DNA of 64,000 bases, taken from the IMG/VR virus record IMGVR_UViG_3300002542_000292. One strand, given 5' to 3'. Under the pieces are notes generated by a model that saw only the letters and a program-made list of their open reading frames with translations, was not told the origin of the DNA and ran no database searches. How positions within the stretch are numbered: the stretch's first letter is position 1; each line of letters starts with the position of its first letter. The DNA is from a virus (Duplodnaviria; Heunggongvirae; Uroviricota; Caudoviricetes). The position numbers and the translations under genes are program-made. Positions 1 to 64,000 of the stretch are shown in pieces.

Positions 1-9519: not shown

Positions 9520-10467
9520 CTAGTCCACCCAGTCCGGCATTTCCTCTACGTCGTATTTTGCGATTTCTCCCGTGGTAGGATTGACAACAAATGCACCTTC
9601 GATCCATGCAGCCGAACGGAACTGCTTGTGCTTTCCGTACGGAAGGATGTACATCAGGTTCCATTCGTCGTCTGGTTCGAAGTGACCTTCGAACAAAATT
9701 GCAGAAGGATAACGGAAACGGACGTGGCGGTCGATGTCGCGATCAAACATCTGGCTCGGCGTGTACCAAATGTTCTCGTCCAAGTGCATTTCCGCCGGGA
9801 TGGACGTGTTGCGGGTATCAACCAACCCATATCCGGGGCTCGCAATACCTCTTCTGTATGCTCGGAACGGGTCCGAAAAGTCTATGATATACAGCAGGTG
9901 TTGTTCACCGTTTACGGAAGAACGGACACCTTTTCCGGTTGTGTAGAAAAAGTGGTCCGGCACGTGGCTGAACACCTTTTCCACGCTCTTTCGGCCGGTC
10001 GGTTCGTATATGATGCGGAGTTTGTCTGCATCAGTTTCTGCCATGTTTCCTTCGAAGGTTTCGACGTCGAGCAGAGCGTATTTTTCCTGGGTCATGAATT
10101 GGGGAACCATCATGGACAGCAGCCAAAAGAGTATCCCCAATACAGTGCAGATAACAACGACGGGAAAGCTGACTGCCATATTCCTTGCCAACTTGCGATC
10201 GTAGATGTGCCATTCCTTGTTGAGCCATAGAGTTACGAATTGGATGATCGTGACCGGCAAAAAGTACCATGCAACGACGGCATCCCAAGTGCGTTCCACC
10301 AGGCACACATAGAATACGAACGTACCCCAGGCAGCACCCAGAAGCAGCCGAGCAACCTGCCAAGCAATGAACTTGCCAAGTTCCTTGTCCAAATGCGCCT
10401 GCTTCCAAGCCCACACGTTGAAATTGACAAACAAGACCGACAACAGCAGAATCGTTACAAACATACA
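9520..10467 (-). CDS. Membrane protein (4 predicted TM helices) with a C-terminal soluble domain
   Basis: ATG preceded by the conserved motif TGTAAGGAGTGTTGTGT; hydrophobic N-terminal half. Confidence 0.6.
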   Translation of the reverse strand, partial: CMFVTILLLSVLFVNFNVWAWKQAHLDKELGKFIAWQVARLLLGAAWGTFVFYVCLVERTWDAVVAWYFLPVTIIQFVTLWLNKEWHIYDRKLARNMAVSFPVVVICTVLGILFWLLSMMVPQFMTQEKYALLDVETFEGNMAETDADKLRIIYEPTGRKSVEKVFSHVPDHFFYTTGKGVRSSVNGEQHLLYIIDFSDPFRAYRRGIASPGYGLVDTRNTSIPAEMHLDENIWYTPSQMFDRDIDRHVRFRYPSAILFEGHFEPDDEWNLMYILPYGKHKQFRSAAWIEGAFVVNPTTGEIAKYDVEEMPDWVD

Positions 10468-10527
10468 CAACACTCCTTACATTTGTTTACATTGTTTTTT
10501 CCATCATATAGCACCAAAGTGTACACG

Positions 10528-10743
10528 TCAATCATTTGACCACGCAAGTGTATTTGGCGGCGTCTGTCTTGGTCCAATTTTGTCCGGAATATTGGTATTC
10601 GTATTGATCGGCATGTGGAGGTACGTCCAACATGCAGTCACGTTCAAATACTCCGTAAATGCTGAGTTCTCGGACGAATATGCAATATGCGAATCGCCTG
10701 AGGTTTCCGTTTTCTGCCACAGGTTCTCTAACTTGTCCATCAT
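10528..10743 (-). CDS. Small hypothetical protein (71 aa)
   Basis: Same orientation as its neighbours; weak RBS. Confidence 0.25.
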   Translation of the reverse strand: MMDKLENLWQKTETSGDSHIAYSSENSAFTEYLNVTACWTYLHMPINTNTNIPDKIGPRQTPPNTLAWSND

Positions 10744-10923
10744 GAAGTCTCGTACTCTGTCCGTTCTATGAACACGATCTTTTCAAACTTTGCGTCCATT
10801 CCCAACACCAAAGCGTATTCTTTGGTCATGTTTCGTCTACTACTTGCATATCAATATATATATATTTGTCTGATGCATATACGATTTGCGGGTACACAAG
10901 TGTGTACCCGCAAATTTTCGAAC

Positions 10924-11967
10924 TTATCTTTGCCGTTCAATGTCCACATCTGCTTCTACATTATGATGCAGTTCAGATTCCAATTCAACGTTGCGTGAGT
11001 ATTTGCGTTCCATTTCCCTTGCTACGGCGTGCACCGCTCTTTCGAAATCCGTTTTCGGTTCTACTGTTCCTTGCAGTACAGCAACAATGCGTTCCCTGTC
11101 CAACGGTCTGTCCTTCATCGCCAGATCTTCTTCGTACCCGGCTACAGTTGGTTTGCTCATTTCCTGTCCGCGTGGAGAACCACCGATGCCTGGGTGACCC
11201 CCAGCTTCTGGTCCAAACAAACGTTGAACCATTTCCTTTGCGTTCAGGTCTTGTGTGTTGGCCGTAGACACCGTAATGGAACCGAAATGTCTGTTGTATG
11301 TCACAATGTTTGGAACGATCTTTTCCAAGTTCGGCGAATAGTAGGATGAATTGCAAAATACGCGATCTGTTTCGAATACACGTACAAATTCGTTTTCGGC
11401 GACAAGTTTCGATTCCACTTCCCGTGCCACGTTTTCCGCCCATTCACGTCCGTTGGCAATAAGTTCCGGATCATTGGTCATAACCCGTTCCAGTATGGCA
11501 GCATGTTCTTCGATTTTTGCCGTCACATCCACAACATCTGTCGGACGCTGTTCCCTCGGTTGCGTGTTGACCCATCCCCAGTATGCATTGAACTTGTCTT
11601 TGAGCTGTACGTGCGGTTCGACGTTGATGTGGTGCGGACCGTTCAGATCGATAAATTCCGCCGTCCTCCAGAATGCTTCGTTTTGAGGCTTGCGTCCTTG
11701 CAGTGCGAGTACGCCTCCGATAGTGTCCAGGTCGATGTGACTGATGATTATGACATCGCCTTCTGGAATTTTGTGCACTTCCGTATTGCACGGTGCCGGA
11801 TTGTCTTTAAACCTGGCCACGTGGTGTGCAAGAGTAGTTTTTCCTTCCAAGACATTGTTGCCATATTCAGCTTCAACGGTGTGGTATCTTATTCCTTGTT
11901 CTTCCAGCGCTTCCTTCAATTGTTGCGCTGTCTCCCACGTAGGGGCCAAGTATACCTTGTTTGCCAT
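10924..11967 (-). CDS. DHH/DHHA1-like phosphoesterase (NrnA-like oligoribonuclease/pAp-phosphatase family), tentative
   Basis: ISHIDLDTIGG and GPHH near the N-terminus, GGHPGIGGS (DHHA1 GGGH-like) near the C-terminus; ATG preceded by GGAAGGAGGTTGTG. Confidence 0.4.
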   Translation of the reverse strand: MANKVYLAPTWETAQQLKEALEEQGIRYHTVEAEYGNNVLEGKTTLAHHVARFKDNPAPCNTEVHKIPEGDVIIISHIDLDTIGGVLALQGRKPQNEAFWRTAEFIDLNGPHHINVEPHVQLKDKFNAYWGWVNTQPREQRPTDVVDVTAKIEEHAAILERVMTNDPELIANGREWAENVAREVESKLVAENEFVRVFETDRVFCNSSYYSPNLEKIVPNIVTYNRHFGSITVSTANTQDLNAKEMVQRLFGPEAGGHPGIGGSPRGQEMSKPTVAGYEEDLAMKDRPLDRERIVAVLQGTVEPKTDFERAVHAVAREMERKYSRNVELESELHHNVEADVDIERQR

Positions 11968-12173
11968 GTTCACAACCTCCTTCCATCACAATTGTATAAC
12001 ACACATATGTATGAACAATACTTACAGTGCGTAAAACATCCATATTGATCAGCAATACGATGAAACAGTCAATACGTCGTATGACGTATCATTTGAGGAA
12101 CTTATCTCTGTGCATTTGGTTGACCCAAAACAGACTGTTGTGCTACCATTACAGATGCAGGAGGTATGTATTG

Positions 12174-12425
12174 ATGGGTCTCGGTGGATTCAAGAGCGGT
12201 TTTCATGCACAGAAAGTACACGTGTCGCAAGCGAAATTTCCGCAATTTCTCATATGTAACCACGATTGTGAGGAAATCGTACAGCTTGTGTCTCACGTTT
12301 CAGGCGAAGTCGAATTCGAACTATGCAGAATCGAAGCAGAAAATATGGCCAAAGTGTTGCTGGATGCAGCCAATCCGAATGTGTATGCAAAGATCTTCGG
12401 TGCAGAAGACGGAAATTCCAACTGA
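12174..12425 (+). CDS. Small hypothetical protein (83 aa)
   Basis: GGAGGT RBS 7 nt upstream of the ATG; putative TTGACC-N18-TACCAT promoter upstream. Confidence 0.45.
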   Translation: MGLGGFKSGFHAQKVHVSQAKFPQFLICNHDCEEIVQLVSHVSGEVEFELCRIEAENMAKVLLDAANPNVYAKIFGAEDGNSN

Positions 12426-12448
12426 ATGCAGACTTTGGTGCAAAGAAA

Positions 12449-12473
12449 AAGACCGTCCGAGACGGACGGTCTT
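12449..12473. terminator. Hairpin AAGACCGTCCG-AGA-CGGACGGTCTT with T-run on the minus strand
   Basis: 11-bp perfect stem between convergent genes. Confidence 0.65.
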
Positions 12474-12553
12474 TCGGTATCAGCGGACTACTGCAACGAC
12501 ACCGGCGGCGACCAACACGTCATGCGCCGAATCCTCGTCGCGCACGAGGCTGT

Positions 12554-13186
12554 TTATCGGATAGACTTCCCGAAGGTCATCAATCCAGCTCCCATACTTT
12601 TCAAGAATTCATCCGAAACTTGGTTGCCTGCCATTTCATTGTACATCCATTCGATGCAGTGCTGTTCATCCGCTTCTCCTTCGATGATGTCGAACGTGCA
12701 CCGTTGTCTGATCATGACAAAGAACGGCAGTTCTTTGAACAGATCGACGAGGAAATTCACTACGTCTTCTTGGGGACGGTCCAGCTCTTCGATGTAGACA
12801 TCGGATTCGAACTGTTTTCTGATGCATCCTTCTACCGAATATTCTTTTGGTGCCGAATTCATCAGAACATCGACTGCATCTGTTGCCAGCTTGCAGATTT
12901 CATCGGACTTGGACGTCACACCGCTGCTGGAAATGTCGGCAATGAACATGAAACGCGCAGTCTCCAGTCCCCATTCAGTTTTATAATTTTCGTTTCTATT
13001 AAAACATAGAGTACCTACATATCGCAATGTTTGAACGAGACGATATCTGCAAGTGTCCATTCGTTTGGATATATTGACGTGTGCCAAATTCTTATGGTAT
13101 GATATGAAGGCAATGATGGGAAATTTTTGAACGAATCCCACATTCGTAATCTGTCGAAATACATTCGGCACTGTAACGGTGATCAT
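12554..13186 (-). CDS. Hypothetical protein (210 aa)
   Basis: ORF with a terminator downstream; no motifs recognised. Confidence 0.45.
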   Translation of the reverse strand: MITVTVPNVFRQITNVGFVQKFPIIAFISYHKNLAHVNISKRMDTCRYRLVQTLRYVGTLCFNRNENYKTEWGLETARFMFIADISSSGVTSKSDEICKLATDAVDVLMNSAPKEYSVEGCIRKQFESDVYIEELDRPQEDVVNFLVDLFKELPFFVMIRQRCTFDIIEGEADEQHCIEWMYNEMAGNQVSDEFLKSMGAGLMTFGKSIR

Positions 13187-13445
13187 TGTGGGCCGCGATT
13201 CGCAAAAAATAGAAAGGATTCACATCGACATAGAAGAAGTCGACCGAACGATGAAGGAAATGATGTTTCCGACTAAGCCTTATTTCAAATTCGTTGCAAA
13301 AGTGTTCGGCGGCTTTGTGATCCTTACGCTGTCAATCTATCTTGCGAATACGGTCAACGATGAATTGCTCAGCTTCCCATTCGGCATGTTGTTTTTGCTA
13401 TCTGCATTCTTGTTTTTGGTCGCAATTTTTCATTCTTTCGAATAA
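13179..13445 (+). CDS. Small membrane protein (88 aa, 2 TM)
   Basis: Hydrophobic C-terminal half. Confidence 0.4.
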   Translation: MIIVGRDSQKIERIHIDIEEVDRTMKEMMFPTKPYFKFVAKVFGGFVILTLSIYLANTVNDELLSFPFGMLFLLSAFLFLVAIFHSFE

Positions 13446-13465
13446 ATTCTTGTTTCAATTTGCAT

Positions 13466-13542
<77 letters not shown>

Positions 13543-13574
13543 AAACACAAGATTATCTGTTTGGGTGATGTACG

Positions 13575-13742
13575 ATGCAAGAGAATTCTGTGGAAATGGA
13601 TGGGGAAAAACGCAATCAGGAACGCAGGGAAGCCATTCCCAATGCTTTTTGGAATATCGTGGGATTCATCTTTTTCGCAGTGACAATTACGGTATTCGCT
13701 TTCCTGTTTGTCGTGACTCAAGGATTTGGTTATCTGAAATGA
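13575..13742 (+). CDS. Small membrane protein (55 aa), not in the ORF track (below its 60-aa floor)
   Basis: GGGTGA RBS; translation MQENSVEMDGEKRNQERREAIPNAFWNIVGFIFFAVTITVFAFLFVVTQGFGYLK has one TM helix; fits exactly between two tRNAs. Confidence 0.4.
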   Translation: MQENSVEMDGEKRNQERREAIPNAFWNIVGFIFFAVTITVFAFLFVVTQGFGYLK

Positions 13743-13748
13743 CAATGT

Positions 13749-13826
13749 AGGGATGTAGCGCAGCTTGGTCAGCGCACCTGATTTGGGATCAGGGGGTCGC
13801 AGGTTCGAATCCTGTCATCCCTACCA
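13749..13826 (+). tRNA. tRNA-Pro(TGG), CCA encoded
   Basis: Acceptor AGGGATG/CATCCCT, anticodon stem CCTGA/TCAGG with loop TTTGGGA, T-arm GCAGG-TTCGAAT-CCTGT. Confidence 0.8.
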
Positions 13827-14094
13827 TACATAACACATTCAATCATCTGACAAAGTACAGGGTCAAAGATGTTCAGTTTGGTAAAAACGTTGCGTAGCAG
13901 ACGGAAGCGAATTTGGGGTTGAGTATGATTCATCCCTGGAAAGAACAACGGAACCCTGTATATTTTCTACACGATTTGAGCAAATGCATTCCCAATCGTG
14001 GAGTAATCATGCCATACAAATTTTCGACAAGGGAAAATGACAAGGGAAAATGAAGTAAAGAATGCTGTATTACGTCCGAACGGAGGAATGTACC

Positions 14095-14478
14095 TTGAAA
14101 AAGATGGCATTGGTGCTGATTATCCTAACCTTATTGGCATCCGGATGCGGTTCTGCAGATGTCGGACCCGAACCTGCACCTGCACCCATTGCCGAACATG
14201 AAGTCAAGCATGAGACCGTTGGAACGGCAACTTCTCCTACTGTATACGATGACCCGACGACTTACAAATATAATTCGTCAGACGTTCGGTTTGTCGTCGT
14301 AGACTACCAACACATCAGCGACGGTACCAAAAGCGGAATCACGATCAAGACGTTGGTAGACGTCGAAACTCGGGTCATGTACGTCCTCATGGAAAAGTTC
14401 CAGGCGGGATATGGTCTTAGCATACATCCAATTTTGGACGTGGATGGCAGTCCTCTCATTTATGACAAGGATTTCTGA
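14095..14478 (+). CDS. Lipoprotein (TTG start; signal MKKMALVLIILTLLASGC)
   Basis: GGAGGAA RBS, K-K n-region, hydrophobic core and LASGC lipobox. Confidence 0.6.
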   Translation: MKKMALVLIILTLLASGCGSADVGPEPAPAPIAEHEVKHETVGTATSPTVYDDPTTYKYNSSDVRFVVVDYQHISDGTKSGITIKTLVDVETRVMYVLMEKFQAGYGLSIHPILDVDGSPLIYDKDF

Positions 14479-14885
14479 TACGGTGGTTGTGGTGGAATGG
14501 CAGACACGCCAGATTGTGGATTTGGTGTCCGAAAGGACGTGAGGGTTTGAGTCCCTCCAATCACCCCATTACATATGTGCTGGCTTAGTTCAGATGGTAG
14601 AACATCCGCAGAGAACCTATTTTGGACTTCCAAATTCGCACCGGCATCCCGCAGGATTTCATAGGATTTTACATCTCCTGCTTGTGCTGCAAAGTGGAGT
14701 GCCGTATTACCGTAGTAATATTCGACTTCTTCTGTATCCGCTCCGAGGTCGAGGAGCAAACGGAGTACATCGTGTTTCCCTTCAGACGCAGCATACATCA
14801 ACGGTGTGATTCCACGCAACACGGGAATACATCGGGATTGATGTTCACGCCGTTTGCGTGGAGTTTCTCGATTTTTCCACGTCAC
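14460..14885 (-). CDS. Ankyrin-repeat protein
   Basis: GITPLMYAASEGKHDVLRLLLDLGADTE and GNTALHFAAQAGDVKSYEILRDAGANLEV are canonical ANK repeats; GTG start. The 3' ~120 nt is antisense to tRNA-His, so the true C-terminus may lie earlier or a frameshift may be present. Confidence 0.65.
   Translation of the reverse strand: MTWKNRETPRKRREHQSRCIPVLRGITPLMYAASEGKHDVLRLLLDLGADTEEVEYYYGNTALHFAAQAGDVKSYEILRDAGANLEVQNRFSADVLPSELSQHICNGVIGGTQTLTSFRTPNPQSGVSAIPPQPPYQKSLS
14482..14568 (+). tRNA. Non-canonical tRNA-His(GTG) with a type II (long variable arm) body; G-1 and C73 present; CCA encoded
   Basis: G-1 then acceptor GTGGTTG/CAATCAC, D-stem GTG/CAC, anticodon stem CCAGA/TTTGG with loop TTGTGGA, 15-nt variable arm GTCC-GAAA-GGAC, T-arm GAGGG-TTTGAGT-CCCTC, C73 then CCA. 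Confidence 0.55.
14579..14604 (+). pseudogene. Orphan tRNA 5' half (acceptor plus D-arm, GCTGGCTTAGTTCAGATGGTAGAAC) with no matching anticodon, T-arm or 3' acceptor strand
   Basis: Canonical D-arm GTTC-AGATGGTA-GAAC read directly; downstream sequence cannot complete a cloverleaf; lies inside the antisense ankyrin ORF. Confidence 0.4.
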
Positions 14886-15109
14886 TTTGGGCTACAGCTT
14901 CGGCGAGTTCTTCATGTTCCTGGTACATTTCAAACATTCACAACACTCCCTTACATAAATGCAGCATATATCAATTGTGACATTCGAAACTGCATTTGGT
15001 CAATAATTAAACATGTGCTTCACAAGAAATCCATCCGCATGTATATCTATACCCATATATTGACTATGCATGCGCATCTGTGATAAAATAATGAATAGAT
15101 CTGACATTT

Positions 15110-15185
15110 GGGCCGAAAGCTAATCTAGTGAAAGCGCCCGCCTGAAAAGCGGGAGAGTCTGGGGCGGAACCAGATCGGCCCACCA
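15110..15185 (+). pseudogene. Degenerate tRNA-like element (Phe GAA-like) with an aberrant T-loop and a 2-bp D-stem
   Basis: Acceptor GGGCCGA/TCGGCCC, A73 plus CCA, perfect anticodon stem CCCGC/GCGGG with loop CTGAAAA, but T-loop GGCGGAA lacks the TTC signature. Confidence 0.4.
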
Positions 15186-15199
15186 TAAACGATACGATT

Positions 15200-15348
15200 C
15201 ATCGGATGTACAGTGAAGGTAAAAGGCTATGCGCAAGCCCGGTGAGGGGGAGAGAGAAACCAACAGTCTGCAGGGATTCTAGATTAACTGCAGTGCGGGA
15301 GTAACGCCCTACAATGAATAGCTCACCACCTTCACTGTACATCCGATG
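15200..15348 (+). ncRNA. Structured element: 21-bp perfect inverted repeat (CATCGGATGTACAGTGAAGGT ... ACCTTCACTGTACATCCGATG) closing a 107-nt interior with internal palindromes; candidate ncRNA or miniature mobile element inside the tRNA array
   Basis: Arms at 15200-15220 and 15328-15348 are exact reverse complements; interior carries the palindrome CTGCAG...CTGCAG; no ORF. Confidence 0.45.
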
Positions 15349-15444
15349 TAGATGCATTGTCCAGAAGCTTTGATAGGTGAAGCTGACCCCATGCACGCGG
15401 GGCGAAGGTGAGTTCAAGTCTCCCCTGGACAGCCCTCAAGTTAT

Positions 15445-15522
15445 AGGGGTATGGAGTCGATTTGGTAAGACGCCCGACTGTTAATCGGGAGCATGCAGGT
15501 TCGAATCCTGCTACCCCTGCCA
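15445..15522 (+). tRNA. tRNA-Asn(GTT), CCA encoded
   Basis: Acceptor AGGGGTA/TACCCCT, anticodon stem CCCGA/TCGGG with loop CTGTTAA, T-arm GCAGG-TTCGAAT-CCTGC, G73 plus CCA. Confidence 0.75.
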
Positions 15523-15523
15523 T

Positions 15524-15597
15524 GGGTCCGTAGTGTAACGGTAGCACAGCACCCTTTTAAGGTGTCAGTTCAGGTTCGAATCCTGGGGGACCCACCA
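15524..15597 (+). tRNA. tRNA-Lys(TTT), CCA encoded
   Basis: Anticodon loop CTTTTAA, T-arm TTCGAAT, acceptor GGGTCCG/GGGACCC with one mismatch. Confidence 0.7.
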
Positions 15598-15610
15598 GAA
15601 AATACAACGT

Positions 15611-15686
15611 GGCGGGTTAGGCAAGAGGCTAAGCCGCAGGACTTTCAATCCTGTATCGGAGGGTTCGATTCCCCCACCCGTCACCA
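15611..15686 (+). tRNA. tRNA-Glu(TTC), CCA encoded
   Basis: Acceptor GGCGGGT/ACCCGTC, anticodon stem CAGGA/TCCTG with loop CTTTCAA, T-loop TTCGATT. Confidence 0.65.
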
Positions 15687-15698
15687 TAAACAGTTTTA

Positions 15699-15793
15699 CA
15701 GACCGGTATGGGGCGGCGTCACGCAAGTTCGATTCCCGCTCGCGAAGAGAATGGGTGACGTCGTCGGTGGTTCGAATCCGCCCCAGCCTGCCA
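15699..15793 (+). other. Unresolved tRNA-like element (~95 nt): good T-arm GGTGG-TTCGAAT-CCGCC and a G-CCA tail, but no clean 5' acceptor partner; an extra internal TTCGATT motif. Possibly an intron-containing, Sec-like or fused/degenerate tRNA
   Basis: 3' end CCAGCCT-G-CCA matches the tail style of neighbouring tRNAs; the 5' strand AGACCGG pairs only 5 of 7; internal GTCAC/GTGAC helix. Confidence 0.3.
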
Positions 15794-15794
15794 T

Positions 15795-15878
15795 AAGGGT
15801 GAGAGGCTCAAAGGCGAAAGGTAAGCCGCGGGGCTCCAAATCCCGTGCCAAGAGGTTCGATTCCTTCCACCCTTGCCA
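15795..15878 (+). tRNA. tRNA-Trp(CCA) with an expanded 15-nt D-loop, 84 nt, CCA encoded
   Basis: Perfect acceptor AAGGGTG/CACCCTT, anticodon stem CGGGG/TCCCG with loop CTCCAAA, T-loop TTCGATT; D-arm GGCT-CAAAGGCGAAAGGTA-AGCC is abnormally long. Confidence 0.6.
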
Positions 15879-15879
15879 T

Positions 15880-15954
15880 GCGGAATTAGTTTAGTCGGTA
15901 AAACGACGGCTTTCCAAGCCGTAGTGACGAGTTCGAATCTCGTATTCCGTTCCA
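15880..15954 (+). tRNA. tRNA-Gly(TCC), CCA encoded
   Basis: Acceptor GCGGAAT/ATTCCGT, anticodon stem ACGGC/GCCGT with loop TTTCCAA, T-loop TTCGAAT. Confidence 0.75.
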
Positions 15955-16040
15955 TTTCGCATTCGCTCAACAGATATTCGCTCAACCACATTCGTTCAAC
16001 TTATATTCGCTCAACCTATATCCGCTCAACTTCCTTTCTA
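15955..16040 (+). repeat. Five tandem copies of a 13-15-nt unit ATTCGCTCAAC(NNN) between tRNA-Gly and tRNA-Cys
   Basis: CATTCGCTCAACAGAT / ATTCGCTCAACCAC / ATTCGTTCAACTTAT / ATTCGCTCAACCTAT / ATCCGCTCAACTTCC read directly. Confidence 0.7.
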
Positions 16041-16044
16041 CTAC

Positions 16045-16130
16045 GCAGGTGTAGCGAAGAGGTCAAACGCGGCGGATTGCAAATCCGCTCCTGCAAAGGT
16101 TCGTAGGTTCGAATCCTACCACCTGCTCCA
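16045..16130 (+). tRNA. tRNA-Cys(GCA)-like with an unusual 14-nt variable arm (86 nt), CCA encoded
   Basis: Acceptor GCAGGTG/CACCTGC, perfect anticodon stem GCGGA/TCCGC with loop TTGCAAA, T-arm GTAGG-TTCGAAT-CCTAC; the variable region TCCTGCAAAGGTTC is long for Cys. Confidence 0.55.
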
Positions 16131-16133
16131 TTT

Positions 16134-16211
16134 GTAGCTGGCGGGAGGTCGGTATCTCACGAGGGTTCATAACCCTTGGCAACTCGGTTCGACTCCGAGG
16201 CGCAGCAACCA
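16134..16211 (+). tRNA. tRNA-like with CAT anticodon (Met/Ile2 type); acceptor stem not resolved, one extra nucleotide before CCA
   Basis: Anticodon stem GAGGG/CCCTT with loop TTCATAA and T-arm CTCGG-TTCGACT-CCGAG are clean; the 5' GCTGGCG versus 3' GCGCAGCA region does not pair canonically. Confidence 0.35.
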
Positions 16212-16220
16212 AATCTACGC

Positions 16221-16295
16221 GGTTCTTTCGTTCAGTGGTTAGGACGCTGCCCTGTCACGGCAGAGACGGGGGTTCGATTCCCCCAAGAACCGCCA
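16221..16295 (+). tRNA. tRNA-Asp(GTC), CCA encoded
   Basis: Acceptor GGTTCTT/AAGAACC, D-arm GTTC-AGTGGTTAGGAC-GCTG, anticodon stem CTGCC/GGCAG with loop CTGTCAC, T-arm GGGGG-TTCGATT-CCCCC, G73 plus CCA. Confidence 0.8.
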
Positions 16296-16299
16296 TACA

Positions 16300-16373
16300 T
16301 CGGAATTGGTATAATGGTCAGCACACGGGGATTTGATTCCCGTAGTTTGGGTTCGAATCCCAAGCCCCCCGCC
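16300..16373 (+). tRNA. tRNA-Gln(TTG)-like; 5' acceptor strand unresolved (3' strand is GCCCCCC-G-CCA)
   Basis: Anticodon stem CGGGG/TCCCG with loop ATTTGAT, T-arm TTGGG-TTCGAAT-CCCAA; no G-rich 5' partner found. Confidence 0.35.
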
Positions 16374-16392
16374 AAATATGCTACTCTCTTCC

Positions 16393-16418
16393 AGGGACGG
16401 ACACCATGTTCCGTCCCT
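16393..16418 (+). terminator. Hairpin AGGGACGGA-CACCATGT-TCCGTCCCT closing the tRNA array
   Basis: 9-bp perfect stem; no T-run, so it may be a processing site or attenuator. Confidence 0.35.
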
Positions 16419-16419
16419 G

Positions 16420-16788
16420 ATGCATATGCGGTCATTTCAATCGATTCGGGAGACGGGTATTCATGGGATACAGGTATCCCTTGTACAATTGGTAGGAGAT
16501 TTTGTATGTGCAGATGTAGTATGTAGCGGAAATCCGAGAGTGCTCGAATTTTGGGGCGTGGATACCAAGACAGGTGAAGTTCTGTTATCATTCAGTCTAT
16601 TCCCCAAAGGAACAAACCAACATTGGGAAATTTTGGCTGTCGTACATGCGTTGCAATATTTTCTGACGAAAATCATCTATACAGATTCGGTGATAGTTCT
16701 TGCTTGGGTGAAGAACAAGAAGATTTCCACAGACTTGGTGCGCGATGATTCGACGGAAGAACTGTGGCAAAAACTGAAATGGTTGTGA
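16420..16788 (+). CDS. RNase H-like (type 1 ribonuclease H) protein
   Basis: VCSGNPRV...GTNQHWEILAVVHALQYF matches the RNase HI pattern (GNPG...TNNxAELxAxxxAL); the ORF-track start at 16333 lies inside a tRNA, so the first ATG after the array was used. Confidence 0.5.
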   Translation: MHMRSFQSIRETGIHGIQVSLVQLVGDFVCADVVCSGNPRVLEFWGVDTKTGEVLLSFSLFPKGTNQHWEILAVVHALQYFLTKIIYTDSVIVLAWVKNKKISTDLVRDDSTEELWQKLKWL

Positions 16789-16925
16789 CACAATTCTTGC
16801 ACCAATCGGGTTCTTAAATGGAATACGCACAAGCACGGCGACATCAAGGCAGACTATAACAGGAAATAATATGCACATGGTCTTCCAAACAAAGTGTGAA
16901 GAGAATATCTTCAAACACCGCAGAA

Positions 16926-16955
16926 TTGACACGAAATGCAACTTTCTGGCATAAT
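16926..16955 (+). promoter_or_regulatory. Promoter TTGACA-N18-CATAAT
   Basis: TTGACA 16926-16931, CATAAT 16950-16955, upstream of 16998. Confidence 0.5.
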
Positions 16956-16997
16956 GGTGGTGTACAGTCGTATACCAATGTATAGGAGGGTATTTTT

Positions 16998-17264
16998 GTG
17001 AGTCACTTCATCGACCAACAAGAACAACAGACCAAGCAAGCGACGCCGGTCATGTCCGTGGGCAGTTGGCTGGTCGTCTTTTTGGTGACGGCCATCCCAT
17101 TCGTCAATCTGATCATGCTGATTATTTGGGCTTTCGACAAGGAAAATCCGAACCGTGCGAACTACGCAAAGGCAACGCTCATCTTCATCGTCATTGCTTC
17201 CATTTTCGCATTTTTCTTGGGAATGTCCTTCATTTCGCTCCTCATGTCGGCGTACAGCGCATAG
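16998..17264 (+). CDS. Small membrane protein (88 aa, 2 TM), GTG start
   Basis: AGGAGGG RBS; hydrophobic segments. Confidence 0.55.
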   Translation: MSHFIDQQEQQTKQATPVMSVGSWLVVFLVTAIPFVNLIMLIIWAFDKENPNRANYAKATLIFIVIASIFAFFLGMSFISLLMSAYSA

Positions 17265-17283
17265 CATGTAGGAAATACTATTT

Positions 17284-17317
17284 GGACCACATGCCAAAAT
17301 GGTATGTGGTCTTTTTT
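17284..17317 (+). terminator. Hairpin GGACCACAT...ATGTGGTC followed by TTTTTT
   Basis: 8-bp stem plus 6-T run directly after the 16998 gene. Confidence 0.6.
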
Positions 17318-17467
17318 ATTGTGACATTTTGTTTTCACAAATTACGCATTTTATGAAACACATCAAACCGTTTGTGTGTCCATATTCATGAATTTTCTGT
17401 GCAATCTATATCTTTTTCCTTTTGTGCGTTGCAGCATGATCACGTCTACCAATATATAAATAATTTT

Positions 17468-17503
17468 AAAGACTGCAAGCGTTTTGCACTTGCAGTCTTT
17501 CTT
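17468..17503. terminator. Hairpin AAAGACTGCAAG-(9 nt)-CTTGCAGTCTTT
   Basis: 12-bp stem immediately 3' of the minus-strand gene 17508-18062. Confidence 0.6.
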
Positions 17504-17507
17504 TACT

Positions 17508-18062
17508 TCATACGCCTTCCCTGTCTTTGATCGACCCAAGATCCATCCGCAACATGTTGTAGATCATCTGTGGCGCATACCGGTCGAAACCGTATTTGTA
17601 GCAGATTGCCAAGATGAGTGCTTCGTCGAAGTTCGTGCAACTTTCATGCAGTGCTTTGCCAAATACCACCGGATAGTACAAAATTTCATTGTTGCCGCCG
17701 ACACGGGACTCCGCTTCAATGATTGCAATGTCGTCGCTGACGATCGTGCAATTGATCACTCGGCGGTAGTCCTTTTCGACGAGTTTTTCGATTTCGGATT
17801 CCTTCTGCCGTCGGATTTGGTATTCCCTCGCCATGTTGTAGATTTGGGCCCGTTGAAACCGCCAATTTTCTTTCTTCGGTAGTTCTTCATCGAAAAACTT
17901 GTCGATTTCGGTAACGGATTTCAGATCTTTCAGCATATGTACACGCTCCTCGTTCTCACTTTTCATTTTGTTCATAGTCCTCGCTAAAAAGTATACCACA
18001 CATTTGTGCCCCTTGTCAACCGACTTGCTTGATATCAAATATTGACGGTGGTATACGTCCAT
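17508..18062 (-). CDS. Hypothetical protein (184 aa)
   Basis: ORF with a downstream terminator; no motifs. Confidence 0.45.
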   Translation of the reverse strand: MDVYHRQYLISSKSVDKGHKCVVYFLARTMNKMKSENEERVHMLKDLKSVTEIDKFFDEELPKKENWRFQRAQIYNMAREYQIRRQKESEIEKLVEKDYRRVINCTIVSDDIAIIEAESRVGGNNEILYYPVVFGKALHESCTNFDEALILAICYKYGFDRYAPQMIYNMLRMDLGSIKDREGV

Positions 18063-18104
18063 GGTACAATTACACTAGAAGAATGTGTAAGGAGTGTCGT
18101 GCGT

Positions 18105-18767
18105 ATGGATGTGGGTATGCGTGTGTATCATGCTGTACGGAATGGGGATATTTTGCAAATCGAACTGTTGATCAGAGAGTATGGCATCAGTAACAAACAG
18201 CACTATTTTTCGGTCATCGAAATGGTTGCAAAAGACATGCCAGACTATATTGATTTTCTTCTCGAAACAAGAGCAGCAATGTTTCGAAAGGAAGACAAGA
18301 TAGACGCATTGGTTGCAGCTGTTGACTACAACCGCTTAGGACTTCTGCAAAAAATACTGGATGTCTTCCCCGACATCGATCTCAATGCGCACATCAAAGG
18401 AAAGTCTACGGCATTGGCCAGGGCGATACAGAATAATGCCGTAGATGTTACAAAATTCCTTTTGGAGAGAGACGACATCGATGTTGACCGTCGCTACTAT
18501 CGGTATCGGACGTCCCTCATGTTGGCGTTGGAAAGGGGAAGACCAGACATTGCAGAAATAATCGTCGAACGTACCAAGAACGTAAACGCCGCAGACGAAA
18601 ATTGGAACACAGCACTGCATATCGCTTGTAAGAAAGTCTTGTTGCCGATGGCCGAAAAACTGCTTCAAAAGGGGGCCGAAATCCGGCGCAACGGAAGAGG
18701 AAAATTCCCTATCGATCTCGTTCCGAAAAAATTTAAGGCTGAATTTGCACCACTGTTTTCCAAATGA
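18105..18767 (+). CDS. Ankyrin-repeat protein (second copy)
   Basis: ATG 10 nt after GTGTAAGGAGTG; multiple ANK repeats (GKSTALARAIQNNAVDVTKFLL, WNTALHIACKKVLLPMAEKLLQKGAEI). Confidence 0.7.
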   Translation: MDVGMRVYHAVRNGDILQIELLIREYGISNKQHYFSVIEMVAKDMPDYIDFLLETRAAMFRKEDKIDALVAAVDYNRLGLLQKILDVFPDIDLNAHIKGKSTALARAIQNNAVDVTKFLLERDDIDVDRRYYRYRTSLMLALERGRPDIAEIIVERTKNVNAADENWNTALHIACKKVLLPMAEKLLQKGAEIRRNGRGKFPIDLVPKKFKAEFAPLFSK

Positions 18768-18800
18768 GGAGATGCGATTCGCATCTCCTCATTTCATTTT
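18767..18800 (+). terminator. Hairpin GAGGAGATGCG-ATT-CGCATCTCCTC followed by a T-rich tract
   Basis: 11-bp perfect stem. Confidence 0.7.
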
Positions 18801-18802
18801 TA

Positions 18803-18832
18803 TTGACAAAGGCGTTTATTTGATGGTATCAT
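18803..18832 (+). promoter_or_regulatory. Promoter TTGACA-N18-TGGTATCAT (extended -10)
   Basis: Read directly upstream of 18852. Confidence 0.5.
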
Positions 18833-18851
18833 GGAAACGTGAAAAAACGGG

Positions 18852-19883
18852 GTGAAAGTATTGGATGCACAAGATATCTTGTCGATGAAAAGTCCGGGCG
18901 ATTTGTTCAGTCCGGATGTCGCCACGATGAAAACGGAGTACAAGAGGTTGGCAAAAATTTGGCATCCTGACGTACATGACGATCCCGACCTTGCATCCCG
19001 CGTGATGAGCAAGATCAACGAACTCTACGGCGAAGGGATGAGGCTCCTCCAAGAAGGAAGGTGGACAAAGTCCAATTTTGTGCAGTTCCGTTCTTTGGAC
19101 GGCAAGCTGCACAACATTAGCTATCTGGCGGAAATCCCCTTCGAACTCGGCAAATGTTACATATGCAACAGCCTAATCGTGTATGTCGTGAAGTCAGAAC
19201 ACAGGCAGTTCTTCGACAACTGTGCAACACGTGTTGAAAATCTCAAATTCGCCGATCGGAACATGGAATCTGAATTCAGACGGTTCCTGCCGAAGTTTGT
19301 TGGCAAATTTGAGACTTCCGAAGAACTTGCCGTGGTCATGGCAAAGCCGTCCGACTTCTTGTCGCTCAGACACGTGTTGGAGCATTTCGGAGGAAAACTG
19401 CCGGACCGTCACGTGGCGTGGATTCTGAGTTCGCTGTACAACCTTGCGTGCTTTCTGCAGTTCAACGGTATCGTGCACAACGGCATAACGATCGACAGCT
19501 ACTTCATTTCGCCCGCACAACACAACGGCATGCTTCTTGGCGGTTGGTGGTACAGTACGCCTGTGGGCGAAAGGATGTTGGGCATTCCCAAGGACGTGTT
19601 CGACATCCTCACGTTCCGAACCAAATCTGACAAGACGTCCGTCCATGCTACAGATCTCAATTGCATAAGACAGCTTGGAAGGCAACTTCTCGGAGATATT
19701 TCCGGTCGGACTCTGAAAAATAGGACGGACATTCCCCGGCCGATTCTTGATTGGGTGCTCGGCGCATCCACGAATGAACCGATGGAAGAATACGTCGCTT
19801 GGGAAAAAACGCTCGATGCAGGATACGGCAAACGGAAATTCGTCCACATGAACGTGTCCGCTGCCGATCTGTATAAAAAATGA
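18852..19883 (+). CDS. J-domain (DnaJ-like, HPD motif) protein with an uncharacterised ~250-aa C-terminal domain
   Basis: EYKRLAKIWHPDVHDD matches the J-domain helix II-HPD signature; the C-terminal part has no recognised motif; its stop overlaps the next start (ATGA). Confidence 0.6.
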   Translation: MKVLDAQDILSMKSPGDLFSPDVATMKTEYKRLAKIWHPDVHDDPDLASRVMSKINELYGEGMRLLQEGRWTKSNFVQFRSLDGKLHNISYLAEIPFELGKCYICNSLIVYVVKSEHRQFFDNCATRVENLKFADRNMESEFRRFLPKFVGKFETSEELAVVMAKPSDFLSLRHVLEHFGGKLPDRHVAWILSSLYNLACFLQFNGIVHNGITIDSYFISPAQHNGMLLGGWWYSTPVGERMLGIPKDVFDILTFRTKSDKTSVHATDLNCIRQLGRQLLGDISGRTLKNRTDIPRPILDWVLGASTNEPMEEYVAWEKTLDAGYGKRKFVHMNVSAADLYKK

Positions 19884-20827
19884 AATTTTATGAAAGTGAG
19901 GAAACGATTATGGGAAGCGGAAGATGGGACCCCCGACAGTGGGCAAGGTACAGTCAGGCTCACATCCACAACAAGAGTGCCACGAAAGGAATAGGTGGTA
20001 TTTACACGTCAACGTCGCTCAAGGATTTGCTGAATCCGTACAAGGCCATCCGCGAATCCTGCGACTCGGCGGACAATCCGAATTCTACGCCGATTATCAT
20101 CGGCCTTGACGTTACTGGGTCGATGACTCGCGTACTCGATGCCATGGCACGGCAGGGTCTGCCGACGTTGGCAGAAGAAATCTACAACCGCAAGCCCGTG
20201 TCCGACCCGCACATCATGTTCATGGGAATCGGCGATGCTTTCTGCGACCGCGCGCCGCTCCAAATCACCCAATTCGAAGCGGACATCCGCATTGCGGAGC
20301 AACTGACGGATCTCTGGCTCGAAGAAGGCGGTGGCGGCAACGGTTCGGAAGGATACGCTCTGGCGTGGTATTTCGCCGCCTACCATACGAAGTGCGATGC
20401 CATCAACAAACGTGGCAAAAAGGGCTATCTCTTCACCGTGGGAGACGACGGCCCGACGCCGTTCATCACCAAGGAACAGATCAAACATATCTTCGGTGAC
20501 GACGTCTCGGAGGACATTGATGCCAAGGTGCTTCTGCAGGTGGTATCCCGCGATTGGGAAGTGTTCCATCTGACCGTGGAAGAAGGACATACGGCAAGCG
20601 AAGCCGTCAAAAACAGGTGGAAACAGCTTCTCGGCGAACGTGCCGTCACTCTTGCCGACCATACGAAGATGGGAGAAGTCATCGTTTCTCTCCTGCAGGT
20701 ATTGGCCGGAGTGGACAAGGACACGGTGGCGAACAGTTGGGACGGTTCCACGGCAATTGTCGTACGGCAAGCGATCTCCGACCTGACCACACCGAACGGC
20801 GGTTCTGGCGGCCTTGTCAAATTCTGA
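19880..20827 (+). CDS. von Willebrand factor A (vWA) domain protein
   Basis: MIDAS-like IIGLDVTGSMT (DxTGS); translationally coupled to the J-domain gene. Confidence 0.55.
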   Translation: MKFYESEETIMGSGRWDPRQWARYSQAHIHNKSATKGIGGIYTSTSLKDLLNPYKAIRESCDSADNPNSTPIIIGLDVTGSMTRVLDAMARQGLPTLAEEIYNRKPVSDPHIMFMGIGDAFCDRAPLQITQFEADIRIAEQLTDLWLEEGGGGNGSEGYALAWYFAAYHTKCDAINKRGKKGYLFTVGDDGPTPFITKEQIKHIFGDDVSEDIDAKVLLQVVSRDWEVFHLTVEEGHTASEAVKNRWKQLLGERAVTLADHTKMGEVIVSLLQVLAGVDKDTVANSWDGSTAIVVRQAISDLTTPNGGSGGLVKF

Positions 20828-20982
20828 TTCTCGAAGGCAGCAAAGGGAGATGTCCATCGGGACATCCCCTATTTTATGTACGCAATTTCAAGCAATCTCT
20901 CCCATCCGCCAAATACGTAGTATTAGTCACTTTCCCTTGTCCGAAAGACTTCTCTTGACGGTTCCAACAATCGGGTGGTATA

Positions 20983-22248
20983 ATGGACTATATGGGAGGG
21001 ATTCTTGTGAAAAAACAAATCAAAGTCGTTATAGGTGCCAATTTCGGTGATGAAGGCAAAGGTCTCACCACCGAATATTTTGCAGTCAGGCATCCGAACA
21101 CATTGGTGGTCCGGTTCAACGGTGGTGCTCAGGCTGCCCACACTGTAGTTCTACCGGATTCCCGAGAACACGTATTTTCTCACTTCGGAAGTGGCACCTT
21201 GGACGGAATTCCCACATATCTGAGCCAATTCTTCCTGATCAACCCCATCCTGTACGTGGAGGAAAGGGAGAAGTTGGAACAGAAGATGAAAGATCAAAGA
21301 ACTCTCCCTGTATTATATGTGCATAGAAACGCCTTCGTTTCCACTCCGTACGACATGATGATCAACCAAATTGCGGAACTGAACCGTGGGGAAGATCGTC
21401 ATGGCAGTTGCGGATACGGAATCAGTGAAACGGTAGTGCGTTCCGAACATGAGAAATACAGAATTTCCGTTGCGGACTTGTATGACTCTAGGTTGCTTCA
21501 GGAAAAACTCCGAAGCATAAAGGAGGAATATGTGCCACGAAGATTGAACGAACTTGGATGTCGATACATACCTGAAGATTATACCTTTGGTTTGACTTCC
21601 CATGAAGTATTTGACGCTTTTTTTCATGACTGCGACATCTTCAAAAGAACCGTATGCATCACGGACGACAGCATCTTACATGCGTTCGACAGCATCGTGT
21701 TCGAGGGTGCGCAAGGACTTCTTCTCGATCAGAATTTGATCGAATATTCGCCGCACATCACGCATTCGAATACAGGTATCGACAACGTAGTGGAAATAAT
21801 GCAAAACATGGATTTCGACTACGAAATGGAAGTGGTGTACGTCACTCGTTCCTACATGACGCGCCACGGTGCTGGTCCGTTCCCGACGGAGACCACTGAT
21901 AAACCGTATCGGAAGATGTGGGACCTCACCAACGTGCCGAATCCGTGGCAAGGCAGTCTCAGATTTGGCATCCTGGATGTAGATTTTTTGCACAAAAACG
22001 TTATGAAGGACGTTGCCAAAAACACGCTTCCGCATGTACGAAATTCGCTTATGGTGACATGTCTCGACCAAATCGACGACAAGGCCAAATACATCGTGGA
22101 TGGCAAGTTCGTGGAAACTGGCATCGACGAATTCCTTGGACGCCTACGGAACAAATTCGGTGCGGACTGGCACATTTATCAAAGCTGGGGACGCACAAGA
22201 AATACAGTAAAATGCCAAGACCTTGTTGCATTGGGGGAGAAAGTATGA
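20983..22248 (+). CDS. Adenylosuccinate synthetase family protein (divergent PurA/PurZ-like)
   Basis: N-terminal P-loop GANFGDEGKG and FNGGAQAAHT align with the PurA GxQWGDEGKGK and GGHNAGHT motifs (Asp13 and His41 equivalents kept; N38 to Q, H37 to A). Confidence 0.7.
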   Translation: MDYMGGILVKKQIKVVIGANFGDEGKGLTTEYFAVRHPNTLVVRFNGGAQAAHTVVLPDSREHVFSHFGSGTLDGIPTYLSQFFLINPILYVEEREKLEQKMKDQRTLPVLYVHRNAFVSTPYDMMINQIAELNRGEDRHGSCGYGISETVVRSEHEKYRISVADLYDSRLLQEKLRSIKEEYVPRRLNELGCRYIPEDYTFGLTSHEVFDAFFHDCDIFKRTVCITDDSILHAFDSIVFEGAQGLLLDQNLIEYSPHITHSNTGIDNVVEIMQNMDFDYEMEVVYVTRSYMTRHGAGPFPTETTDKPYRKMWDLTNVPNPWQGSLRFGILDVDFLHKNVMKDVAKNTLPHVRNSLMVTCLDQIDDKAKYIVDGKFVETGIDEFLGRLRNKFGADWHIYQSWGRTRNTVKCQDLVALGEKV

Positions 22249-22865
22249 AAACGAAACAATTCTTCCTTGTTGCATTTGTCGTGCTAGCATTGACGTCGCT
22301 GGCGGGGTGCAATTTTCTGAGCAACACGTTCAAAGACTGGGAGAGTATATTCGCAGGACTCGAGGCTGTATACATGTCCTACGACGAAGACAGCAACATT
22401 ATCGACCGAATTGAGGCCAAGTCCATACATATCGGCGCAGAGGACAAGTTTGCACAACGCGATTCCGAAGGGAACATTGTCAAGAATTCCGGCGTGCTGA
22501 ACTTGACCATCGGCGGCAAGACCATGGTTCATGTGGGCAGCAGTGCAATCATCCACGAAAAAGGACTTGTGAATGTATTCGAAGAATATGCAAAAACCGT
22601 AGATGTGACCAATATGGATAGGGCTGTACCGTTCGTGAACGACATGGTCAACAAATTCAAGAATTGGACCACGGGGCAGGAATATGTCATTCTCATTCGT
22701 TCGCAGACGGGTAAACCCTTGGCTACATTTGTAGGAACTGACGTGTCATATTTCTCCACTCCGATCGACAAGTCTACGGGTATTCTCATTGACGGTATGC
22801 GTCTGTTCATCTACCGATGCGACTATTCAATCATTCCGTTGGAATTTCTTCAACAATATGATTGA
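22245..22865 (+). CDS. Lipoprotein (MKTKQFFLVAFVVLALTSLAGC)
   Basis: GGGGGAGA RBS, ATG overlapping the purA-like stop (ATGA), LAGC lipobox. Confidence 0.6.
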   Translation: MKTKQFFLVAFVVLALTSLAGCNFLSNTFKDWESIFAGLEAVYMSYDEDSNIIDRIEAKSIHIGAEDKFAQRDSEGNIVKNSGVLNLTIGGKTMVHVGSSAIIHEKGLVNVFEEYAKTVDVTNMDRAVPFVNDMVNKFKNWTTGQEYVILIRSQTGKPLATFVGTDVSYFSTPIDKSTGILIDGMRLFIYRCDYSIIPLEFLQQYD

Positions 22866-22923
22866 CTTTATTTCATATGCAATGATTTGATCGTTGTGTA
22901 TCAACATACAAGAGGGTTATGAT

Positions 22924-23553
22924 TTGAAGAAACGAATTCTGTTGCTGTTGACGGTCGTTCTCTGTTTGTTCTTGTCCAGATGCGTCAAGATGGAGAATGC
23001 GGTGAGTCTCAACAAGGACGGTTCGGGCGAACTCGCCCTCACGGTGGCCGTCATGAAAGATGCAGAAGCGGAAATGGACATGAACCTCAACGAAACCGTC
23101 GAAAAATTCAAGGACGGCTACAAAGTGGAGCAGTACGATGACGGAGAATACGTGGACTACATCATCCGCAAGGAATTTGAATCTGCCGACGGATACAATC
23201 TGATCATTGTAGACTTCTCCCAGGAAGACAACTGCTTCCTCAAAGACGTGAAAATGGAGGACAAGGGCAATAAAATCGTTATCCATGGAACCGTGGCCCC
23301 AATGGAAGAAACTGATGAAAATGCCGATTCGGAAACTTCGGCCATGGAAAACATGATGATACAGATGATGTTCAGCGCTATCAACATTTCGTTCAGCGTC
23401 AAACCCGAGGGGAAGGTTCTGAGCCACAATGCGACTTCCCTGCAAGACGGGACCTACGTGTGGAAATTGATCCCACCAAATCCATGGAAATCAACTTCGA
23501 AATGGAGAAGTCTGGTGGATCGGCAGATTCCAATGCATTCTTCATTGGGGTAA
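22924..23553 (+). CDS. Secreted or lipoprotein-like acidic protein; possible frameshift to a C-terminal TM anchor (see findings)
   Basis: TTG start after GAGGG; signal-like LKKRILLLLTVVLCLFLSRC; a +1 frame starting near 23484 encodes ...FFIGVIIVILLLIIVSALMIIILKKKK. Confidence 0.4.
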   Translation: MKKRILLLLTVVLCLFLSRCVKMENAVSLNKDGSGELALTVAVMKDAEAEMDMNLNETVEKFKDGYKVEQYDDGEYVDYIIRKEFESADGYNLIIVDFSQEDNCFLKDVKMEDKGNKIVIHGTVAPMEETDENADSETSAMENMMIQMMFSAINISFSVKPEGKVLSHNATSLQDGTYVWKLIPPNPWKSTSKWRSLVDRQIPMHSSLG

Positions 23554-23685
23554 TTATCGTTATCTTGCTTCTGATTATAGTTTCTGCACTCATGATCATC
23601 ATCCTCAAAAAGAAAAAATAATATGCTATCTGTGGCGAAGCTTCGGCTTCGCATTTTCCATATGTACTCGGAAAGGTGGATGTGA

Positions 23686-24027
23686 ATGAGAATAAAGGAA
23701 ATCGTACATATAATAAATTCAAGTGCGGATGAAGACGTTGTTCTGCTCCTCAAAAACGGCACGCTGTCCGAAGAACGTCTCCTTGAATGTACAGAAAAAT
23801 TTCGGGCGAAAGTCAAGCGCATAATAGCAAAATACAAGACTTCCGAATCTATCTACGATGGTCAGTTGTGGGTGGCGAAAGAAGATTGTTGGAACAATTT
23901 CAGGAAGGGTCAGGTTGTTCCAATAAGCCACGTGGATTTGGAAGAGGGGACTGTAGTCATAGATGGGGTGATGAAGACTACGATTGCCAATCTGAAAGAC
24001 AAATTCGTTCCAAAAAATGGTCGATAA
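23686..24027 (+). CDS. Hypothetical protein (113 aa)
   Basis: GGAAAGGTGG RBS; strong terminator immediately downstream. Confidence 0.55.
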   Translation: MRIKEIVHIINSSADEDVVLLLKNGTLSEERLLECTEKFRAKVKRIIAKYKTSESIYDGQLWVAKEDCWNNFRKGQVVPISHVDLEEGTVVIDGVMKTTIANLKDKFVPKNGR

Positions 24028-24064
24028 AACAGAAAGCCGTTCCCTTCGGAACGGCTTTCTGTTT
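24028..24064. terminator. Bidirectional terminator AAACAGAAAGCCGTTCC-CTTC-GGAACGGCTTTCTGTTT
   Basis: 17-bp stem between convergent genes. Confidence 0.8.
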
Positions 24065-24221
24065 GTCACGACTGCAGAATTCTATCAAGTTCTTCGAACA
24101 GTTCGCCAAACAGCGCATTGAAGATCTTCTCCGACAGCTTGGGCAGCAGGTCGGGGAAAACTTCCGTGATGAGGAAAAACGCAATGATGAAAAGCAAAAA
24201 GTAGAAAATATACTTAATCAT
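24063..24221 (-). CDS. Small membrane protein (52 aa), not in the ORF track
   Basis: ATG after GTAAGGGGGTATGTTTC (motif variant); translation MIKYIFYFLLFIIAFFLITEVFPDLLPKL... Confidence 0.35.
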
Positions 24222-24373
24222 GAAACATACCCCCTTACATTAATTACAGACATTACTATGATTACATAACTGTTTATGCCTATTGTATCATATACTGTAT
24301 ATCCTGTCAATACTACAATTGCCAATATGGTCTGCATTTCGTCGGGGACAAGTACGCGGATGCTTTGTAAAAC

Positions 24374-24406
24374 AAAGAACCGTCCTACATATCAGGACGG
24401 TTCTTT
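24374..24406. terminator. Hairpin AAAGAACCGTCCT-(7 nt)-AGGACGGTTCTTT
   Basis: 13-bp stem. Confidence 0.7.
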
Positions 24407-24429
24407 GAAAATTCCATTTCGATGTTGAA

Positions 24430-24675
24430 CTACCAGTCTTCCGACAAACACTTCACTGTTTTGCACCATCTGAAAGTGATGACTTCGGATTTCGGTGGAA
24501 GCATGGGTTCCAAATTGCAGTCGAACTTCACCGAGCACTGTATTCGCCAATCTGCCGGGATACGCAGTTTGGCAATCGTGTCCCGTACGGTGTTCATCAG
24601 GTCCATGGCTTCATCTCGATTCAGATCACCCAACACCAACTTATTGACTTGCAGCGCATCCAACATTGCAAACAT
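24430..24675 (-). CDS. Small hypothetical protein (81 aa)
   Basis: ATG after GTAAGGAATGTTTGCA (motif variant); terminator downstream. Confidence 0.5.
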   Translation of the reverse strand: MFAMLDALQVNKLVLGDLNRDEAMDLMNTVRDTIAKLRIPADWRIQCSVKFDCNLEPMLPPKSEVITFRWCKTVKCLSEDW

Positions 24676-24743
24676 TCCTTACAAATCCCCATATGTATTA
24701 AAACATGGCGGATGATTGAAAACAGTGCTTCCTTGAAAATCAG

Positions 24744-24770
24744 AAGGCGACTGATTCACAGTCGCCTTCT
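24744..24770. terminator. Hairpin GAAGGCGACTG-ATTCA-CAGTCGCCTTC
   Basis: 11-bp perfect stem. Confidence 0.65.
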
Positions 24771-24774
24771 TCCA

Positions 24775-25041
24775 TCACCGATACCCATCTCCGCCGTAAT
24801 TTACGTACAGCACTCTCGGCTGTTCGTCCTCGGCGGCCTTGCATTTGGTGGTCATGGTGCGGTTGAATACTTCGGGGTGGTCCGGATGCCAGTCTTCTTC
24901 ACCTTCCGGCACAAACCCTTGTTCACGGAAAAATTCATCCATGAGTTTCTCCGCTTGTTCTTCATTTTCCGCCACCACGACCGCACTGCCTTCGCCGCAA
25001 AATCCGAGATAGGTATACACGTATACGTACATCGCCAACAC
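24775..25041 (-). CDS. Small acidic hypothetical protein (88 aa)
   Basis: ATG after AGTAAGGAGTGTTGGCG. Confidence 0.5.
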   Translation of the reverse strand: MLAMYVYVYTYLGFCGEGSAVVVAENEEQAEKLMDEFFREQGFVPEGEEDWHPDHPEVFNRTMTTKCKAAEDEQPRVLYVNYGGDGYR

Positions 25042-25150
25042 TCCTTACTACTTACATGTTTCATGCATTCATTGTACCATGCGGACGGCTGTCTGCATAA
25101 TACTTGGAATATGAAAAAGGGAAGGCATAATCTGCCTTCCCCTCATGCCG

Positions 25151-26095
25151 TTATTGATCTTGTTGCTTGCTGTTCTTGGATTGTCGACCGTTCGTGTTGG
25201 GGGTGCCTGCTTTCGCGGCCGCAAACATGGTCCCCACTGCCGCCAATGCATCTGTGGCGCTGTTCGGCACGAAGATTGTATTTGCATTGCCTTCGCCGAG
25301 TTTTTCCAAGGCTTCGAACGATCTATATGCGAGAACGTTCGGGTCGAGTCCGGCTGTTCTCAGCCGCTCGATGCGGTCCTTTTCCGCTTCCGCCACGAGC
25401 CGAATGGCTTCGGCACGACCCTGTGCTTCGAGTTCCTGGGCCATTTTGACGCCTTCCGCTTCTCGGATGCGGGCTTCTTTTTCGCCTTCTGCACGGAGTA
25501 TCGCACTTTGCTTTTCGCCTTCTGCAGCGAGGATGGCAGCACGTCTTTGACGTTCAGCTTGCATCTGCAAGTTCATTGCTTGGCGAATGTCGGCAGGTGG
25601 CGAAATGTCGAGGATTTCCACGCGTTCGATGCGAATGCCCCAACTTGCCGTGGCTTCATCGAGTGCCGCCCGGATGTCCGCAGCGATTTTCTCGCGACCG
25701 TCGAGGGTTTCGTCGAGTTGCATTTTGCCGATGCTTTGACGCATCGCCGAACGGCAAATGTTCGAAATAGCCTGATACATAGATGCCACGCTGTATGTTG
25801 CCTTTTCCGCGTCAGTCACTTGATAAAATACCGTAGAATCGAGGGTGACGACGACGTTATCCTTGGTAATGACGTTCTGCGGATCGATGTCGATTTGAAG
25901 GAGCCGCATGTCCACCTTCGCCTTGACCCTTTCCAGGATGGGCCAGACGATTCGAATACCGGCATCCAGGCATCTGTCATACTTTCCCAATCTCTCGACA
26001 ACGTACATCGTTTGCTGTGGGACAAATTTGACGGCCCGGATGAGGTAGATGGCGGCAAAGATGAGAAAAACCAGAACCACGTAAAACATGAGCAA
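25151..26095 (-). CDS. SPFH/band-7 (stomatin/flotillin-like, FloA/YqfA-type) membrane protein
   Basis: N-terminal TM, then an SPFH core and an Ala/Glu-rich coiled coil (AERQRRAAILAAEGEKQSAILRAEGEKEARIREAEG). Confidence 0.75.
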   Translation of the reverse strand: MLMFYVVLVFLIFAAIYLIRAVKFVPQQTMYVVERLGKYDRCLDAGIRIVWPILERVKAKVDMRLLQIDIDPQNVITKDNVVVTLDSTVFYQVTDAEKATYSVASMYQAISNICRSAMRQSIGKMQLDETLDGREKIAADIRAALDEATASWGIRIERVEILDISPPADIRQAMNLQMQAERQRRAAILAAEGEKQSAILRAEGEKEARIREAEGVKMAQELEAQGRAEAIRLVAEAEKDRIERLRTAGLDPNVLAYRSFEALEKLGEGNANTIFVPNSATDALAAVGTMFAAAKAGTPNTNGRQSKNSKQQDQ

Positions 26096-26114
26096 TACCT
26101 CCTTGTACTATTGA

Positions 26115-26561
26115 TCATCCATCCGAAAGTGGCGAAACCACGAGGATGTATCCCTGCTTTTCCTCTACCACGACTTTCGTTTCCGGCTTCAAAACGATGG
26201 AAGAATGAGTCGTGGCAGTCCATTCACCGTGCCCGACGATTTTCACCACACCATATTTTCCGAATTCGATGTCCTTGAGTACAATGGCTTCCTTTCCGAC
26301 CACGTCAAATTTTGTTTCCTTGTACCCCGGACTTCTTTTATGCACTTTTTCTGCCAACTTCGGCGTGATGGGAATGAGTGCCAAACTGACGACGGCGACG
26401 ATCAAGATCTGCAACCAAACCAAGTCTGGGAATATAGCCGCCACGATTGCGGCAATTCCGGCGCCTACTGCAAACCACAGAGCGTAGAAAGAGACGGTGA
26501 ATACTTCAACTATCGCAAGTGCAATAGCCAAAACCAACCAGAATACCCACATGGATTCCAT
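26115..26561 (-). CDS. NfeD-like membrane protein (partner of the SPFH gene)
   Basis: Three N-terminal TM helices plus a C-terminal beta-rich domain; immediately upstream of, and co-oriented with, the SPFH gene, as in nfeD-floA operons. Confidence 0.6.
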   Translation of the reverse strand: MESMWVFWLVLAIALAIVEVFTVSFYALWFAVGAGIAAIVAAIFPDLVWLQILIVAVVSLALIPITPKLAEKVHKRSPGYKETKFDVVGKEAIVLKDIEFGKYGVVKIVGHGEWTATTHSSIVLKPETKVVVEEKQGYILVVSPLSDG

Positions 26562-26697
26562 TCACACCTCCCATATCCATAATATCATGCATAAATCTTC
26601 AACGTCAATGAAGTTGAAAAGGTGGTTCCATTTATTGACCTACACAATCTGCATATGGTATGATTACATTGCAGATTGTCAGAAAGGAGGACAGGTG

Positions 26698-27900
26698 ATG
26701 TCCGTCTTCCGCATATTCCTAGTTTCTGTTATGGCAATCGTCCTAACGGTTTCATCATATGTGTACAGCACCTTTGCCATTTCAACTTCGGACAGGATTT
26801 CTGAAATAGAAGAACAAATAAGGGACCTAGATTCTCGCATGCAGGAACTGGGGATGGAAAAAGAAAAAACGTCCGAATACTTGGAAAGACTCAAGCAGTT
26901 CAAAGAAAGAACTGAACAATATCTGGATTCCATAGACGAGACCATGCTGTATGCACAAAGTCAGGCACAGGAAATAAAGAAACAGATGGAGGAAATGCAG
27001 GAAGATATAAGGCAGGCAGAAGAAGAACTTGCTGAAATAGAAGCCAGGGTGGAAAGAAAGCAGAATATCCTTGCCGCCAGACTCAGACATATGTATATGA
27101 TGGGATCCATGCCGTACTTGGAACTTCTTCTTTCTGCAGACAGTATTATGGACTTTTTCGTCCGATTGGAATATGTTACGTTCATAATACAGAACGACAA
27201 AGACATCGTAGAAAGCTTCAAGGCAGAAAAGGAGCTTGCGGAACAGAAGAAAAAAGAAATTGAAGAACAACTGCGCGAAGTAGAGAAGAAGCTTCTTCTG
27301 ATGGAACGGATGAATGTTCTCCTGAAAGAGGAGAAGGTGTACAAGAAAGAAGACGTGAAGAAGGCACAGGTACAGATAGCTTCCATGGAACGCATAACCG
27401 AAAAGCATGAACGGGAAATTGTAGAACTCGCACGGAAACAAAAGGAACTCATCGAACTGAAGGAGAGGTTGGAACTGGTCTACAAGGGCGGAGTCATGCT
27501 GTATCCACTTGAAGGGGGACAGTATCCGTTGACTTCCGGATTTGGAAAGAGGACGGACCCGATATCAGGAAAACCAGATGTCATGCACAACGGCATAGAC
27601 ATTGGTGCGCCAGGAGGGACCAACGTTCTGGCGGCAGCAGATGGCGTGGTGCTTGTGGCGGGGTGGCACGGTGGCTATGGCAATTGTGTGGTCATAGATC
27701 ACGGCGACGGAATTTGGACCGTTTACGGCCACATGCTTGACGACAGCCTGAAAGTAAGCGTGGGAGACCGCGTGGTTGCAGGAACTATTATCGGACAAGT
27801 AGGAACTACTGGCCGATCAACAGGCTATCACTTACATTTTGAAGTGAGAAAAAATCAGAAAGCTGTAGATCCTTTACCATATCTGGGCATTAATACGTAA
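26698..27900 (+). CDS. M23 (LytM) family metallo-endopeptidase with an N-terminal TM and a long coiled coil
   Basis: HNGIDIGAPGGT (HxxxD) and GYHLHFEV (HxH) catalytic motifs intact; AGGAGG RBS. Confidence 0.75.
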   Translation: MSVFRIFLVSVMAIVLTVSSYVYSTFAISTSDRISEIEEQIRDLDSRMQELGMEKEKTSEYLERLKQFKERTEQYLDSIDETMLYAQSQAQEIKKQMEEMQEDIRQAEEELAEIEARVERKQNILAARLRHMYMMGSMPYLELLLSADSIMDFFVRLEYVTFIIQNDKDIVESFKAEKELAEQKKKEIEEQLREVEKKLLLMERMNVLLKEEKVYKKEDVKKAQVQIASMERITEKHEREIVELARKQKELIELKERLELVYKGGVMLYPLEGGQYPLTSGFGKRTDPISGKPDVMHNGIDIGAPGGTNVLAAADGVVLVAGWHGGYGNCVVIDHGDGIWTVYGHMLDDSLKVSVGDRVVAGTIIGQVGTTGRSTGYHLHFEVRKNQKAVDPLPYLGINT

Positions 27901-28126
27901 TGTCCGAACTGATAAAAGAATACACTTAATACCACCAAAGTATGCTCCATTTGTATTTATTCTAAACATATGGAAATCGTATACACATACTCAATTTATT
28001 GACTATACATGTATATATGTGATAAAATATAAAACAGGACAGTCTGCACATTAAACGAAGAAATTATTTCTAAATATGCAGACATGATATATCGATGTAT
28101 ATAGTATACAGATAGGAGGGCTATGG

Positions 28127-28495
28127 ATGCTGGTGGTATATGCTTCTCGGACTAGTAATGTAGAACGTTTTGTTAATAAATTGGGTGTAAAGAAAATTAA
28201 AATATATGACAACTTGATAGTAGAAGAACCTTTTGTTTTAGCAACTTATACTACAGGTTTTGGTGAAGTTCCAAAAACAGTTCTAAATTTTCTAATTCGT
28301 AATAACAAATATTTAGTTGGCGTGATGGCTAGCGGCAATAAAAATTGGGGCAACAATTTTGCAAAAAGTGCCGATATTATATCTTCCATGTACAACGTTC
28401 CAATTGTAGGAAAATTTGAATTGTCCGGTTTTCATGACGAAGTCGAGAATATAAGGAAAGGACTGAGCAGACTTGCGGCACATATTGTTAAATAA
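28127..28495 (+). CDS. nrdI: NrdI flavodoxin-like protein
   Basis: MLVVYASRTSNVERFV... small flavodoxin-like protein directly upstream of nrdE; classic nrdIEF order. Confidence 0.75.
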   Translation: MLVVYASRTSNVERFVNKLGVKKIKIYDNLIVEEPFVLATYTTGFGEVPKTVLNFLIRNNKYLVGVMASGNKNWGNNFAKSADIISSMYNVPIVGKFELSGFHDEVENIRKGLSRLAAHIVK

Positions 28496-30557
28496 TGAGA
28501 TTACACAAAGAAGACCAGATGGTTTTTTCCAATTGGAAAAAGATAAAGAGGCTATTGCAGAATACAAAAAGTTTATAAATGACAAGAAAATGAAATGGAA
28601 TAGTATTGCGGAGCGTGTATCATATTTAATTCAAAATAAGTATTATGAGGATTTTCTACAACATTATGATCTTATGGACGTAATACACATTTTTGAACTG
28701 GCACATAGTTATAACTTTGAATTTCAATCCTTCATGGCAATAAGTAAATTTTACGGGGATTATGCACTCAAATCGCAGGACGGCAAATTGTATCTAGAAG
28801 ACTATCCCGATAGGGTAGCAACTTGTGCATTGCATCTCGCACAAGGGGATGTACAAAAGGCTAAAATTTATGTAGACACTATGATGAAACAGTTTGTACA
28901 ACCCGCTACACCTACCTTCTTCAATGCAGGAAGATATCACAGAGGGGAACTTGTTTCTTGCTTCCTCATTGAAATGGATGATAATATCAATTCTATTTCT
29001 TATTATCTTGGTGTATGTATGCAACTGTCCAAAATTGGTGGCGGTGTTGCAGTAAACTTGTCAAAAATACGCGGACGCGGTGAACCTGTAAAAGAAAATG
29101 ATGGTACTGCCAAAGGTATATTGCCTATCATGCGGATAATGGAAGACATTTTTTCTTACGTTGACCAAGGTGGCCAGAGAAAAGGTTCAGGCGCTGCTTA
29201 CTACAACATATTTGGTTGGGATGTTCAGGAATTTTTAGACTGTAAAAAAATTAATGTTGATGAAAAAATACGGATTCCCACCTTGTCTATCGGACTAATC
29301 GTACCAAATAAATTTTACGAATTAGCTGAAAAGAACCAACCCCTATACGTGTTCGGTCCATATTCTGTTTACAAAGAATATGGTGTACACCTTGATGATA
29401 TGGATATGGATGAGATGTATGATAAACTCATTGCTAATCCCAACGTTCGCAAAAAAGTTATAATGACTGCAAGAGAAATGTTGATCAAAATTGCAATTAC
29501 GCAACTTGAATCTGGTTATCCATATATTATGAATAAAACAAACGCCAATGTTCATCATGCCTTGAAGGACATAGGTCCAGTAAGAATGTCTAATCTTTGC
29601 ACGGAAATTTTCCAATTAAGTGAACCGTCCATTATTACCGATGAAGGAGAACCAAATTACGTAGGCAGGGACATCAGCTGCAATTTAGCGTCGCTAAACA
29701 TAGTAAATGTCATAGAAAGCAAAAAGATTAAACAATCTGTATACCATGGCATGGATATGTTGACTGATGTAAGTGACATGTCTGATATCAAGAACGCTGC
29801 CAGTATCGCTAGGGCAAACAGAGAACTCCATTCTGTAGGACTTGGCGTTATGAATTTGGCAGGAATGTTTGTCAAGTATAAAATACCGTATGAAAGTGAA
29901 GAAGCGAAAGATTTTGCACGCACGTTTTTCATGATGGTCAATTTCTATTCTTTAGAAAGAAGTATGCAAATTGCCAAGGAACGAAATATGGTATTTGCTG
30001 GATTTGAAAAATCGGAATATGCAAAAGGCACATATTTTGACATGTATTTAGACAATGCATATTACCCAACTAAAGAAAAAATCAAAGAACTGTTTAGCGG
30101 AATTTACGTTCCAACACCGGAAGATTGGAAGAAATTAAAAGAACAAGTACAAGCATATGGTCTGTATCATGCTTATAGATTAGCAATCGCACCTACTCAA
30201 AGCATTTCGTATATCCAAAATTCTACAGCTAGTGTAATGCCTGTAGTGGATGTTATTGAATCCAGAACTTATGACAAGTCCACCACCTATTACCCTATGC
30301 CGTATCTGACACCGGAAAATATGTTTTATTACAAGTCTGCATACAATATGGACCAATTCAAGGTAATTGATTTGATTGCAGAGATACAGAAACATGTAGA
30401 CCAGGGAATTTCCACTGTACTCCATGTAAAAAGCGACATCGCTACTAACCAGCTTGCACGCTATTATATTTATGCAGCAAAAAAAGGACTCAAATCACTA
30501 TATTATACTAGAACACGTAATTCGAATCATGAGGAATGTTTGACTTGTGCAGTATAA
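28473..30557 (+). CDS. nrdE: Ribonucleotide reductase class Ib alpha subunit
   Basis: N-terminus aligns with Bacillus NrdE (LNNEI..DKDKEA); C-terminal ...CLTCAV tail; 694 aa. Confidence 0.85.
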   Translation: MRHILLNNEITQRRPDGFFQLEKDKEAIAEYKKFINDKKMKWNSIAERVSYLIQNKYYEDFLQHYDLMDVIHIFELAHSYNFEFQSFMAISKFYGDYALKSQDGKLYLEDYPDRVATCALHLAQGDVQKAKIYVDTMMKQFVQPATPTFFNAGRYHRGELVSCFLIEMDDNINSISYYLGVCMQLSKIGGGVAVNLSKIRGRGEPVKENDGTAKGILPIMRIMEDIFSYVDQGGQRKGSGAAYYNIFGWDVQEFLDCKKINVDEKIRIPTLSIGLIVPNKFYELAEKNQPLYVFGPYSVYKEYGVHLDDMDMDEMYDKLIANPNVRKKVIMTAREMLIKIAITQLESGYPYIMNKTNANVHHALKDIGPVRMSNLCTEIFQLSEPSIITDEGEPNYVGRDISCNLASLNIVNVIESKKIKQSVYHGMDMLTDVSDMSDIKNAASIARANRELHSVGLGVMNLAGMFVKYKIPYESEEAKDFARTFFMMVNFYSLERSMQIAKERNMVFAGFEKSEYAKGTYFDMYLDNAYYPTKEKIKELFSGIYVPTPEDWKKLKEQVQAYGLYHAYRLAIAPTQSISYIQNSTASVMPVVDVIESRTYDKSTTYYPMPYLTPENMFYYKSAYNMDQFKVIDLIAEIQKHVDQGISTVLHVKSDIATNQLARYYIYAAKKGLKSLYYTRTRNSNHEECLTCAV

Positions 30558-30628
30558 ATTGATGACGGGTTTAGATGGAAATATGCAAACCCGTTTTAAA
30601 GTCTCATTTGATACATGGGGGAATGCCG

Positions 30629-31600
30629 ATGCTGAAAGCTGTAAATTGGAACAAGCTGGAGGATGATTACAGTTTAACTTTTTGGAATCAGAATGTGATG
30701 CAAATTTGGACAGATAAAGAGATACCTCTTGCTAATGACCAAATGGTATGGATGAAGTTATCGAAGGAAGAACAAGAAACCTACATGAAGGTACTTGGTG
30801 GATTGACGTTGTTAGATACCATGCAAGGTGATGACGGCATGCCCAATATTGGGAAGCATGTCGAAGGACTGCAAAGAAAAGCAGTCTTGAGTGTAATGGG
30901 ATTTATGGAACACATGCATGCAAAATCCTATAGTAGTATATTTACGACACTAGCCAGCAATGAACAAATTGACTCTCTGTTCGCATGGATACACAAACAT
31001 CTTACGTTGCAGGAAAAATCATCGATCATTTTAGATTGTTACACAAATATCAAATCTAAGAAGGATTTATATGTGGCAATGGCAGCTTCTGTAGCTTTGG
31101 AAAGTTTTCTTTTCTACAGTGGGTTTTTCTATCCGCTATATCTCGCTGGTCAAGGAAAAATGACAGCCAGTGGGGAAATTATTGATTTGATCCTACGTGA
31201 TGAAAGCATCCACGGTTTGTATGTTGGAATGCTTGCACAGGAAATTTTCTCTGAACTATCTCCCAATGAACAAGACGAAGTTCAAGAAAAAGTGTATAAT
31301 TTGTTCAGAATACTTTATCAACTGGAAATTAAATACACTACAGAATTGTACAAGAATGTGGGTTTGGTAGATGAAGTGACGAATTTTGTGATATATAACG
31401 GACAGAAAGCCCTTATGAATTTGGGGGTGAATTACACTGTGGTGTTCCCTAACGAAGTGCAAGTGAATCCAATTGTCCTCAACGGAATAAATACGCAGAC
31501 GAAACACCACGATTTCTTCTCTAAGAAAGGTAATGGGTATGTAAAAGCCCTTAATGTACATCCGCTCACAGACGAAGACTTTGTGTTTCCCAACCTTTGA
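30629..31600 (+). CDS. nrdF: Ribonucleotide reductase class Ib beta subunit
   Basis: Near-collinear with B. subtilis NrdF as recalled (WNKLEDDY, LTLLDT, SGEIIDLILRDESIHG, VLNGINTQTKHHDFFSKKGNGY). Confidence 0.85.
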   Translation: MLKAVNWNKLEDDYSLTFWNQNVMQIWTDKEIPLANDQMVWMKLSKEEQETYMKVLGGLTLLDTMQGDDGMPNIGKHVEGLQRKAVLSVMGFMEHMHAKSYSSIFTTLASNEQIDSLFAWIHKHLTLQEKSSIILDCYTNIKSKKDLYVAMAASVALESFLFYSGFFYPLYLAGQGKMTASGEIIDLILRDESIHGLYVGMLAQEIFSELSPNEQDEVQEKVYNLFRILYQLEIKYTTELYKNVGLVDEVTNFVIYNGQKALMNLGVNYTVVFPNEVQVNPIVLNGINTQTKHHDFFSKKGNGYVKALNVHPLTDEDFVFPNL

Positions 31601-31831
31601 TATACAAATATGTTGTGTAAACGGGAAGGCATATCGGAATTTTAACCGATATGCCATTCTTTTTAATTTACCAAATTGAGATATCTCATTGTTCACGGAA
31701 GAATTTTCTAGCATTCCCATATGGGATGCTTCCTGTATTAAAAAGCCTGTGCAATGGAGTATACATTAACACTAATTACATACAATTGGTAATGAAAACG
31801 AAAGGACTGCATAATATGCAGTCCTTTTGCC

Positions 31832-32308
31832 TTACATTTCCACTAGATGGAAGTATTTAATATCATTTTTGCTAACAGGTCCCAAACCTAATGTGTTTAA
31901 ATGATCAACAAACCACTCAGTGAATTTATCACGTGTCATGTTTAAACCAAGCAGTATTTCGTGCGCCTGTACACCCACTACGAGCAATTGTTCTTCGGAT
32001 TCGATGTCCCATTCGGAACCGCCTGCGGGCATTCCCATGTAACACCGTATCCAATTGTGTCTGTAAACCATCTGACGAATAATATTCACGGCAACTTGGT
32101 TATACAAGTTATATTTTGCAATGGCGAGTCTGACCATATCTGCATCTGATATCTGATCTTGTTCTTCATGAGGAATACAAGCCCGTCCAAGTTCCAAGTA
32201 TCTGTCTTTGTCCCTTTCGACAACTTTCATAAGTTGTGTATCATCAAGTTGGTCGACAGAATTTTTGGCATCTATGGACACGCCGATCAGATGGTATATC
32301 TTGTACAT
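31832..32308 (-). CDS. Hypothetical protein (158 aa)
   Basis: GGGGTGGAA RBS then ATG. Confidence 0.5.
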   Translation of the reverse strand: MYKIYHLIGVSIDAKNSVDQLDDTQLMKVVERDKDRYLELGRACIPHEEQDQISDADMVRLAIAKYNLYNQVAVNIIRQMVYRHNWIRCYMGMPAGGSEWDIESEEQLLVVGVQAHEILLGLNMTRDKFTEWFVDHLNTLGLGPVSKNDIKYFHLVEM

Positions 32309-32456
32309 AGTTCCACCCCACATTCATCCTACGTAGGATTATAACATAAGGCACTTCCGGCAGTCAATTGTAATGAACTACAAGTATTGCGTGCAGAAGC
32401 TTCTTGTGGTACAATTTCCATGTAATAAGATACTTGTGTAAGGAGTGTGTGCAATT

Positions 32457-33107
32457 GTGAATGCTGTTCGTCTAAGTCATGTCCACAGTCGTTTGGAAAG
32501 CATCTTGAAGGAGATATCTCATCTGCGTCACGAAATGGCCCAAATAATCGGAAGCGACGATGCACTCGCCCACATGTTGTTTATGAAACAGCACAATCTG
32601 TACTACATTGATCTGGATGAAGTTACACAGCCGCTGACCAAGTTCAAGGAATCCTTGGAAGACTGGATGGATGCAAAATCGAATGCAGTTTTGTGGCAGT
32701 CCATAAGTGGTCACTTCCGTACGAACCATTGCAATCGAGATGTAGATGAACACATGTCGGCATGGGAGTTACTCAAGCCCATAGCAGGCAATGTTCCCTA
32801 CAATGCTGTGTGGGGAAGATGTTCGGCGGCTTTGGAAGCACGTGGCGACGTGAATGCAGCCGATGTAGCGGAATTCGCCAGCTACAGCCTGCAACCAGTG
32901 TTTTCCAAGATCGACTTGAGCAGGATTGATGCTGCAAAGTACGTCGAAATGTTCGGACTATTCAGCATAAAACCCGATGAGTGGTGGCTCATCAAAGATC
33001 AAAAGATCAAAGATGAACACCTGCGGGAAGCGGTGATGGTAGAATTCATCTTGGCTGTGCTGAATGCCATGGGATTCGACATCCAACATATCCACAGCTA
33101 CGTCTGA
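32457..33107 (+). CDS. Hypothetical protein
   Basis: GTG about 11 nt after GTGTAAGGAGTG; the ORF-track start at 32445 would overlap the RBS itself. Confidence 0.45.
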   Translation: MNAVRLSHVHSRLESILKEISHLRHEMAQIIGSDDALAHMLFMKQHNLYYIDLDEVTQPLTKFKESLEDWMDAKSNAVLWQSISGHFRTNHCNRDVDEHMSAWELLKPIAGNVPYNAVWGRCSAALEARGDVNAADVAEFASYSLQPVFSKIDLSRIDAAKYVEMFGLFSIKPDEWWLIKDQKIKDEHLREAVMVEFILAVLNAMGFDIQHIHSYV

Positions 33108-33162
33108 ACATATGCCAAGCAAATGATTAATCAATATGTAAAATGTGTGAGGTGTCTATGCA

Positions 33163-33666
33163 ATGTTTACGATCAACAAAAAGAATGTCTGGGATTTGCC
33201 CAATTCCTTCATTCAGGTGATCTTCGATCAAGACAAAGTCTTACCCAGCGAAGAATCGTTCGACCTGTTCAAAGAACCCCACAAATTCCGTGATTTTCTC
33301 GTTGAACTCAACCTTTACGTCAGGGGCGGCATGGTCGAACATTATGAAGCAGTGTTCGAAGATATGCGGAAATTGGTCACGTCTCCTTCTTCCTTCCACA
33401 AGAAGGGAATTCTCGACATTCCGGAAGACGACCGCGTGTTCATCATTGTGTACATCCAACACAATGATGGAGATCGCCAGATCGAAACCGTGCAACTCCT
33501 TCTCGACCAAAAATACGCCATCTACACCAAGTCCACTGTAAAAGATGCAAAGATGCATACCTTTATGGTGAACGGCGAACAATTCGATCTGGGCATACTG
33601 TCGGAAGAAGACAGGAACAAAGTCGTGCAGCGCTATCTGGGTCAGGGAATCCACTACAATTTCTGA
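33163..33666 (+). CDS. Hypothetical protein (167 aa)
   Basis: GAGGTG RBS. Confidence 0.5.
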   Translation: MFTINKKNVWDLPNSFIQVIFDQDKVLPSEESFDLFKEPHKFRDFLVELNLYVRGGMVEHYEAVFEDMRKLVTSPSSFHKKGILDIPEDDRVFIIVYIQHNDGDRQIETVQLLLDQKYAIYTKSTVKDAKMHTFMVNGEQFDLGILSEEDRNKVVQRYLGQGIHYNF

Positions 33667-33690
33667 TCGTCCAAACAAAAAGAGAAGCTG

Positions 33691-35469
33691 TCATATAGAC
33701 AGCTTCTCTTTTTTATATTCGTCGACGATTTGTACCAAAGTTTCTTGATCCATGAATCGATGTTCGATAAGGTATACAGCAATGCGTTCCACGAGTTCGA
33801 AGTTGTCATGTATGAGGGATTTGGTTTCTTCATACATTTTGTTTCGAATCTTCGCTACACTTTCCTGCACGCGTTCGTCATCTTCCCCGACGTTTTCTGC
33901 AAACAGATTCTTAGCGTCTTCTGCCATGCCGTACTTCGTCACATAGGCAAACAAGATGCGATTAATTTGCCGCAGATCGTCTGCAGCACCCGTTGTGTAG
34001 TCTCCATCGAGCATCTTTTCTTCGACTATTCTGCCACCGAGCAGCATCTTTACCCGATTCTCGATGTGACTTTTGCGCCACAGAACACTATCCCCATCTA
34101 TTGGTGCTACGTGACCAAGTGCCTTGTTATACGACTTTACGGTAATATATGCTACAGACTTGGCACCTTCCGGATGGAGGAGACATCTTACCGTGGCATG
34201 GCCGGCTTCATGGTACGCAATGATGCGAAGTTCGTCTTCCGACGGTTTGTAGTCGGTCTCTATGCCGACTGTGCTCCGTATGATTGCTTCCCTCAGACAT
34301 TCGGCGTCCACAATATCTTTCTTGTATCGATGTGCCAGACTGCAAGCATCGTTGACTATCTGTCTGATGTCTGCCGCACACTTGCCGTTTGTCCGTACAG
34401 CAAGAAAGTTTATGAAGTCTTCTTCCATGACTTTGGGATCGAGGACATCTTTCCTACGGTCGAGATACATGCGGAAAATGGCTTTTCTGTCTTTGAAATC
34501 GGGCTGCGGTACGTTTATCGTCTTGTCAAACCTTCCTGCACGTACGAGTGCCGAATCCAGCTTGTCCGCCATGTTGGTAGCTGCTATGAACAAAATGTGG
34601 TCATCTTTGTCAAATCCGTCCATGGCAGTAAGAAGGGTGTTGAGCGTTTGGTTGGTTTCCACTACCGTCCGCTTTTCTCTGGCAACGCCGATGGCATCAA
34701 TTTCGTCAATGAAGAGTATTGCCCTACCGTGTATTTCCGATTGTTTCTTTACATCGTTCAACACCTTTTCCAACCTGCGGCTTCCGCTGCCGACGAATTT
34801 GTTTTCTATGCGGGAAGCAGAAATGTGGAAGAACGGTGTGCCGCTTTCTCCGGCGATGGCACGTGCACACAGAGTCTTACCATTGCCCGGAGGTCCTGTC
34901 AAGAGGAGTCCTTTGGGTATGTGTACACCGTATTTTTTGTAGGACTGTGGGTTCCTTAACATATCTACATATTCTTTCAGTTCTTCCTTTAACCGTTCAT
35001 ATCCCGCTATATCATCGAAAGAGGTGTCCACATCGGTAGACTTACTGACGTAAATGTCTTCCGAAACCATCGATACCATATATCGGAGAAATACCAAGAT
35101 GAGTATCAAGACAATGGCACTGAAAAGTCCGGAAACAATAGATTTCCCAATGTTCATGGGGTTGGTCTTGAAAGATACTTCCACCCCATGTTCGGCAAGC
35201 AGATCGAGAATCGTCGGGTTGAAGGACAAATAGAGGCTCGGGTACCTCACGGCATAGTATTCGTCGCCTATTTTGTATCTGAGCGTAGCCTCGCTTTCGT
35301 AGTTATGTACATATTCTATCTTTTCTACGTCTTCCGACTGCAGAATATTCATAAATTCCGTGAGGGATTGTGATTTGTACATCTTGTCGAGTTGCCATGA
35401 TTTGATAAACATCATTCCGATGACTGTGATAACGAGTATCACAGCACCTATCAGAAGTTTCTTTTTCAT
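33691..35469 (-). CDS. FtsH-like AAA+ zinc metalloprotease
   Basis: N-terminal TM, Walker A GPPGNGKT, Walker B ILFIDEID, then HEAGHA zinc-binding motif. Confidence 0.8.
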   Translation of the reverse strand: MKKKLLIGAVILVITVIGMMFIKSWQLDKMYKSQSLTEFMNILQSEDVEKIEYVHNYESEATLRYKIGDEYYAVRYPSLYLSFNPTILDLLAEHGVEVSFKTNPMNIGKSIVSGLFSAIVLILILVFLRYMVSMVSEDIYVSKSTDVDTSFDDIAGYERLKEELKEYVDMLRNPQSYKKYGVHIPKGLLLTGPPGNGKTLCARAIAGESGTPFFHISASRIENKFVGSGSRRLEKVLNDVKKQSEIHGRAILFIDEIDAIGVAREKRTVVETNQTLNTLLTAMDGFDKDDHILFIAATNMADKLDSALVRAGRFDKTINVPQPDFKDRKAIFRMYLDRRKDVLDPKVMEEDFINFLAVRTNGKCAADIRQIVNDACSLAHRYKKDIVDAECLREAIIRSTVGIETDYKPSEDELRIIAYHEAGHATVRCLLHPEGAKSVAYITVKSYNKALGHVAPIDGDSVLWRKSHIENRVKMLLGGRIVEEKMLDGDYTTGAADDLRQINRILFAYVTKYGMAEDAKNLFAENVGEDDERVQESVAKIRNKMYEETKSLIHDNFELVERIAVYLIEHRFMDQETLVQIVDEYKKEKLSI

Positions 35470-35602
35470 TGTATACCTCCTAGTGCGCGTTCATATATGA
35501 AGTTTATCATATGGAGGACCGTTCGTTCAATTATGTTACGTTCTGTTCGAAGTATTGACTTATCATCCGTCCGTGCATTACAATTGTGATAAGTAAGTAT
35601 GT

Positions 35603-36223
35603 GTGGTGATACATATGTCCAAATTGAACGAACACAAAAAGCTATACAAATTCCTCAACGAAGCTCGCAAACGTTGCAAAACTATGGCCAATGCATACGT
35701 GGAAAACTTTGTACGTCTACAGCATGCACATGCCGAAAAAGAACGTCTTATCAATTTGATGATAGAAGAACAACAAAGGCGCAATACGTTCTTCAGCAAA
35801 GTCAAGAACATAATCGGAAAAGCTGACGACAATACGCCGTTGGAACAGTACAGAACAATGGCGGAATCGTGCGATGCAACGATCGAAGAATTGACCAAGG
35901 CGAATTATGAATATGGTAAGCAGGTACATGACGACATTGCGACCATGGATGCCGTAACGGGTAGACTCATGGAAAAACACGATCTTCTGCAGAAGCAAGT
36001 GGAACAATATATGCATGTAAAGACAGATACCTGGGTGAAGGAAATGCATCTGAACCAACATTTCCCCAGGTATTCTGAAACGATGCGAAAGTGCGAAGCT
36101 GTACTCATGTTCCTCAAAGAGTACATCATCAAACGGATGGACATCGACGATGCCAAATCTTTACGTTCGTCTGCGTCCAATGCGCCCATGACGGTCAGAC
36201 GACGTCACCACCTTGGAGTATAA
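35603..36223 (+). CDS. Hypothetical coiled-coil protein (206 aa)
   Basis: ORF only; 3' end overlaps the convergent J-domain gene by ~60 nt. Confidence 0.4.
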   Translation: MVIHMSKLNEHKKLYKFLNEARKRCKTMANAYVENFVRLQHAHAEKERLINLMIEEQQRRNTFFSKVKNIIGKADDNTPLEQYRTMAESCDATIEELTKANYEYGKQVHDDIATMDAVTGRLMEKHDLLQKQVEQYMHVKTDTWVKEMHLNQHFPRYSETMRKCEAVLMFLKEYIIKRMDIDDAKSLRSSASNAPMTVRRRHHLGV

Positions 36224-37102
36224 CATCCCCACACCAATCCCGACGAGATATAGAATGCGTATCAAAGCAGCTAGGAAAAGTGCTGATGCCAGCATCTCCC
36301 TCAGCGTATACGTGTAAACGGCGTCCAACATCGACGTTCCGACCATCGCAAAGATCCACCCAAATGCGAATATATTGATGCGTTTGCGCGCCTTCCTAGG
36401 GTATATGCTGAACAACCAGAAAAGTGCACAGTGGATGGTTTCATATATGCCGGCTATCAGATACGAAATGAATCTTACTTTCATTCCGTACATTTGCTTC
36501 AAAGTAAGAATATATACCTTCGGATAGAAGTCGGGACTTGGTATTCCTTCGATATACGGAGAAGAAAACACGCCAAATTTCCGCAACACGTCTTGAAGAT
36601 TGGATGACTTATTTTCGTCCGTCCGCTTGTCTTGTGCCTTTTGTTCCGACTTCTTGTGCCGTTTGGTGCGTTTTGCCTGCTTGTCTTGCCGTTCATGATG
36701 CGTATGTTGTTTTTGCTGCCGATGGGCATTCTGATTTTGCGCATGTTGTTCTTGTTGTTGGTTGGCGCGCTGATATTGATCCTGTTGTTCCCATTGGCGA
36801 TATGCATTATGGTACTGGGTTTGTTGCCAGTTAGATCTTGCGTTTCTTTGGGGAGTTTCTTGTCCCCCTGTACCCGAATGGTTGTTTCCATCTTCGTAGT
36901 TCGGTTGGGAAGCATTCTTTCTCCTATGAATATCCTCAATCATGGCGAATGCGGCGTTGATACGCGCCATTTTTTCATTGGCATCCGCGTCCTTACATAC
37001 ATCCGGATGATACTTCATGGCCAATTTCCTATATATTCTTTTTATTTCTTCAAAATCTGTATCCGGACTTACTTGTAGGATTTCATACGGATTCATGGTC
37101 AT
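36161..37102 (-). CDS. J-domain protein with a Q/H-rich linker and a C-terminal multi-TM domain (DjlA-like architecture)
   Basis: MTMNPYEILQVSPDTDFEEIKRIYRKLAMKYHPDV is a canonical J-domain; C-terminal hydrophobic helices. Confidence 0.75.
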   Translation of the reverse strand: MTMNPYEILQVSPDTDFEEIKRIYRKLAMKYHPDVCKDADANEKMARINAAFAMIEDIHRRKNASQPNYEDGNNHSGTGGQETPQRNARSNWQQTQYHNAYRQWEQQDQYQRANQQQEQHAQNQNAHRQQKQHTHHERQDKQAKRTKRHKKSEQKAQDKRTDENKSSNLQDVLRKFGVFSSPYIEGIPSPDFYPKVYILTLKQMYGMKVRFISYLIAGIYETIHCALFWLFSIYPRKARKRINIFAFGWIFAMVGTSMLDAVYTYTLREMLASALFLAALIRILYLVGIGVGMLYSKVVTSSDRHGRIGRRRT

Positions 37103-37185
37103 GCACTTCCCAAAGTATTATTCTACACATTATTATAACATGCAAAATGCTTTTCCGACAATAATTCCGATGGGGATGATGTATT

Positions 37186-37791
37186 GTGGTCAAATTGATC
37201 AGAAAACTGTTTCGGCTGTTTGAACTACTGAACAAGGAAAAGAGAAAAAGGAAAAGGAATTTCCGGGAAGGAAGGAAAGGAGAACTGTCAGTATATAGGT
37301 ATCTATGCCGCATGGGTTATGAAGATGCAATCATGCATGATCTCATCCTGCGCGACCCAAAAACCGGAGTCATGGCGCAGGTTGACATACTGCTCGCAAC
37401 GAAGAATGCAGTATTGATAATAGAAGTCAAAACCCAAAATTTCAGATGCATGGAGGGACATGTGGATTCCGATTCTTGGACCGTTATTTACGGAAACGGC
37501 AAAAGATACGCTTCCAACAACATGTACAAACAAGCGTTGAAACAAAAGAAAGTGGTACAGTCCCTGCTGAAAAAATACGGCATACTTTGTCCTGTATACA
37601 GTGTTGTATTTATACAGAACAAAAACGACAATATACAGGTGGATATCGAGGGACTGAACAATGCCGAAGTCATATTTACCACATCGCTTGATCGCATAGA
37701 TTGGAACTCTATAAGGAAGGAACCCCATGGAAAAGTCAAAAAAGTATTCGTTGCAGAAAATGCCAAAAATTCATATGTGAGACTTCGGTGA
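37186..37791 (+). CDS. NERD (nuclease-related) domain protein
   Basis: GELSVYRYLCRMGYE...VDILLATKNAVLIIEVK pattern typical of NERD. Confidence 0.5.
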   Translation: MVKLIRKLFRLFELLNKEKRKRKRNFREGRKGELSVYRYLCRMGYEDAIMHDLILRDPKTGVMAQVDILLATKNAVLIIEVKTQNFRCMEGHVDSDSWTVIYGNGKRYASNNMYKQALKQKKVVQSLLKKYGILCPVYSVVFIQNKNDNIQVDIEGLNNAEVIFTTSLDRIDWNSIRKEPHGKVKKVFVAENAKNSYVRLR

Positions 37792-37803
37792 AAGGTAAAG
37801 GCG

Positions 37804-38226
37804 GTGTTTTTCGTGTTCATGGTACATACTGGCACTGGAAAGCAAGAACGTGGTACATACGTTCCCGGCGTAGGCAAAGATTGGTACGACAGAATAAGGA
37901 AGCCAGATGGGTGGGTTCCCATTGATGTGTTTAATCTGCATTCTTTGGACGATGTGAAGAGATTGTTGGTGCATCCCCATTCCTACTCGTTTTACTATAC
38001 GAACAAACTTTCGTGTATGTGTGTCATGTTTTACATGGATGGCAACGTACTTGGAGCAAGTTGCGCCATACATAGATCAAGCATCATTAACAAAGCCCAT
38101 TATCATGCGAACGGTGAATACCTGGGATGCATCCCGTACAAGCATGCATACAACAAGTATGCCCATATGTTTGATCGTTTGTTCTTCACCATATACAGAA
38201 ATGTATTGCGCAGTGTTAATGATTGA
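37804..38226 (+). CDS. Hypothetical protein (140 aa)
   Basis: ORF only. Confidence 0.35.
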   Translation: MFFVFMVHTGTGKQERGTYVPGVGKDWYDRIRKPDGWVPIDVFNLHSLDDVKRLLVHPHSYSFYYTNKLSCMCVMFYMDGNVLGASCAIHRSSIINKAHYHANGEYLGCIPYKHAYNKYAHMFDRLFFTIYRNVLRSVND

Positions 38227-38274
38227 CTGCACTGTAGATTAATGCTAAAATTTAAGTGAAAGGAGAGAATAGAA

Positions 38275-39288
38275 ATGAGACAGATGAACGTCTTCCGAGT
38301 GTATTCGGTAGATCTTGAAAAGGAAACCTGCGTCATCACTGACGGCAGACACTATATAGAAATACGTACGGACGGAGATGTAGCAGTCATCCCAGGTCAA
38401 TACTGGCTCGTGGATCTCGATGACTACGCACTCGTCGTTGAATGTCAAGAAGAAACTATCGACGTATTCAACGACGGCGTGTATGTACGCTATTCCTTCG
38501 GCAGAGAACCGGAAGCCATAGATATGGAACATAGGCAAGATCCGTCCGACGTCAATGCAGACAGAGATAACATGAAAGACGTGTTTGAGGTGGAACAGAT
38601 CATGAAACAAGACACGTCTTTCGAAAGCCACCACGTACTCGAATCCGGTCAATCGGCAAGCATACATGCCAAAATTGTGGGTCGTGCGCTGCACCAATAT
38701 TGCCCGGAGCTTGGGGTAGTGCGGGTTTCTCCCTTGACTCCCAAAGTTCTGAAACAAATGATTTCAACTGAAGGTCCTGTAACTTATCATCCGGAGCATA
38801 GTTTGATAGCATTCCCAAATGGTTCGCATGTGCAAATAAATGAAGGCGAGGAATTGGAAATCTTCGAAGACTTGGTCATAGATGCCCGCAAATCGGCAGA
38901 TCAAACTGTTACAGGAACGGTCCGCAGCAGTTACATCGACAATGTACCGAAAGTAGTGGTGGGAAAACATACTGGCAAATACTTTATAGATCCATCCCAA
39001 TCCAGCATCATATATCCGGAAATGGAATACGTCATTTCCCCAAGTCTACAGAGTAGGATACAGTTCATCATGGAACCCGTACCGTATGATGTATTCAAAA
39101 GATGCGTGGAACAGTATCTGTTCAGCAATTGGGGAATGGATAGGGAACTTTTGTGCGAATATCTGCATAGGGAATATACCAACTTCAACGGCGTTCCTAT
39201 ATCCCTTTCCCTGGAAGACCGCATACAGTTGCAAGAAAGGATTTTGGGGATAGAAAGAGGAAGGTGTGCAGAATACGTTCGGAAATAA
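38275..39288 (+). CDS. Hypothetical protein (337 aa)
   Basis: AAAGGAGAGAA RBS; terminator downstream. Confidence 0.5.
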   Translation: MRQMNVFRVYSVDLEKETCVITDGRHYIEIRTDGDVAVIPGQYWLVDLDDYALVVECQEETIDVFNDGVYVRYSFGREPEAIDMEHRQDPSDVNADRDNMKDVFEVEQIMKQDTSFESHHVLESGQSASIHAKIVGRALHQYCPELGVVRVSPLTPKVLKQMISTEGPVTYHPEHSLIAFPNGSHVQINEGEELEIFEDLVIDARKSADQTVTGTVRSSYIDNVPKVVVGKHTGKYFIDPSQSSIIYPEMEYVISPSLQSRIQFIMEPVPYDVFKRCVEQYLFSNWGMDRELLCEYLHREYTNFNGVPISLSLEDRIQLQERILGIERGRCAEYVRK

Positions 39289-39328
39289 AAAAGACCGCTG
39301 CCGATAGGCAGCGGTCTTTTCGTTTTTT
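39289..39328. terminator. Bidirectional terminator AAAAGACCGCTGCC-GATA-GGCAGCGGTCTTTT plus T-run
   Basis: 14-bp stem between convergent genes. Confidence 0.8.
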
Positions 39329-39333
39329 CTGCA

Positions 39334-41781
39334 TTATTCTTCGTCGTCTTCGGAATAAATGGTGGACACGGACACCACTTTGGAATTCGCAGACAAGTTG
39401 AGGAGTTTCACGCCTTGTGCGTACCGGCTGTATTCCACGATTCCTTCGATGGGTTGCCGGTTGATTTCGCCGGTATCGGTGACCATGACGATCTCGTCAC
39501 CTTCCCCAACGACCTTGAGTCCGACGAGCGCACCCTTCGCATTGCGCGTATGCGTTGTCCGGATACCGCATCCTCCGTGCCGTTGCACCCTGTATTCTGC
39601 GAGATCTACGAGTTTTCCGTACCCGTCCGCCGTGATGACCACGATCTTGTTTTGCTGTTTGTCTGAAAGGATGTCTGCATCCACCACGCAGTCGCCTTTG
39701 TCCAAGCAGATGCCAAGGACGCCGAACGAATCGCGGGGCATTTCATCCAAACTGCTTTCTCTGAATCTGATGGCATTGCCTTCCTTGGTGCAGATAAGGA
39801 TTTCGTCACCCGGCTTCACGCCAATAACCTTCACAATGCGGTCGTTCGTTCGAACGTTCATTGCAAGAAGACCAGCACGCGTAATGTTGTCGAAATCGGA
39901 AATGCGGGTCTTTTTGACATAACCCCTTTCCGTGATGAACAGAACGTGCGTGGACTCGCCGGACAGTGGCACGATGGATTGCACGTTTCCTTTGAGTTCC
40001 TTGCCGAGCAGACTGCCGACATGGATGCCACGAGCCACCTTGGATTTTTCCGGAATATCGTACACGTTGACCTTGTGAACGATGCCGGAATCCGTGAACA
40101 TCAGCACCGAATCCCTTGTCGACGCACTGAACACCTGCGCTACGAAATCGTCATCTTGAAGCTTCGTCATCACCCGCGCACGGTTGCCGCGACGCTGGCG
40201 TACAATGCTGTTCTCCGGTGCTCTCTTCATGTATCCGCGATTGGTGACGGAGACGATGACCCTCTCGTCCGGAATGGTTTCAAGCACTTCTTCCAAGGAA
40301 GACTTCGCTTCTCTCGTAGTAATTTCCGTGCGCCGATCGTCGCCGTATTTTTCGCCAAGTTCCGCAATTTCCGCTTTCAGCACTTGCAAGATGTTCTTGC
40401 GGGACGACAGGATTTCCATGTACTTCCGCTTTTGTTCCTGCTTTTCTGCCATTTCGTCACGAAGTTTGGTAGCTTCCAAGTTCGTCAACCCTGCAATGCG
40501 CATGTTGACGATTGCCGCCGATTGGATGTCAGAAATGCTGTATTTTGCCTTCAATGCAAACTTGGCTTCTTCTGCATCTTTAGAACTGCGGACGATCTTG
40601 ATAACGTCGTCGATGTTGTTTTGTGCTACAAGCAACCCTTCCAAAATGTGAATGCGTTCTTCGACCTTTTTCAGATCGTATTCGGTGCGTCTGCGGATGA
40701 TTTCTGCCTGATGATCGATATAGGCTTGTACGAGCTGCTTGAGGTTCATCACCTGGGGCTTCCCGTTCTGCAACACCAAGTTTTTGACGGCAAACGTGGT
40801 GCGCAGGGCCGTTTGACGCATGAGTCTTTCACGGATGACGTCGACGTGAGCATCCCTCTTCAATTCGATGACGATTCGGATGCCATCTCGGTCGGATTCG
40901 TCGCGCAGATCTGCAATCCCTTCGACTTTCTTTTCTTTGACGAGTTCTGCAATCTTGGCGATGAGGTTGGCCTTGTTGACCATGTACGGCAGTTCCGTAA
41001 CTACGAGGGCGGATTTCCCACCTTTGTATTCTTCGAATTCGATCTTGGATTCGACCGAAACTGTACCCGTCCCCGTAGTATAGATGGACGGCAGAACGTT
41101 GCCGTTGGTCACGATGCCACCTGTAGGGAAGTCCGGACCTTTGACGTATTCGAGGAGGTCCGACACTTCATACTGCTCGTCCATGTCGATCGCTTTCGTG
41201 ATGGCGGCGCAGATTTCCCGCAGATTGTGCGGAGGCATGTTGGTCGCCATACCTACAGCAATACCCTGCACGCCGTTGGCCAGAATGTTCGGAAACTTGG
41301 CGGGAAGAACGGAGGGTTCCACTTCTTCATTGTCGTAGTTCGGAACCATGTCCACCGTTTCCTTGCCGATGTCACGAAGCATTTCCACGGCAAGCGGCGT
41401 GAGTCTGGCTTCCGTGTACCGCATGGCGGCTGCCGAATCGCCGTCGATGGAACCGAAGTTGCCGTGTCCATCGACAAGCGGATAGCGCATGGAGAAGTCC
41501 TGTGCCATGCGCACCAAAGTACCGTACACGGCGGCGTCGCCGTGCGGGTGGTATTTACCGATAATTTCACCGACGATACGTGCGGACTTCTTGTAAGGGC
41601 TGTTCGGACCGATACCCAAATGATGCATGGCATACAGCACGCGCCTATGTACGGGCTTAAGACCGTCGCGTACGTCCGGAAGCGCACGGCTCGTGATGAC
41701 GCTCATTGCGTAATCGAGAAAGGAAGATTCCACTTCCTTGGATATCTCAAGGTCTATGATCCTTTCCAGGTTTTCAGACAT
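39334..41781 (-). CDS. gyrA: DNA gyrase/topoisomerase II subunit A
   Basis: FLDYAMSVI...[15 protein letters not shown]...[10 protein letters not shown]; AGGAGG RBS before the internal Met at 41781 (the ORF track begins 7 codons upstream). Confidence 0.85.
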
Positions 41782-41925
41782 TGAACGATCCTCCTCAGGC
41801 ATTTTGTGATAACTTAATTATACCATTTGCAAATTTCCACTGTCAACATATTCGACGTCCATAATTGTTGATTCCGGAGAACGTTACATGTTACAATAAA
41901 ATAAGGTAGAGGGAGGTCGTTCACA

Positions 41926-42324
41926 TTGGCAAACATAGAAAAGATCAAAACCGTAGAACCAAGTTTCGACAGTTACAAGAAAATGATAAAACAAAATTCA
42001 CAGACGAAAAAGACGGGATTCGTGGCTTTTATTATACTGATAATTCTGTCCGTCGGAATGTCCATGTATATGCTGTTCAACAAGGAGTATGCAGTCACCG
42101 CAATCATACAGGGCAAAGAAGTGCTGTATGAACATTCCCCTGGCATATTTTCGGAAGGAACGAAAAAAACCGATAAATATATGTGGAAAGTCAAGTGGCA
42201 GGGTCAGGTTTTACATCCTTTGGGGAATATGGTACAAGTGGATTCGGAAATGTTCGACGCATATGAGGTCGGCGATCATGTGGTAATCACGTTCAAAGGG
42301 AATAGGGTGGTAGACGTAAAATAG
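41926..42324 (+). CDS. Membrane protein, hypothetical (132 aa)
   Basis: GGAGG RBS; one TM helix. Confidence 0.5.
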   Translation: MANIEKIKTVEPSFDSYKKMIKQNSQTKKTGFVAFIILIILSVGMSMYMLFNKEYAVTAIIQGKEVLYEHSPGIFSEGTKKTDKYMWKVKWQGQVLHPLGNMVQVDSEMFDAYEVGDHVVITFKGNRVVDVK

Positions 42325-42381
42325 AGGGGAGATGACATTTCATCTCCCCCTCACTTTTGCCCATTCGTCTACGATCGCAAC

Positions 42382-43347
42382 TTATACAGCCACATTGGCC
42401 TGTATTTTTGGATGGTATTGGTAGTGTTTGATTTTGATGTGTTCCGGTCCCATGTCGAACAAGGATGGGGCGTCTTCTTCTATGACGAGTTCGGGGAATG
42501 GATACGGTACGCGTTCGAGTTGCGTTTTTACCTGTTCCACGTGGTTCGAGTAGATGTGGGCATCGTTCACGTTATGCACGAGTTCTCCGACTTCGAGTCC
42601 GACTTCTCTTGCCACAAGGTGCGTAAGAAGCGCATAGGATGCAATGTTGAAAGGAACGCCGAGGAACATATCGCCACTGCGCTGTTCGAGGAGGCAGGAA
42701 AGTTTGCCGTCTGCAACGAAGAATTGGAAGGACTTGTGACACGGAGGAAGTGCCATAAAGTCGTTTTCTCCGGGATGCCACGCATTTACGATCAGACGGC
42801 GTGAATAAGGATTGGTCTTGAGTTCTTCCACGACTTCGGCGAATTGATCTACAGTCTCGACTTGCCCCGTCTCTGGATTGACATACTTCCAATTTCTCCA
42901 TTGTACGCCGTATATACGGCCAAGATCTCCCCAACGCGCAGCAAAGTTATCGTCTTCCAGGATTTTCTGGACAAACTTTGCCATTTCCTGTTCATATACG
43001 GCGCGGAACTTCTCGTCCTTCATGGCGCGGATGCCAAAATCAGTCATATCCGGCCCCTTGTACTCCTTGGACTGCACGTACCGTTTGAATGCCCATTCGT
43101 TCCAAATGTGGTTGTTGTGTTCGAGGAGGTATCTGATGTTGTTCATTCCTTTTATGAACCACAAAAGTTCCGACTTGATAAGATCGAACGGCATTTTCTT
43201 CGTGGTGAGCAGGGGGAAGCCGTCAGACAGATTGAACCTCATCTGGATGCCGAGGACGGCATATGTTCCGACGCCTGTCCTGTCCTGCCTGTAGGAACCG
43301 TTCTCCAAGATGTAGGCACAAGCATCCAAGTATTGATATTCGGACAT
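42382..43347 (-). CDS. thyA: Thymidylate synthase
   Basis: ThyA-type motifs recognised in the translation ([31 protein letters not shown]..., [20 protein letters not shown]); GGAGGAAA RBS before the internal Met (the ORF-track start is 62 codons upstream). Confidence 0.85.
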
Positions 43348-43531
43348 ACATTTCCTCCTCAGATGTTGTTCCATAATGAAAGGATACCCTAAATGTATGC
43401 GACAAGTCAATATACATATTACGATGGATCTATGCATGGGATTCCCCGCATAATGTATTGACTTGCTGCGAGACATGTATGTAAAATGAAACATAATAGC
43501 AGATTTCATATTCTCCATAGGAGGAAAATAC

Positions 43532-43903
43532 ATGCAAAATCAGCCCGCAATTTTCTATTCATTTCCGTCCTGCAACTCGTCCAGAAGGGTCAAGAATTGG
43601 TTGGTTGTGAACCGGGTAGAACATGTGGAGCGGCGCGTGCTTCGCGACACTATTGATCCGGATGAAATCATGCGTATGCTGAAGCTTTCTAAGGAAGGAT
43701 TCGACGAAATCATATCTTCGCGTATCGGAAGCGTAGGGGAAAGCATCGTGGATTTCGAAGATCTGCCTACAAGCAAGTTCATCCAATTCGTGTGCGAAAA
43801 TCCCATCGTGCTTCGCAAACCGATACTCATTCTGGGAGACCGGCTTATCGTCGGTTGGAACAGAGATGTATACAGAGAAATCGCTACAAAGCAACTTGTT
43901 TGA
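43532..43903 (+). CDS. Spx/ArsC-family (thioredoxin-fold) protein with CxxS in place of CxxC
   Basis: Near-collinear with B. subtilis Spx as recalled ([46 protein letters not shown]); active site CNSS. Confidence 0.7.
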
Positions 43904-43919
43904 CCTCATGAAAATGCGT

Positions 43920-43955
43920 GAGCCCAGCACATTGTGCTGGGCTCTCAATTTTTGG
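43920..43955. terminator. Bidirectional terminator GAGCCCAGCAC-ATT-GTGCTGGGCTC plus TCAATTTTTGG
   Basis: 11-bp perfect stem. Confidence 0.8.
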
Positions 43956-43959
43956 CACA

Positions 43960-44226
43960 TCAACGATCTTCGACAATCAGTCGAATCATCGTGCGTTCTT
44001 CGTTGTCGAGTTTGACGTCGCCGAATGCGGGAATGGCGATGAGGTTTTTCCCGCTGGTTGCCGTGATGCCACGTGCAATGGCCACCGCCTTGATTGCTTG
44101 GTTGACCGCTCCTGCACCGATAGCATGCAATTCCACACGTTGTGCGGTCTTGAGTTCCCCCGCAATGGCTCCTGCTACAGACGTTGGGCTGGATTTCGCG
44201 GAAACTTTCAGAACTGTAACTGCCAC
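43960..44226 (-). CDS. spoVS: SpoVS (stage V sporulation protein S) homolog
   Basis: VLKVSAKSSPTSVAGAIAGELKTA...AIGAGAVNQAIKAVAIARG...IPAF matches B. subtilis SpoVS closely over 86 aa as recalled; GGGAGGAG RBS, GTG start. Confidence 0.8.
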   Translation of the reverse strand: MAVTVLKVSAKSSPTSVAGAIAGELKTAQRVELHAIGAGAVNQAIKAVAIARGITATSGKNLIAIPAFGDVKLDNEERTMIRLIVEDR

Positions 44227-44306
44227 TGTTTTCTCCTCCCACTGTAAAAGATGTGGAATCTACATGAAATTATATCATGGAGAACGACGTCCGTCAATAA
44301 TATATC

Positions 44307-46265
<1,959 letters not shown>

Positions 46266-46306
46266 TTATTATATCATGAATGGGGAAGGACCGTCAATGC
46301 AATGGG

Positions 46307-46513
46307 TTACTTCTTTCCCCCATCGCCTCCGACGGCAAGCAATATCATGGAAATTATGAGTATGCCCAGGGCCGCAGTGGGTCCAAAAGCCATGCCCAAT
46401 CCTTCTGCAGATTCCTTGGCATTTTTGATAGCTGCCATTCCGACAAAGTATATGACGATTCCCAATATGCTGAGAACTGCCAACGTAAATATAATCTTCG
46501 CCAACAGCTTCAT
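46307..46513 (-). CDS. Small membrane protein (68 aa)
   Basis: Two hydrophobic helices; downstream of gyrB. Confidence 0.4.
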   Translation of the reverse strand: MKLLAKIIFTLAVLSILGIVIYFVGMAAIKNAKESAEGLGMAFGPTAALGILIISMILLAVGGDGGKK

Positions 46514-46665
46514 CTTCTACACTCCCTTCCGAACATGTGTCTTCATACATTTATTGTAACGTCTCCCATGTACTTCGGTCAATACTTTACACTCAATTAT
46601 TGACAATACTTACATTAAAAATGGTATACTGCAATTAGGATGTACATGCAAAGGAGGAGAAACCT

Positions 46666-46959
46666 ATGTCGGCATATGCTATGGTGGACACCAAGTTTCT
46701 GCCCCCGACTGCTTTCGGTAGATGGAATGCCTTTCGGGAAGGCGTGAATCGGGGAGTTCGCGACTACTCGGTACTGGCACAAAAAGTAGAAGAATTCGGC
46801 ATCGACATGCATGCATGGCGCGGACACGACACGGCGATGATTCGCAACATGGAAGTGCACGAACGTGCGCCGCAGAACGTATTCGACATTTTCGAAAACA
46901 TGTCCGTCCAATCTCCGTCTTTCCGCGACATGGACTTTGACCGCTCGATTGACAGGTGA
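46666..46959 (+). CDS. Hypothetical protein (97 aa)
   Basis: AAAGGAGGAGAAA RBS. Confidence 0.55.
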   Translation: MSAYAMVDTKFLPPTAFGRWNAFREGVNRGVRDYSVLAQKVEEFGIDMHAWRGHDTAMIRNMEVHERAPQNVFDIFENMSVQSPSFRDMDFDRSIDR

Positions 46960-47011
46960 ACGGACAGATTCAAAAAACGATATGCAGATGTGAACGGGGT
47001 GCACGGAATCC

Positions 47012-48115
47012 ATGCTACAGATATTGAAAACTTCCATCAAAAATCTGCTGGGTCATGCCTTCAATGCATCGGCAAACAAAGGCCTGTTTGCCGATGCAGT
47101 ATCTCCAATGAAGAAAAGCTTGTATGACGAAATAAAGATAGTGTCAGAATACCTGCACGATCTCATGCTGAAAACGACGAAGTTCGTGAAGGTCAATTCC
47201 AACCTGCTTCCCATAGCAGGAATAAGCTACACGGACATGCAACTTTTGTCCCGCATACCGAACAACCCTATTCTCAGCATGTCTTCCAACGTCCGTTTCG
47301 GCATGGACAGGTACGGTCAGATCAAAGTGTTGGACTTTCGTCCTGGGGGACTCATGCAGTATGTAAACGTCGCAACGGAAAACAACAACTACTGTAACAA
47401 GAAATACATACAGTCTGCATGTATATCCCCGGAAATGTTGCTTCAAAGCTGGATGGTGTACGTTATCAACGGATACCGGAAATACTTGCCGTTGCACAAC
47501 TGCATCCTCATCACAGAAGATAGGAAGGAACACAAATTCCTCACCTACGTATGTAGGAAAGTAGGACTCGACATCGTCGGAACAAATCTCGATGACATCC
47601 ATTCGAAGGGCGATTCCGTGTACTTCAAGAAACACAAAATCGACGTCATCATCAGGACGAAATCGTTCCAAGACATCGTCAAAAATCCGAACTTGTATCA
47701 TGATCTGTTCGATGCCATGTATGAAAAGACATTGATCATCATTGACCCAATCGAAGAATTCATAGCACAGTCGAGGGCCCTGCAAGCCATCCTTTGGTAT
47801 TTGTACGAAACCCAACAATTCTACACCGACGAAGAAATGGAATTCATCGGCACATACATGCTCCCAACGTACATCGTACCGCGCATGGACGGTCCTGCGT
47901 GGATTATGCAGTATTTTGGCGACGAAGAAGCCAAATTTGCCAGCTTCGACGATGTCCCCATGTCGGTGATGGAAGAGGAAGGAATCATCTACCAGTATAG
48001 GGGAGACATGGAATTTGCCTACAACATAAATTCGTTCCTCATCGGCAATAGGTTTGCAGGATGTACCTATGAAAACAAAGAAGGAAAGCAGGAATACACG
48101 TTCGTCAAGAAGTGA
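47012..48115 (+). CDS. Hypothetical protein, possibly ATP-grasp-like
   Basis: 367-aa ORF; weak resemblance only. Confidence 0.35.
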   Translation: MLQILKTSIKNLLGHAFNASANKGLFADAVSPMKKSLYDEIKIVSEYLHDLMLKTTKFVKVNSNLLPIAGISYTDMQLLSRIPNNPILSMSSNVRFGMDRYGQIKVLDFRPGGLMQYVNVATENNNYCNKKYIQSACISPEMLLQSWMVYVINGYRKYLPLHNCILITEDRKEHKFLTYVCRKVGLDIVGTNLDDIHSKGDSVYFKKHKIDVIIRTKSFQDIVKNPNLYHDLFDAMYEKTLIIIDPIEEFIAQSRALQAILWYLYETQQFYTDEEMEFIGTYMLPTYIVPRMDGPAWIMQYFGDEEAKFASFDDVPMSVMEEEGIIYQYRGDMEFAYNINSFLIGNRFAGCTYENKEGKQEYTFVKK

Positions 48116-48139
48116 TGTGCATCCAAATGGAAAACGATT

Positions 48140-48176
48140 GAGGGATAGCCCGGAGGCTATCCCTCTTTTATTTTTG
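48140..48176 (+). terminator. Hairpin GAGGGATAGCC-CGGA-GGCTATCCCTC plus TTTTATTTTT
   Basis: 11-bp perfect stem plus T-run. Confidence 0.8.
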
Positions 48177-48203
48177 TCGTCTCTCGTTTAAATACGAAGT
48201 TTG

Positions 48204-49622
48204 TCATTTTCTCAGCCTCTGAAACCTTTCTATGGCATCCTTGGCGAGTTCCGAACGTTCGCAGTCGTCTTTGGTGAGCGTGATCTGCATGCAATACGGG
48301 GAACCTTTCATGGCTTCAGATGCAACAGAAAGTCCGTTGGTCTGTTCATCCAGATACGGATGATCGATCTGTTCCACATCTCCGCACAATACAATTTTCG
48401 TGCCCGAACCGATTCTCGTTATGATGCTCATTATTTGGTTTGGCGTCGTATTTTGTGTTTCGTCCACGATAACGTACTGATCGACAATACTGCGGCCGCG
48501 CAAAAATCCCACAGCTTCCACGTTGATAATTTTCGAATCGAAATACTGATTGATTGCAGATTCGAGTTCACTCTGTTTGACGTTCTGCTTCTTGTCGTGA
48601 TTTTTCATGCGTTCCGTCAGTATAACTTCCAAGTTGTCACGGATGGGCCGCATGTACGGTGACAGTTTTGCCTGTTCGTCCCCCGGCAAATGTCCGAGAT
48701 CTTCATCCATGGTGATGTTGGTACGGCATACAAGGAGCTTTCTGTATTCCTTGCGTTCATTGGGGTCGTATCCGCCATACTCCAATGTACTGTCCAGACC
48801 GACGGCCAAAGCCATGAGGGTTTTAGCGGTTCCAGCCGGTCCCTTGAGTATGACGAGCGGAACTTCCTGCGCCGGTCTGTACAGAGCATATGCCATGATC
48901 TTTTGTTTGAGGTTTCTCGGTACGATGCCGGATGGACGGTACGAATCAAGGTTTTTGACCACGTTGAACTTTGTGCCGTCCCAAATACTGACGCAGCATT
49001 GTTTGCCACCTTCAAAGCTTCTGAATATGGCGAATTCATTCATCATACAAGAACTGATGTCCACGTAAGAACTGACATCTTCTGCACGAAGCGCACCCTT
49101 TGCGTATGCCAAGTTTACGATTTCGCTCGGAATATAATGTTCACGAATCCCTTTGTATTGTCTCTCGTATTCGACTACACGTTCCCTTTCATATGCTTCG
49201 CATTTGATTCCGAGCGCTTCTGCCTTGATTTTGAGCATCCTGTCGTTGGTGATGAGAATTGTCAGACCTGCGTCCTTGTATGCCAAGCACACTTGCAAGA
49301 TACGGTTGTCGCTTTTTTCGTTCACCCAAGTGTGCGGTACTTTCGTATCTGTGTGGTTGAGTTCCACTTTGAGGAGACCCATTGCAGGAGTGGTCAAACC
49401 GCCGTGAAGCGATTCGCCCGAAGCACGACCCCGTTCTATGATTTCGTCGAGTATCCGTGCCGCTTCCCTGGAATTGTATCCTTTTTCGTCCTTCCTGTCC
49501 TTCATGGAATCAAGTTCTTCCAATACCACTTCTGGAATGACAACATCGTTGTCGCCGAGAGATACGAGTATGTTGGGATCGCTGAGGATCGCGCTCGTAT
49601 CTAGCACGAACGTTTTTTTCAC
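48204..49622 (-). CDS. PIN-domain plus PhoH-like ATPase (YlaK-type)
   Basis: N-terminal FVLDTSAIL (PIN); Walker A GPAGTAKT. Confidence 0.75.
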   Translation of the reverse strand: MKKTFVLDTSAILSDPNILVSLGDNDVVIPEVVLEELDSMKDRKDEKGYNSREAARILDEIIERGRASGESLHGGLTTPAMGLLKVELNHTDTKVPHTWVNEKSDNRILQVCLAYKDAGLTILITNDRMLKIKAEALGIKCEAYERERVVEYERQYKGIREHYIPSEIVNLAYAKGALRAEDVSSYVDISSCMMNEFAIFRSFEGGKQCCVSIWDGTKFNVVKNLDSYRPSGIVPRNLKQKIMAYALYRPAQEVPLVILKGPAGTAKTLMALAVGLDSTLEYGGYDPNERKEYRKLLVCRTNITMDEDLGHLPGDEQAKLSPYMRPIRDNLEVILTERMKNHDKKQNVKQSELESAINQYFDSKIINVEAVGFLRGRSIVDQYVIVDETQNTTPNQIMSIITRIGSGTKIVLCGDVEQIDHPYLDEQTNGLSVASEAMKGSPYCMQITLTKDDCERSELAKDAIERFQRLRK

Positions 49623-49818
49623 GCAATCTCCTCCTATCGGGACATATGCCGTCCTACATTTATTTTAGCATGGTATAGATATACATATCAATCATTCTAT
49701 TGAATAAACAACTTCCGAATCTCTTGTCGGAAAATTCGTACGGTCTTATTTGAGGTTGACAGACAATTTGTCTGTAAAGTATAATGGATATAGGACGGAA
49801 GACAGCTAGAAAGGGAGC

Positions 49819-50046
49819 GTGTTGTACATGCAGAATTTCCACCGTACGTTCATTCCGCATGGGTTCGTGAGCCTTAATCAGGCTTGCAGTGAACTCGGCA
49901 TTTCCAGGCCCACGCTCAACAGGTGGATAAAGAAACTGGATGACATATTCAAGATTACGGTGAACGAAGTGCACCACATCCGCCAAGAAGATGTTGAAAG
50001 AATCCGACAGGCCAGAATGGAAATGCTGGTAGGTGCAGAGAAATAA
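49819..50046 (+). CDS. Small helix-turn-helix protein (excisionase/MerR-like)
   Basis: AAGGGAG RBS; LNQACSELGISRPTLNRWIKK HTH. Confidence 0.55.
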   Translation: MLYMQNFHRTFIPHGFVSLNQACSELGISRPTLNRWIKKLDDIFKITVNEVHHIRQEDVERIRQARMEMLVGAEK

Positions 50047-50047
50047 G

Positions 50048-50080
50048 CAGAAAGCCACCTTGACTTAAGGTGGCTTTCTG
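50048..50080. terminator. Hairpin CAGAAAGCCACCTT-GACTT-AAGGTGGCTTTCTG
   Basis: 14-bp perfect stem between convergent genes. Confidence 0.7.
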
Positions 50081-50084
50081 TGTA

Positions 50085-51275
50085 TCAGTCGTTTGTTCCT
50101 TGAAGTTGTGAATCGAGGAAGTCCACCAAGTGGACGAACCATCCTTCAACCGTTTGCGGCATGGTCGGACTGCCCCATTCCACCTTTCCGTGGTGGGATG
50201 CAAGGATGTTCAGGAAATGCCAATAGTCCTTTTCCGAAAGTTCGATGTTCTGTTCCTTGCAGAACTGTTGGAACATCATGGGGCCGATGACGCGGTGTTC
50301 CAAAATGCCATACGTCGGATCTCTGTCGATCTTGCCTTCTGTCGTGTACTCGTAGATTTTGCCCATGTCGTGCCATATGACAGTAGCCAAGATGAAATCG
50401 CGATTGACTTCGCGGCTTCCTTGCTTGACCATTTGCTTCGCCATGTTTTCGATGATCCAGTACATGTGACCGGCGATGCTGCGCAGGGCATCCGCATACT
50501 TGGATTCTGTTCCGGTTTCCTTGTATTTCTTAATTTCCTTCAGGGCAAAATCCACAATTCTCGCATACAAAACGGACGACGTACTGACGACATCTTTATT
50601 CGATGCGGACGTCAGGAAATAGGCGAGACGAAGCAGGCCCCACGTATGCTCGACGAGTCCGTGGATGTATGCATGGTGGTGACGGCGTGCAGCCGGACTG
50701 ATAACGAACTTGTTCCAATACGTACGGAGTCCTTCCATAGCAATCGTCTTGTACGTGGGGTTTTCGATCTTGTCGAGGATGAGATACATTTCCACCACAA
50801 GATCTTCGATGTTTGCTCGGCATTTTGGCAGGTAGGACAGGTAAGCATCCGGAGAACGTTTCTTGTCCGTATCCACGGAGAGGTTCTTGAGTTGCAACGT
50901 CTTGTTGCCGGAACCTCTCGGGAATTCGCTGACGTTTGCTGTGATTTCGATGAGTTTGTATTTGTCGATAATTTCTTCTTTGATCTGCTTCAGGTCAATG
51001 CCAGGCCTGGAGAAGATCTGCGCCGGATACGAACCGTACGAATCATGTACACGCATCTTGAGCATTGGTTCCCCGGTGCTCGTCGTCGCAAGTTCGCAGT
51101 CCGTGATGAGCACCGTAGTCACGACTTCCGTGCCAAAGGATGCCGTATGGATGGCATTGTTCTCGCGGAATGTCGGTACAGGGAACTTCTGCAGAATTTC
51201 CTGCCGTTCGGGACAGTTCACGTTGATGCCTGTATCCACGAGTCCGAAGATGTGATTCTGTGCATGATCGAACAT
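50085..51275 (-). CDS. OB-fold plus HD-domain phosphohydrolase/nuclease (YhaM-like)
   Basis: HD-type motifs HHHAYIHGLVEHT and VIWHDMGK, with an extra N-terminal domain. Confidence 0.55.
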   Translation of the reverse strand: MFDHAQNHIFGLVDTGINVNCPERQEILQKFPVPTFRENNAIHTASFGTEVVTTVLITDCELATTSTGEPMLKMRVHDSYGSYPAQIFSRPGIDLKQIKEEIIDKYKLIEITANVSEFPRGSGNKTLQLKNLSVDTDKKRSPDAYLSYLPKCRANIEDLVVEMYLILDKIENPTYKTIAMEGLRTYWNKFVISPAARRHHHAYIHGLVEHTWGLLRLAYFLTSASNKDVVSTSSVLYARIVDFALKEIKKYKETGTESKYADALRSIAGHMYWIIENMAKQMVKQGSREVNRDFILATVIWHDMGKIYEYTTEGKIDRDPTYGILEHRVIGPMMFQQFCKEQNIELSEKDYWHFLNILASHHGKVEWGSPTMPQTVEGWFVHLVDFLDSQLQGTND

Positions 51276-51413
51276 ATGAACACTCCAATCCGTATATCAT
51301 GTTATCTGAATGGATTGTACCATGCGGTATCTGAACAAGTCAATGTATTACGTTTTTCATTCAATTATTGTACATTGTGCGGTATGTGTGGTTAAATGAA
51401 GGTATGAACCCGT

Positions 51414-53609
51414 ATGAATGGAGGGATGGAAGAAGTGGCAGTCATCAAACCGTTTGACCTCACGCATTTGTATTCCAGTGCAGAGGAATACAAAAAAGAC
51501 CTCGCTGCACTTGAATATGTGTCGAATGAGATCGGAAGACTCCATGATGAAATAAAGACTGCAATGAACGACAATGCACCCAACGCTGCACTCGAAGAAA
51601 AAATGCAAACATACATCGCTCTGATCAAGCAGAAGGAGTATCTGTACTATGCAGTCGCTCAAGCAGAAAAGAACTTGGAACAGGGCATTGACATGCTTTC
51701 TCAATTGGAACACGTCAGTATGCCGGACGGCAAGCACATCAGAGTAGTGAAAAGGGACGACTTCTTGCACGCACAGGTGTACGTGTTGGACGAATCGGAT
51801 CGCGTGCAGGACACTATTGTGTTGGAAATGGCATCCAAGCCGGAGGACGTTGCTAAGGTACAGGGAGTCATCAACGATCTGCATGCCTATTTGACGGAAC
51901 GCCTGAAAGAAAACGTGCATGATGTCGATGAACCCGTATACGACGTGCAGCAAATCGCTGAAATCGAACAAAACGCAAGACAATTGGAAAAGGCAAACGA
52001 GAAAATGGAGATGTTTGCCGATTTCAAAAAAATGATGGCTGACCTCGGCGAGAAGCTTGCACCGTACATCGGCCGAGCGAAGGAAATGACACAACAGTTG
52101 TCTGAATACGTCAAATCTAAATTCCAAGTCCTGAAAGTCAGCATCAACGAATGGGGTCAGTACAACTTGGGTGGATACCGTTCCGTGCGCAAGGCCTTCG
52201 ATTCCTTGAATCAGTTGGAACAAGACTACAAGGAATACGCACAAATGCTGGACGACGCATGGAAAAAACGGGAAGAAGTGTCGGACAAGATGGCTGACAT
52301 CGACAAAAAGATGGACAGACTGCAGCACGGAAAAGGGTTCAAGAACCTGTTCACAATCCATAAGGACAAAAAGTTGGAACAACTGTATATGGAATACAAG
52401 AGCCTGAGCCATCAACACGATATGCTAAGCCTCCACATAGAAAAAATGAAAAAGAGCTTGGACATCATTCGTCACAGACGCATGAGTGCTCTCGGTGTGG
52501 ATACTATGGATCTATCGGACAAAACGGTCGGTCCGTATACCATACAGGTACAAAAGGACAAAGATGGCATCGGTGTCGTGCTCAGCTATCGCGGAAAACC
52601 GTACGAGCACATTTATCTGCCGATCGATGACAAACGTCCTATGGCTGTTCGGCTGGCAGAATTGGAAAGGTTCAACAAAGCAGTCAAAAGCATGAGTCCG
52701 AAATCGATTGACGAACGTTCTCCGGAACAAAGCGTGGACCCAGAACTCGAAAAGTACGTACAAGACAAGAAAAATGGGTATACAGACCGCATACGCAACA
52801 TTATGACAGAACTCGAGAATGCACCGGACGCCGCATTTGCGAAAGAAAAGATGAAGGAACTCATCGAAATTGCACAGGAATACTCGAACTACAGCAACCA
52901 CGCCTGCGACATGTATATCGATGCAGAAGGCAACTTCAATCTGGATTTCGTGGACCAAAACCAGAACAAGCTGCATGAAACGTTCCTTGTAAAAATGAGT
53001 CCAGAAGTCAGCAAAGAAGTCATGAACGTTGCCTACAGCATGGGCGGCGTGAACGACATGACGTATGCTATCGATCAGTCGCAGGAATTCGAACTTGCTT
53101 CTTCGTTGTACATCAAGCAATACAAACAACTTTCCCAAAAGTACATTGAAGCCAATGATATGGAGGGTCTCCGCAGGCTCAACGACACCTTGGTGAATCG
53201 CATGACATCTTTCGGTCAAATGTTGGTCGGAGATGCAGTGGTCACGGTTTCCAGGTTCGGTGACGGATTCAAGTTGCACGTACAGACACCAAACGGTCGT
53301 CCGGAAGTCGTCGTATGCCCGGTGGGTCTTGATGGAAAAATCGAAATCGAACAGCTTGAAAAGCTTGTCCATCGTACGGTTGAGAAAGCACGTGAAACCA
53401 AAGTGTACGATCGTATCCGCGATCTGCCAGGGGATACCACTTCGGACCGGACACAAGACAGGGAAGCAGATATTTCGCAACAGGGAATCGAAAATACGAG
53501 AAATGCTTCTGCGAACATATATGATACCATATCTCGCATGGATGTACGTGACAATTCGGCGAAAGAACGGGAAAGGGATGCGGTGGAACGAGAAGCGGAA
53601 CGCGTTTGA
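51414..53609 (+). CDS. Large coiled-coil-rich hypothetical protein (731 aa)
   Basis: Long ORF, highly charged. Confidence 0.5.
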   Translation: MNGGMEEVAVIKPFDLTHLYSSAEEYKKDLAALEYVSNEIGRLHDEIKTAMNDNAPNAALEEKMQTYIALIKQKEYLYYAVAQAEKNLEQGIDMLSQLEHVSMPDGKHIRVVKRDDFLHAQVYVLDESDRVQDTIVLEMASKPEDVAKVQGVINDLHAYLTERLKENVHDVDEPVYDVQQIAEIEQNARQLEKANEKMEMFADFKKMMADLGEKLAPYIGRAKEMTQQLSEYVKSKFQVLKVSINEWGQYNLGGYRSVRKAFDSLNQLEQDYKEYAQMLDDAWKKREEVSDKMADIDKKMDRLQHGKGFKNLFTIHKDKKLEQLYMEYKSLSHQHDMLSLHIEKMKKSLDIIRHRRMSALGVDTMDLSDKTVGPYTIQVQKDKDGIGVVLSYRGKPYEHIYLPIDDKRPMAVRLAELERFNKAVKSMSPKSIDERSPEQSVDPELEKYVQDKKNGYTDRIRNIMTELENAPDAAFAKEKMKELIEIAQEYSNYSNHACDMYIDAEGNFNLDFVDQNQNKLHETFLVKMSPEVSKEVMNVAYSMGGVNDMTYAIDQSQEFELASSLYIKQYKQLSQKYIEANDMEGLRRLNDTLVNRMTSFGQMLVGDAVVTVSRFGDGFKLHVQTPNGRPEVVVCPVGLDGKIEIEQLEKLVHRTVEKARETKVYDRIRDLPGDTTSDRTQDREADISQQGIENTRNASANIYDTISRMDVRDNSAKERERDAVEREAERV

Positions 53610-53626
53610 GACATCACTTCACCAAA

Positions 53627-53652
53627 AAGGACGGCAGACATCTGCCGTCCTT
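53627..53652 (+). terminator. Hairpin AAGGACGGCAGA-CA-TCTGCCGTCCTT
   Basis: 12-bp perfect stem. Confidence 0.65.
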
Positions 53653-53737
53653 CAAACATTTTTCCACAGGTTTGACAGCATGTACATAAAGTGTTATAAT
53701 GTATGTAAGGACATAATATACGAGGTGCCGTGAGGTC

Positions 53738-55729
53738 ATGAAAAACATACTTGCATACAGCATGCTTGGGTGCCTGTTGGTACTCGAAGTACTCGGCATA
53801 GCATCAAACATACCACAAATGTTCATTCAGCCGAAACAGTTTGCAGAGAATATGCAATGGATGGATCCCCAATGGATCGGTCTGATTCTGTTGGCCGTTT
53901 TGGCGATCATGAGGAAAAAATACTCCGAATACCTGTACGGCTGGTTTGACAAAATATTCGTAATTGCTGTATGCCTTGGAGTGCTTGCCTACGGTTCGCA
54001 ACTCATCCATTTGGGAATCGTGCATTGGCTGGATGGACAAGATTTGGGACAAGGCGGACTCGGTGGACTGGTTGCTGCTATTGCATACAGGGTATCTGTG
54101 GTACTTGCCTTGGTCGTCATAGTAGTTATTATCCAGTCCAGGTTCGGAATGCTCCTCATGCAGCCAAAGGACCAAATCGAATTTGGTGCTTCCAAAAACA
54201 AAGGGAGATTCAAAGAAACCAAGTTCAGGAAGGAATTTGACATCGATCATGTACCAAAAAAGAATCCGGGGGATATTCTTGTATGTTGGGACCGGCAGAC
54301 GGGCAAGGGTGTCATAATTCCGGAAAAGGACAGAAGCCTGCACCTCTTCTGTGCCGGTCCTACGGGTTCCGGCAAATCTTCTACTCTGGTCCTGCCGATG
54401 ATCTACCAAGATTTGAAGGTACCAAATTCCGGCGTCGGACTCATAGAACCCAAGGGCGACATCGCAGAGACTGCCTATAAGATGGCTATTATGTTGGGAC
54501 GGAAGGATGCTGTATATTTCGACCCAACCAACAAAGATACTACTGTATATTTCAACCCGCTCGACCCAATGAACGGTACCGACTATGACGTCATCAACCT
54601 CATGACTACAGTGTATGACGGCATGGCGGGTGGTTCTAACACGGACCCATTCTTCCACAAGAACAGCATGATGGTTCTCCGTAAATCCTTGGACCTGTTG
54701 CTTCGTCTTAAGCGTTTGGAAGGTTCGGTCCTGACGCTCCGTGAACTCGGAAGGTTCCTGACGGGCAAGACGGTCATGATCGATTACTGCAAAAGGCTCG
54801 CTTCATACCGGAGACCGGAAGACGAAGCACTCTTGGAATGGTTCTATTCGGAACTCTTGGCTGACACCAAAAATGCGCAGAACAACCAAGGATACTACGT
54901 GGGACTGCGTCAGGAAATTGAACTTTTGGGTGAACTTGATTGGCTCAACGGAGATCCCAAGACCGGACGGTCCCAACTCAACTTCGACGAATTGTTGGAA
55001 AACGGCGGAGCATTCTTCGCCAGCACGGGACTCGGCGCGCTGGGTACGATGGGTAACTATCTCGGTCAATTTCTTATCATGGCATTCCAAAACGCCGTGT
55101 TCCGCAGACCGGGAAATGAAAATACGAGAAAACCATTCTACATGTACATCGACGAATTTTCACTGTATGCCAACGACAATTTCGAACGATGGTTGGCACT
55201 CGCACGCTCCTATCGTTGCCCGGCACACCTGTTTACACAAGGTACGGCTCAGCTCGACAAGGTAAGCGAAGAATTCAAACGTTCTGCAATCAACAACTGC
55301 CGACACAAGATTATCTTTGCACCAGAAGAAGAATCGGAAGCCAAGTATTGGTCGGAATATTTCGGAGAAACTTACAGGGAAAAAGTCAGCAAAAACGTGA
55401 GCAAGGGTACTTCCAAGAGATGGAATTGGCTCAATCTCATGGATACTCCGGACAACATCAACGATTCGGAAGGACAAAACGTCAGCGAAGAATTGGTCAA
55501 AAACTTCACGCCCACCGACATTATGAACCTGCCATTCAAACACGTCATCTACAAAACGGTCAAAGATGGCACCAACCAAATGGCAAGATACGGCGTGACA
55601 GATTGGATTCCAAATCGAGTCAACGACGTTCTCAAAAAGATAAACATAAAGGATCACAAGCCGAATATTCACATGCAACGCAGTACGGAACCCAATCTCT
55701 CGGGAGAAGAAGATCTCGAATTCGCATGA
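53738..55729 (+). CDS. Membrane-anchored P-loop DNA translocase, VirD4/TraG-like type IV coupling protein (FtsK-like not excluded)
   Basis: About 4 N-terminal TM helices, Walker A CAGPTGSGKSS, Walker B FYMYIDEF. Confidence 0.6.
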   Translation: MKNILAYSMLGCLLVLEVLGIASNIPQMFIQPKQFAENMQWMDPQWIGLILLAVLAIMRKKYSEYLYGWFDKIFVIAVCLGVLAYGSQLIHLGIVHWLDGQDLGQGGLGGLVAAIAYRVSVVLALVVIVVIIQSRFGMLLMQPKDQIEFGASKNKGRFKETKFRKEFDIDHVPKKNPGDILVCWDRQTGKGVIIPEKDRSLHLFCAGPTGSGKSSTLVLPMIYQDLKVPNSGVGLIEPKGDIAETAYKMAIMLGRKDAVYFDPTNKDTTVYFNPLDPMNGTDYDVINLMTTVYDGMAGGSNTDPFFHKNSMMVLRKSLDLLLRLKRLEGSVLTLRELGRFLTGKTVMIDYCKRLASYRRPEDEALLEWFYSELLADTKNAQNNQGYYVGLRQEIELLGELDWLNGDPKTGRSQLNFDELLENGGAFFASTGLGALGTMGNYLGQFLIMAFQNAVFRRPGNENTRKPFYMYIDEFSLYANDNFERWLALARSYRCPAHLFTQGTAQLDKVSEEFKRSAINNCRHKIIFAPEEESEAKYWSEYFGETYREKVSKNVSKGTSKRWNWLNLMDTPDNINDSEGQNVSEELVKNFTPTDIMNLPFKHVIYKTVKDGTNQMARYGVTDWIPNRVNDVLKKINIKDHKPNIHMQRSTEPNLSGEEDLEFA

Positions 55730-55746
55730 ACTGCACGTGAAATATG

Positions 55747-55776
55747 ACAAGGGACGGCTTTTCAGCCGTCCCTTGT
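55747..55776. terminator. Hairpin ACAAGGGACGGCT-TTTC-AGCCGTCCCTTGT
   Basis: 13-bp stem between convergent genes. Confidence 0.7.
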
Positions 55777-55789
55777 CGTATATATGAAT

Positions 55790-56440
55790 TCAGTTTGAAA
55801 GCATGCCCTCCAATGCCAACACTATCACGTAGGAAACGAAAATGGATGGAAGGAGGGGGAAACTCGTTTTCTTCTGTGCTAGGGCGATCACGCTCTGTAT
55901 GACTGCTGCAACTGCAAAGACGACAAGTACGGCGAGAATCATCCAACCTTTGACAAAGGCGATGGCTGTAAACATGAATATGTCACCGCCACCGATACTG
56001 TGATCCCACATCTTTTTCCCCACGATGTTGAAAATGACAAAGGTAAAGAATGTTGCAACAGGGGGAACAATGTAGTGAAATACGTACGACCACATACTCG
56101 ACATATCGTACATGAAAAAATATGCCGTCGCCATTGAAAAGCCAGTGACGTTCATCAAAATCATCAGAGGGTACGGAACTACATTGGCATACAAATCCGT
56201 AGCCACGGCAATGCACAAAATCCACAGCAAAACGAGGTTCATGATGGTTTCGTACGTCGTTGTTGCTCCAAGTTCCATAAAATACCGGCAGAAGTAGGTG
56301 AATATGCATGCCAATGACGTTCCCAAAAAAGCATGTACGATCCTGCTCTTTTTCTGCTTGCCGAACTTCGCATCTATGTATTTGGACATCCATGCAAACA
56401 TGATGGGAATGCCCACGATAGGTAAAATGTACACATACAT
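55790..56440 (-). CDS. A24-family prepilin peptidase-like polytopic membrane aspartyl protease
   Basis: Polytopic membrane protein with VATDLYANVVP and IGGGDIFMF, resembling the two conserved Asp motifs of TadV/PilD peptidases. Confidence 0.5.
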   Translation of the reverse strand: MYVYILPIVGIPIMFAWMSKYIDAKFGKQKKSRIVHAFLGTSLACIFTYFCRYFMELGATTTYETIMNLVLLWILCIAVATDLYANVVPYPLMILMNVTGFSMATAYFFMYDMSSMWSYVFHYIVPPVATFFTFVIFNIVGKKMWDHSIGGGDIFMFTAIAFVKGWMILAVLVVFAVAAVIQSVIALAQKKTSFPLLPSIFVSYVIVLALEGMLSN

Positions 56441-56585
56441 ACGGCATCACACCCAACATAGTTATTACTTTTATTTAACCATGTTCCGTATGTATTTGTC
56501 AATATGCTTTGAACAAAGCACGAGGCAGTACATATTTGTACTGCCTCAAGCTGCCTCAAACTGCTTCAAATTGTTGCAAATTAAA

Positions 56586-56663
56586 TCATTTTTCTTGTCT
56601 TCGTTTTTCCAAAGCAACCGTAAGCAGAACGAACACACCCAACGCAAAAAGGAACAGATACAT
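56586..56663 (-). CDS. Mini-ORF (25 aa, MYLFLFALGVFVLLTVALEKRRQEK) with a perfect conserved RBS motif
   Basis: GTGTAAGGAGTGTGCACC-ATG read on the minus strand; terminator hairpin (GAGGCAGTACA...TGTACTGCCTC at 56526-56551) follows. Confidence 0.35.
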   Translation of the reverse strand: MYLFLFALGVFVLLTVALEKRRQEK

Positions 56664-56734
56664 GGTGCACACTCCTTACACAAAATGTTTATAAAAATTA
56701 TAACGTGTAAGGAATTATGCACACAATAATTTAA

Positions 56735-56917
56735 TCACCGAAGCATTCTCACGATGTCATTGTAGAACATCAGTGCGAATCTGCCCACCACAATGAGAAG
56801 GAATATCACGAATATCCATAGGACGATTCTTAGCCATAGTGGTTTCTTGTCATGGTAATGATAATGCTTGTGATAGTGTTGAGCATTGCGATAACGTCTG
56901 CGCGCCATGTGTTCCAC
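56735..56917 (-). CDS. Small His-rich membrane protein (60 aa)
   Basis: N-terminal HYHKHYHYH and one TM helix; same operon as 56928-57914. Confidence 0.45.
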   Translation of the reverse strand: MEHMARRRYRNAQHYHKHYHYHDKKPLWLRIVLWIFVIFLLIVVGRFALMFYNDIVRMLR

Positions 56918-56927
56918 CTCAATCTCT

Positions 56928-57914
56928 TCAAATGATGAGCAAACCTTCTTTATTGACTTGCATGTCGGACCTCACGGCCCGAAGCAGATCGCGTCTTCCG
57001 TCGATCACTTCTTCATGACCGAGAAAATGAATCGGGTCAAACTTCCTGGATTCGAATACAGAAAGTTCAAACAAATTGTGTTGCTGTTTCCCGTTGGTGA
57101 GGTTGCAATACCAAATGTCCGCATAGGGACCGTATTTCTTGATGTCTTCCATGGTGGCGACTATCACGCGCATACGGCTTCCTGCTTCTTTCAAGTACAA
57201 GTTGACCGTGTTTATGATGTTCTGAACGCGCACTTTGTTGAGGAGCGTTACGAACATAATGATTTGTTGGTCAGCCTTGTACCCGTGCAGATGGAAATAT
57301 GTCAGATAGTTCCGAATCTTGGCGTCGATCATTTGCAAGTTCTGTTTGCCAGAATCGAGTTCCAGATTGAATGAAGATTCTCCGCCATCGTGAGTAAAAT
57401 ACCCAAGTGCATCTGGGATTATCTTTGGAGAGCCATCGTCATACGGATACAGACTTTCACATTCGATGGGACCTCTCCAAAGAAGGAGACCGGAATTTGG
57501 CACGTTGTCGTGTTCGATGAAAGACATCATGACCTCCGTAGCTGCACTGTTGTGAGCTGCGAATACCAGCATGCCGGCCGGTGTGCGATTGAGATTTTTC
57601 GGAACCGAAGGATCCACACTGTGCAGAATTTCGATTCCTGCTTTTTTGATGAAGTAGTAATAATAGTTGTTGAACTGCACGCATCCTATATAATCAAGTT
57701 CCTTGAGTGCAGAAACGTACCATCTCACGTTCCTCTCGTTTTTGTAGCACAAAAGTCTCTTCATATCAGATACACGCAGGAAGTCATATCTGAGCAATAC
57801 TTTGAGGAACGGTTCGTAATGGGGATTATACAGGTTGTTCGGGTCTTTTGGGAACCTTGGGTTCCATTTATTCTTTTCAATAAGCTTTTTTATCTTTGCC
57901 CTGGAATCTGTCAT
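56928..57914 (-). CDS. Hypothetical protein (328 aa); possible DNA-binding or replication-relaxation-type function
   Basis: ORF only; the function guess rests on its placement in the plasmid-like module. Confidence 0.35.
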   Translation of the reverse strand: MTDSRAKIKKLIEKNKWNPRFPKDPNNLYNPHYEPFLKVLLRYDFLRVSDMKRLLCYKNERNVRWYVSALKELDYIGCVQFNNYYYYFIKKAGIEILHSVDPSVPKNLNRTPAGMLVFAAHNSAATEVMMSFIEHDNVPNSGLLLWRGPIECESLYPYDDGSPKIIPDALGYFTHDGGESSFNLELDSGKQNLQMIDAKIRNYLTYFHLHGYKADQQIIMFVTLLNKVRVQNIINTVNLYLKEAGSRMRVIVATMEDIKKYGPYADIWYCNLTNGKQQHNLFELSVFESRKFDPIHFLGHEEVIDGRRDLLRAVRSDMQVNKEGLLII

Positions 57915-58087
57915 TCCTTCACCTTCTTGGACTTCGTAGTTCTTTTCATCAAGGCACGAATAAACTATTTGGATACCTCAATTGTATCATGTGTGTCGAA
58001 GTTTGTCAATACTGTATACTTGCAATAAATGGCAGGACATGTTACAATAAAGGTAAGGAATATGTTTAGTGTAAGGAGTGTGGGAAT

Positions 58088-58354
58088 GTGCAAACGGATG
58101 TGTTGCTTCAAACCTTGGGGATTGTGAACTTGGTAACATTGCTTTTGTACATCGCGGATTATTTGGGGGCGATGAATAGGGGGTTTAGGTTCCCCAACGT
58201 GATCATTTGGCTCCCCACCATTGCATTCGGTTCATTCGGGGCATTTGTAGGAGTGTATACAAGCGGTCACAAATTGGAACGTCCGGAATTCAGATTTGGG
58301 ATTCCGTGCCTTGTGGTCGCACATTTGTTTGCCCTAGCAATCCTCATGATGTAA
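58088..58354 (+). CDS. Small membrane protein (88 aa)
   Basis: GTG 10 nt after GTGTAAGGAGTG; 2-3 TM helices. Confidence 0.5.
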   Translation: MQTDVLLQTLGIVNLVTLLLYIADYLGAMNRGFRFPNVIIWLPTIAFGSFGAFVGVYTSGHKLERPEFRFGIPCLVVAHLFALAILMM

Positions 58355-58356
58355 AC

Positions 58357-58395
58357 AAAAAGATGGAGAATGCATCACGCATTCTCCATCTTTTT
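58357..58395. terminator. Bidirectional terminator AAAAAGATGGAGAATGC-ATCAC-GCATTCTCCATCTTTTT
   Basis: 17-bp perfect stem; overlaps the stop of the primase-polymerase gene. Confidence 0.8.
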
Positions 58396-59640
58396 GTTTA
58401 CAGACTTTATAATGCTCATGAGGTAATTGTGGCGACTTCCATACCGTTCCCTGTATTTTTGACCGATCTTGTATCGTTCGTCTTCATACAAGTTCCTGAT
58501 AGCAAGTGGCGTGTAGCCCATCCTGCGAAGTTCGTATATCACCTTATAGTCGAGTTCCGATCTTCCACCACGCAGGGTTCCGTTCATAATTTTCACTCGA
58601 AGGGCAAACGGCAGTTCGGAAACTACGATCTTGTCCTTCGTTGCAACCTCCTTGCGAAGCTTCGCCATATGCTTTATGACACGCATGGCATCTTCACCGA
58701 GTGGAAACCTTGAGAATTCCTCTCCCGTGTGGAGGATGAACATGCCATCTTCCATGTCGATGTCGGCTTCGACTGGAGGATCTATCGGATAGTCGATGAT
58801 GCCGTTCGCCAAGTTGTCCACGATAATGTCGGTCCATATCTGCGGGAAGTTCTCCGCCCGCTGTATTTTCCTGATGTGCGGATATAGGCGATCTTTAGCC
58901 ATCCTCACAAGCTTCTTGTGTTCGTCCAAATCCTCCAGACGCATAGGACGGAATTGTTGTTTCACTTCGTCCCCCATAAGTTCGTTGATGTCTATATCCA
59001 TTTTGAACGATTCAAAGTTCTGGACATCATACGCCAAGCTTGGGTCGAAATGCACAATGCGCACCTTTTTCAGGTTGCTTTTATCCTTCATGTTGAAGGT
59101 GAAAGGGACGCGAAGCACGCGGTCCAGATTGAACGTGGAGTCCCCCTGCACAGATTCGCTGAGGCCCTTGAGAATCCCCTTGATGTATGCCTTGCAATCG
59201 AGGTCCTTCACATGGTACGTTTCCTTCAACTTCCAATAGCAATGGTATCCATTGCCCGACATGATGACAAGCGTCGGTTTTTGTTCCATGTTCATGATGC
59301 TTTTGAAGTGTTCGTCCAGGGAAGTGTTGATCTGCTTTCCGTCCACGTCTACCCATAGAAAGGGAACATCGACGATCAGACTTTCTTCCGCATGTTTGTC
59401 GACGCTTTCTCTGCGCGGGCAGACGCCGAAATAGCAGTTTTCATACACTCTGAGTTTCTCAATTCTGTTGGCTGCATACTTCAGCCACGAAGGGTCGAAC
59501 AAGGAATACGATTTCACGCTCGGTATGCGGTTCGAACCCATGAACATCAATTCCACATGTCCGCGTTGACCTTCAAACATGTATTGAAGAAATTGTTCCA
59601 CGTTTTTAATGACGGCGCCGTTTTGCAACGCTCGCACCAC
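58375..59640 (-). CDS. Primase-polymerase (archaeo-eukaryotic primase superfamily) replication protein
   Basis: DVDGK and SGNGYHCYW motifs typical of the PrimPol / plasmid RepB-prime-type catalytic domain. Confidence 0.6.
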   Translation of the reverse strand: MVRALQNGAVIKNVEQFLQYMFEGQRGHVELMFMGSNRIPSVKSYSLFDPSWLKYAANRIEKLRVYENCYFGVCPRRESVDKHAEESLIVDVPFLWVDVDGKQINTSLDEHFKSIMNMEQKPTLVIMSGNGYHCYWKLKETYHVKDLDCKAYIKGILKGLSESVQGDSTFNLDRVLRVPFTFNMKDKSNLKKVRIVHFDPSLAYDVQNFESFKMDIDINELMGDEVKQQFRPMRLEDLDEHKKLVRMAKDRLYPHIRKIQRAENFPQIWTDIIVDNLANGIIDYPIDPPVEADIDMEDGMFILHTGEEFSRFPLGEDAMRVIKHMAKLRKEVATKDKIVVSELPFALRVKIMNGTLRGGRSELDYKVIYELRRMGYTPLAIRNLYEDERYKIGQKYRERYGSRHNYLMSIIKSVNKKMENA

Positions 59641-59763
59641 CTTTACATTTGGGTACTTTCCAACAAAAAATATAATATACGTTTTCTTGACCAGTCAAGC
59701 AATTTCTTGCTATAATTTTTATATAAGGCTCGTCCTAATATATATACATATCAAGGAAGGAGT

Positions 59764-60237
59764 ATGAACATGGATTTGAACACTGCACTTTCCCAACTTC
59801 GGAATATCTGCATCAACACGGGCAACCAACACGTGTATGACTCCGTCAAAGAAACCTTGGACCGTTCCGCCGTCAAGAACGAAACCATCCAAGCAAGCAA
59901 GGTGGCGGAACTCATCGAATATGTGAAAACCAATTCCTCGTATTCTGGTCAAGAAATCAGTCAGATTATGAAAAGCCTCGGCGCGGAATTCTTCCGCATT
60001 ACGGAAAACACCCCTGGACAAATTTCCTTCACATGCAAGATTAAACGCAAGGTGTACAATGTGAAGATCTTGCACCCGACATCCCGCTACGTACTCGGAC
60101 AAGGACCGTGGAAAGTCACGCCGGCCGTGTACACAGACAGCGCCCAAAAGGAAGCAAGGAAGTTGCAGGAACTCCTTCTCGACAAATATCCGTATAAAAA
60201 AGTCGAAATCCAGACGGCAGACTACGTGTTGGTATGA
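59764..60237 (+). CDS. Hypothetical protein (157 aa)
   Basis: GGAAGGAG RBS; terminator downstream. Confidence 0.5.
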   Translation: MNMDLNTALSQLRNICINTGNQHVYDSVKETLDRSAVKNETIQASKVAELIEYVKTNSSYSGQEISQIMKSLGAEFFRITENTPGQISFTCKIKRKVYNVKILHPTSRYVLGQGPWKVTPAVYTDSAQKEARKLQELLLDKYPYKKVEIQTADYVLV

Positions 60238-60250
60238 TATTCCTCTCCAT

Positions 60251-60290
60251 ACTTGAAGGCAGGAATGCTTAAGCATTCCTGCCTTCAAGT
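60251..60290. terminator. 40-nt perfect palindrome ACTTGAAGGCAGGAATGCTTAAGCATTCCTGCCTTCAAGT
   Basis: Between convergent genes. Confidence 0.75.
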
Positions 60291-60946
60291 ATGTCGACCA
60301 TTTTGGGGATATCGTTTGTGATGAATTTGCCATATTCTTCCAGGTATTCTGCCGTAATTCCCGACTGTAGCGTTGCATATTCTGCGAAGATGGAAAGAAG
60401 ATCTTCCACGATGTTCGGATCTTGATCTCCTATTTCTTCGACGAGAGCGATGTACTTCCCATTGAGGTGGAACAGGCGACATGCGCAAAAGTCGAAAGCT
60501 TTGGTGTTGTTCTGCATGCGGATGATGTCTTCCACGTCGGAGAAGGTATACACCGCATAATCCGCAGGAATGACGTCGAGTGCAATTTCTCCTTGTTCGA
60601 CGTGTCCTTCATCGTAGTAATCTTCCACCACGTCTTCGTCTTCGTCGGTATCTTCGTCTTCTTCTATATCCGCGCCACAGCTCAGGTACTTTACAAGAGC
60701 CATGACGTTCGGTTCAGACTTGTCTTTTTCTTCGCAAATGGTGACTTGAAATTCCGTGGGTTGTGCGGCAAGGTCGTATTTCCTTACCACCACATCTATG
60801 GCATAAGTCGCCAGACGTTGCGTGGCTTCCACACTTTTGCGCACCTGATTCGCATTTACTCCAACGCTTTCCAGAAGGCTAGCCTGGTCGAATATGCAGA
60901 CGAATTCGTTTTCGTTTTTCCTGATGATTTGAACCACGAATAACAC
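60269..60946 (-). CDS. Highly acidic hypothetical protein (D/E-rich tract)
   Basis: 225-aa ORF with IEEDEDTDEDEDVVEDYYDE. Confidence 0.45.
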   Translation of the reverse strand: MLFVVQIIRKNENEFVCIFDQASLLESVGVNANQVRKSVEATQRLATYAIDVVVRKYDLAAQPTEFQVTICEEKDKSEPNVMALVKYLSCGADIEEDEDTDEDEDVVEDYYDEGHVEQGEIALDVIPADYAVYTFSDVEDIIRMQNNTKAFDFCACRLFHLNGKYIALVEEIGDQDPNIVEDLLSIFAEYATLQSGITAEYLEEYGKFITNDIPKMVDILEGRNA

Positions 60947-61066
60947 CGCCTTCCGTGCCTGTGTAGACGAAACGGAAACTTTAACGTTCCGTTACGAAAA
61001 TTTTAATATGAAAAAGTATGAAAAGTCAATACATTGAACCGAATGCAGATCGGTCCTATTATTTAA

Positions 61067-61096
61067 TTGACAATGCAACTGCATACATGATATAAT
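61067..61096 (+). promoter_or_regulatory. Consensus promoter TTGACA-N18-TATAAT
   Basis: TTGACA 61067-61072 and TATAAT 61091-61096 read directly; ~100-nt leader with CTTGCAAAC/CTGCAAAA repeats before the ParM-like gene. Confidence 0.6.
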
Positions 61097-61200
61097 CTGA
61101 CATGAAGGTCAAAGTCTTGCAAACAGCCATAGTACCGTGCAGACGACCGTACAGACAAGGGTGCTGGGTTTCCCAGACTGCAAAATGGGAGGTTGGATAG

Positions 61201-62253
61201 ATGTCACTGAAGGTTTCCGTAGACGCGGGGTACGGCTTTACCAAAGTCATCTCCAGCAAAGGAAAGCAAGCCGTTTTCCCAAGTCTCGTCGGATACGGAC
61301 GAGACAGGCTCAATCTGCTGAGCGAGAAAGATGGCAAGGAAAACCTGGAGAACCTCCAGGTAGTCATTCGGGATGGCGGCGAAACTTACAACTACTTCAT
61401 CGGCGAACTTGCCAAACGCGAGAGCGAGAACGCAACCTACATCATGGGGACCGACCGGCTGGCGGACCACCGGGCGAAGGCTTTGGTGCTGACGGCTGTG
61501 GCTGTAGTCATGGGGGATCACAACGACTCCGTCGAAGAACTCGCATTGGGTCTGCCCCTCCAATACTACAGCAAGCATCGGGGAGAACTGCAGAAAGCTT
61601 TCGAACAAACGAAGGCAGAGATCTCCTTCGTCTCCGGCGGATTCGTTCCGAAAACCATCGAATTCAACAGGGTGAGCGTTTACCCGCAAGCGGCCGGCGC
61701 TCTTTGGGCGCAACTTTTCAACGACAAGGGTGAATTTCGGAATCCGAAGCTTTCGGGTCTTGTTGGACTCATTGATATCGGGTTCAAGACGACGGATTTC
61801 ATCGTTATCGACCTCAACGACGGAATGCGGCTCCGTTCGGAACTGTCTGGTACGATCGAACAAGGCATGCGGCAGGTCATCGAAAATTCGCAACGTTGGT
61901 TCGAACTGCAGGTCGGCAATTCCGTGGATCCCAACGAATTCGAACACGCCATGCTGAAGGGCGACTGCCAATTCACCTACAGCCAATACATCGGCGGGCA
62001 GCGCATCCGCAAGGAATACAACCTCAGGCCGATCTACGACAAATTCAAAGCCGAACTTGCAACGACGATCAAGGAACGTGTGCGGCAGAAGTGGGGTTCG
62101 CGTATCAACTTTTTCCACATGGTGTTCCTTGCGGGCGGCGGCGCGATGGCACTGCACAAATACTTTGACGATTTCGAACTCGAAAGCAAGCTGTGCAACA
62201 CGCCGCAAATGTCGAATGCGAAGGGATTTCTCCTTATGTCCAGCATCAATTGA
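61201..62253 (+). CDS. ParM/StbA-family actin-like ATPase
   Basis: N-terminal VSVDAGYGFTKV (actin phosphate-1 motif), LIDIGFKTTD (phosphate-2); GGAGGT RBS. Confidence 0.7.
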   Translation: MSLKVSVDAGYGFTKVISSKGKQAVFPSLVGYGRDRLNLLSEKDGKENLENLQVVIRDGGETYNYFIGELAKRESENATYIMGTDRLADHRAKALVLTAVAVVMGDHNDSVEELALGLPLQYYSKHRGELQKAFEQTKAEISFVSGGFVPKTIEFNRVSVYPQAAGALWAQLFNDKGEFRNPKLSGLVGLIDIGFKTTDFIVIDLNDGMRLRSELSGTIEQGMRQVIENSQRWFELQVGNSVDPNEFEHAMLKGDCQFTYSQYIGGQRIRKEYNLRPIYDKFKAELATTIKERVRQKWGSRINFFHMVFLAGGGAMALHKYFDDFELESKLCNTPQMSNAKGFLLMSSIN

Positions 62254-62442
62254 TGCAGGACGATATACGAAGGGGATGTGTACATACAGTTCACATCCCC
62301 TTTTATCATTTTTGGCAATATACATACAATCCGTCTTGTTAACAAAGACTTTTATTGGAAAGTCTTGACAAAATACCCAACCATATGGTAGAATCAAAAT
62401 ATGGATTTGTGAATATTATGTGTAGTGTAAGGAGTGGTTGGA

Positions 62443-63485
62443 TGTATATTGTCAGACAAGTTCAAGGGCAGGAAGGGATCGTGAATGCATTTACCTTCAT
62501 GCCCAGAGGTTCTCTGTTGAAGGAGTGCGCGGATTTTATCACCGTACACTGCCGGATGTCAGAATTCATCGATGTGCCAAGCGGTCGCATGAACATGGTG
62601 GTAGAGCTTGGCGCACCGGGATTCCGCAGGTACACGGGACAACCGTCCTTCATGTTGGGACTTGTTTCCACTGCGGACGGAATTCGGTTGCATTATCCGG
62701 AATCCCATGCCGGAATGTCGGATGCAGATTTCCGCAAAATGGTCGGACTGGATGACGACCGCGAGTGGGACGAATTCCGTTCCGAACTTGCGGAAGATGT
62801 GTTCGCAGCTTGCGAACAGATGGGCTTCGCCAACAAGAACTTCCGTATTCGCGTCATCTATGTTCGCGGAGAACCACGGAAGATTCGGTTCCGTCCGAAA
62901 TCGATGATTGCGGACTATCTGATGGAGGTCGGGATCGACCTCGACCTATCCGGGTTCATCGATTTGGAAAACCGGCCCAAGAAGAAGGGCAAGGACAACG
63001 AACCCATCGAAGTCTATCTGGCACAACTCCGCAAGGAACTCCGCGCAAAAGGGTGGTCCGAAGCGGAAATCGAAGCGGAAGTGGAAAGACAGTCCACGGT
63101 TGCCCAGTTCGACATCATGCTCAGCCTGTACTACACGACATGCGGTCAATTCTTCCCGCTCGCAATGTACACTTCAGCCAGCGGGGGAGTAAAGTTTTGG
63201 AATGGCACGGAATCGAACAGATACCAACAAGATCTGGTGGGGATCGTCAGGGTGCCGCCCGAAAAACTCAAGGACTTCATGGAGAACCTGCATGGGGAAG
63301 TGTTGGCGGTTCTCCATGAAATGGGGATCAAATACTTGTCCAATTCGGTGTTTGATCTCGGTCTCGATGAACCTTGGGCAGATTCCGTCCGGGACATCGA
63401 CATGGAGACAATCAGCAAACTCCGGAAAAAACCGACCAAACCGACCAAACCGACCAAAAAGACCTCCAAAAAAGTCGCTGTCTGA
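62443..63485 (+). CDS. Hypothetical protein encoded downstream of parM-like; C-terminal (KPT)3 basic repeat
   Basis: ATG after GTGTAAGGAGTGG; tandem CCGACCAAA x3 at 63429-63456. Confidence 0.45.
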
Positions 63486-63626
63486 TCTGCAAACCGAGAC
63501 TGCCAATAGGCAGTCTCATTGCTTTTGAAGATAATCCGACGACTTTGCGACAAAGAATTTGATTGACCAAACGAAACTTTTCATGTTAGAATGTTGATAG
63601 AAAAACGATGCAAAGGAGATTGCGCC

Positions 63627-63974
63627 ATGTCGAAGAAACTCAAGAAGATCGAAAAGGAAACCCACGTCCATTTCAATGAATACAGCCTGACCGCAACGAT
63701 CACTACATACAATCCCAAGTGGATCAATCGGCTCAAGAAATACGGCATCGAACCCGTGGAAGTGGACGAAACGGGCATGCACGTGTTCGAAGGGATTCCG
63801 GCCCACTGGATGATTCCGAAAAGGCCGCCGGCCCGCAGCGAGAAGCAGAAGGAAACCTCCAGGACAAACATTCAGAAACTGCTCGAAAGGAATGCGGCCG
63901 CGAGCGGTTCTGCAGATGCCGATGCAGACGACTCGGACAACGCAGACGTCAACTTCGACGACGATGCATATTGA
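63627..63974 (+). CDS. Hypothetical protein with an acidic C-terminus
   Basis: AAAGGAGA RBS. Confidence 0.45.
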   Translation: MSKKLKKIEKETHVHFNEYSLTATITTYNPKWINRLKKYGIEPVEVDETGMHVFEGIPAHWMIPKRPPARSEKQKETSRTNIQKLLERNAAASGSADADADDSDNADVNFDDDAY

Positions 63975-64000
63975 ACCGCATGGACACGAAAAAGGCCAAC

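Follow-up and report, generated by a model that had tools for sequence, protein, structure and literature searches.

The 64,000-nt window, the whole stretch of DNA that was analysed, carries 14 tRNA or tRNA-like elements between positions 14482 and 16419 (Table 1). The initial annotation had placed an array of about 13 such genes here, and its location was borne out. Three independent assemblies, represented by an ENA contig (301,935 bp), a Logan contig and a JGI contig, match the region at 100% identity, so the oddities of the array are not assembly errors. Context genes encode gyrase A and B, FtsH, class Ib RNR, PurA, PhoH and an endolysin-like peptidase, along with a weak match to large terminase (E 1e-7). 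The DNA belongs to a jumbo phage of ~302 kb, probably one with a host in the Bacillota.

Table 1. Features of the tRNA array and its flanks (positions in the window)
Feature	Position	Strand	Basis
tRNA-His(GUG), class II body	14482..14568	+	ARAGORN; Rfam 47.3 bits
Isolated 5' tRNA part, GCTGGCTTAGTTCAGATGGTAGAACATCCGC	14573..14605	+	Read from sequence
Sigma-70-type promoter-like site, TTGACT-18-TAAAAT, extended -10 TG	15060..15089	+	Consensus match 10/12
tRNA-Phe(GAA), non-standard elbow	15110..15185	+	Rfam 44.8 bits; ARAGORN at relaxed threshold only
Long hairpin, perfect 21-bp inverted repeat, 107 nt between arms	15200..15348	+	Repeat and fold analysis
tRNA-like element, 8-nt anticodon loop AUGCACGC	15357..15435	+	ARAGORN, relaxed threshold: tRNA-?(gcac)
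tRNA-Asn(GUU), near-canonical	15445..15522	+	ARAGORN; Rfam 51.6 bits
tRNA-Lys(UUU), canonical except G.G at 7:66	15524..15597	+	ARAGORN; Rfam 58 bits
tRNA-Glu(UUC), canonical	15611..15686	+	ARAGORN; Rfam 55.4 bits
tRNA-like RNA without regular D or anticodon arm	15700..15793	+	Homologues; compensatory changes in stem P
tRNA-Trp(CCA), 11-nt connector after acceptor stem	15795..15878	+	Homologues; extra-helix covariation
tRNA-Gly(UCC), canonical	15880..15954	+	ARAGORN; Rfam 68.7 bits
tRNA-Cys(GCA), class II body	16045..16130	+	ARAGORN; Rfam 62.2 bits
tRNA(CAU), initiator-type hallmarks, bulged acceptor stem	16136..16211	+	Homologues, covariation; ARAGORN: tRNA-Met, poor stem
tRNA-Asp(GUC), canonical	16221..16295	+	ARAGORN; Rfam 66.9 bits
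tRNA-Gln(UUG)-like gene	16300..16374	+	Rfam local match, 31.4 bits
10-bp GC-rich hairpin without U tract	16392..16419	+	Read from sequence

ARAGORN called nine genes by default, in 14483-16295, and two more at relaxed thresholds, tRNA-Phe and the element with an 8-nt anticodon loop. The latter element and the 5' tRNA fragment had been absent from the earlier list. Four elements went unrecognised by Rfam: the 8-nt-loop element, the tRNA-like RNA, tRNA-Trp and the CAU tRNA. No introns, proposed earlier for members with poorly paired acceptors, were found, including in ARAGORN's intron mode. Most genes of the array end in an encoded CCA.

Five members are ordinary tRNAs. Their description as canonical stands for Glu, Gly and Asp, and for Lys but for one mismatch, whereas Asn is only near-canonical, with a single extra nucleotide separating the acceptor and D stems. 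Comparison with other phages placed six odd members (His, Cys, Trp, Phe, the CAU tRNA and the tRNA-like RNA) in conserved phage-borne families with compensatory base changes, and the five odd tRNA families recur in many phages; the non-standard bodies noticed at the outset are real. Their concentration is unusual, as had been claimed, with six non-canonical families in 1.9 kb against three or fewer at the other fetched loci, a comparison limited by the shortness of most of those loci.

A promoter-like site, the best in the region, lies ~20 nt 5' of the array's first gene, tRNA-His aside. It is suggestive only, because such sites were not more numerous than expected from shuffled sequence. The long hairpin, whose surrounding segment (15183-15445) folds with z = -3.6, had no Rfam match and no phage homologue. 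Directly 3' of the last tRNA-like gene, the 10-bp hairpin was not flagged as an intrinsic terminator and is possibly the operon end or a processing signal. The operon would extend from the promoter-like site to this hairpin, with tRNA-His just upstream, and would presumably be transcribed as one precursor that host RNase P and RNase Z cut.

Conserved families of non-canonical tRNAs

Two members have the long variable arms ascribed to them in the initial annotation. tRNA-His has G-1 (at 14482), a 7-bp acceptor stem, C73, an encoded CCA and a variable arm of 15 nt that includes a 4-bp stem. It is homologous to phage tRNA-Leu, whose genes are its nearest relatives. Arthrobacter phage Talia1610 and Brevibacillus phage Jenst have long tRNA-His genes with the same architecture, as do several IMG/VR contigs; RNAalifold predicted the G-1:C73 pair for this family, in which the variable-arm stem covaries. 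tRNA-Cys has a 14-nt variable arm, G1:C72, U73 and CCA on a body homologous to bacterial-type tRNA-Tyr, with tRNA-Tyr(GUA) genes as closest phage matches. U73 and G1:C72 occur in all nine distinct long-arm GCA tRNAs (the array copy and eight from IMG/VR viral contigs). Because the search patterns for the Trp, Phe, His and Cys families included the anticodon loop, they account for part of the anticodon conservation seen there. The tRNA-His gene is probably a remodelled tRNA-Leu gene that changed its anticodon to GUG, gained G-1 and replaced A73 with C73; the tRNA-Cys gene probably derives likewise from a tRNA-Tyr-type gene through GUA to GCA and A73 to U73. Both retain the long variable arm and carry identity elements that suit their new amino acid. 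The Sec-like geometry once suggested for members with unpaired acceptors did not hold up, as no UCA anticodon is present and the His and Cys stems are 7/5.

Bacterial initiator tRNA-fMet is distinguished by a CAU anticodon, a C.A mismatch at 1:72, G2:C71, C3:G70, A73, A11:U24 and three G:C pairs near the anticodon loop. The element at 16134-16211, said to have an unpairable acceptor, does form an acceptor stem when read from 16136: an A1.A72 mismatch is followed by G2-C71, C3-G70, U4-A69 and G5-C68, a bulged G in the 3' strand (16202), and G6-C67 and C7-G66. The single-sequence fold gave the same bulged stem, supporting the bulge model. A11-U24, A73, CCA and GGG/CCC in the anticodon stem are also present. 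Shared with tRNA-fMet are the CAU anticodon, a 1:72 mismatch, G2:C71, C3:G70, A73, A11:U24 and, in the array copy, the three G:C pairs. The CAU tRNA differs in having A.A rather than C.A, one bulged 3' acceptor base and G instead of U at position 8, in the three G:C pairs not being conserved across its family, and in receiving no Rfam tRNA score. By textbook identity rules, these hallmarks would make it an initiator-type tRNA. Homologues occur in Bacillus phage G (annotated tRNA-Met), Enterococcus phages and Rhodococcus phages, and IMG/VR holds about 30 distinct members. All tRNA-like matches carry CAU, with the anticodon left out of the search pattern. For 23 sequences, RNAalifold and pair counting gave 96% pairing, with compensatory change at 15 pairs (0 of 500 shuffles).

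The surplus bases of tRNA-Trp, read earlier as a 15-nt D-loop, instead form the 11-nt connector; the D arm has a 3-bp stem and a normal 9-nt loop. Connector positions 4-6 (15805-15807, GGC) pair with 15847-15849 (GCC) of the variable loop in a 3-bp extra helix. Across six distinct sequences this helix is 100% paired with all three pairs changed on both sides, and the observed score was reached in 0 of 500 shuffles. Further members form it as GAG/CUC, as GCC/GGC, and as AC/GU versus CC/GG. The helix is absent from the single-sequence minimum-energy fold. An A.C at 49:65 is conserved, homologues in Bacillus phages are annotated tRNA-Trp, and more members were located. The tRNA-Sec model scored the gene at 29.6 bits, under threshold. 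Inserted strand and variable loop would together form the extra helix of a rebuilt core.

tRNA-Phe combines a D-loop without GG (AAUCUAGUGAA) with the T-loop GGCGGAA, the latter as previously described. Members of its family were found in IMG/VR. Five sequences show 100% pairing in the stems, with compensatory change at 16 of 20 pairs. Neither loop varies among them, and the odd D-loop had been left out of the search pattern. The two loops form a co-conserved alternative pair that probably rebuilds the elbow.

The tRNA-like RNA lacks the clean anticodon arm attributed to 15699-15793 and has a 9-bp stem in its place. A 7-nt joiner (UAUGGGG) follows the acceptor stem, which is paired at five of seven positions in the array copy. 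This 9-bp stem, stem P (15714-15722 with 15755-15763), encloses a hairpin whose loop is UUCGAUU, together with a 15-nt strand, UCGCGAAGAGAAUGG, that is conserved; the 3' part comprises a normal T arm and CCA. Homologues were found in Brevibacillus phage Jenst, a related viral contig and a Paenibacillus genome contig, and stem P shows compensatory change in six of nine pairs across three lineages (three informative sequences). No Rfam family matched, and ARAGORN assigned four different anticodons to four copies. The molecule has an acceptor/T minihelix and lacks an anticodon arm. The array copy itself may be decaying, because its inner hairpin has two A.C mismatches and only five of seven acceptor pairs form.

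Degenerate-looking members

Three members of the array look degenerate and lack conserved relatives. The Gln(UUG)-like gene is as the initial annotation described 16300-16373: D, anticodon and T arms are good, and the acceptor strands TCGGAAT (5') and GCCCCCC (3') are non-complementary. Rfam matched only 16307-16363 (model positions 8-63), leaving out the acceptor; ARAGORN at an 80% threshold made no call on the + strand, and the single-sequence fold gave no cloverleaf. The gene's phage homologues are ordinary tRNA-Gln genes, and it is probably a chimeric pseudogene. The 8-nt-loop element, with a mismatched T stem and a 3' end of CCC, had no Rfam match at E<=10 and no homologues were found; it too is probably a pseudogene. 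The 5' fragment comprises an acceptor strand, a D arm and the start of an anticodon stem. Its 3' half is absent downstream and no homologue occurs among the fetched loci. A frameshifted ankyrin gene on the opposite strand ends right beside it; gene callers report that gene as two pieces, 112 and 30 aa long. All three elements are probably decay products of recombination at the array locus. Decay, proposed at the outset for poorly paired members, applies to these three and, in part, to the tRNA-like RNA as it occurs in the array. It does not apply to the other odd members, whose homologues in many phages show compensatory changes.

Function of the array and relation to known systems

We consider it likely that the array is a jumbo-phage tRNA operon in which ordinary tRNAs, six conserved non-canonical families and decay products lie together and the odd tRNAs work. 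The array tRNAs would be expressed, charged and used in translation. Host HisRS and CysRS would charge tRNA-His and tRNA-Cys, which would decode normally; ordinary decoding by these two is more likely than recoding because their identity elements fit their anticodons.

That some or all odd members act outside translation, as decoys or regulators titrating host tRNA nucleases, toxins, T-box leaders or modification enzymes, is unlikely. Such roles would accord with conservation of the tRNA-like RNA despite its missing anticodon arm and with a Gln-like gene for which standard charging is impossible. Regulatory pseudo-tRNAs exist, such as B. cereus tRNA-Other (PMC3399842), and some irregular G-1 tRNAs are charged yet unused in translation (Mukai et al., PMC5389517). 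However, the complete acceptor stems, identity elements and 7-nt anticodon loops of His, Cys, Trp, Phe and CAU would be superfluous for a decoy, and no partner protein was found nearby.

It is rather improbable that the odd members are mostly pseudogenes of a decaying tRNA island out of phage use. The Gln-like gene without acceptor pairing, the 8-nt-loop element with its CCC end, the fragment beside the split ankyrin gene, the weakened stems of the tRNA-like RNA and the four elements missed by Rfam are what decay would leave. Against this, His, Cys, Trp, Phe and CAU each have many divergent phage homologues with compensatory stems and invariant loops, a pattern that free decay would not yield. 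Recoding or mistranslation, also raised initially, in which charging follows the body so that Leu is inserted at His codons and Tyr at Cys codons, is very improbable: by accepted identity rules, bacterial LeuRS and TyrRS require A73, and TyrRS U35, whereas G-1:C73 with GUG and U73 with GCA are cognate identity sets, switched to that of the anticodon in all members seen. The Leu-type and Tyr-type bodies are nonetheless clear, and natural body/anticodon mismatches are known, including allo-tRNAs and HisRS-charged G-1 tRNAs with a Thr anticodon (PMC5389517).

The tRNA clusters of T4, T5, Bacillus phage G and jumbo or huge phages are likewise dense and co-oriented, with short spacers and many encoded CCA ends. 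In the T4 cluster, small stable RNAs are interspersed. Described clusters differ from the array in proportion: here, non-canonical families account for at least six of 14 elements and two or three more are degenerate. Recruitment of tRNA genes by alloacceptor remolding is known from E. coli experiments, mitochondria and eukaryotic nuclear genomes, and the array shares with it an amino-acid switch through anticodon and discriminator changes. Conversion in the array differs in crossing from class II to class I with the long variable arm retained, and in recurring in many phage lineages. Mukai et al. (2017) described irregular tRNAs comprising allo-tRNAs, (8/4) tRNA-Ser/tRNA-His in alphaproteobacterial phage clusters and selC* tRNA-Cys (PMC5389517). 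Common to these and the array are long-variable-arm bodies with non-Ser/Leu/Tyr anticodons, including tRNA-His and tRNA-Cys, as well as phage tRNA polycistrons and bulged acceptor stems. By contrast, array His and Cys have ordinary 7/5 acceptor/T stems, bodies from Leu/Tyr rather than Ser or Sec-like tRNAs, and relatives in phages of Gram-positive hosts; G-1 is present in array His, together with C73, but absent from the 8/4 His tRNAs, which have A73 or U73 (PMC5389517). tRNA-Other of the Bacillus cereus group, a pseudo-tRNA of 74 nt with a CCA anticodon (primer sequences …CCTCTGATGTGGGTTCAATTCCCGCCATCCACTCCA; PMC3399842), resembles array tRNA-Trp in its Trp anticodon and in being a tRNA-like RNA of non-standard form. 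Membership of tRNA-Trp in that family was rejected on the length of tRNA-Other, its different sequence as judged by the primers and its lack of the 11-nt insert.

Phage tRNAs rescue infection from tRNA-cleaving defences (PMC10264068, PMC11464382, PMC13056530), and nuclease-resisting examples come from van den Berg et al. 2023 (PMC10264068) and from PARIS and T5 tRNA-Lys (PMC11464382). These isoacceptors, to which the array tRNAs can be likened, differ from those of the host at nuclease recognition sites and keep their decoding. The described differences lie in the anticodon loop or stem, whereas those of the array tRNAs lie in the core, elbow, variable region and acceptor stem. The remodelling of the bodies may be best explained by an anti-defence or decoy role: because the bodies differ from those of host tRNAs, the array tRNAs would evade host tRNA-directed nucleases or sensors and yet work on the ribosome.

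Inventory of the array and integrity of its sequence

The array at 14482-16419 comprises 14 elements, a 5' tRNA fragment read directly from the sequence included, and nine of them share the ending from T-loop to CCA(T). With default settings ARAGORN called His, Asn, Lys, Glu, a 94-nt "Gly(ccc)", Gly(tcc), Cys, a poor-stem "Met(cat)" and Asp, and relaxed thresholds added Phe(GAA) together with an element whose anticodon has four bases. Canonical tRNAs were defined by the full Rfam model RF00005 at its gathering threshold of 29 bits, which accepted His (47.3 bits), Phe (44.8 bits), Cys (62.2 bits), Asn, Lys, Glu, Gly and Asp. Even at E<=10, the model gave no match on Trp, the CAU tRNA (16134-16211), the tRNA-like RNA or the element with an 8-nt anticodon loop. 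The initial annotation had described unusual tRNA bodies, a description borne out here: covariance models fail to fold at least four elements as ordinary tRNAs, and where they succeed (His, Cys and Phe) the odd features persist. The T-loop motif U54-U55-C56-R57-A58 and D-loop G18-G19 are kept in array members apart from Phe. Asn carries one additional base between its acceptor and D stems, where canonical spacing is two nt. Lys, though canonical, has G.G at 7:66 (Asn-Lys region 15445-15597). Five further tRNA genes in the window all exceed the Rfam threshold, and the tRNA set of the phage is therefore larger than the array.

Features of the tRNA array and related features of the window
Feature	Position	Description
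Ankyrin-repeat gene, broken	14460-14937 (- strand)	split by gene callers into 112 + 30 aa
tRNA-His	14482-14568	G-1, acceptor stem GUGGUUG/CAAUCAC, C73, CCA, 15-nt variable arm
5' tRNA fragment	14573-14605	5' tRNA portion alone
Promoter-like site, putative	15060-15089	consensus match, TTGACT-18-TAAAAT with TG
tRNA-Phe	15110-15185	all stems perfect; T-loop GGCGGAA; D-loop AAUCUAGUGAA, without GG
Inverted repeat	15200-15348	perfect 21-bp repeat around 107 structured nt, between tRNA-Phe and the 8-nt-loop element
8-nt-loop element	15357-15435	8-nt anticodon loop, mismatched T stem, CCC end
tRNA-like RNA	15700-15793	without D and anticodon arms
tRNA-Trp	15795-15878	11-nt connector and covarying additional helix
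Tandem repeat	15960-16031	unit of 15 nt, ATTCGCTCAAC…, repeated about five times in the tRNA-Gly/tRNA-Cys spacer
tRNA-Cys	16045-16130	GCA, U73, 14-nt variable arm with 3-bp stem
CAU tRNA	16136-16211	putatively initiator-like; acceptor stem bulged
Gln-like gene	16300-16374	acceptor strands non-complementary
GC-rich hairpin		directly 3' of the last array element
Ankyrin-repeat gene, intact	18042-18767	
Further tRNA genes: Tyr (class II, as in bacteria), Ser, Thr, Ile2-like CAU, Pro	5129-5215 (Tyr), 7294-7461, 13466-13542 (Ile2-like CAU), 13749-13826	

Positions 13500-22000 of the window are 100% identical to ENA ERZ795070 NODE_12, a 301,935-bp metagenome contig, and a Logan contig (8069 bp) and a JGI contig (2940 bp), both spanning the array, match at 100% over their full length. 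Since the three assemblies are identical, and the large flanking genes are intact, assembly or sequencing error was ruled out as the source of the odd tRNAs. The window encodes gyrase A and B, FtsH, class Ib ribonucleotide reductase, adenylosuccinate synthetase, thymidylate synthase, PhoH, an endolysin-type peptidase and a weak large-terminase match (E 1e-7), a gene set by which the source is a jumbo phage. DNA-level comparison found no close relative among sequenced phages. Relatives of individual tRNAs occur mostly in Bacillus, Brevibacillus, Paenibacillus, Enterococcus and actinobacterial phages, a distribution that suggests a Gram-positive host, probably a member of the Bacillota. A 315-aa protein encoded beside the array has seven jumbo-phage relatives (39-55% identity); anchored on this protein, no synteny of tRNA genes was found with them. 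Searches of the roughly 35 window proteins with Pfam and PHROGs revealed no CCA-adding enzyme, RNA ligase, synthetase or formyltransferase. In a distant relative, L012 (IMGVR_UViG_3300036781_000418, 343 kb), a permuted tmRNA with tag ANNSVYALAA is followed by two UCA-anticodon tRNAs (16284-17384), an arrangement suggesting that this phage suppresses or recodes UGA.

Two spacers of the array hold structures of their own. The tandem repeat between tRNA-Gly and tRNA-Cys could be a protein-binding array. The inverted repeat downstream of tRNA-Phe has no phage homologue and no second copy in the window, and may represent either a small RNA released by processing or a palindromic mobile element; at E<=10, Rfam returned no family for this long hairpin, the tRNA-like RNA or the CAU tRNA.

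tRNAs with rebuilt bodies

Search patterns for the His, Cys, Trp and Phe families contained the anticodon loop, and loci fetched by pattern are short stretches for which co-occurrence statistics are weak. Bacterial class II tRNAs, whose long variable arm exceeds 10 nt and folds into a separate stem-loop, are confined to Leu, Ser, Tyr and Sec, and the GUG tRNA-His and GCA tRNA-Cys of the array, both on class II bodies, fall outside this restriction. Among 50,697 phage records, the best matches of tRNA-His were tRNA-Leu genes and an 86-nt tRNA-His(gtg) of Arthrobacter phage Talia1610; Brevibacillus phage Jenst has a 91-nt tRNA-His built alike. A pattern scan of IMG/VR yielded eight additional distinct sequences beyond Jenst: four with a long variable arm (L136, L138, L142 and L143), one clipped by a contig end, and three (L137, L139 and L144) with GUG, a Leu-type D arm and a short variable loop of 4-5 nt. 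The last three look like class II His genes after later loss of the long arm. RNAalifold analysis of six His sequences and one Leu sequence gave a class II cloverleaf with a G-1:C73 pair, present in 6/6 aligned His-family members (G at position 14482 with C73 and GUG in the window copy), and a variable-arm stem, 4 bp within the 15 nt of the window gene, that covaries within the family. HisRS recognizes G-1, C73 and GUG, and bacterial LeuRS requires A73. From the homology to Leu genes and the class II fold with G-1:C73, we infer that tRNA-His is a tRNA-Leu body switched to His identity.

The nearest phage-database matches of tRNA-Cys were bacterial-type tRNA-Tyr(GUA) genes, from which it differs by GCA and U73; the tRNA-Tyr of the window is not closely paralogous to it. 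Searching for tRNAs with GCA and an extended spacer ahead of the T arm recovered 15 IMG/VR stretches. In an alignment of eight distinct sequences from IMG/VR with the window gene, where GCA was set by the search pattern, G1:C72 and U73 occurred in all nine long-arm genes, and the variable arm was self-complementary in every family member. The main CysRS determinants are U73 and GCA (PMC5389517). A related jumbo-phage contig, L007 (IMGVR_UViG_3300009671_000009, 224 kb), encodes a 94-nt tRNA-Gln(UUG) with a 23-nt variable arm at 13966-14059, and, with His and Cys, it indicates that class I identity on a class II body recurs in these phages. A role in recoding had been suggested for the odd tRNAs, and is unlikely because in both His and Cys the identity nucleotides were switched along with the anticodons.

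The nearest precedent for irregular tRNAs within phage clusters is the study of Mukai et al. 2017 (PMC5389517), also the only report on phage His or Cys tRNAs of class II returned by a literature search that covered few subscription journals. In those allo-tRNAs, or (8/4) tRNAs, the 12-bp acceptor branch is split 8/4 or 9/3 (PMC5389517), whereas His and Cys of the array are 7/5 with both stems covarying. The His tRNAs of that study are 8/4 with A73 or U73, and thus differ from the C73 tRNA described here.

The body of tRNA-Trp is altered differently. Genes of 84 nt annotated as tRNA-Trp in Bacillus phages (Thrax4, TsarBomba and others) align with it end to end, and additional members come from Jenst and from several viral and metagenomic contigs. 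In this family a 7-bp acceptor stem leads into an 11-nt connector, lengthened to 13 nt in Jenst, and a 3-bp D stem whose 9-nt loop contains GG. The anticodon arm is normal (loop CUCCAAA), the variable loop has 5 nt, the T arm conserves A.C at 49:65, and the discriminator is G73. Positions 4-6 of the connector pair with variable-loop positions 4-2, as GGC/GCC in the window and as AAC/GUU, GGA/UCC, AAU/AUU, AGC/GCU and, in Jenst, GAG/CUC elsewhere; across six distinct sequences all three pairs show two-sided changes with pairing of 100%. Overall pairing was 95.7% versus 80% in shuffled alignments and 44-54% when partners were slid by one to three columns. More distant members, among them two relatives from a pattern scan, have a similar helix in shifted register. 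The additional helix is predicted to close off the D and anticodon arms, converting the four-way junction into two three-way junctions, an arrangement of which a literature search of incomplete coverage found no earlier description. The 15-nt D-loop initially assigned to this tRNA did not withstand comparison, as the 4-bp GGCU/AGCC D stem is impossible in homologues. The tRNA-Other of B. cereus shares the CCA anticodon but is 74 nt long and of different sequence, and identity with the window tRNA was ruled out by the primer sequences of that report (PMC3399842).

In tRNA-Phe it is the elbow that deviates. BLAST against sequenced phages gave no match, and a pattern of CUGAAAA followed by GGGGCGGAACC, with the D-loop outside the pattern, recovered six more tRNA-like sequences from viral contigs (L147, L148, L150, L152, L153 and L154). 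Four of the six have a D-loop identical to that of the window gene; L147 and L150 share its T-loop but have the D-loop AGUUAGUA, likewise without GG. In a five-sequence alignment, 16 of 20 stem pairs changed on both sides with pairing of 100%, and both loops were invariant across these divergent sequences. We read the elbow as rebuilt and held by strong selection.

For the CAU tRNA, homology spanning about 80 nt extends to Bacillus phage G, where the gene is annotated tRNA-Met, to Enterococcus phages, where it lacks annotation, and to a Rhodococcus phage and a Brevibacillus-type contig. An 18-nt search pattern covering only the acceptor and D region, anticodon excluded, found 61 stretches, 28 of them distinct and tRNA-like, and the anticodon was CAU in 28/28. 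A model built on 23 sequences with RNAalifold and pair counts was 96% paired with 15 compensatory pairs (0/500 shuffles), and a single-sequence fold of the window copy gave the same acceptor stem: A1.A72, G2-C71, C3-G70, U4-A69, G5-C/U68, a bulged base, G6-C67 and C7-G66. Positions 8-9 are GG, the discriminator is A73, and A11:U24 occurs in 19/23 sequences. Present in the window copy and a few others, and not family-wide, is GGG/CCC (29-31:39-41) beside the anticodon loop; CCA is encoded in the window copy and 4 of the 22 other aligned sequences. Two alternative acceptors, a 7-bp stem GUAGCUG/CAGCAAC without CCA and a model with bulged G8, were both rejected as less consistent than the RNAalifold model. 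Bacterial initiator tRNAs, which are formylated and act at the ribosomal P site, are marked by a 1:72 mismatch, G2:C71, C3:G70, A73 and A11:U24. Because it has these marks, and in the window GGG/CCC as well, we infer an initiator-like tRNA with a bulged acceptor, although the mismatch is A.A in place of the usual C.A. The second CAU tRNA of the window looks like tRNA-Ile2. In the Brevibacillus-type copy on L034 (5852-5922, - strand), which scores 29.9 bits with the tRNA-Sec model, a 4-nt insert, ACUU, replaces the single bulged G, and the acceptor irregularity is therefore variable.

An anticodon-less tRNA-like RNA and degenerate elements

The tRNA-like RNA recurs on L034, a related viral contig, and beside a tRNA-Pro on a contig of a Paenibacillus genome, and a partial match lies in an unannotated Jenst stretch between tRNA-Pro and tRNA-Asn. 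The copies have in common a joiner, UAUGGGG, and a normal T arm. The acceptor stem is 6 bp in L034 and Paenibacillus and 5/7 in the window; in Jenst the 5' pairing is lost. A 9-bp stem varies in sequence by lineage with complementarity kept (6/9 pairs compensatory), and it encloses a hairpin whose loop is UUCGAUU and the strand UCRCGAANAGAAUGG, which is invariant. These comparisons identify 15700-15793 as a conserved tRNA-like RNA. A UCRC/GUGA hairpin was rejected, as the Paenibacillus copy is unable to form it, and so were ARAGORN cloverleaves, which gave four different anticodons for four copies. Likeness to the tRNA-like domain of tmRNA is in topology only (an acceptor/T minihelix plus a long helix); the defining features of tmRNA, such as G3:U70 and a tag ORF, are absent, and neither ARAGORN nor Rfam called a tmRNA in the window. 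Jenst (L018) has a skipping-rope RNA (RF02924, 67.6 bits) at 2466-2543, about 0.8 kb downstream of its tRNA array.

Decay had been proposed for the aberrant elements, and this applies to three or four of them and not to the remaining odd members. The arms of the Gln-like gene resemble those of ordinary phage tRNA-Gln genes, and Rfam matched it only locally (16307-16363), acceptor excluded. Neither this gene, the 8-nt-loop element nor the 5' fragment had homologues in the fetched loci. Read from the sequence, the broken ankyrin-repeat gene changes frame at two short homopolymers, A5 and C3; it borders the 5' fragment and overlaps the tRNA-His region at its end. This tRNA/ankyrin locus has evidently been reshuffled.

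Introns and tRNA-Sec-like geometry had also been raised initially. The intron mode of ARAGORN yielded nothing sensible, and the inserts of Trp and the tRNA-like RNA, being conserved and base-paired, are not excisable, which speaks against intron-containing or permuted tRNAs. tRNA-Sec has a UCA anticodon, an 8/5 branch and a 6-bp D stem; the array has no UCA anticodon, and on Trp the tRNA-Sec model scored 29.6 bits, below its threshold of 47.

Remodeled tRNAs and a possible role in the phage-host contest

The members left after these comparisons are probably functional tRNAs on rebuilt scaffolds. It is possible, though we consider it rather doubtful, that the array is a kit of body-remodeled tRNAs usable by synthetases and the ribosome and unrecognized by host nucleases, T-box sensors or modification enzymes. 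By this scheme, phages of Gram-positive hosts would repeatedly rebuild the tRNA core (the extra helix of Trp), the elbow (the D-loop/T-loop pair of Phe), the variable region (class II His, Cys and Gln) and the acceptor stem (the bulged initiator-like CAU tRNA). The products would stay competent for synthetases and the ribosome, and host tRNA-directed nucleases, T-box sensors or modification enzymes would fail to recognize them. The anticodon-less tRNA-like RNA would then take part in this contest as a specialized decoy or cofactor. Among published frameworks, the best fit is one in which phage tRNAs stand in for host tRNAs that defenses destroy or sense, and differ from them at recognition sites (PMC10264068, PMC11464382, PMC13056530). 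Extended to the array, a step we likewise consider rather doubtful, this framework would place the difference in the tRNA body, not the anticodon loop.

The usual explanation of phage tRNA clusters is codon supply, or else a change in the anticodon loop that evades anticodon nucleases. Here, several parts of the scaffold are rebuilt, and the rebuilt forms are conserved across many phages. The features touched by the extra helix of Trp and the D-/T-loop pair of Phe are regarded as near-universal requirements of the L-shape. Standard annotation handles such genes poorly: Rfam misses four elements of this array, default ARAGORN misses two, and other odd genes receive wrong anticodons. The class II His, Cys and Gln genes are a record of repeated switches of amino-acid identity across tRNA classes. 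If the odd tRNAs translate, they would widen the known tolerance of synthetases, EF-Tu, RNase P and the ribosome, and would offer natural scaffolds for orthogonal tRNA engineering. If their remodeling is immune evasion, it would point to host defenses that sense the tRNA body instead of the anticodon.

Follow-up and report, generated by a model that had tools for sequence, protein, structure and literature searches.

A tRNA array in the 64-kb stretch of metagenomic DNA analyzed here (the window) contains a 149-nt segment that is bounded by a long inverted repeat, and the question is what kind of element this segment represents. Four readings had been offered from the letters of the sequence: a structured non-coding RNA, a MITE-like insertion, a recombination site and the remnant of an excised intron. 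The comparative sequence analysis presented below indicates that positions 15200-15348 are very probably a conserved structured RNA gene.

Genomic context

The window belongs to a metagenomic contig of 301,935 bp (ENA ERZ795070), with identical or near-identical copies in three other samples. It encodes gyrase A and B, FtsH, ribonucleotide reductase, thymidylate synthase, PhoH, DnaJ and adenylosuccinate synthetase, together with ankyrin-repeat proteins, a VirD4-like coupling protein and a Replic_Relax protein, and type IV pilus or T2SS-type genes are located immediately to its left. The named organisms with the nearest protein homologues are Paenibacillus and Clostridium. Because of these homologues and of the gene content, the carrier is probably a giant plasmid-like, possibly phage-like, uncultivated element (~300 kb) of Bacillota.

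The element is embedded in the tRNA array as originally described, with tRNA-Phe(GAA) upstream and tRNA-Asn, which begins at 15445, downstream (Table 1). The tRNA genes of the array are co-oriented with the element and carry an encoded CCA. The gene for tRNA-Phe, which was missed by ARAGORN, has a homologue at positions 8846-8918 of a related locus (L007:8846-8918). Spacers of 14 and 9 nt separate the element from tRNA-Phe on its 5' side and from a tRNA-like cloverleaf on its 3' side, respectively. This cloverleaf accounts for the helices that had been noticed in the 95 nt following the element. It has an 8-nt anticodon loop, AUGCACGC, and a 3' tail, GCCCUCAA, that lacks CCA, and it yields neither an ARAGORN call nor an Rfam match at E ≤ 10. 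A counterpart is found in a second related locus (L004:1261-1334), and none is present 3' of the L007 copy. The flanking tRNA-Phe and tRNA-like genes are each complete, and the proposal of an intron remnant lying beside a degenerate Phe-like tRNA finds no support.

Table 1. Features of the element and of the tRNA array around it (window coordinates)
Feature	Position	Strand	Evidence
Promoter-like site TTGACT-18 nt-TAAAAT with TG extension	15060..15089	+	10/12 consensus matches; consensus match only
tRNA-Phe(GAA), encoded CCA, atypical T-loop GGCGGAA	15110..15185	+	Rfam tRNA, 44.8 bits (gathering score 29)
P1, 5' strand of 21-bp terminal helix	15200..15220	+	Fold; 6 compensatory double-change pairs over three homologues
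P2, side hairpin GGCU-AUGCGCA-AGCC, 5' side of three-way junction	15225..15239	+	Minimum-free-energy fold
P3 (GGUGAG) and P3a (GGGG), 5' strands	15241..15250	+	P3 100% paired, 3/6 pairs compensatory; P3a invariant
Purine-rich joining strand AGAGAGAAACCAACAGU	15251..15267	+	Invariant through AA 15262-15263, then variable CAGU/GAUU/UAUU
P4, hairpin CUGCAG/CUGCAG with 14-nt apical loop	15268..15293	+	One compensatory pair, two G-U changes; loop invariant
Conserved 3' block UGCGGGAGUAACGCCCUACAAUGAAUAG	15294..15321	+	GGGAGUAACGCCCUA and AAUGAAU invariant in 3/3 copies
P3, 3' strand CUCACC	15322..15327	+	Compensatory pairs
P1, 3' strand	15328..15348	+	No U-run after it; no terminator-like site in scan
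tRNA-like cloverleaf	15358..15431	+	Fold: 7-bp acceptor stem, D-arm, 4-bp anticodon stem, T-arm GUUCAAGUC
Rest of co-oriented tRNA array: Asn, Lys, Glu, atypical tRNA-likes, Gly, Cys, Met, Asp	15445..16295	+	ARAGORN/Rfam searches

Inverted repeat and predicted fold

The two arms of the repeat, CATCGGATGTACAGTGAAGGT (15200-15220) and ACCTTCACTGTACATCCGATG (15328-15348), are 100% complementary over 21 bp and enclose 107 nt, in full agreement with the original prediction. They are the only sites of the 21-mer in the 64-kb window, even when up to three mismatches are allowed, and no match was obtained in 100 shuffles. By chance, 64 kb would be expected to contain ~4e-6 inverted repeats that are perfect over 21 bp and have spacers of at most 300 nt. 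Among the long inverted repeats of the window, no other combines perfect pairing with a wide spacer, the remaining perfect repeats being terminator-type hairpins with loops of 0-5 nt. The element itself was considered as an intrinsic terminator and rejected: its interior of 107 nt is not a short loop, the sequence following P1, UAGAUGCAUU, has no U-tract, and the scan of the window reports no intrinsic terminator after P1.

The predicted fold of the 149-nt element has a free energy of -64.5 kcal/mol, with a z-score of -7.0 relative to 200 dinucleotide shuffles; the opposite strand folds nearly equally well (-63.8 kcal/mol). In this fold the terminal helix P1 closes a three-way junction formed by the small hairpin P2 and a long arm, which consists of P3, P3a, internal loops and P4. 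The 3' strand of P3 continues straight into the 3' strand of P1, so that both helices can stack coaxially into ~27 bp. The internal CTGCAG palindromes that had been pointed out at 15268-15273 and 15288-15293 pair with each other and constitute the stem of P4.

The long arm combines helices with several conserved unpaired segments. The dinucleotide CC at 15260-15261, in the purine-rich joining strand, is predicted to pair with GG at 15297-15298. The conserved 3' block includes AGUA (15300-15303), which faces GAA (15256-15258), followed by the 3' strand of P3a (CCCU, 15307-15310) and an 11-nt bulge (15311-15321). The apical loop of P4 contains the invariant segment GAUUCUAGAU (15275-15284), within which UCUAGA (15278-15283) is a palindrome; a self-duplex of this loop has a predicted energy of -6.8 kcal/mol.

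Homologues and covariation

Homologues of the element were searched using a kinase-like ORF with a weak DnaJ domain (18852-19883) as an anchor; three anchor proteins were used overall. Two homologues were found. The first, at L004:1106-1257, is located within a tRNA array in a locus whose anchor protein is 69% identical, and is followed by the cloverleaf and tRNA-Asn. The second, at L007:9006-9156, lies between tRNA-Ile and tRNA-Cys, and the anchor protein of its locus is 65% identical. No further homologue was detected with the three anchor proteins. The RNA is absent from loci L064 and L065, and 45 loci of named genomes (Clostridium and others) contain the neighboring gene without the tRNA array and without the RNA. 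When the window is compared with L004, nucleotide similarity sets in within P1 and extends across the array, and the DNA upstream cannot be aligned; the RNA is therefore conserved about as much as the tRNAs.

A three-way alignment of the window, L004 and L007 gave an RNAalifold consensus of 43 pairs, which comprises P1 (21-22 bp), the small hairpin P2, P3 (6 bp), P3a (4 bp), the CC/GG pairs (2 bp) and P4 (6 bp). Compensatory double changes are present in 12 of the 43 pairs, six of them in P1, two in P2, three in P3 and one in P4. In total, 96.9% of the paired cells of the alignment are complementary, as compared with 37-49%, and 0-2 double-change pairs, when the 3' partners are slid by 1-3 columns. 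None of 500 shuffles reached the observed values of pairing and covariation. Since only three distinct sequences are compared, these numbers reflect few independent covariation events and place R-scape-type statistics out of reach. The P3a and CC/GG pairs and the proposed tertiary motifs stand outside this support because they are all invariant.

The sequences of the arms thus diverge among the three homologues with their complementarity kept. P1 is conserved in length and not in sequence, and it is perfect only in the window copy, the helices of L004 and L007 having 22 positions with two mismatches each. The stem of P2 has changed to GGGUU/AACCC in L004 and to CAGCA/UGCUG in L007, and still pairs; its loops read AUGCGCA, GUGCGCA and GACG in the three copies. 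Three unpaired blocks are invariant in all three copies: GGGAGAGAGAAACCAA (15248-15263), GAUUCUAGAU and GGGAGUAACGCCCUA-y-AAUGAAU. The last three nucleotides of the conserved 3' block vary (UAG, UAU and UCG). Six G-U cells of the + strand correspond to A-C mismatches on the opposite strand.

The original prediction had described the element as free of ORFs. Strictly speaking this does not hold, as a 32-codon ATG ORF (15206-15304, + strand) and an overlapping 72-codon minus-strand ORF are present. What does hold is that no ORF is conserved, because those that cross the invariant block (32, 30 and 19 codons in the three homologues) are in three different phases. For the same differences in phase and length, a small peptide was rejected as the product of the element.

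Taken together, the conserved fold, the invariant blocks, the G-U strand bias and the ORF phases point to an RNA of the + strand and not to a terminator, a recently inserted element or a protein-coding region. The option of a structured non-coding RNA is consequently the one borne out, by conservation with compensatory changes in two relatives, co-orientation with the tRNAs and invariant loops.

Covariance models were built for the whole element (R1) and for its core (R2). They score the three copies with 169-185 and 111-116 bits, respectively, and detect only these three copies in at least 60 loci (~1.2 Mb).

Searches of known families and sequence collections

A search of Rfam 15 at gathering thresholds revealed no match to the element, the models of GOLLD, ROOL, 6S, SRP, T-box and pRNA among others included. 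With the element alone and E ≤ 10, the sole match is to a miRNA-precursor model, a generic long-hairpin match on the minus strand that, at 26 bits, stays below the gathering score (63). The L007 copy likewise lacks an Rfam match, and the Rfam searches, which also covered three related loci, gave nothing relevant. Neither ARAGORN nor the Rfam models of the tRNA/tmRNA clan (CL00001) make a call on 15200-15348. The original prediction had counted a missing Rfam match against an RNA; it is correct that no family matches, and this refutes nothing, because such an absence shows only that the family is undescribed.

Two exact patterns of the conserved blocks have no match in 596 Gb of GTDB genomes, and the 21-mer and these patterns have none in IMG/VR. 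The same kind of scan of JGI metagenomes returned same-strain contigs and one chance match only. By blastn, the element is absent from PLSDB plasmids, and the matches in GenBank phages are to tRNAs only. No description of this RNA was found in the literature. The element is best described as a previously undescribed RNA family in the tRNA operons of rare giant mobile elements.

Three known RNA types were considered individually and rejected. The relatives have ordinary tmRNAs near the anchor gene, which share nothing with the element. The AGAGA and AGUA/GAA motifs and a variable triplet recall T-box Stem I, but their positions do not fit and no model matches. A retron msr-msd RNA is disfavored since tRNA genes follow the element and the annotation within ±10 kb contains no RT domain.

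Proposed maturation and mode of action

From the pattern of conservation and the position of the element we infer its function as follows. It is moderately probable that the element specifies a ~150-nt structured non-coding RNA that is processed out of a tRNA precursor and uses its loops to act in trans. Transcription would take place together with the tRNAs from the promoter-like site upstream of tRNA-Phe (15060-15089), and the RNA would be released by the tRNA-maturation machinery. Its 5' side could be exposed by the 3' processing of tRNA-Phe, 14 nt upstream, by RNase Z or exonucleases, and RNase P could generate its 3' side by cutting at the tRNA-like cloverleaf, which lies ~10 nt further downstream; the L007 locus lacks the cloverleaf proposed to define this end. 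P1 stacked on P3 would provide ~27 bp of double-stranded RNA that either shields both ends from exonucleases or serves as a substrate for RNase III trimming, in the manner of rRNA processing stalks.

The mature RNA would then act in trans. The invariant purine-rich internal loop (AGUA/GAA), the 11-nt bulge and the UCUAGA apical loop are the candidate functional surfaces. Their partner may be a protein or a second RNA that belongs to the translation or tRNA apparatus, and the RNA might dock to it in the form of a kissing-loop dimer. The palindrome UCUAGA could form such a dimer with 6 bp. AGUA facing GAA corresponds to what we take to be the loop-E/sarcin-ricin S-turn consensus, and proteins and RNAs commonly dock at the loop-E/S-turn motif. 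No protein that might be its partner lies consistently beside the RNA, and a search for antisense targets found no site in the window that is complementary to the invariant blocks.

Stable RNAs other than tRNAs have precedents in tRNA clusters. In phage T4, the tRNA cluster also encodes the species 1 and 2 RNAs, stable non-tRNAs of ~120-140 nt that are matured from the same precursor as the tRNAs; we know of no function assigned to them. They resemble the element by description, in size and in location within a tRNA cluster, with no known relation in sequence or structure. GOLLD and ROOL, two RNAs without a known function, map near the tRNA islands of phages, and kissing loops hold the multimers of ROOL, GOLLD and OLE together (PMC12286853). 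They share with the element that they are structured RNAs of mobile elements located beside or inside tRNA arrays, and their loop-loop contacts have a possible equivalent in its invariant palindromic apical loop. They differ in being 4-6 times larger, with many pseudoknots, and in having no sequence or model similarity to it. Self-association of the element RNA is a conjecture on our part. Extended further, and with rather low probability, the element might be a miniature counterpart of ROOL and GOLLD that self-assembles through UCUAGA and docks through its loop-E-like motif to a tRNA or translation component of the host, so that translation is re-tuned. It would then represent a new functional class of small RNAs specific to giant plasmid- or phage-like elements.

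Alternative explanations

The element could instead act in cis on processing or stability. RNase III would then cut at the P1 helix and thereby divide the polycistronic precursor or adjust tRNA amounts, and the excised piece would be a functionless by-product. RNase III requires double-stranded RNA of about 20 bp or more. P1 offers 21 perfect continuous base pairs, and with P3 stacked upon it the near-perfect double-stranded RNA reaches ~27 bp, which is adequate for the enzyme. The conservation of P1 in length and not in sequence, and the constant location of the element between tRNA genes, would fit such a role as well. The RNase III stalks of rRNA operons and of phage early transcripts are comparable in that at least 20 bp of double-stranded RNA surround a structured RNA, here in a tRNA operon; they differ in that the element encloses only ~107 nt within a nearly perfect stalk, and its cleavage is a prediction. 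A processing stalk, however, has no need of at least 50 invariant nucleotides outside helices, or of a conserved three-way junction in which P2, P3 and P4 covary, and neighboring tRNAs of these arrays lie only 1-15 nt apart without any comparable helix. A purely cis-acting role is thus considered unlikely.

As far as analogy goes, the design of the trans-acting RNA proposed above appears most like that of a bacterial Y RNA, without membership in that family. Y RNAs are 80-130 nt long with a long terminal stem and occur on phages, and Yrn2 and tRNA-Asp derive from one shared precursor (PMC4201824). YrlA (RF02553) and Yrn1/Yrn2 of Deinococcus resemble the element in their size (~80-150 nt), in an end-paired long stem that closes a multi-helix module, and in their tRNA neighbors; in the element this stem is P1, whose 21-22 bp are supported by covariation. 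A divergent Y RNA of the YrlA/Yrn type would tether Ro60/Rsr of the host or of the element to an exonuclease. General architecture, size, the proposed co-transcription with tRNAs and the occurrence of Y RNAs in phages (PMC4201824) are in keeping with this idea, as is an RNA of a related locus (L008:18477-18682) in which a 22-bp terminal stem, a T-arm, an acceptor-like helix and a D-arm follow the permuted order of YrlA.

The features that identify Y RNAs are, however, not seen in the element. YrlA, whose gathering score is 69 bits, gives no match at E ≤ 10 over the element in 15187-15360 or 14900-16400, and the sole YrlA match of the region (16.8 bits) covers tRNA-Cys and tRNA-Met. P2 has no T-loop, there is no D-arm between P3 and P1, the GNCGAAN0-1G motif is missing, and the conserved loop sequences are unrelated to those of Y RNAs. 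No TROVE protein was found among 20 scanned ORFs of at least 300 aa in the window (a 397-aa candidate at 61204-62397 was compared with PHROGs only) or in the precomputed Pfam annotation of 4061-24478 and the left flank. Neither R1 nor R2 scores the L008 RNA. Assignment to the Y RNAs is therefore quite unlikely.

A very unlikely possibility is that the element is a degenerate tRNA derivative, for example a former suppressor, that is kept as a tRNA mimic. The loop of P4 can be read as an anticodon loop, UUCUAGA, with the anticodon CUA, and an invariant ACC follows the 3' strand of P3. A AUUCUAGA loop also caps the long arm of tRNA-likes in L014 and L008 that possess an acceptor stem and a canonical T-arm, and the arrays contain several other atypical tRNA-likes. 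Set against this are the failure of ARAGORN and Rfam to call a tRNA, the lack of a D-arm and of a T-loop, and an arm that is ~4 layers longer than an anticodon arm; moreover, G37 after A36 is atypical for a tRNA, and the R2 core model scores neither the L014 nor the L008 RNA. The window shows no sign of stop-codon recoding or amber suppression.

Nor does a function at the DNA level, in which a cruciform or hairpin would serve as a replication origin, a recombination site, a transfer origin or a promoter (TAyAAT), agree well with the data. Compensatory changes preserve a DNA hairpin too, the two strands fold about equally, and the L004 and L007 copies have TATAAT where the window has TACAAT. 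The G-U pairs, on the other hand, favor an RNA of the + strand, no -35 box was found at the threshold of the scan, and origins or recombination sites do not need a branched covarying fold. The relaxase-like and coupling-protein genes are 38-42 kb away, and an AT-rich, iteron-like region is located elsewhere (560-1040). For the recombination site that had been considered at the outset there is likewise no support, with no integrase or relaxase nearby. We regard the DNA-level readings as highly improbable.

The check for target-site duplications that had been suggested revealed none (flanks GATT/TAGA in the window, CCGT/GCAC in L004 and TGGA/ACAG in L007), and the suggested search for additional copies of the 21-mer found no further copy in the window and, in public collections, only the same strain. 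A MITE-like or otherwise selfish insertion, with which the element shares small size and perfect 21-bp terminal inverted repeats, can practically be discounted, given its presence as a single copy in the window and at each related locus, no copies in genome, viral, plasmid or metagenome collections except in the same strain, the absence of a target-site duplication, a syntenic, orthologous position in diverged genomes (neighboring protein 65-69% identical), and arms that have diverged yet covary to remain complementary.

Unusual RNAs in related tRNA arrays

The tRNA islands of phages and large plasmids repeatedly contain structured RNAs of unknown function, such as GOLLD, ROOL, Y-RNA-like RNAs and the stable RNAs of T4. 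The RNA described here should be far more amenable than the 600-800-nt RNAs to mutagenesis, pull-down and structure determination, because it combines a length of ~150 nt with a simple covariation-supported structure and sharply defined invariant loops. Its partner, if identified, could reveal what tRNA-island RNAs do for mobile elements.

Other unusual RNAs were observed in arrays of related loci. In L008:18477-18682, a 22-bp terminal stem surrounds a T-arm, an acceptor-like helix carrying an insert of 105 nt, and a canonical D-arm, and an intrinsic terminator follows; the circularly permuted order of the tRNA-like arms is that of YrlA Y RNAs (PMC4201824). Together with the RNAs listed in the next paragraph, it suggests that the element may be one of a larger set of RNAs, derived from tRNAs or similar to Y RNAs, that these arrays carry. 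All of these unusual RNAs are scored by neither R1 nor R2 and have no Rfam YrlA match, and are for this reason regarded as resemblances rather than established homologues.

Two tRNA-likes, at L014:4203-4292 and at L008 ~18808-18900, have a long "anticodon" arm that ends, like P4, in a AUUCUAGA loop. Stem-enclosed clusters of T-arm-like hairpins are located at L014:4285-4424, at L008:18899-19021 and at 15700-15793 of the window. Standard annotation thus misses several non-canonical tRNA-like and stem-enclosed RNAs in the tRNA arrays of this group of elements.

Atypical tRNAs and tRNA-like RNAs

Directly 3' of the structured RNA element, a gene of about 150 nt within the tRNA array, lies a tRNA-like cloverleaf that was called neither by ARAGORN nor by Rfam, in the window or in the related locus L004. 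Its stems comprise a 7-bp acceptor, a 6-bp D and a 4-bp anticodon helix, the T-loop reads UUCAAGU, and the 3' tail is GCCCUCAA in place of CCA. The 8-nt loop of the anticodon stem is AUGCACGC in the window and AUGUGCGC in L004, with two nucleotides differing at the would-be anticodon position (GCA versus GUG).

The related loci L014 and L008 each encode a tRNA-like RNA in which an acceptor stem is combined with a canonical T-arm and with an elongated 'anticodon' arm; the latter is capped by AUUCUAGA, the loop motif of the P4 hairpin of the RNA element. If taken as an anticodon loop, this sequence would give the anticodon CUA.

A further RNA of L008, which has no match in Rfam and is followed by an intrinsic terminator, encloses within its terminal stem a T-arm, an acceptor-like helix (CCGUCUC/GGGGCGG) with 105 nt inserted in it and, last, a canonical D-arm. 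This is the circularly permuted arm order typical of the YrlA Y RNAs. The 94-nt 'tRNA-Gly(ccc)' reported by ARAGORN in the window finds no support in Rfam, and its predicted fold is a long stem bearing T-arm-like hairpins; similar RNAs in L014 and L008 display a terminal stem of 15–26 bp around two to three such hairpins.

The tRNA-Phe(GAA) of the window, overlooked by ARAGORN, scores 44.8 bits with Rfam and has a conserved counterpart in L007; its T-loop, GGCGGAA, is devoid of UUC. A probable non-canonical tRNA-Trp displays the anticodon loop CUCCAAA, an encoded CCA and an oversized D region, and its sole match is a sub-threshold hit to tRNA-Sec (29.6 bits). In related elements, a standard one-piece tmRNA also precedes the kinase-like anchor gene by approximately 0.5–1.1 kb. 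One of the two tmRNA loci, L062, bears the bin label 'Thermoplasmatales archaeon' and is probably a mobile-element contig assigned to the wrong bin.

Coordinates of the features in the window and in related loci
Feature	Window	Related loci
Cloverleaf tRNA-like	15358-15431	L004:1261-1334
tRNA-like RNAs, elongated 'anticodon' arm		L014:4203-4292; L008:18808-18900
206-nt RNA, 22-bp terminal stem		L008:18477-18682
Stem-enclosed RNAs, T-arm-like hairpins	15700-15793	L014:4285-4424; L008:18899-19021
tRNA-Phe(GAA), non-canonical T-loop	15110-15185	L007:8846-8918
Putative tRNA-Trp	15794-15878	
tmRNA, one-piece		L018:3066-3488; L062:9055-9457
Broken ankyrin-repeat gene (- strand), just upstream of tRNA array	14460-14937	
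AT-rich stretch, 34% GC	560-1040	
VirD4-like gene	53738-55729	
Replic_Relax gene	56928-57914	
Perfect 24-bp palindrome, 5-nt loop	58350-58402	
Perfect 23-bp palindrome, 0-nt loop	60248-60293	

Nature of the genetic element

Across the window (1-64000) and its left flank (L066), plasmid-type genes (VirD4-like coupling protein, Replic_Relax, prepilin peptidase, pilin and T2SSE ATPase) occur together with phage-like ones (RNR, ThyA, gyrase, PhoH and numerous tRNAs), and the element may be a megaplasmid or a jumbo phage. The AT-rich stretch, in which the palindromic motif ATTACCACAA-nnn-TTGTGGTAAT is present in several copies, resembles iterons, an origin or a partition site. The two perfect palindromes, located near the Replic_Relax and VirD4-like genes, could be bidirectional terminators or candidate transfer origins. 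The ankyrin-repeat gene is interrupted by a stop codon and frameshifts and is annotated on the source contig as separate pieces of 112 and 30 aa; it is a pseudogene, or else the assembly is wrong at this point.

Follow-up and report, generated by a model that had tools for sequence, protein, structure and literature searches.

The question raised by this locus is what an Spx-like gene and a spoVS homolog do between the gyrB and gyrA genes of a giant mobile element, and whether the two belong together. The initial annotation, made from the window (the whole stretch of DNA that was analysed, 64,000 nucleotides), described them as host-mimic regulators, inserted between gyrB and gyrA as a deliberate cassette for the control of host stress responses and sporulation. 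The features of the interval are given below, in which the promoters and terminators are consensus matches only (consensus scan).

39334..41802, minus strand: gyrA, 822 aa (Pfam DNA_topoisoIV, 6e-161, and DNA_gyraseA_C)
41817..41846, minus strand: predicted sigma-A-type promoter of gyrA, TTGACA-18-TATAAT, TG-extended, 12/12
41926..42324, plus strand: small single-pass membrane ORF, 132 aa, TTG start, position kept in all relatives
42325..42350, bidirectional: terminator-like hairpin between the membrane ORF and thyA
42382..43347, minus strand: thyA, 321 aa (Pfam Thymidylat_synt, 5e-107), ATG start behind a GAGGAGG ribosome-binding site (RBS)
43458..43487, plus strand: sigma-A-type promoter-like site of the Spx-like gene, TTGACT-18-TAAAAT
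43532..43903, plus strand: Spx/MgsR-family (Spx-like) gene, 123 aa, AGGAGGA RBS, encoding C14-N-S-S17 (Pfam/NCBIfam, PDB alignment)
43920..43944, bidirectional: intrinsic-terminator-like hairpin, 11 bp stem with 8 GC pairs, common to the Spx-like gene and spoVS
43960..44226, minus strand: spoVS homolog, 88 aa, GTG start behind GGGAGGAG (Pfam SpoVS, 8.3e-33)
44269..44297, minus strand: predicted sigma-A-type promoter of spoVS, TTGACG-17-TATAAT, TG-extended, 11/12
44307..46253, minus strand: gyrB, 648 aa (Pfam HATPase_c, DNA_gyraseB, Toprim, DNA_gyraseB_C)
46268..46297, minus strand: predicted sigma-A-type promoter of gyrB, TTGACG-18-TATAAT, 11/12

These coordinates agree with the original description of spoVS, the Spx-like gene and thyA as lying between gyrB and gyrA, and the strong RBS ascribed to spoVS is present. 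For thyA, a longer ORF call (42382-43533, start at 43533) was rejected; translation starts instead from the ATG at 43347 with its GAGGAGG RBS, and the source contigs likewise carry a thyA call of 321 aa. A Pfam search returned no match for the small membrane ORF, and an Rfam scan found tRNAs alone; neither an intron nor a riboswitch was found in the gyrB-gyrA interval. The same gene order is found in relatives at 85%, 65% and 50% identity, where DHFR is also interleaved with thyA, the Spx-like gene and spoVS. This gene order goes back to the common ancestor of the lineage. That the genes were "inserted" was an interpretation of the earlier reading, and any functional meaning of their placement within the gyrase pair is conjectural.

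The Spx-like gene and its neighbor spoVS are in convergent orientation; each has its own predicted sigma-A-type promoter, and the predicted terminator between them is common to both. From thyA the Spx-like gene is divergent, and the two form no operon. The interval therefore appears to be a run of independently transcribed genes (separate transcription units) and not one cassette; the deliberate cassette of the initial annotation is contradicted by this convergent orientation, by the separate predicted promoters and by the interleaving with thyA (and DHFR in relatives). The Spx-like gene and spoVS are both under strong purifying selection, with dN/dS values of ~0.04 and 0.10-0.14, respectively (thyA, 0.045; gyrB, 0.057). 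Pseudogenisation in relatives, which the earlier reading had named as a point to check, is rejected by these values and by the preservation of the cysteine motif described below.

The identities first proposed for the two proteins are in agreement with the Pfam, NCBIfam and PDB matches. The Spx-like protein matches Pfam ArsC (4.6e-14) and, weakly, Glutaredoxin (E = 0.006), and its best NCBIfam match is "transcriptional regulator Spx" (9.7e-25), although its scores are under the curated NCBIfam cutoffs, being 87.1 versus 123 bits for NF002459 (Spx) and 60.5 bits, under the cutoff of 75.05, for TIGR01617 (Spx/MgsR). The near-collinearity with Bacillus Spx is confirmed, as residues 8-118 align without gaps with residues 4-114 of Spx (PDB entries: 1Z3E, 3GFK and 7F75; E = 5e-19, phmmer). 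The AF2 model has a pLDDT of 82, with a low-confidence segment at residues 66-72, which is the site of helix alpha4 of Spx, and when it is compared with the PDB by Foldseek, the top eight matches are all Spx (TM 0.8, rmsd 2.0).

The CNSS motif reported in place of CxxC is real. Residues 14-17 are C-N-S-S, where the Spx counterpart is C10-T-S-C13, and because the counterpart of C13 is a serine, no disulfide is possible in the Spx-like protein. The identical 123-aa protein occurs on contigs from at least six independent assemblies (ENA, Logan and JGI), by which a sequencing error is rejected as the source of the motif, and C-N-[SH]-S is found in each of the five relatives, the most distant of which is 46% identical. 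The family is isolated: among 1.84 billion representatives one cluster alone reaches E < 1e-30, and the next-best cluster scores 100 bits versus 226. Outside the family, the 150 nearest cluster representatives include 28 with CxxS and 14 with SxxS, chromosomal proteins annotated as Spx among them. CxxS is common among divergent Spx paralogs, chromosomal ones included, and is not special to this element. In the GTDB species genomes, chromosomal MgsR-like genes alone were found, and the element was not. The Spx of "Streptococcus phage MissG2" was rejected as a phage gene, being host DNA in a phage record. Most of the "phage" matches to Spx and gyrB come from records without annotation, as long as 386 kb, which match best in the ordinary housekeeping genes gyrB, ftsH and spx; we take these records to be, presumably, contaminating host contigs.

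[quoted passage not shown] When the Spx-like protein is compared with this map, the alpha-CTD contact equivalents L46, G52, D54 and E72 are identical, and invariant across the family, and four others are changed conservatively (R47K, M74L, V71F and L79F). The contacts at T53, L76, Q77 and Y80 are altered (T53F, L76T, Q77S and Y80I), so that alpha-CTD binding could be weakened or retargeted. At the DNA-contact equivalents, T11 is an asparagine, K62 is a glycine or variable, and R92 is an invariant lysine; the RPI motif (R92-P93-I94), with its base-reading arginine, is K-P-I in 6/6 family members. The equivalents of R60 and R91 are arginine or lysine in every member, and the equivalents of G52 and R60, which the initial annotation had put forward as alpha-CTD contacts to be aligned, are conserved. 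Where Spx has its DNA-reading helix alpha4, the family has a variable, glycine-containing loop without K62. The protein stops at the equivalent of Spx residue 119, the alpha7 residues R119, Q122, L123 and L129 are missing, and helix alpha7 and the C-terminal tail are absent from 6/6 family members (123-124 aa). The C-terminus of Spx is a ClpXP degron, on which its YjbH/ClpXP-dependent degradation depends. The Spx-like protein is thus shown, as far as its predicted structure and aligned residues go, to have the Spx fold and to retain the alpha-CTD-binding face, and the gene appears to encode an offshoot, specific to this lineage, of the Spx/MgsR family of RNA polymerase-binding regulators.

The mechanism proposed here is deduced from this residue conservation together with the work on B. 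subtilis Spx, whose disulfide is essential for activation and not for repression, and whose alpha-CTD interface is the same in reduced C10S Spx (PMC2801614). The R60E and K62E variants lose activation and keep srfA repression, and on reduction of Spx helix alpha4 unravels (PMC2801614). As the alpha-CTD contacts are kept and the switch is lost, a redox-blind anti-alpha role is plausible for the Spx-like protein. It would bind the host alpha-CTD constitutively, whatever the redox state, would escape YjbH/ClpXP turnover, and would behave like reduced or C10S Spx, that is, as an anti-alpha factor. Such a factor would block host promoters that depend on activators or UP elements (competence, motility and rRNA-type targets), and the thiol-stress regulon would not be switched on. 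Nearly all genes of the element have near-consensus TG-extended sigma-A promoters (consensus scan), and because of these promoters the element genes may be largely indifferent to sequestration of the alpha-CTD. Of the earlier suggestion of a redox-blind transcriptional hijacker, the redox-blind part is therefore plausible, whereas "hijacker" presumes a phage, which is unproven.

It is also conceivable that the Spx-like protein works in redox chemistry, as a monothiol enzyme or carrier with a thioredoxin fold (ArsC, YffB or glutaredoxin type) and not as a transcription factor, serving nucleotide metabolism through the nearby thyA, DHFR in relatives and nrdIEF elsewhere on the element. This would fit with its membership of Pfam ArsC and the weak Glutaredoxin match, with the invariant single cysteine in C-x-x-S, as found in monothiol redoxins, and with the gene adjoining thyA, and DHFR in relatives; basic residues are also kept at what we take to be the positions of R60 and R94 of E. 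coli ArsC, which favours the same reading. However, the matches to Spx are far stronger than those to ArsC/YffB (E 5e-19 versus 1e-6; TM 0.8 versus 0.5-0.7), the invariant G52, D54, E72 and L46 are Spx-specific alpha-CTD residues, and the gene, divergent from thyA and with its own predicted promoter, has no operon in common with it, which makes a redox enzyme very improbable. An MgsR-like activator of new specificity, in which R60, R91 and new residues recruit RNA polymerase to the promoters of the element, is considered improbable. Since R60 and R91 are kept, and since MgsR, with the same fold, recognises another operator at sigma-B promoters, the Spx-like protein could still be such an activator; its nearest cellular relatives by identity are MgsR-like (39-40%), and C10A Spx still activates a mutant trxB promoter (PMC2801614). 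Against this, the alpha4 region is variable, rich in glycine and of low confidence in the model, the sigma-A-contacting helix alpha7 is missing, and ~35 promoters of the element, read by eye, have no conserved motif upstream of -35 except A/T-richness.

The SpoVS homolog scores 112 bits against Pfam PF04232 (cutoff 24), with residues 5-86 of 88 covered, matches PDB entry 2EH1 (Thermus) at 7e-21 and is 65-70% identical to cellular SpoVS; from its sequence it appears to be a near-canonical copy. In B. subtilis, spoVS is reportedly under sigma-H control (Resnekov and colleagues, 1995). A vegetative-type promoter, not a sigma-H promoter, would drive the copy on the element, so that extra SpoVS would be supplied outside its developmental window. 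The role of SpoVS in sporulation and in sigma-D/sigma-K-dependent expression is known from B. subtilis genetics alone (PMC2732212). Alternatively, SpoVS would serve the element itself as an Alba-fold nucleic-acid-binding protein.

The nature of the element bears directly on the reading of these genes as instruments of a phage. The element is at least 302 kb in size, is probably extrachromosomal and probably has a Bacillales-type host; ~105 kb of it was examined, being the 64-kb window and ~40 kb of flanks and orthologous flanks, with the flanks read to ~10 kb past the two ends of the window and one step farther in relatives. Besides pilus genes upstream (T2SSE ATPase, prepilin peptidase and pilin), the following genes are relevant.

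53738-55729: T4SS coupling protein (T4CP)
56928-57914: Replic_Relax, with a second copy downstream
61201-62253: actin-like (ALP) partition ATPase

The T4CP is 33-35% identical to the T4CPs of Paenibacillus, Geobacillus and Brevibacillus megaplasmids, and it is with a 359-kb Paenibacillus plasmid that its T4CP matches best and that the local gene order (T4CP, small ORF, Replic_Relax) is held in common. PLSDB has no related plasmid and gives analogous modules only. The element also encodes a MecA-like ClpC adaptor and FtsH and DnaJ proteins. Judged by its gene content, a conjugative-type megaplasmid is the most likely identity of the element, and a jumbo phage or a phage-plasmid is a less likely one.

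If the element were a jumbo phage, the two regulators would be host-takeover genes that shut down the stress and sporulation programmes of the host in infection, a reading that is on balance unlikely. It agrees with the cargo of the element, which is of the huge-phage type (14 tRNAs, a CCA-adding enzyme, nrdIEF, gyrA/gyrB, thyA, PhoH, FtsH and DnaJ), with the presence of gyrB-x-gyrA, TraC/TraD-like genes and a class Ib RNR in phage G too, and with the actin-like proteins known in SPO1-like Bacillus phages. Moreover, SpoVS is annotated in cultured phages, its PHROG being classed as "host takeover", and a cultured Lysinibacillus phage has an Spx-like domain with CSSV. The ~105 kb examined of the at least 302-kb element, window and flanks, nevertheless contain no capsid, portal, terminase or tail gene, and they do contain the T4CP/Replic_Relax module and the pilus genes, which match megaplasmids. 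Because of this lack of a virion gene alongside megaplasmid-type genes, the "phage hijacker" remains unproven, and the "host-mimic" of the initial annotation, seen as belonging to a phage, is at odds with the T4CP, the two Replic_Relax copies, the partition ATPase and the pilus genes. The GenBank phages give no megablast match, and two concatenated-protein tblastn searches against them gave scattered single-gene matches only, none of them a multi-gene protein match. The lineage is also absent from the IMG/VR sample, in which a single unrelated prophage Spx was found, despite the existence of JGI contigs of the lineage of 116-146 kb; an exact-match scan of the JGI contigs recovered short flanks alone. 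The gyrB of the element is nearer to cellular Bacilli gyrB (58% identity) than to that of phage G (46%).

The explanation preferred here, which we would place a little short of an even chance, is that these are independent genes on a megaplasmid-type element, with the Spx-like protein as a redox-blind anti-alpha factor and SpoVS supplied off schedule or acting as an Alba-fold protein. A bolder extension of it is doubtful: the tail-less, switchless Spx derivative would be a constitutive, protease-resistant alpha-CTD decoy, by which activator- and UP-element-dependent transcription of the host would go down with the element promoters fully active. The decoy might be reinforced by the MecA-like ClpC adaptor, FtsH and DnaJ of the element and by off-schedule SpoVS, and would, if true, amount to a capture of transcriptional resources. 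If the mechanism is right, selection on a mobile element has fixed in nature what the "reduced, ClpXP-resistant" Spx mutants are in the laboratory; the anti-alpha activity of Spx would be separated from its redox-activated role, and a protein of 123 aa would let a giant plasmid or phage bias host transcription. The analysis further indicates that elements of this lineage, of at least 300 kb, have been poorly sampled. Genes for plasmid transfer and partition occur in them together with huge-phage-type cargo, and such mixed gene content matters for the classification of contigs of this kind.

When compared with known systems, the closest parallel to the layout is gyrB-gp253-gyrA of Bacillus phage G, where a small gene likewise splits the gyrase pair on a giant Bacillus element that also has TraD-like, NrdIEF and sporulation-related genes. 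However, gp253 is an unrelated 118-aa protein and the gyrB is the one that is 46% identical, by which kinship with phage G is rejected; further genes in common between phage G and the element were not detected. SpoVS is annotated in Lysinibacillus, Bacillus and Streptomyces phages, in soil viromes, on Priestia plasmids and on a 628-kb Rossellomorea plasmid, so that its occurrence on such elements is nothing new. The spoVS of this element, whose product matches Pfam SpoVS over its full length, differs in being convergent with the Spx-like gene, in lying between gyrB and gyrA and in having a sigma-A-type consensus promoter. It is a further case of a known pattern, which alone leaves the picture as before.

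Spx-family genes, too, are present on mobile elements elsewhere. Plasmids of Priestia megaterium and Lactiplantibacillus plantarum have SpxA or Spx-MgsR genes, but the SpxA of the Priestia plasmid is canonical, with CASC and the full tail. In Lysinibacillus phage LC76P1, WAX16656.1 has an Spx-family domain in which the second cysteine is also missing (CSSV), but this protein, annotated merely as hypothetical, is a 268-aa fusion with the Spx-like domain at its C-terminus and 28% identity. The second cysteine is likewise naturally lost, with G52 kept, in chromosomal paralogs, namely the "transcriptional regulator Spx" of Anaerobacillus isosaccharinicus (WP_071318863.1, CSSS) and a protein of Thomasclavelia/[Clostridium] innocuum (CASG), which differ in being full-length (130-132 aa) and ~30% identical; no reported function was found in the literature for these CSSS and CASG Spx/MgsR paralogs. 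MgsR (YqgZ), the Spx paralog of the sigma-B regulon, is similarly short, and the N-terminal register is comparable (G55 versus G56, and RPI at 95-97 versus KPI at 96-98), but MgsR has a functional CxxC switch and the arginine in its RPI motif. In B. glycinifermentans and B. sonorensis, the MgsR-like proteins are 39-40% identical to the Spx-like protein, and B. subtilis Spx (PDB entries: 1Z3E, 3GFK, 3IHQ, 6GHB and 7F75) is 34-36% identical over 111 gapless residues, and at 34-40% identity the protein cannot be assigned to MgsR rather than to Spx. With B. subtilis Spx it has in common the fold (TM 0.8) and the equivalents of G52, D54, E72 and L46 and of R60, R91, P93 and I94. It differs from Spx in the change of C13 to serine, R92 to lysine and T11 to asparagine, in the loss of K62, in having a glycine-rich loop for helix alpha4, in being without alpha7 and the degron, and in being encoded on a giant mobile element.

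The gene map of the initial annotation, in which spoVS, a Spx-like gene and thyA lie between gyrB and gyrA, is confirmed by the ORF listing, by Pfam and by direct reading of the sequence. Each gene of the interval has its own promoter-like site (consensus matches, function only predicted):

44307-46253, minus strand: gyrB (ORF listing, Pfam, sequence reading); promoter-like site 11/12
43960-44226, minus strand: spoVS, GTG start 7 nt past GGGAGGAG; promoter-like site 11/12
43920-43944: 11-bp GC-rich hairpin, common to the convergent Spx-like gene and spoVS
43532-43903, plus strand: Spx-like gene, AGGAGGA RBS; promoter-like site 10/12
ORF call up to 43533, minus strand: thyA, real start ATG 43347 behind GAGGAGG; weaker promoter-like site, 9/12
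41926-42324, plus strand: membrane ORF, 132 aa
39334-41802, minus strand: gyrA; promoter-like site TTGACA-18-TATAAT, 12/12

When read from ATG 43347, the thyA product has 321 aa, as called on the source contigs. The order gyrB, spoVS, spx-like, thyA, (DHFR), membrane ORF, gyrA is kept on the relatives' contigs (35-239 kb), where the DHFR gene, absent from the window, lies between thyA and the membrane ORF in the most distant relatives (8336-8797 in their loci L007-L009). In L007 the PIN-PhoH gene is in two ORFs, and the relatives' locus L012 has an additional Macro-domain gene. A glutathionylspermidine-synthase-like ATP-grasp protein (47012-48115, plus strand; Pfam GSP_synth on the source contig) adjoins gyrB in all relatives. 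The proposal that the interval is a deliberate cassette is not supported, as the separate promoter-like sites and the hairpin shared by the convergent genes speak against an operon-like arrangement.

The C-N-S-S motif of the Spx-like protein is at the position of C10-T-S-C13 of Spx, and this initial observation is correct and robust. It is not a sequencing error, as the exact 123-aa sequence is found on contigs of at least six assemblies from three archives (among these contigs is one of 301,935 bp that contains the window), and as C-N-[SH]-S is present in all five relatives (98, 85, 65, 49 and 46% identity) found in a search of 5.8 billion proteins. Pseudogenisation in the relatives is likewise not observed: between the window and the 85% relative, the dN/dS values are 0.04 (Spx-like gene), 0.14 (spoVS), 0.045 (thyA) and 0.057 (gyrB), the synonymous sites being saturated in all deeper comparisons.

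Residues 8-118 of the protein align without gaps with residues 4-114 of Spx in every solved Spx structure (E = 5e-19), and the AlphaFold model (pLDDT 82) has Spx as its best structural match (TM 0.8, rmsd 2.0 Å). The sole low-confidence segment of this model, residues 66-72, is at the place of helix alpha4 of oxidised Spx, and it is variable and glycine-containing in all six members of the family (the window protein and its five relatives). The top rank in NCBIfam is 'transcriptional regulator Spx' (87 bits, below the cut-off of 123), and the Spx/MgsR subfamily model gives 60.5 bits (below the cut-off of 75). The nearest cellular relatives are MgsR-like proteins (39-40% identity), the identity to Spx being 34-36%, and at this divergence the protein may belong with either Spx or MgsR. 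When 1.84 billion cluster representatives are searched with a profile, the protein's own cluster is the sole match at E < 1e-30, and the next-best cluster scores 100 bits as compared with 226 bits for its own; therefore, the family is an isolated clade.

When the residues are mapped on the published contacts of the Spx transcription-activation complex (PMC8501982), the alpha-CTD face is found to be largely retained: L46, G52, D54 and E72 are the same as in Spx and do not vary across the family, R47K, M74L, V71F and L79F are conservative substitutions, and positions T53, L76, Q77 and Y80 are altered. Of the two contact residues named initially, G52 is thus kept, and the R60 position is, like that of R91, still basic. 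The DNA-reading positions are altered, with T11 changed into N, K62 into G or a variable residue and R92 into an invariant K. Helix alpha7, of which R119, Q122, L123 and L129 touch sigma-A region 4 in Spx (PMC8501982), is missing from the protein in the alignment to Spx and from the family members, all five relatives having 123-124 aa and being without the final ~12 residues of Spx.

In Spx, the C10-C13 disulfide is required for activation and dispensable for repression, the alpha-CTD interface of reduced C10S Spx is identical, reduction unravels helix alpha4, and R60E and K62E abolish trxB activation with retention of the repression of ComA-dependent srfA (PMC2801614). Also according to a 2025 preprint, part of the Spx functions persist without the switch. 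By analogy, this mutant work supports a functional reading of the Spx-like protein, which, when the lost switch and the lost alpha4, alpha7 and tail are also considered, resembles a 'reduced, alpha4-less, tail-less' Spx that has become fixed in nature. The C-terminus of Spx is a ClpXP degron. In the same mutant work (PMC2801614) a C-terminal 'DD' variant serves to stabilise Spx, which fits this role. The initial reading gains in precision here, since the absence of alpha7 and of the degron, together with the changes at the DNA-reading positions, says as much as the CxxS motif does. The most economical prediction is that the protein would be a constitutive, proteolysis-resistant anti-alpha factor. 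The core of the initial reading, a redox-blind regulator acting on the host polymerase, is plausible, considering the loss of the switch and the mostly kept alpha-CTD face; its phage framing is not supported.

A 225-aa MecA-like protein is encoded at 60269-60946 (minus strand). Its match to Pfam MecA (2.9e-11) covers profile positions 85-214 of 221 and is confined to the C-terminal part, which binds ClpC; the N-terminal part, which binds the substrate, is unrelated to MecA. The protein may serve the element as its own ClpC adaptor, with new targets. It may bear on Spx turnover, since MecA/ClpCP degrades Spx in vitro.

About 35 intergenic sites in the window share one pattern, TTGAC[AGT], a mostly 18-nt spacer, often ending in TG, and then TAnAAT, which is found uniformly at almost every gene and at the tRNA clusters, usually preceded by A/T-rich sequence. 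Promoters of such a pattern should depend little on alpha-CTD contacts, which suggests the speculative idea that the element might capture transcriptional resources via promoters of this kind.

The nature of the element bears on the 'host-mimic' phage framing. Its cargo is of the huge-phage type, with nrdIEF, a purA-like gene, PIN-PhoH, a PcsB-like M23 peptidase and 14 tRNA genes in a loose array (5129-16363, ARAGORN; two further Rfam matches at 15110-15182 and 16307-16363), as well as FtsH, DnaJ-domain and ankyrin proteins. The plasmid-type module spans 53738-59640.

33691-35469, minus strand: FtsH-like protease
36161-37102, minus strand, and 18852-19883, plus strand: DnaJ-domain proteins
14460-14885, minus strand, and 18048-18767, plus strand: ankyrin-repeat proteins
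53738-55729, plus strand: VirD4/TraG-type coupling protein (T4SS, T4CP)
55790-56440, minus strand: prepilin-peptidase-like membrane protein
56928-57914, minus strand: Replic_Relax protein
58375-59640, minus strand: primase-like protein
61201-62253, plus strand: actin-like (ALP_N / MreB-like_C) partition ATPase, beneath a longer spurious antisense ORF (61204-62397)

Several tRNAs exceed the usual length of their type, namely Gly-CCC (94 nt), His (86 nt) and Cys (86 nt). The FtsH-like, DnaJ-domain, ankyrin and MecA-like genes form a notable proteostasis/adaptor set on one element. The GC content of nrdI-nrdE-nrdF (28127-31600) is 36-37%, as compared with ~46% elsewhere in the window, which hints at their later arrival from a donor of lower GC; a low GC content (34%) is also seen at positions 1-2000.

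In the ~105 kb covered of the element (the window, its flanks and flanks in relatives, the contig having 301,935 bp), no gene for a capsid, portal, terminase or tail is found, and plasmid-type genes are present. The upstream flank (L014, ~10 kb before the window start) has a type IV pilus or T2SS-like set (T2SSE ATPase, A24 prepilin peptidase, N-methyl pilin), with a VWA protein of 737 aa and a further ankyrin protein as neighbours; the downstream flanks have HU, a second Replic_Relax, a sigma-70 region-4 protein, SNF2 and XPD-type helicases and a CCA-adding enzyme, the latter ~20 kb past the window end in relatives (L028, L029). The best matches of the coupling protein (33-35% identity) are on 100-700 kb megaplasmids of Paenibacillus, Geobacillus, Brevibacillus, Clostridium and B. 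thuringiensis, and a 359-kb Paenibacillus thiaminolyticus plasmid has the same local order of T4CP, small reverse ORF and Replic_Relax, with pilus genes also present. The element is rather probably megaplasmid-like. A jumbo phage or phage-plasmid is possible though somewhat doubtful: phage G, a genuine Bacillus megaphage, also has TraD-like genes and a gyrase pair that is split, but the gene between the two is an unrelated one there, and cellular gyrB is closer than the gyrB of phage G. Distant homologues of the partition ATPase occur both in SPO1-like Bacillus phages and in plasmids, and relatives of the element are absent from GenBank phages, the IMG/VR sample, PLSDB and GTDB representatives.

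The protein encoded next to the Spx-like gene is a SpoVS homologue, as initially proposed, with a full-length match to the Pfam family (8e-33) and a match to the Thermus SpoVS structure 2EH1 (7e-21). Its identity to ordinary Firmicutes SpoVS is 65-70%, and therefore it is a near-canonical copy and not a diverged mimic. SpoVS has a predicted Alba-like nucleic-acid-binding fold, and its genetics concern stage V, sigma-K-dependent genes and a negative link to sigma-D-dependent genes (PMC2732212). Homologues are annotated in phages of Lysinibacillus, Bacillus and Streptomyces, in a PHROG of the class 'moron / host takeover', in soil viromes and on Priestia plasmids. The circular 628-kb plasmid CP128836.1 of Rossellomorea sp. 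AcN35-11 has SpoVS together with thyA, PhoH, FtsZ and T4CP (L024 is its 89-114 kb stretch) and carries paralogues of cell-cycle and housekeeping genes (ftsZ, ftsL, ftsEX, dnaI, dnaD, tmk, addB, thyA, phoH, csrA, spoVS); it is analogous in its 'second-chromosome-like' cargo style and not a close relative. Only the neighbour and the consensus sigma-A-type promoter are new here, this kind of cargo being already known.

The CxxS motif is also not unique. In a set made up of the window protein, its relatives and the 150 best representatives, 65 proteins have CxxC, and outside the Spx-like family 28 have CxxS, 14 have SxxS and many more have lost one cysteine, as read from a MAFFT alignment with a query profile itself made from CxxS sequences. 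Chromosomal examples are a protein annotated 'Spx' of Anaerobacillus isosaccharinicus (CSSS) and a Spx/MgsR protein of Thomasclavelia / [Clostridium] innocuum (CASG); a cultured Lysinibacillus phage encodes a protein of 268 aa, unannotated, whose C-terminal domain is Spx-like (CSSV), and plasmid-borne Spx genes occur in Lactiplantibacillus and Priestia, the Priestia copy being canonical (CASC and full tail). The family is set apart by the combination of the lost switch, the lost K62 and R92 and the lost alpha7, and it is a variant within the known Spx family, on an interesting, poorly classified giant element.

What the first reader, a model, noticed from the sequence alone, without database searches (positions are those of the whole stretch)
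53738..59640. Plasmid-like DNA-handling module: VirD4/TraG-like translocase, A24 prepilin-peptidase-like protease, small membrane peptides, primase-polymerase
Within 6 kb lie:
- a polytopic P-loop DNA translocase of the coupling-protein or FtsK type (53738-55729);
- on the other strand, a polytopic protein with GGGD and DL motifs resembling TadV/PilD prepilin peptidases (55790-56440);
- an operon of a 328-aa unknown protein, a His-rich 60-aa membrane protein and a 25-aa hydrophobic peptide with the conserved RBS motif (56586-57914);
- a PrimPol with GNGYH (58375-59640).
This combination suggests a conjugation-like or pilus/competence-like DNA transport or injection apparatus, or a phage-plasmid maintenance-and-transfer module, rather than ordinary phage morphogenesis. 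No cognate pilin or secretin was identified.
Basis: partly seen in the sequence, partly recalled or inferred. Interest (0 to 1): 0.7.

Follow-up and report, generated by a model that had tools for sequence, protein, structure and literature searches.

The report
Transfer-and-maintenance core of a giant element
This 6-kb stretch is the plasmid-style core (DNA-nicking enzyme, membrane DNA pump, replication primase, an unusual membrane protease) of a roughly 300-kb, previously undescribed mobile element of a Gram-positive bacterium. The element mixes conjugative-plasmid genes with jumbo-phage genes.

Summary
All the ORFs exist at the stated coordinates and are conserved in four related lineages.

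- **53738-55729:** a genuine VirD4-type coupling protein (T4CP), not FtsK or a terminase.
- **56928-57914 (the "unknown" 328-aa protein):** a Replic_Relax (PF13814, MOBC-type) PD-(D/E)XK nickase.
- **58375-59640:** an AEP primase-polymerase whose nearest annotated relatives are plasmid RepA proteins.
- **61201-62253:** a ParM-like actin.

The window lies on a 302-kb contig. Just outside it sit:
- a complete type IV pilus cluster with its own PilD and four prepilins (left side);
- a TrbC-like protein, an 846-aa ATPase and a second Replic_Relax gene (right side). This right-hand module is shared with phage SPO1 and with conjugative C. botulinum plasmids.

The T4CP's relatives are on Bacillota megaplasmids, where T4CP, Replic_Relax, Tad pilus genes and a prepilin peptidase cluster together.

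My best reading is a DNA-processing, transfer and maintenance backbone of a giant extrachromosomal element. Whether that element is a megaplasmid or a jumbo phage-plasmid is unresolved. It carries 14 tRNAs, a PurZ-like gene and an AR9-like VWA protein, but no virion gene appears in the ~92 kb I could see. The A24 protease's substrate is unknown.

The parts
53672..53700 (+). Consensus sigma-A promoter (TTGACA-17-TG-TATAAT, 12/12) upstream of the T4CP gene
53738..55729 (+). Type IV coupling protein (VirD4/TraG/TraD family), 663 aa. About four N-terminal membrane segments, Walker A at 207-214, Walker B D472-E473.
55742..55781 (.). 18-bp inverted repeat between the convergent T4CP and A24-like genes; probably a bidirectional terminator
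55790..56440 (-). Divergent, fast-evolving A24 (GxGD) aspartyl membrane protease, 216 aa. Catalytic D82 and D153. No N-terminal Zn/methyltransferase domain, so TadV/FlaK-like.
56521..56548 (-). Terminator-like 12-bp hairpin ending the relaxase operon
56586..56663 (-). Conserved 25-aa single-helix membrane peptide (MYLFLFALGVFVLLTVALEKRRQEK) with an AAGGAG RBS
56735..56908 (-). Conserved 57-aa protein with a basic, His-rich N-terminus and one membrane helix
56928..57914 (-). Replic_Relax (PF13814, MOBC-type) PD-(D/E)XK nickase/relaxase candidate, 328 aa. Invariant KIIPD167...LELD187SGK motif.
57981..58009 (-). Promoter (TTGACA-17-TG-TACAAT, 11/12) of the relaxase / 57-aa / 25-aa operon, conserved in relatives
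58088..58354 (+). DUF1294 small membrane protein, 88 aa, syntenic in all four lineages
58375..59640 (-). AEP primase-polymerase, 421 aa (DVD 98-100, SGNGYH 128-133, D173); probable replication initiator
60269..60937 (-). MecA-like adaptor protein, syntenic in all lineages
61201..62253 (+). ParM/ALP actin-like partition protein with a 12/12 consensus promoter at 61067-61096
50085..51275 (-). YhaM-like OB+HD nuclease, syntenic upstream neighbour. Its role in the module is not established.
51414..53609 (+). 731-aa protein of unknown function directly upstream of the T4CP, conserved in relatives

Best explanation
The region is the DNA-processing, transfer and maintenance core of a ~302-kb extrachromosomal element of a Bacillota host.

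Proposed mechanism:
1. The 328-aa Replic_Relax protein (HTH plus PD-(D/E)XK nuclease, MOBC type) binds and nicks a specific site on the element.
2. The membrane-anchored VirD4-type ATPase recruits that nucleoprotein complex and drives the DNA to a membrane channel for cell-to-cell transfer.
3. The AEP primase-polymerase initiates or primes replication of the element.
4. The ParM-like actin segregates copies.
5. The A24 GxGD protease removes class-III leader peptides from pilin-like proteins of the element. Candidate substrates are the four prepilins of the type IV pilus cluster about 60 kb away, or pilins not yet seen. The resulting surface filament would make or stabilise cell contact, as type IV or Tad pili do on other conjugative plasmids.
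6. The two tiny membrane proteins in the relaxase operon are probably accessory membrane partners of the T4CP or channel.

Shown: family membership of each protein, catalytic motifs, conservation, synteny, promoters, and the presence of pilus and ATPase genes on the same contig.

Inferred: nicking, coupling, actual transfer, the protease's substrate, and any physical link between these parts.
For: - T4CP identity comes from three Pfam models above threshold, from NCBIfam and from DotL.
- Its homologues are almost absent from 50,697 phage records (one partial hit). They are present on 440 plasmid records, mostly Bacillota megaplasmids.
- PF13814 is the MOBC relaxase superfamily and is typically paired with VirD4 (PMC5357655). 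It has a PD-(D/E)XK fold (PMC3424549).
- On Geobacillus pGspE55-1, the P. thiaminolyticus megaplasmid and a 159-kb metagenomic contig, the homologous T4CP sits within about 15 kb of Replic_Relax, a Tad-type pilus locus and a prepilin peptidase. pGspE55-1 also has PrgI, DUF87, a 220-aa A24 next to a Flp-like pilin, and ParM.
- The gene order T4CP / A24 / small ORFs / Replic_Relax / DUF1294 / PrimPol / MecA / ParM is kept in four lineages whose proteins are 28-90% identical. All genes are under purifying selection.
- The A24 fold and both catalytic Asp residues are confirmed.
- The PrimPol's annotated relatives are RepA of pCD6-type plasmids and a P4-family primase.
- The same contig carries a complete T4P cluster with four class-III prepilins. 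It also carries a TrbC-like protein, an 846-aa ATPase and a second Replic_Relax.
- The ATPase/TrbC pair occurs on pCLK and pCLJ, which are experimentally conjugative by an unknown mechanism (PMC2884020).
- A type IV pilus assisting conjugation is established for IncI plasmid R64 (PMC12282955).
Against: - No canonical VirB4, VirB6 or VirB8 channel was recognised in the ~92 kb read. The 846-aa ATPase matches no VirB4 model, and its family also occurs in strictly lytic SPO1-like phages.
- No oriT was identified.
- The 328-aa protein has no tblastn match on any PLSDB plasmid. It could serve replication rather than transfer.
- The pilus cluster has its own canonical PilD, so the second A24 protease is not obviously needed. 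No prepilin lies near it.
- Three quarters of the contig were not readable. Many genes are of jumbo-phage type: 14 tRNAs, a PurZ-like gene and an AR9-like VWA protein.
Confidence: 0.55

Rival explanations
1. The element is a jumbo phage (or phage-plasmid). These genes would then serve intracellular phage DNA replication, processing and positioning rather than conjugation. On this reading the T4CP/Replic_Relax pair is a paralogue of the SPO1-type ParM / ATPase / nickase module, used for nick-primed replication or DNA movement inside the infected cell.
For: - An 846-aa ATPase (phrog_5156, 2e-187) and a second Replic_Relax lie 3-8 kb right of the window. That Replic_Relax is 29% identical to SPO1 gp27.3, annotated 'replication initiation by nicking'.
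- They follow the SPO1 order: ParM-like gp27.9, small ORFs, gp27.4, gp27.3.
- The two Replic_Relax copies share the PD...ExD motif.
- Phage-type gene load: 14 tRNAs; a PurZ-like gene plus a phrog_2971 pair that is syntenic in jumbo phages; a VWA protein 37% identical to AR9/PBS1; PhoH, RNR and ThyA.
Against: - T4CP homologues are essentially absent from phage records and from IMG/VR. They are common on megaplasmids.
- The T4CP and the 846-aa ATPase are not detectably related beyond the P-loop.
- No virion, terminase or lysis gene was found in 54+ ORFs of the window or in its flanks.
- The lineage is absent from IMG/VR.
- VWA/MoxR, ParM, GSP synthase and the ATPase/TrbC pair also occur on bona fide plasmids.
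Confidence: 0.27
2. A pilus/competence-like DNA uptake or injection apparatus, in which the T4CP, the A24 protease and the small peptides form one machine with the type IV pilus.
For: - A type IV pilus cluster with PilB, PilC, PilM/N and four pilins is on the same element.
- There is a second A24 protease next to the T4CP.
- The element encodes MecA-like and Spx-like competence regulators.
Against: - The pilus cluster is about 60 kb away and has its own PilD.
- No ComEA, ComEC, secretin or PilT was seen.
- The T4CP, the A24 gene and the relaxase operon are separate transcription units.
- No known system couples a VirD4 ATPase to a T4P/Com machine. This last point is from my own knowledge.
Confidence: 0.08
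3. The translocase is a packaging or FtsK-type segregation ATPase, and the module is ordinary phage or chromosome housekeeping.
For: A weak PHROG hit to a family annotated as 'terminase large subunit' (phrog_2666, 31.8 bits, residues 448-561 only).
Against: - The T4CP models score much higher and cover both halves of the NTPase domain.
- There is no FtsK_SpoIIIE or terminase nuclease domain.
- The protein has an N-terminal membrane anchor.
- The adjacent gene is a MOBC-type nickase.
Confidence: 0.03

Closest known systems
T4CP / Replic_Relax / Tad-pilus / prepilin-peptidase clusters of Bacillota megaplasmids (Geobacillus subterraneus pGspE55-1, Paenibacillus thiaminolyticus punnamedSY20)
   Same: - The T4CP is homologous (33-35% identity over about 70% of its length).
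- A Replic_Relax gene lies on the opposite strand just downstream.
- The same replicon carries an A24 peptidase of about 220 aa, ParM, GSP synthase, VWA and an M23 hydrolase.
   Different: - Here the pilus system is a PilB/PilC/PilM-N type with N_methyl pilins, not Tad/Flp, and it lies about 60 kb away.
- The A24 gene sits between the T4CP and the relaxase, without an adjacent pilin.
- The relaxase is 328 aa rather than about 430, and has no tblastn-detectable plasmid relative.
- No PrgI/DUF87 (VirB3/VirB4-like) genes have been seen so far.
MOBC (PF13814) relaxase plus VirD4 mobilisation modules, e.g. streptococcal IME class 8 (PMC5357655)
   Same: The same two protein families are paired as a compact DNA-processing unit.
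   Different: Those are small integrative elements with a serine integrase. This module sits on a 300-kb replicon alongside PrimPol and ParM. The relaxase is very divergent and its activity is untested.
Bacillus phage SPO1 gp27.9 / gp27.4 / gp27.3 module (ParM-like, large P-loop ATPase, 'replication initiation by nicking')
   Same: The element has a direct homologue of this module just right of the window: ATPase 28% identical over 98% of its length, nickase 29%, ParM 25%. The logic is the same: an actin, a membrane-associated ATPase and a PD-(D/E)XK nickase.
   Different: The T4CP in the finding is a different ATPase family that SPO1-like phages lack. The function of the SPO1 module is unknown.
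Inocle giant extrachromosomal elements of oral Streptococcus (PMC12340149)
   Same: A 250-400 kb plasmid-like element of Bacillota, defined by a conserved Replic_Relax-domain marker. It carries VirD4, gyrase, tRNAs and mostly unknown genes.
   Different: - No sequence-level relation was shown.
- Inocle has 24-32% GC; this window is mostly 43-52%.
- Inocle has VirB4, which has not been found here.
- Inocle's marker is about 454 aa.
IncI plasmid R64 thin pilus (a type IV pilus with its own prepilin peptidase, auxiliary to conjugation)
   Same: A conjugation-type DNA transfer system and a separate type IV pilus are encoded on one replicon, and the pilus supports mating.
   Different: R64 is a Gram-negative plasmid with an MPF-I T4SS and a MOBP relaxase. 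A role for the pilus in this element is only inferred.
FlaK / TadV-type non-methylating A24 GxGD proteases
   Different: - It falls below the Pfam gathering score.
- Only about 10 cluster representatives among 1.84 billion proteins are detectable with a profile.
- It evolves about 4-5 times faster at non-synonymous sites than its neighbours.
- No adjacent substrate gene is present.
AEP-type plasmid replication initiators (RepA of C. difficile pCD6-type plasmids; P4-family primases)
   Same: The AEP catalytic motifs are present, and these are the nearest annotated relatives (25-29% identity over the N-terminal ~200 aa).
   Different: No Pfam model matches. The C-terminal 200 aa have no recognisable helicase or origin-binding domain. 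No origin was identified.

Membership tests
Type IV coupling protein (VirD4/TraG/TraD) | Matches the T4CP NTPase-domain profiles above curated thresholds | tested here: met
   PF02534 58.9 bits (cut-off 20.1), PF12696 50.1 (22) and PF10412 35.1 (20.5). It falls below every NCBIfam equivalog cut-off, so it belongs to no named subfamily.
Type IV coupling protein (VirD4/TraG/TraD) | N-terminal membrane anchor plus Walker A and Walker B motifs | tested here: met
   Hydrophobic segments fall within residues 3-143. GPTGSGKS is at 207 and D472-E473 form Walker B. These residues are invariant in an 11-sequence alignment.
Type IV coupling protein (VirD4/TraG/TraD) | Genetic association with a relaxase | tested here: met
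   A Replic_Relax/MOBC gene lies 1.2 kb away, and the synteny is kept in four lineages and on megaplasmids.
Type IV coupling protein (VirD4/TraG/TraD) | A cognate VirB4-type T4SS channel on the same element | tested here: inconclusive
   A TrbC/VirB2-like protein (below threshold) and an 846-aa P-loop ATPase lie 3-6 kb right of the window. The ATPase matches no VirB4 model and its family also occurs in lytic phages. About 70% of the contig was not readable.
Peptidase A24 (prepilin / preflagellin GxGD aspartyl protease) | Pfam PF01478 gathering score | tested here: not met
   24.2 bits against 26.5 for this copy. Orthologues in L005 and L022 do carry the precomputed PF01478 hit, and 12 of 13 aligned relatives hit it at E<1e-3.
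Peptidase A24 (prepilin / preflagellin GxGD aspartyl protease) | Two catalytic aspartates in the conserved D-x5-(I/V)P and G-x-G-D motifs | tested here: met
   D82 (ATDLYANVVP) and D153 (IGGGD) are invariant, and the C-terminal P-x-x-P-S-I motif is also kept. The protein aligns with the element's own PilD and with a plasmid TadV.
Peptidase A24 (prepilin / preflagellin GxGD aspartyl protease) | Polytopic helical GxGD-protease fold | tested here: met
Peptidase A24 (prepilin / preflagellin GxGD aspartyl protease) | A cognate substrate with a class-III signal peptide | tested here: inconclusive
   None is in the window or the right flank. Four prepilins (G|MTLIE, G|MTLIE, G|YTMIE, G|ATFME) lie 6-17 kb left of the window, but next to a canonical PilD. 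Cleavage is not testable with these tools.
Peptidase A24 (prepilin / preflagellin GxGD aspartyl protease) | N-terminal Zn-binding/methyltransferase domain (PilD subclass only) | tested here: not met
   There is no A24_N_bact hit and no CxxC pairs. The protein therefore belongs to the TadV/FlaK-like non-methylating subclass.
MOBC relaxase / Replic_Relax (PF13814) | Profile match above the gathering score | tested here: met
   43.4 bits against 25.3, covering 178 of 191 profile positions. It also hits phrog_9381 'replication initiation by nicking' at 4.9e-10.
MOBC relaxase / Replic_Relax (PF13814) | PD-(D/E)XK-type catalytic signature | tested here: met
   KIIPD167 ... LE185-L-D187-SGK is invariant in four lineages. 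It is shared with the second copy on the element and with SPO1 gp27.3. The fold assignment for the family comes from PMC3424549.
MOBC relaxase / Replic_Relax (PF13814) | Site-specific nicking at an oriT and transfer dependence | not testable with these tools
   No oriT was identified. The inverted repeats in the region all look like terminators.
Archaeo-eukaryotic primase (AEP) primase-polymerase | Catalytic motifs I (DxD), II (sGxGxH) and III (hD) | tested here: met
   DVD 98-100, SGNGYH 128-133 and NLD173RVLRVP.
Archaeo-eukaryotic primase (AEP) primase-polymerase | A curated family model match | tested here: inconclusive
   There is no Pfam, NCBIfam or PDB sequence hit. PHROG primase/polymerase families hit at 2.5e-12 and 1.1e-10. 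tblastn reaches plasmid RepA and a P4-family primase.
Phage-plasmid / jumbo phage | Virion and packaging genes (capsid, portal, terminase, tail) | tested here: inconclusive
   None was found among the ORFs of the 64-kb window or in about 28 kb of flanks, using Pfam and PHROGs. About 210 kb of the contig could not be read.

The most novel reading that the evidence does not exclude
The ~302-kb element is a jumbo phage or phage-plasmid. It carries a tRNA array, a PurZ-like gene, an AR9-like VWA protein and an SPO1-type module. On this reading it has also acquired a working conjugation-type DNA-processing pair (VirD4 T4CP plus MOBC nickase), a type IV pilus and a dedicated, fast-evolving orphan A24 protease. 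That would make it a virus-sized element able to spread cell-to-cell without, or in addition to, particles. The A24 protease and the two micro-proteins would form a previously undescribed accessory unit of the coupling machinery.
Probability: 0.17. Interest if true: 0.85.

Novelty: new variant of a known kind. Interest (0 to 1): 0.55.

Why it matters
Giant extrachromosomal elements of Gram-positive bacteria (Inocle, Hodor, botulinum-toxin megaplasmids) are only now being recognised, and how most of them transfer is unknown.

- **A compact, conserved core to test.** This lineage is absent from PLSDB, INPHARED, IMG/VR and GTDB genomes. It offers a T4CP, a MOBC-type nickase, an orphan A24 protease, two micro-proteins, a PrimPol and a ParM. 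These sit next to a module shared with lytic SPO1-like phages and with conjugative clostridial plasmids.
- **Blurring of the plasmid/jumbo-phage boundary.** Homologous 'actin + ATPase + nickase' modules appear on both sides of that boundary. The finding suggests concrete experiments on what such modules do.
- **A new A24 subfamily.** It adds a divergent A24 protease subfamily whose substrate is unknown.

Tried and rejected
- **Nucleotide similarity.** blastn of 53000-60000 against PLSDB and INPHARED found no match.
- **PDB sequence searches.** phmmer with the PrimPol, the A24-like protein and Replic_Relax found nothing.
- **Finding A24-like relatives.** tblastn against plasmids found no match. 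The word-indexed homologue search found only two relatives, so I ran an exhaustive HMM search.
- **First AF2 model.** With three sequences it was unusable (pLDDT 45). It was replaced by an 11-sequence model.
- **AFDB50 fold search.** The library was unavailable.
- **A positional-homologue idea.** I tested whether the 227-aa ORF downstream of the T4CP on the Paenibacillus plasmid is the A24 homologue. It shows no similarity, so I rejected the idea.
- **Prepilin searches in the window.** Two regex searches for class-III signal peptides gave only spurious hits. The positive controls in the flanks were found.
- **The 846-aa ATPase as VirB4.** I first read it as VirB4. I downgraded that after finding no VirB4 model or PDB match, no real similarity to the Geobacillus DUF87 protein, and homologues in lytic SPO1-like phages.
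- **The VWA protein as a pilus tip adhesin.** I rejected this. Its best relatives are conserved proteins of large phages.
- **The ThyA-like gene as an SPO1-type dUMP hydroxymethylase.** It is only 23% identical over part of its length, and it is a strong match to true ThyA.
- **Hodor megaplasmids as the family.** They differ: Rep_3, ParAB and sortases.
- **Looking for the lineage elsewhere.** IMG/VR, GTDB genomes and JGI metagenomes yielded no new loci beyond one known contig.
- **One failed look-up.** The look-up of 62355-63485 failed because the called start codon differs.

Full report
**1. What is in the sequence**

Gene callers find the same ORFs in independent assemblies.

The window is part of ENA ERZ795070 NODE_12, a 301,935-bp contig at 185x coverage. 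Window position 1 corresponds to about record position 66,730. A protein of the same element also occurs on a 303,462-bp contig, so about 302 kb is probably close to the full size.

No nucleotide similarity to any PLSDB plasmid or INPHARED phage was found.

**2. The individual genes**

*53738-55729 (+): type IV coupling protein.*
- It scores above the gathering threshold for T4SS-DNA_transf, TraG-D_C and TrwB_AAD_bind.
- Its best NCBIfam match is the VirD4-like CD1115 family, though below every equivalog cut-off.
- Its only PDB sequence match is DotL.
- It has N-terminal hydrophobic segments within residues 3-143, Walker A GPTGSGKS at 207-214 and Walker B D472-E473. These are invariant in an alignment that includes 28-30% identical relatives.
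- There is no FtsK or terminase domain. The one weak 'terminase' PHROG hit covers only the Walker-B region.

*56928-57914 (-): the "unknown" 328-aa protein is Replic_Relax (PF13814).*
- It scores 43.4 bits against a cut-off of 25.3.
- This family has been equated with the MOBC relaxase superfamily, which is characteristically paired with VirD4 coupling proteins (PMC5357655).
- The family has been assigned to the PD-(D/E)XK nuclease fold, usually with an HTH domain (PMC3424549).
- The motif KIIPD167...LELD187SGK is invariant in four lineages.

*55790-56440 (-): A24 GxGD protease.*
- It misses the Pfam A24 threshold by 2.3 bits.
- Both catalytic aspartate motifs (ATD82LY..VP and IGGGD153) and the C-terminal PxxPSI motif are conserved. 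It aligns with the element's own PilD and with a plasmid TadV.
- 12 of 13 aligned relatives hit PF01478.
- It lacks the Zn-finger/methyltransferase domain of PilD, so it is TadV/FlaK-like.
- It belongs to a very small subfamily. Only 10 cluster representatives among 1.84 billion proteins are detected at E<1e-3.
- It evolves quickly: 28-49% identity between lineages whose T4CP and nickase are 70-90% identical, with pN 0.31 against 0.06-0.09.

*58375-59640 (-): AEP primase-polymerase.*
- It has no Pfam, NCBIfam or PDB sequence match.
- It hits PHROG primase/polymerase families at 1e-10 to 1e-12.
- It carries the three AEP motifs: DVD 98-100, SGNGYH 128-133 and D173.
- Its nearest annotated relatives are RepA of pCD6-type plasmids and a P4-family primase.

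*Small membrane proteins.* The 57-aa His-rich membrane protein and the 25-aa hydrophobic peptide keep their RBS, start codon and character in relatives that are only about 76% identical at the DNA level.

**3. Organisation**

The genes form separate transcription units.
- Perfect or near-perfect extended -10 sigma-A promoters precede the T4CP (53672-53700), the relaxase operon (58009-57981) and ParM (61067-61096).
- The strong inverted repeats lie between convergent genes and look like terminators.
- The order HD nuclease / 731 aa / T4CP / A24 / 25 aa / 57 aa / Replic_Relax / DUF1294 / PrimPol / 157 aa / MecA-like / ParM is conserved in four lineages.
- At saturated synonymous divergence, every gene shows purifying selection.

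**4. Surroundings: what kind of element is this?**

*Inside the window:* GyrA, GyrB, ThyA, NrdI/E/F, FtsH, two DnaJ-like proteins, PhoH-PIN, an M23/PcsB hydrolase, a PurA-like gene, an ankyrin protein and a NERD protein, plus 14 tRNA genes.

*Left flank.* A Logan contig is 100% identical to window 1-6108 and extends it leftwards. With two further contigs carrying the identical PilB, it shows a complete type IV pilus cluster:
- a canonical PilD (A24_N_bact plus A24);
- a 169-172-aa N_methyl pilin;
- PilB (MshEN plus T2SSE), a PilM/N-like protein, a DUF4352 protein and PilC;
- further pilins.

Four class-III signal peptides are present in this cluster. The same cluster is conserved in a relative on a 239-kb contig whose PilB is 60% identical.

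*Right flank*: HU, a TrbC/VirB2-like membrane protein (below threshold), an 846-aa P-loop ATPase, a second Replic_Relax gene (31.9 bits), a sigma factor fragment and an SNF2 helicase.

**5. Relatives elsewhere**

*Megaplasmids.*
- T4CP homologues are found on 440 PLSDB records, mostly large Bacillota plasmids. Only one partial match occurs among 50,697 phage records.
- On Geobacillus pGspE55-1, a 360-kb Paenibacillus plasmid and a 159-kb metagenomic contig, the homologous T4CP lies next to Replic_Relax and a Tad-type pilus locus with a prepilin peptidase.
- pGspE55-1 additionally encodes PrgI, a DUF87 ATPase, an M23 hydrolase, a 220-aa A24 next to a Flp-like pilin, ParM, GSP synthase and VWA/MoxR.
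- The association of T4CP, MOBC-type nickase, pilus and A24 peptidase is therefore recurrent.

*The right-flank ATPase points both ways.*
- With a TrbC/VirB2 neighbour, it is found on C. botulinum pCLK and pCLJ. These plasmids are conjugative by an unknown mechanism (PMC2884020).
- It is also found, full length, in 131 Bacillus phages. In lytic SPO1 the order ParM-like gp27.9 / small ORFs / gp27.4 / gp27.3 ('replication initiation by nicking') mirrors this element.

*Other jumbo-phage-type genes.*
- The VWA protein at the head of the pilus cluster is most similar to proteins of jumbo phages AR9 and PBS1.
- The PurA-like gene and its upstream neighbour form a pair found in jumbo phages, where it is annotated as PurZ-like.

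*Where the lineage is absent.* It is not in IMG/VR or GTDB genomes. It occurs on a single JGI contig.

*Virion genes.* None was detected in the roughly 92 kb that could be read. About 210 kb remain unseen.

**6. Interpretation**

The best-supported reading is a DNA-processing/transfer and maintenance core of a giant extrachromosomal element. Its parts would be:
- a MOBC-type nickase plus a VirD4 coupling protein (Dtr functions);
- an AEP initiator and a ParM (replication and partition);
- an A24 protease that matures pilin-like proteins for a surface filament. Precedents are the Tad loci of the related megaplasmids and the R64 thin pilus.

The weak links are:
- the lack of a recognised VirB4-type channel;
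- the absence of an oriT;
- the unknown substrate of a protease that looks redundant with the element's own PilD;
- the possibility that the nickase serves replication.

The main rival is that the element is a jumbo phage or phage-plasmid and that these genes handle DNA inside the cell, like the uncharacterised SPO1 module. The near-absence of T4CPs from phages argues against that for this particular gene pair, but it cannot be excluded. A unified competence or injection machine, and a packaging or FtsK role, are poorly supported.

**7. Verdict**

All component families are known. What is unusual is the following:
- the arrangement, with an orphan, fast-evolving A24 protease and two micro-proteins embedded between the T4CP and the relaxase;
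- duplicate nickase/ATPase modules, one of SPO1 type;
- the host element itself, an undescribed ~300-kb lineage mixing megaplasmid and jumbo-phage gene sets.

I rate it a new variant of a known kind, with moderate interest.

Noticed in passing
window 5129-16295: An array of 14 tRNA genes, all on the + strand, interspersed with small ORFs. This is typical of jumbo phages and is also reported for giant plasmid-like elements.
   Followed up: partly
window 19880-22248: A PurA-like gene (20983-22248) hits phrog_1211 '2-aminooxy adenylosuccinate synthetase' at 6e-62. Its upstream neighbour (19880-20827) hits phrog_2971. The same adjacent pair occurs in Rhizobium, Vibrio and about 200 mycobacterial large phages. 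This may be a PurZ-type 2-aminoadenine pathway. DatZ, MazZ and DpoZ were not searched.
   Followed up: partly
L009 6108-13885 and L010 329-13269 (5-17 kb left of window position 1): A complete Gram-positive type IV pilus cluster: canonical PilD, major pilin, PilB with an MshEN domain, a PilM/N-like protein, a DUF4352 protein, PilC and three further prepilins. No PilT was seen. The cluster is conserved in a relative whose PilB is 60% identical, on a 239-kb contig (L017).
   Followed up: yes
L010 329-2554 (left of the window): A 741-aa VWA protein at the head of the pilus cluster is 37% identical over its full length to proteins of Bacillus jumbo phages AR9 and PBS1. It belongs to a family found in more than 500 large-phage genomes (phrog_2426).
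   Followed up: partly
L019 13484-18026 (window-equivalent 67110-71652): A TrbC/VirB2-like 187-aa protein, an 846-aa P-loop ATPase (phrog_5156, precomputed DUF8128), a 116-aa ORF and a second Replic_Relax gene. The ATPase and the nickase are homologous to the SPO1 gp27.4 / gp27.3 module, and the ATPase/TrbC pair also occurs on the conjugative C. botulinum plasmids pCLK and pCLJ. The function of this widespread module appears to be unknown.
   Followed up: partly
window 33691-46253, 60269-60937 and flanks: The element encodes paralogues of host housekeeping and regulatory proteins: GyrA, GyrB, FtsH, two DnaJ-domain proteins, ThyA, SpoVS, a MecA-like protein, an Spx/ArsC-like protein and HU. This suggests extensive manipulation of a spore-forming Bacillota host.
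   Followed up: no
window 26497-27900: An M23 peptidase with a PcsB-type coiled coil. A large M23 hydrolase sits beside the PrgI/DUF87 genes on pGspE55-1, so this could be the cell-wall hydrolase of a transfer apparatus, or a lysin.
   Followed up: no
window 2224-4539, 6117-7142, 9520-10473, 10924-11973, 25145-26278, 38275-39288, 51414-53609: Seven large ORFs (317-771 aa) have no hit in Pfam or PHROGs. Three of them (2224-4539, 25145-26278 and 51414-53609) also gave no meaningful NCBIfam match. Any of them could be an unrecognised structural or channel component.
   Followed up: no
L013-L016 (Geobacillus pGspE55-1), L007, L008, L014: Large Bacillota plasmids from Geobacillus, Paenibacillus, B. 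thuringiensis and C. difficile share a conserved backbone block: HTH regulator, S1-domain protein, response regulator, a RecD-like helicase or AAA ATPase, the T4CP and RaiA. The Geobacillus and Paenibacillus plasmids also carry LepB and Replic_Relax in the block, and topoisomerase IA is present in all but the C. difficile record. MOB-suite types most of these plasmids as non-mobilizable, probably because the Replic_Relax relaxase is not recognised.
   Followed up: partly
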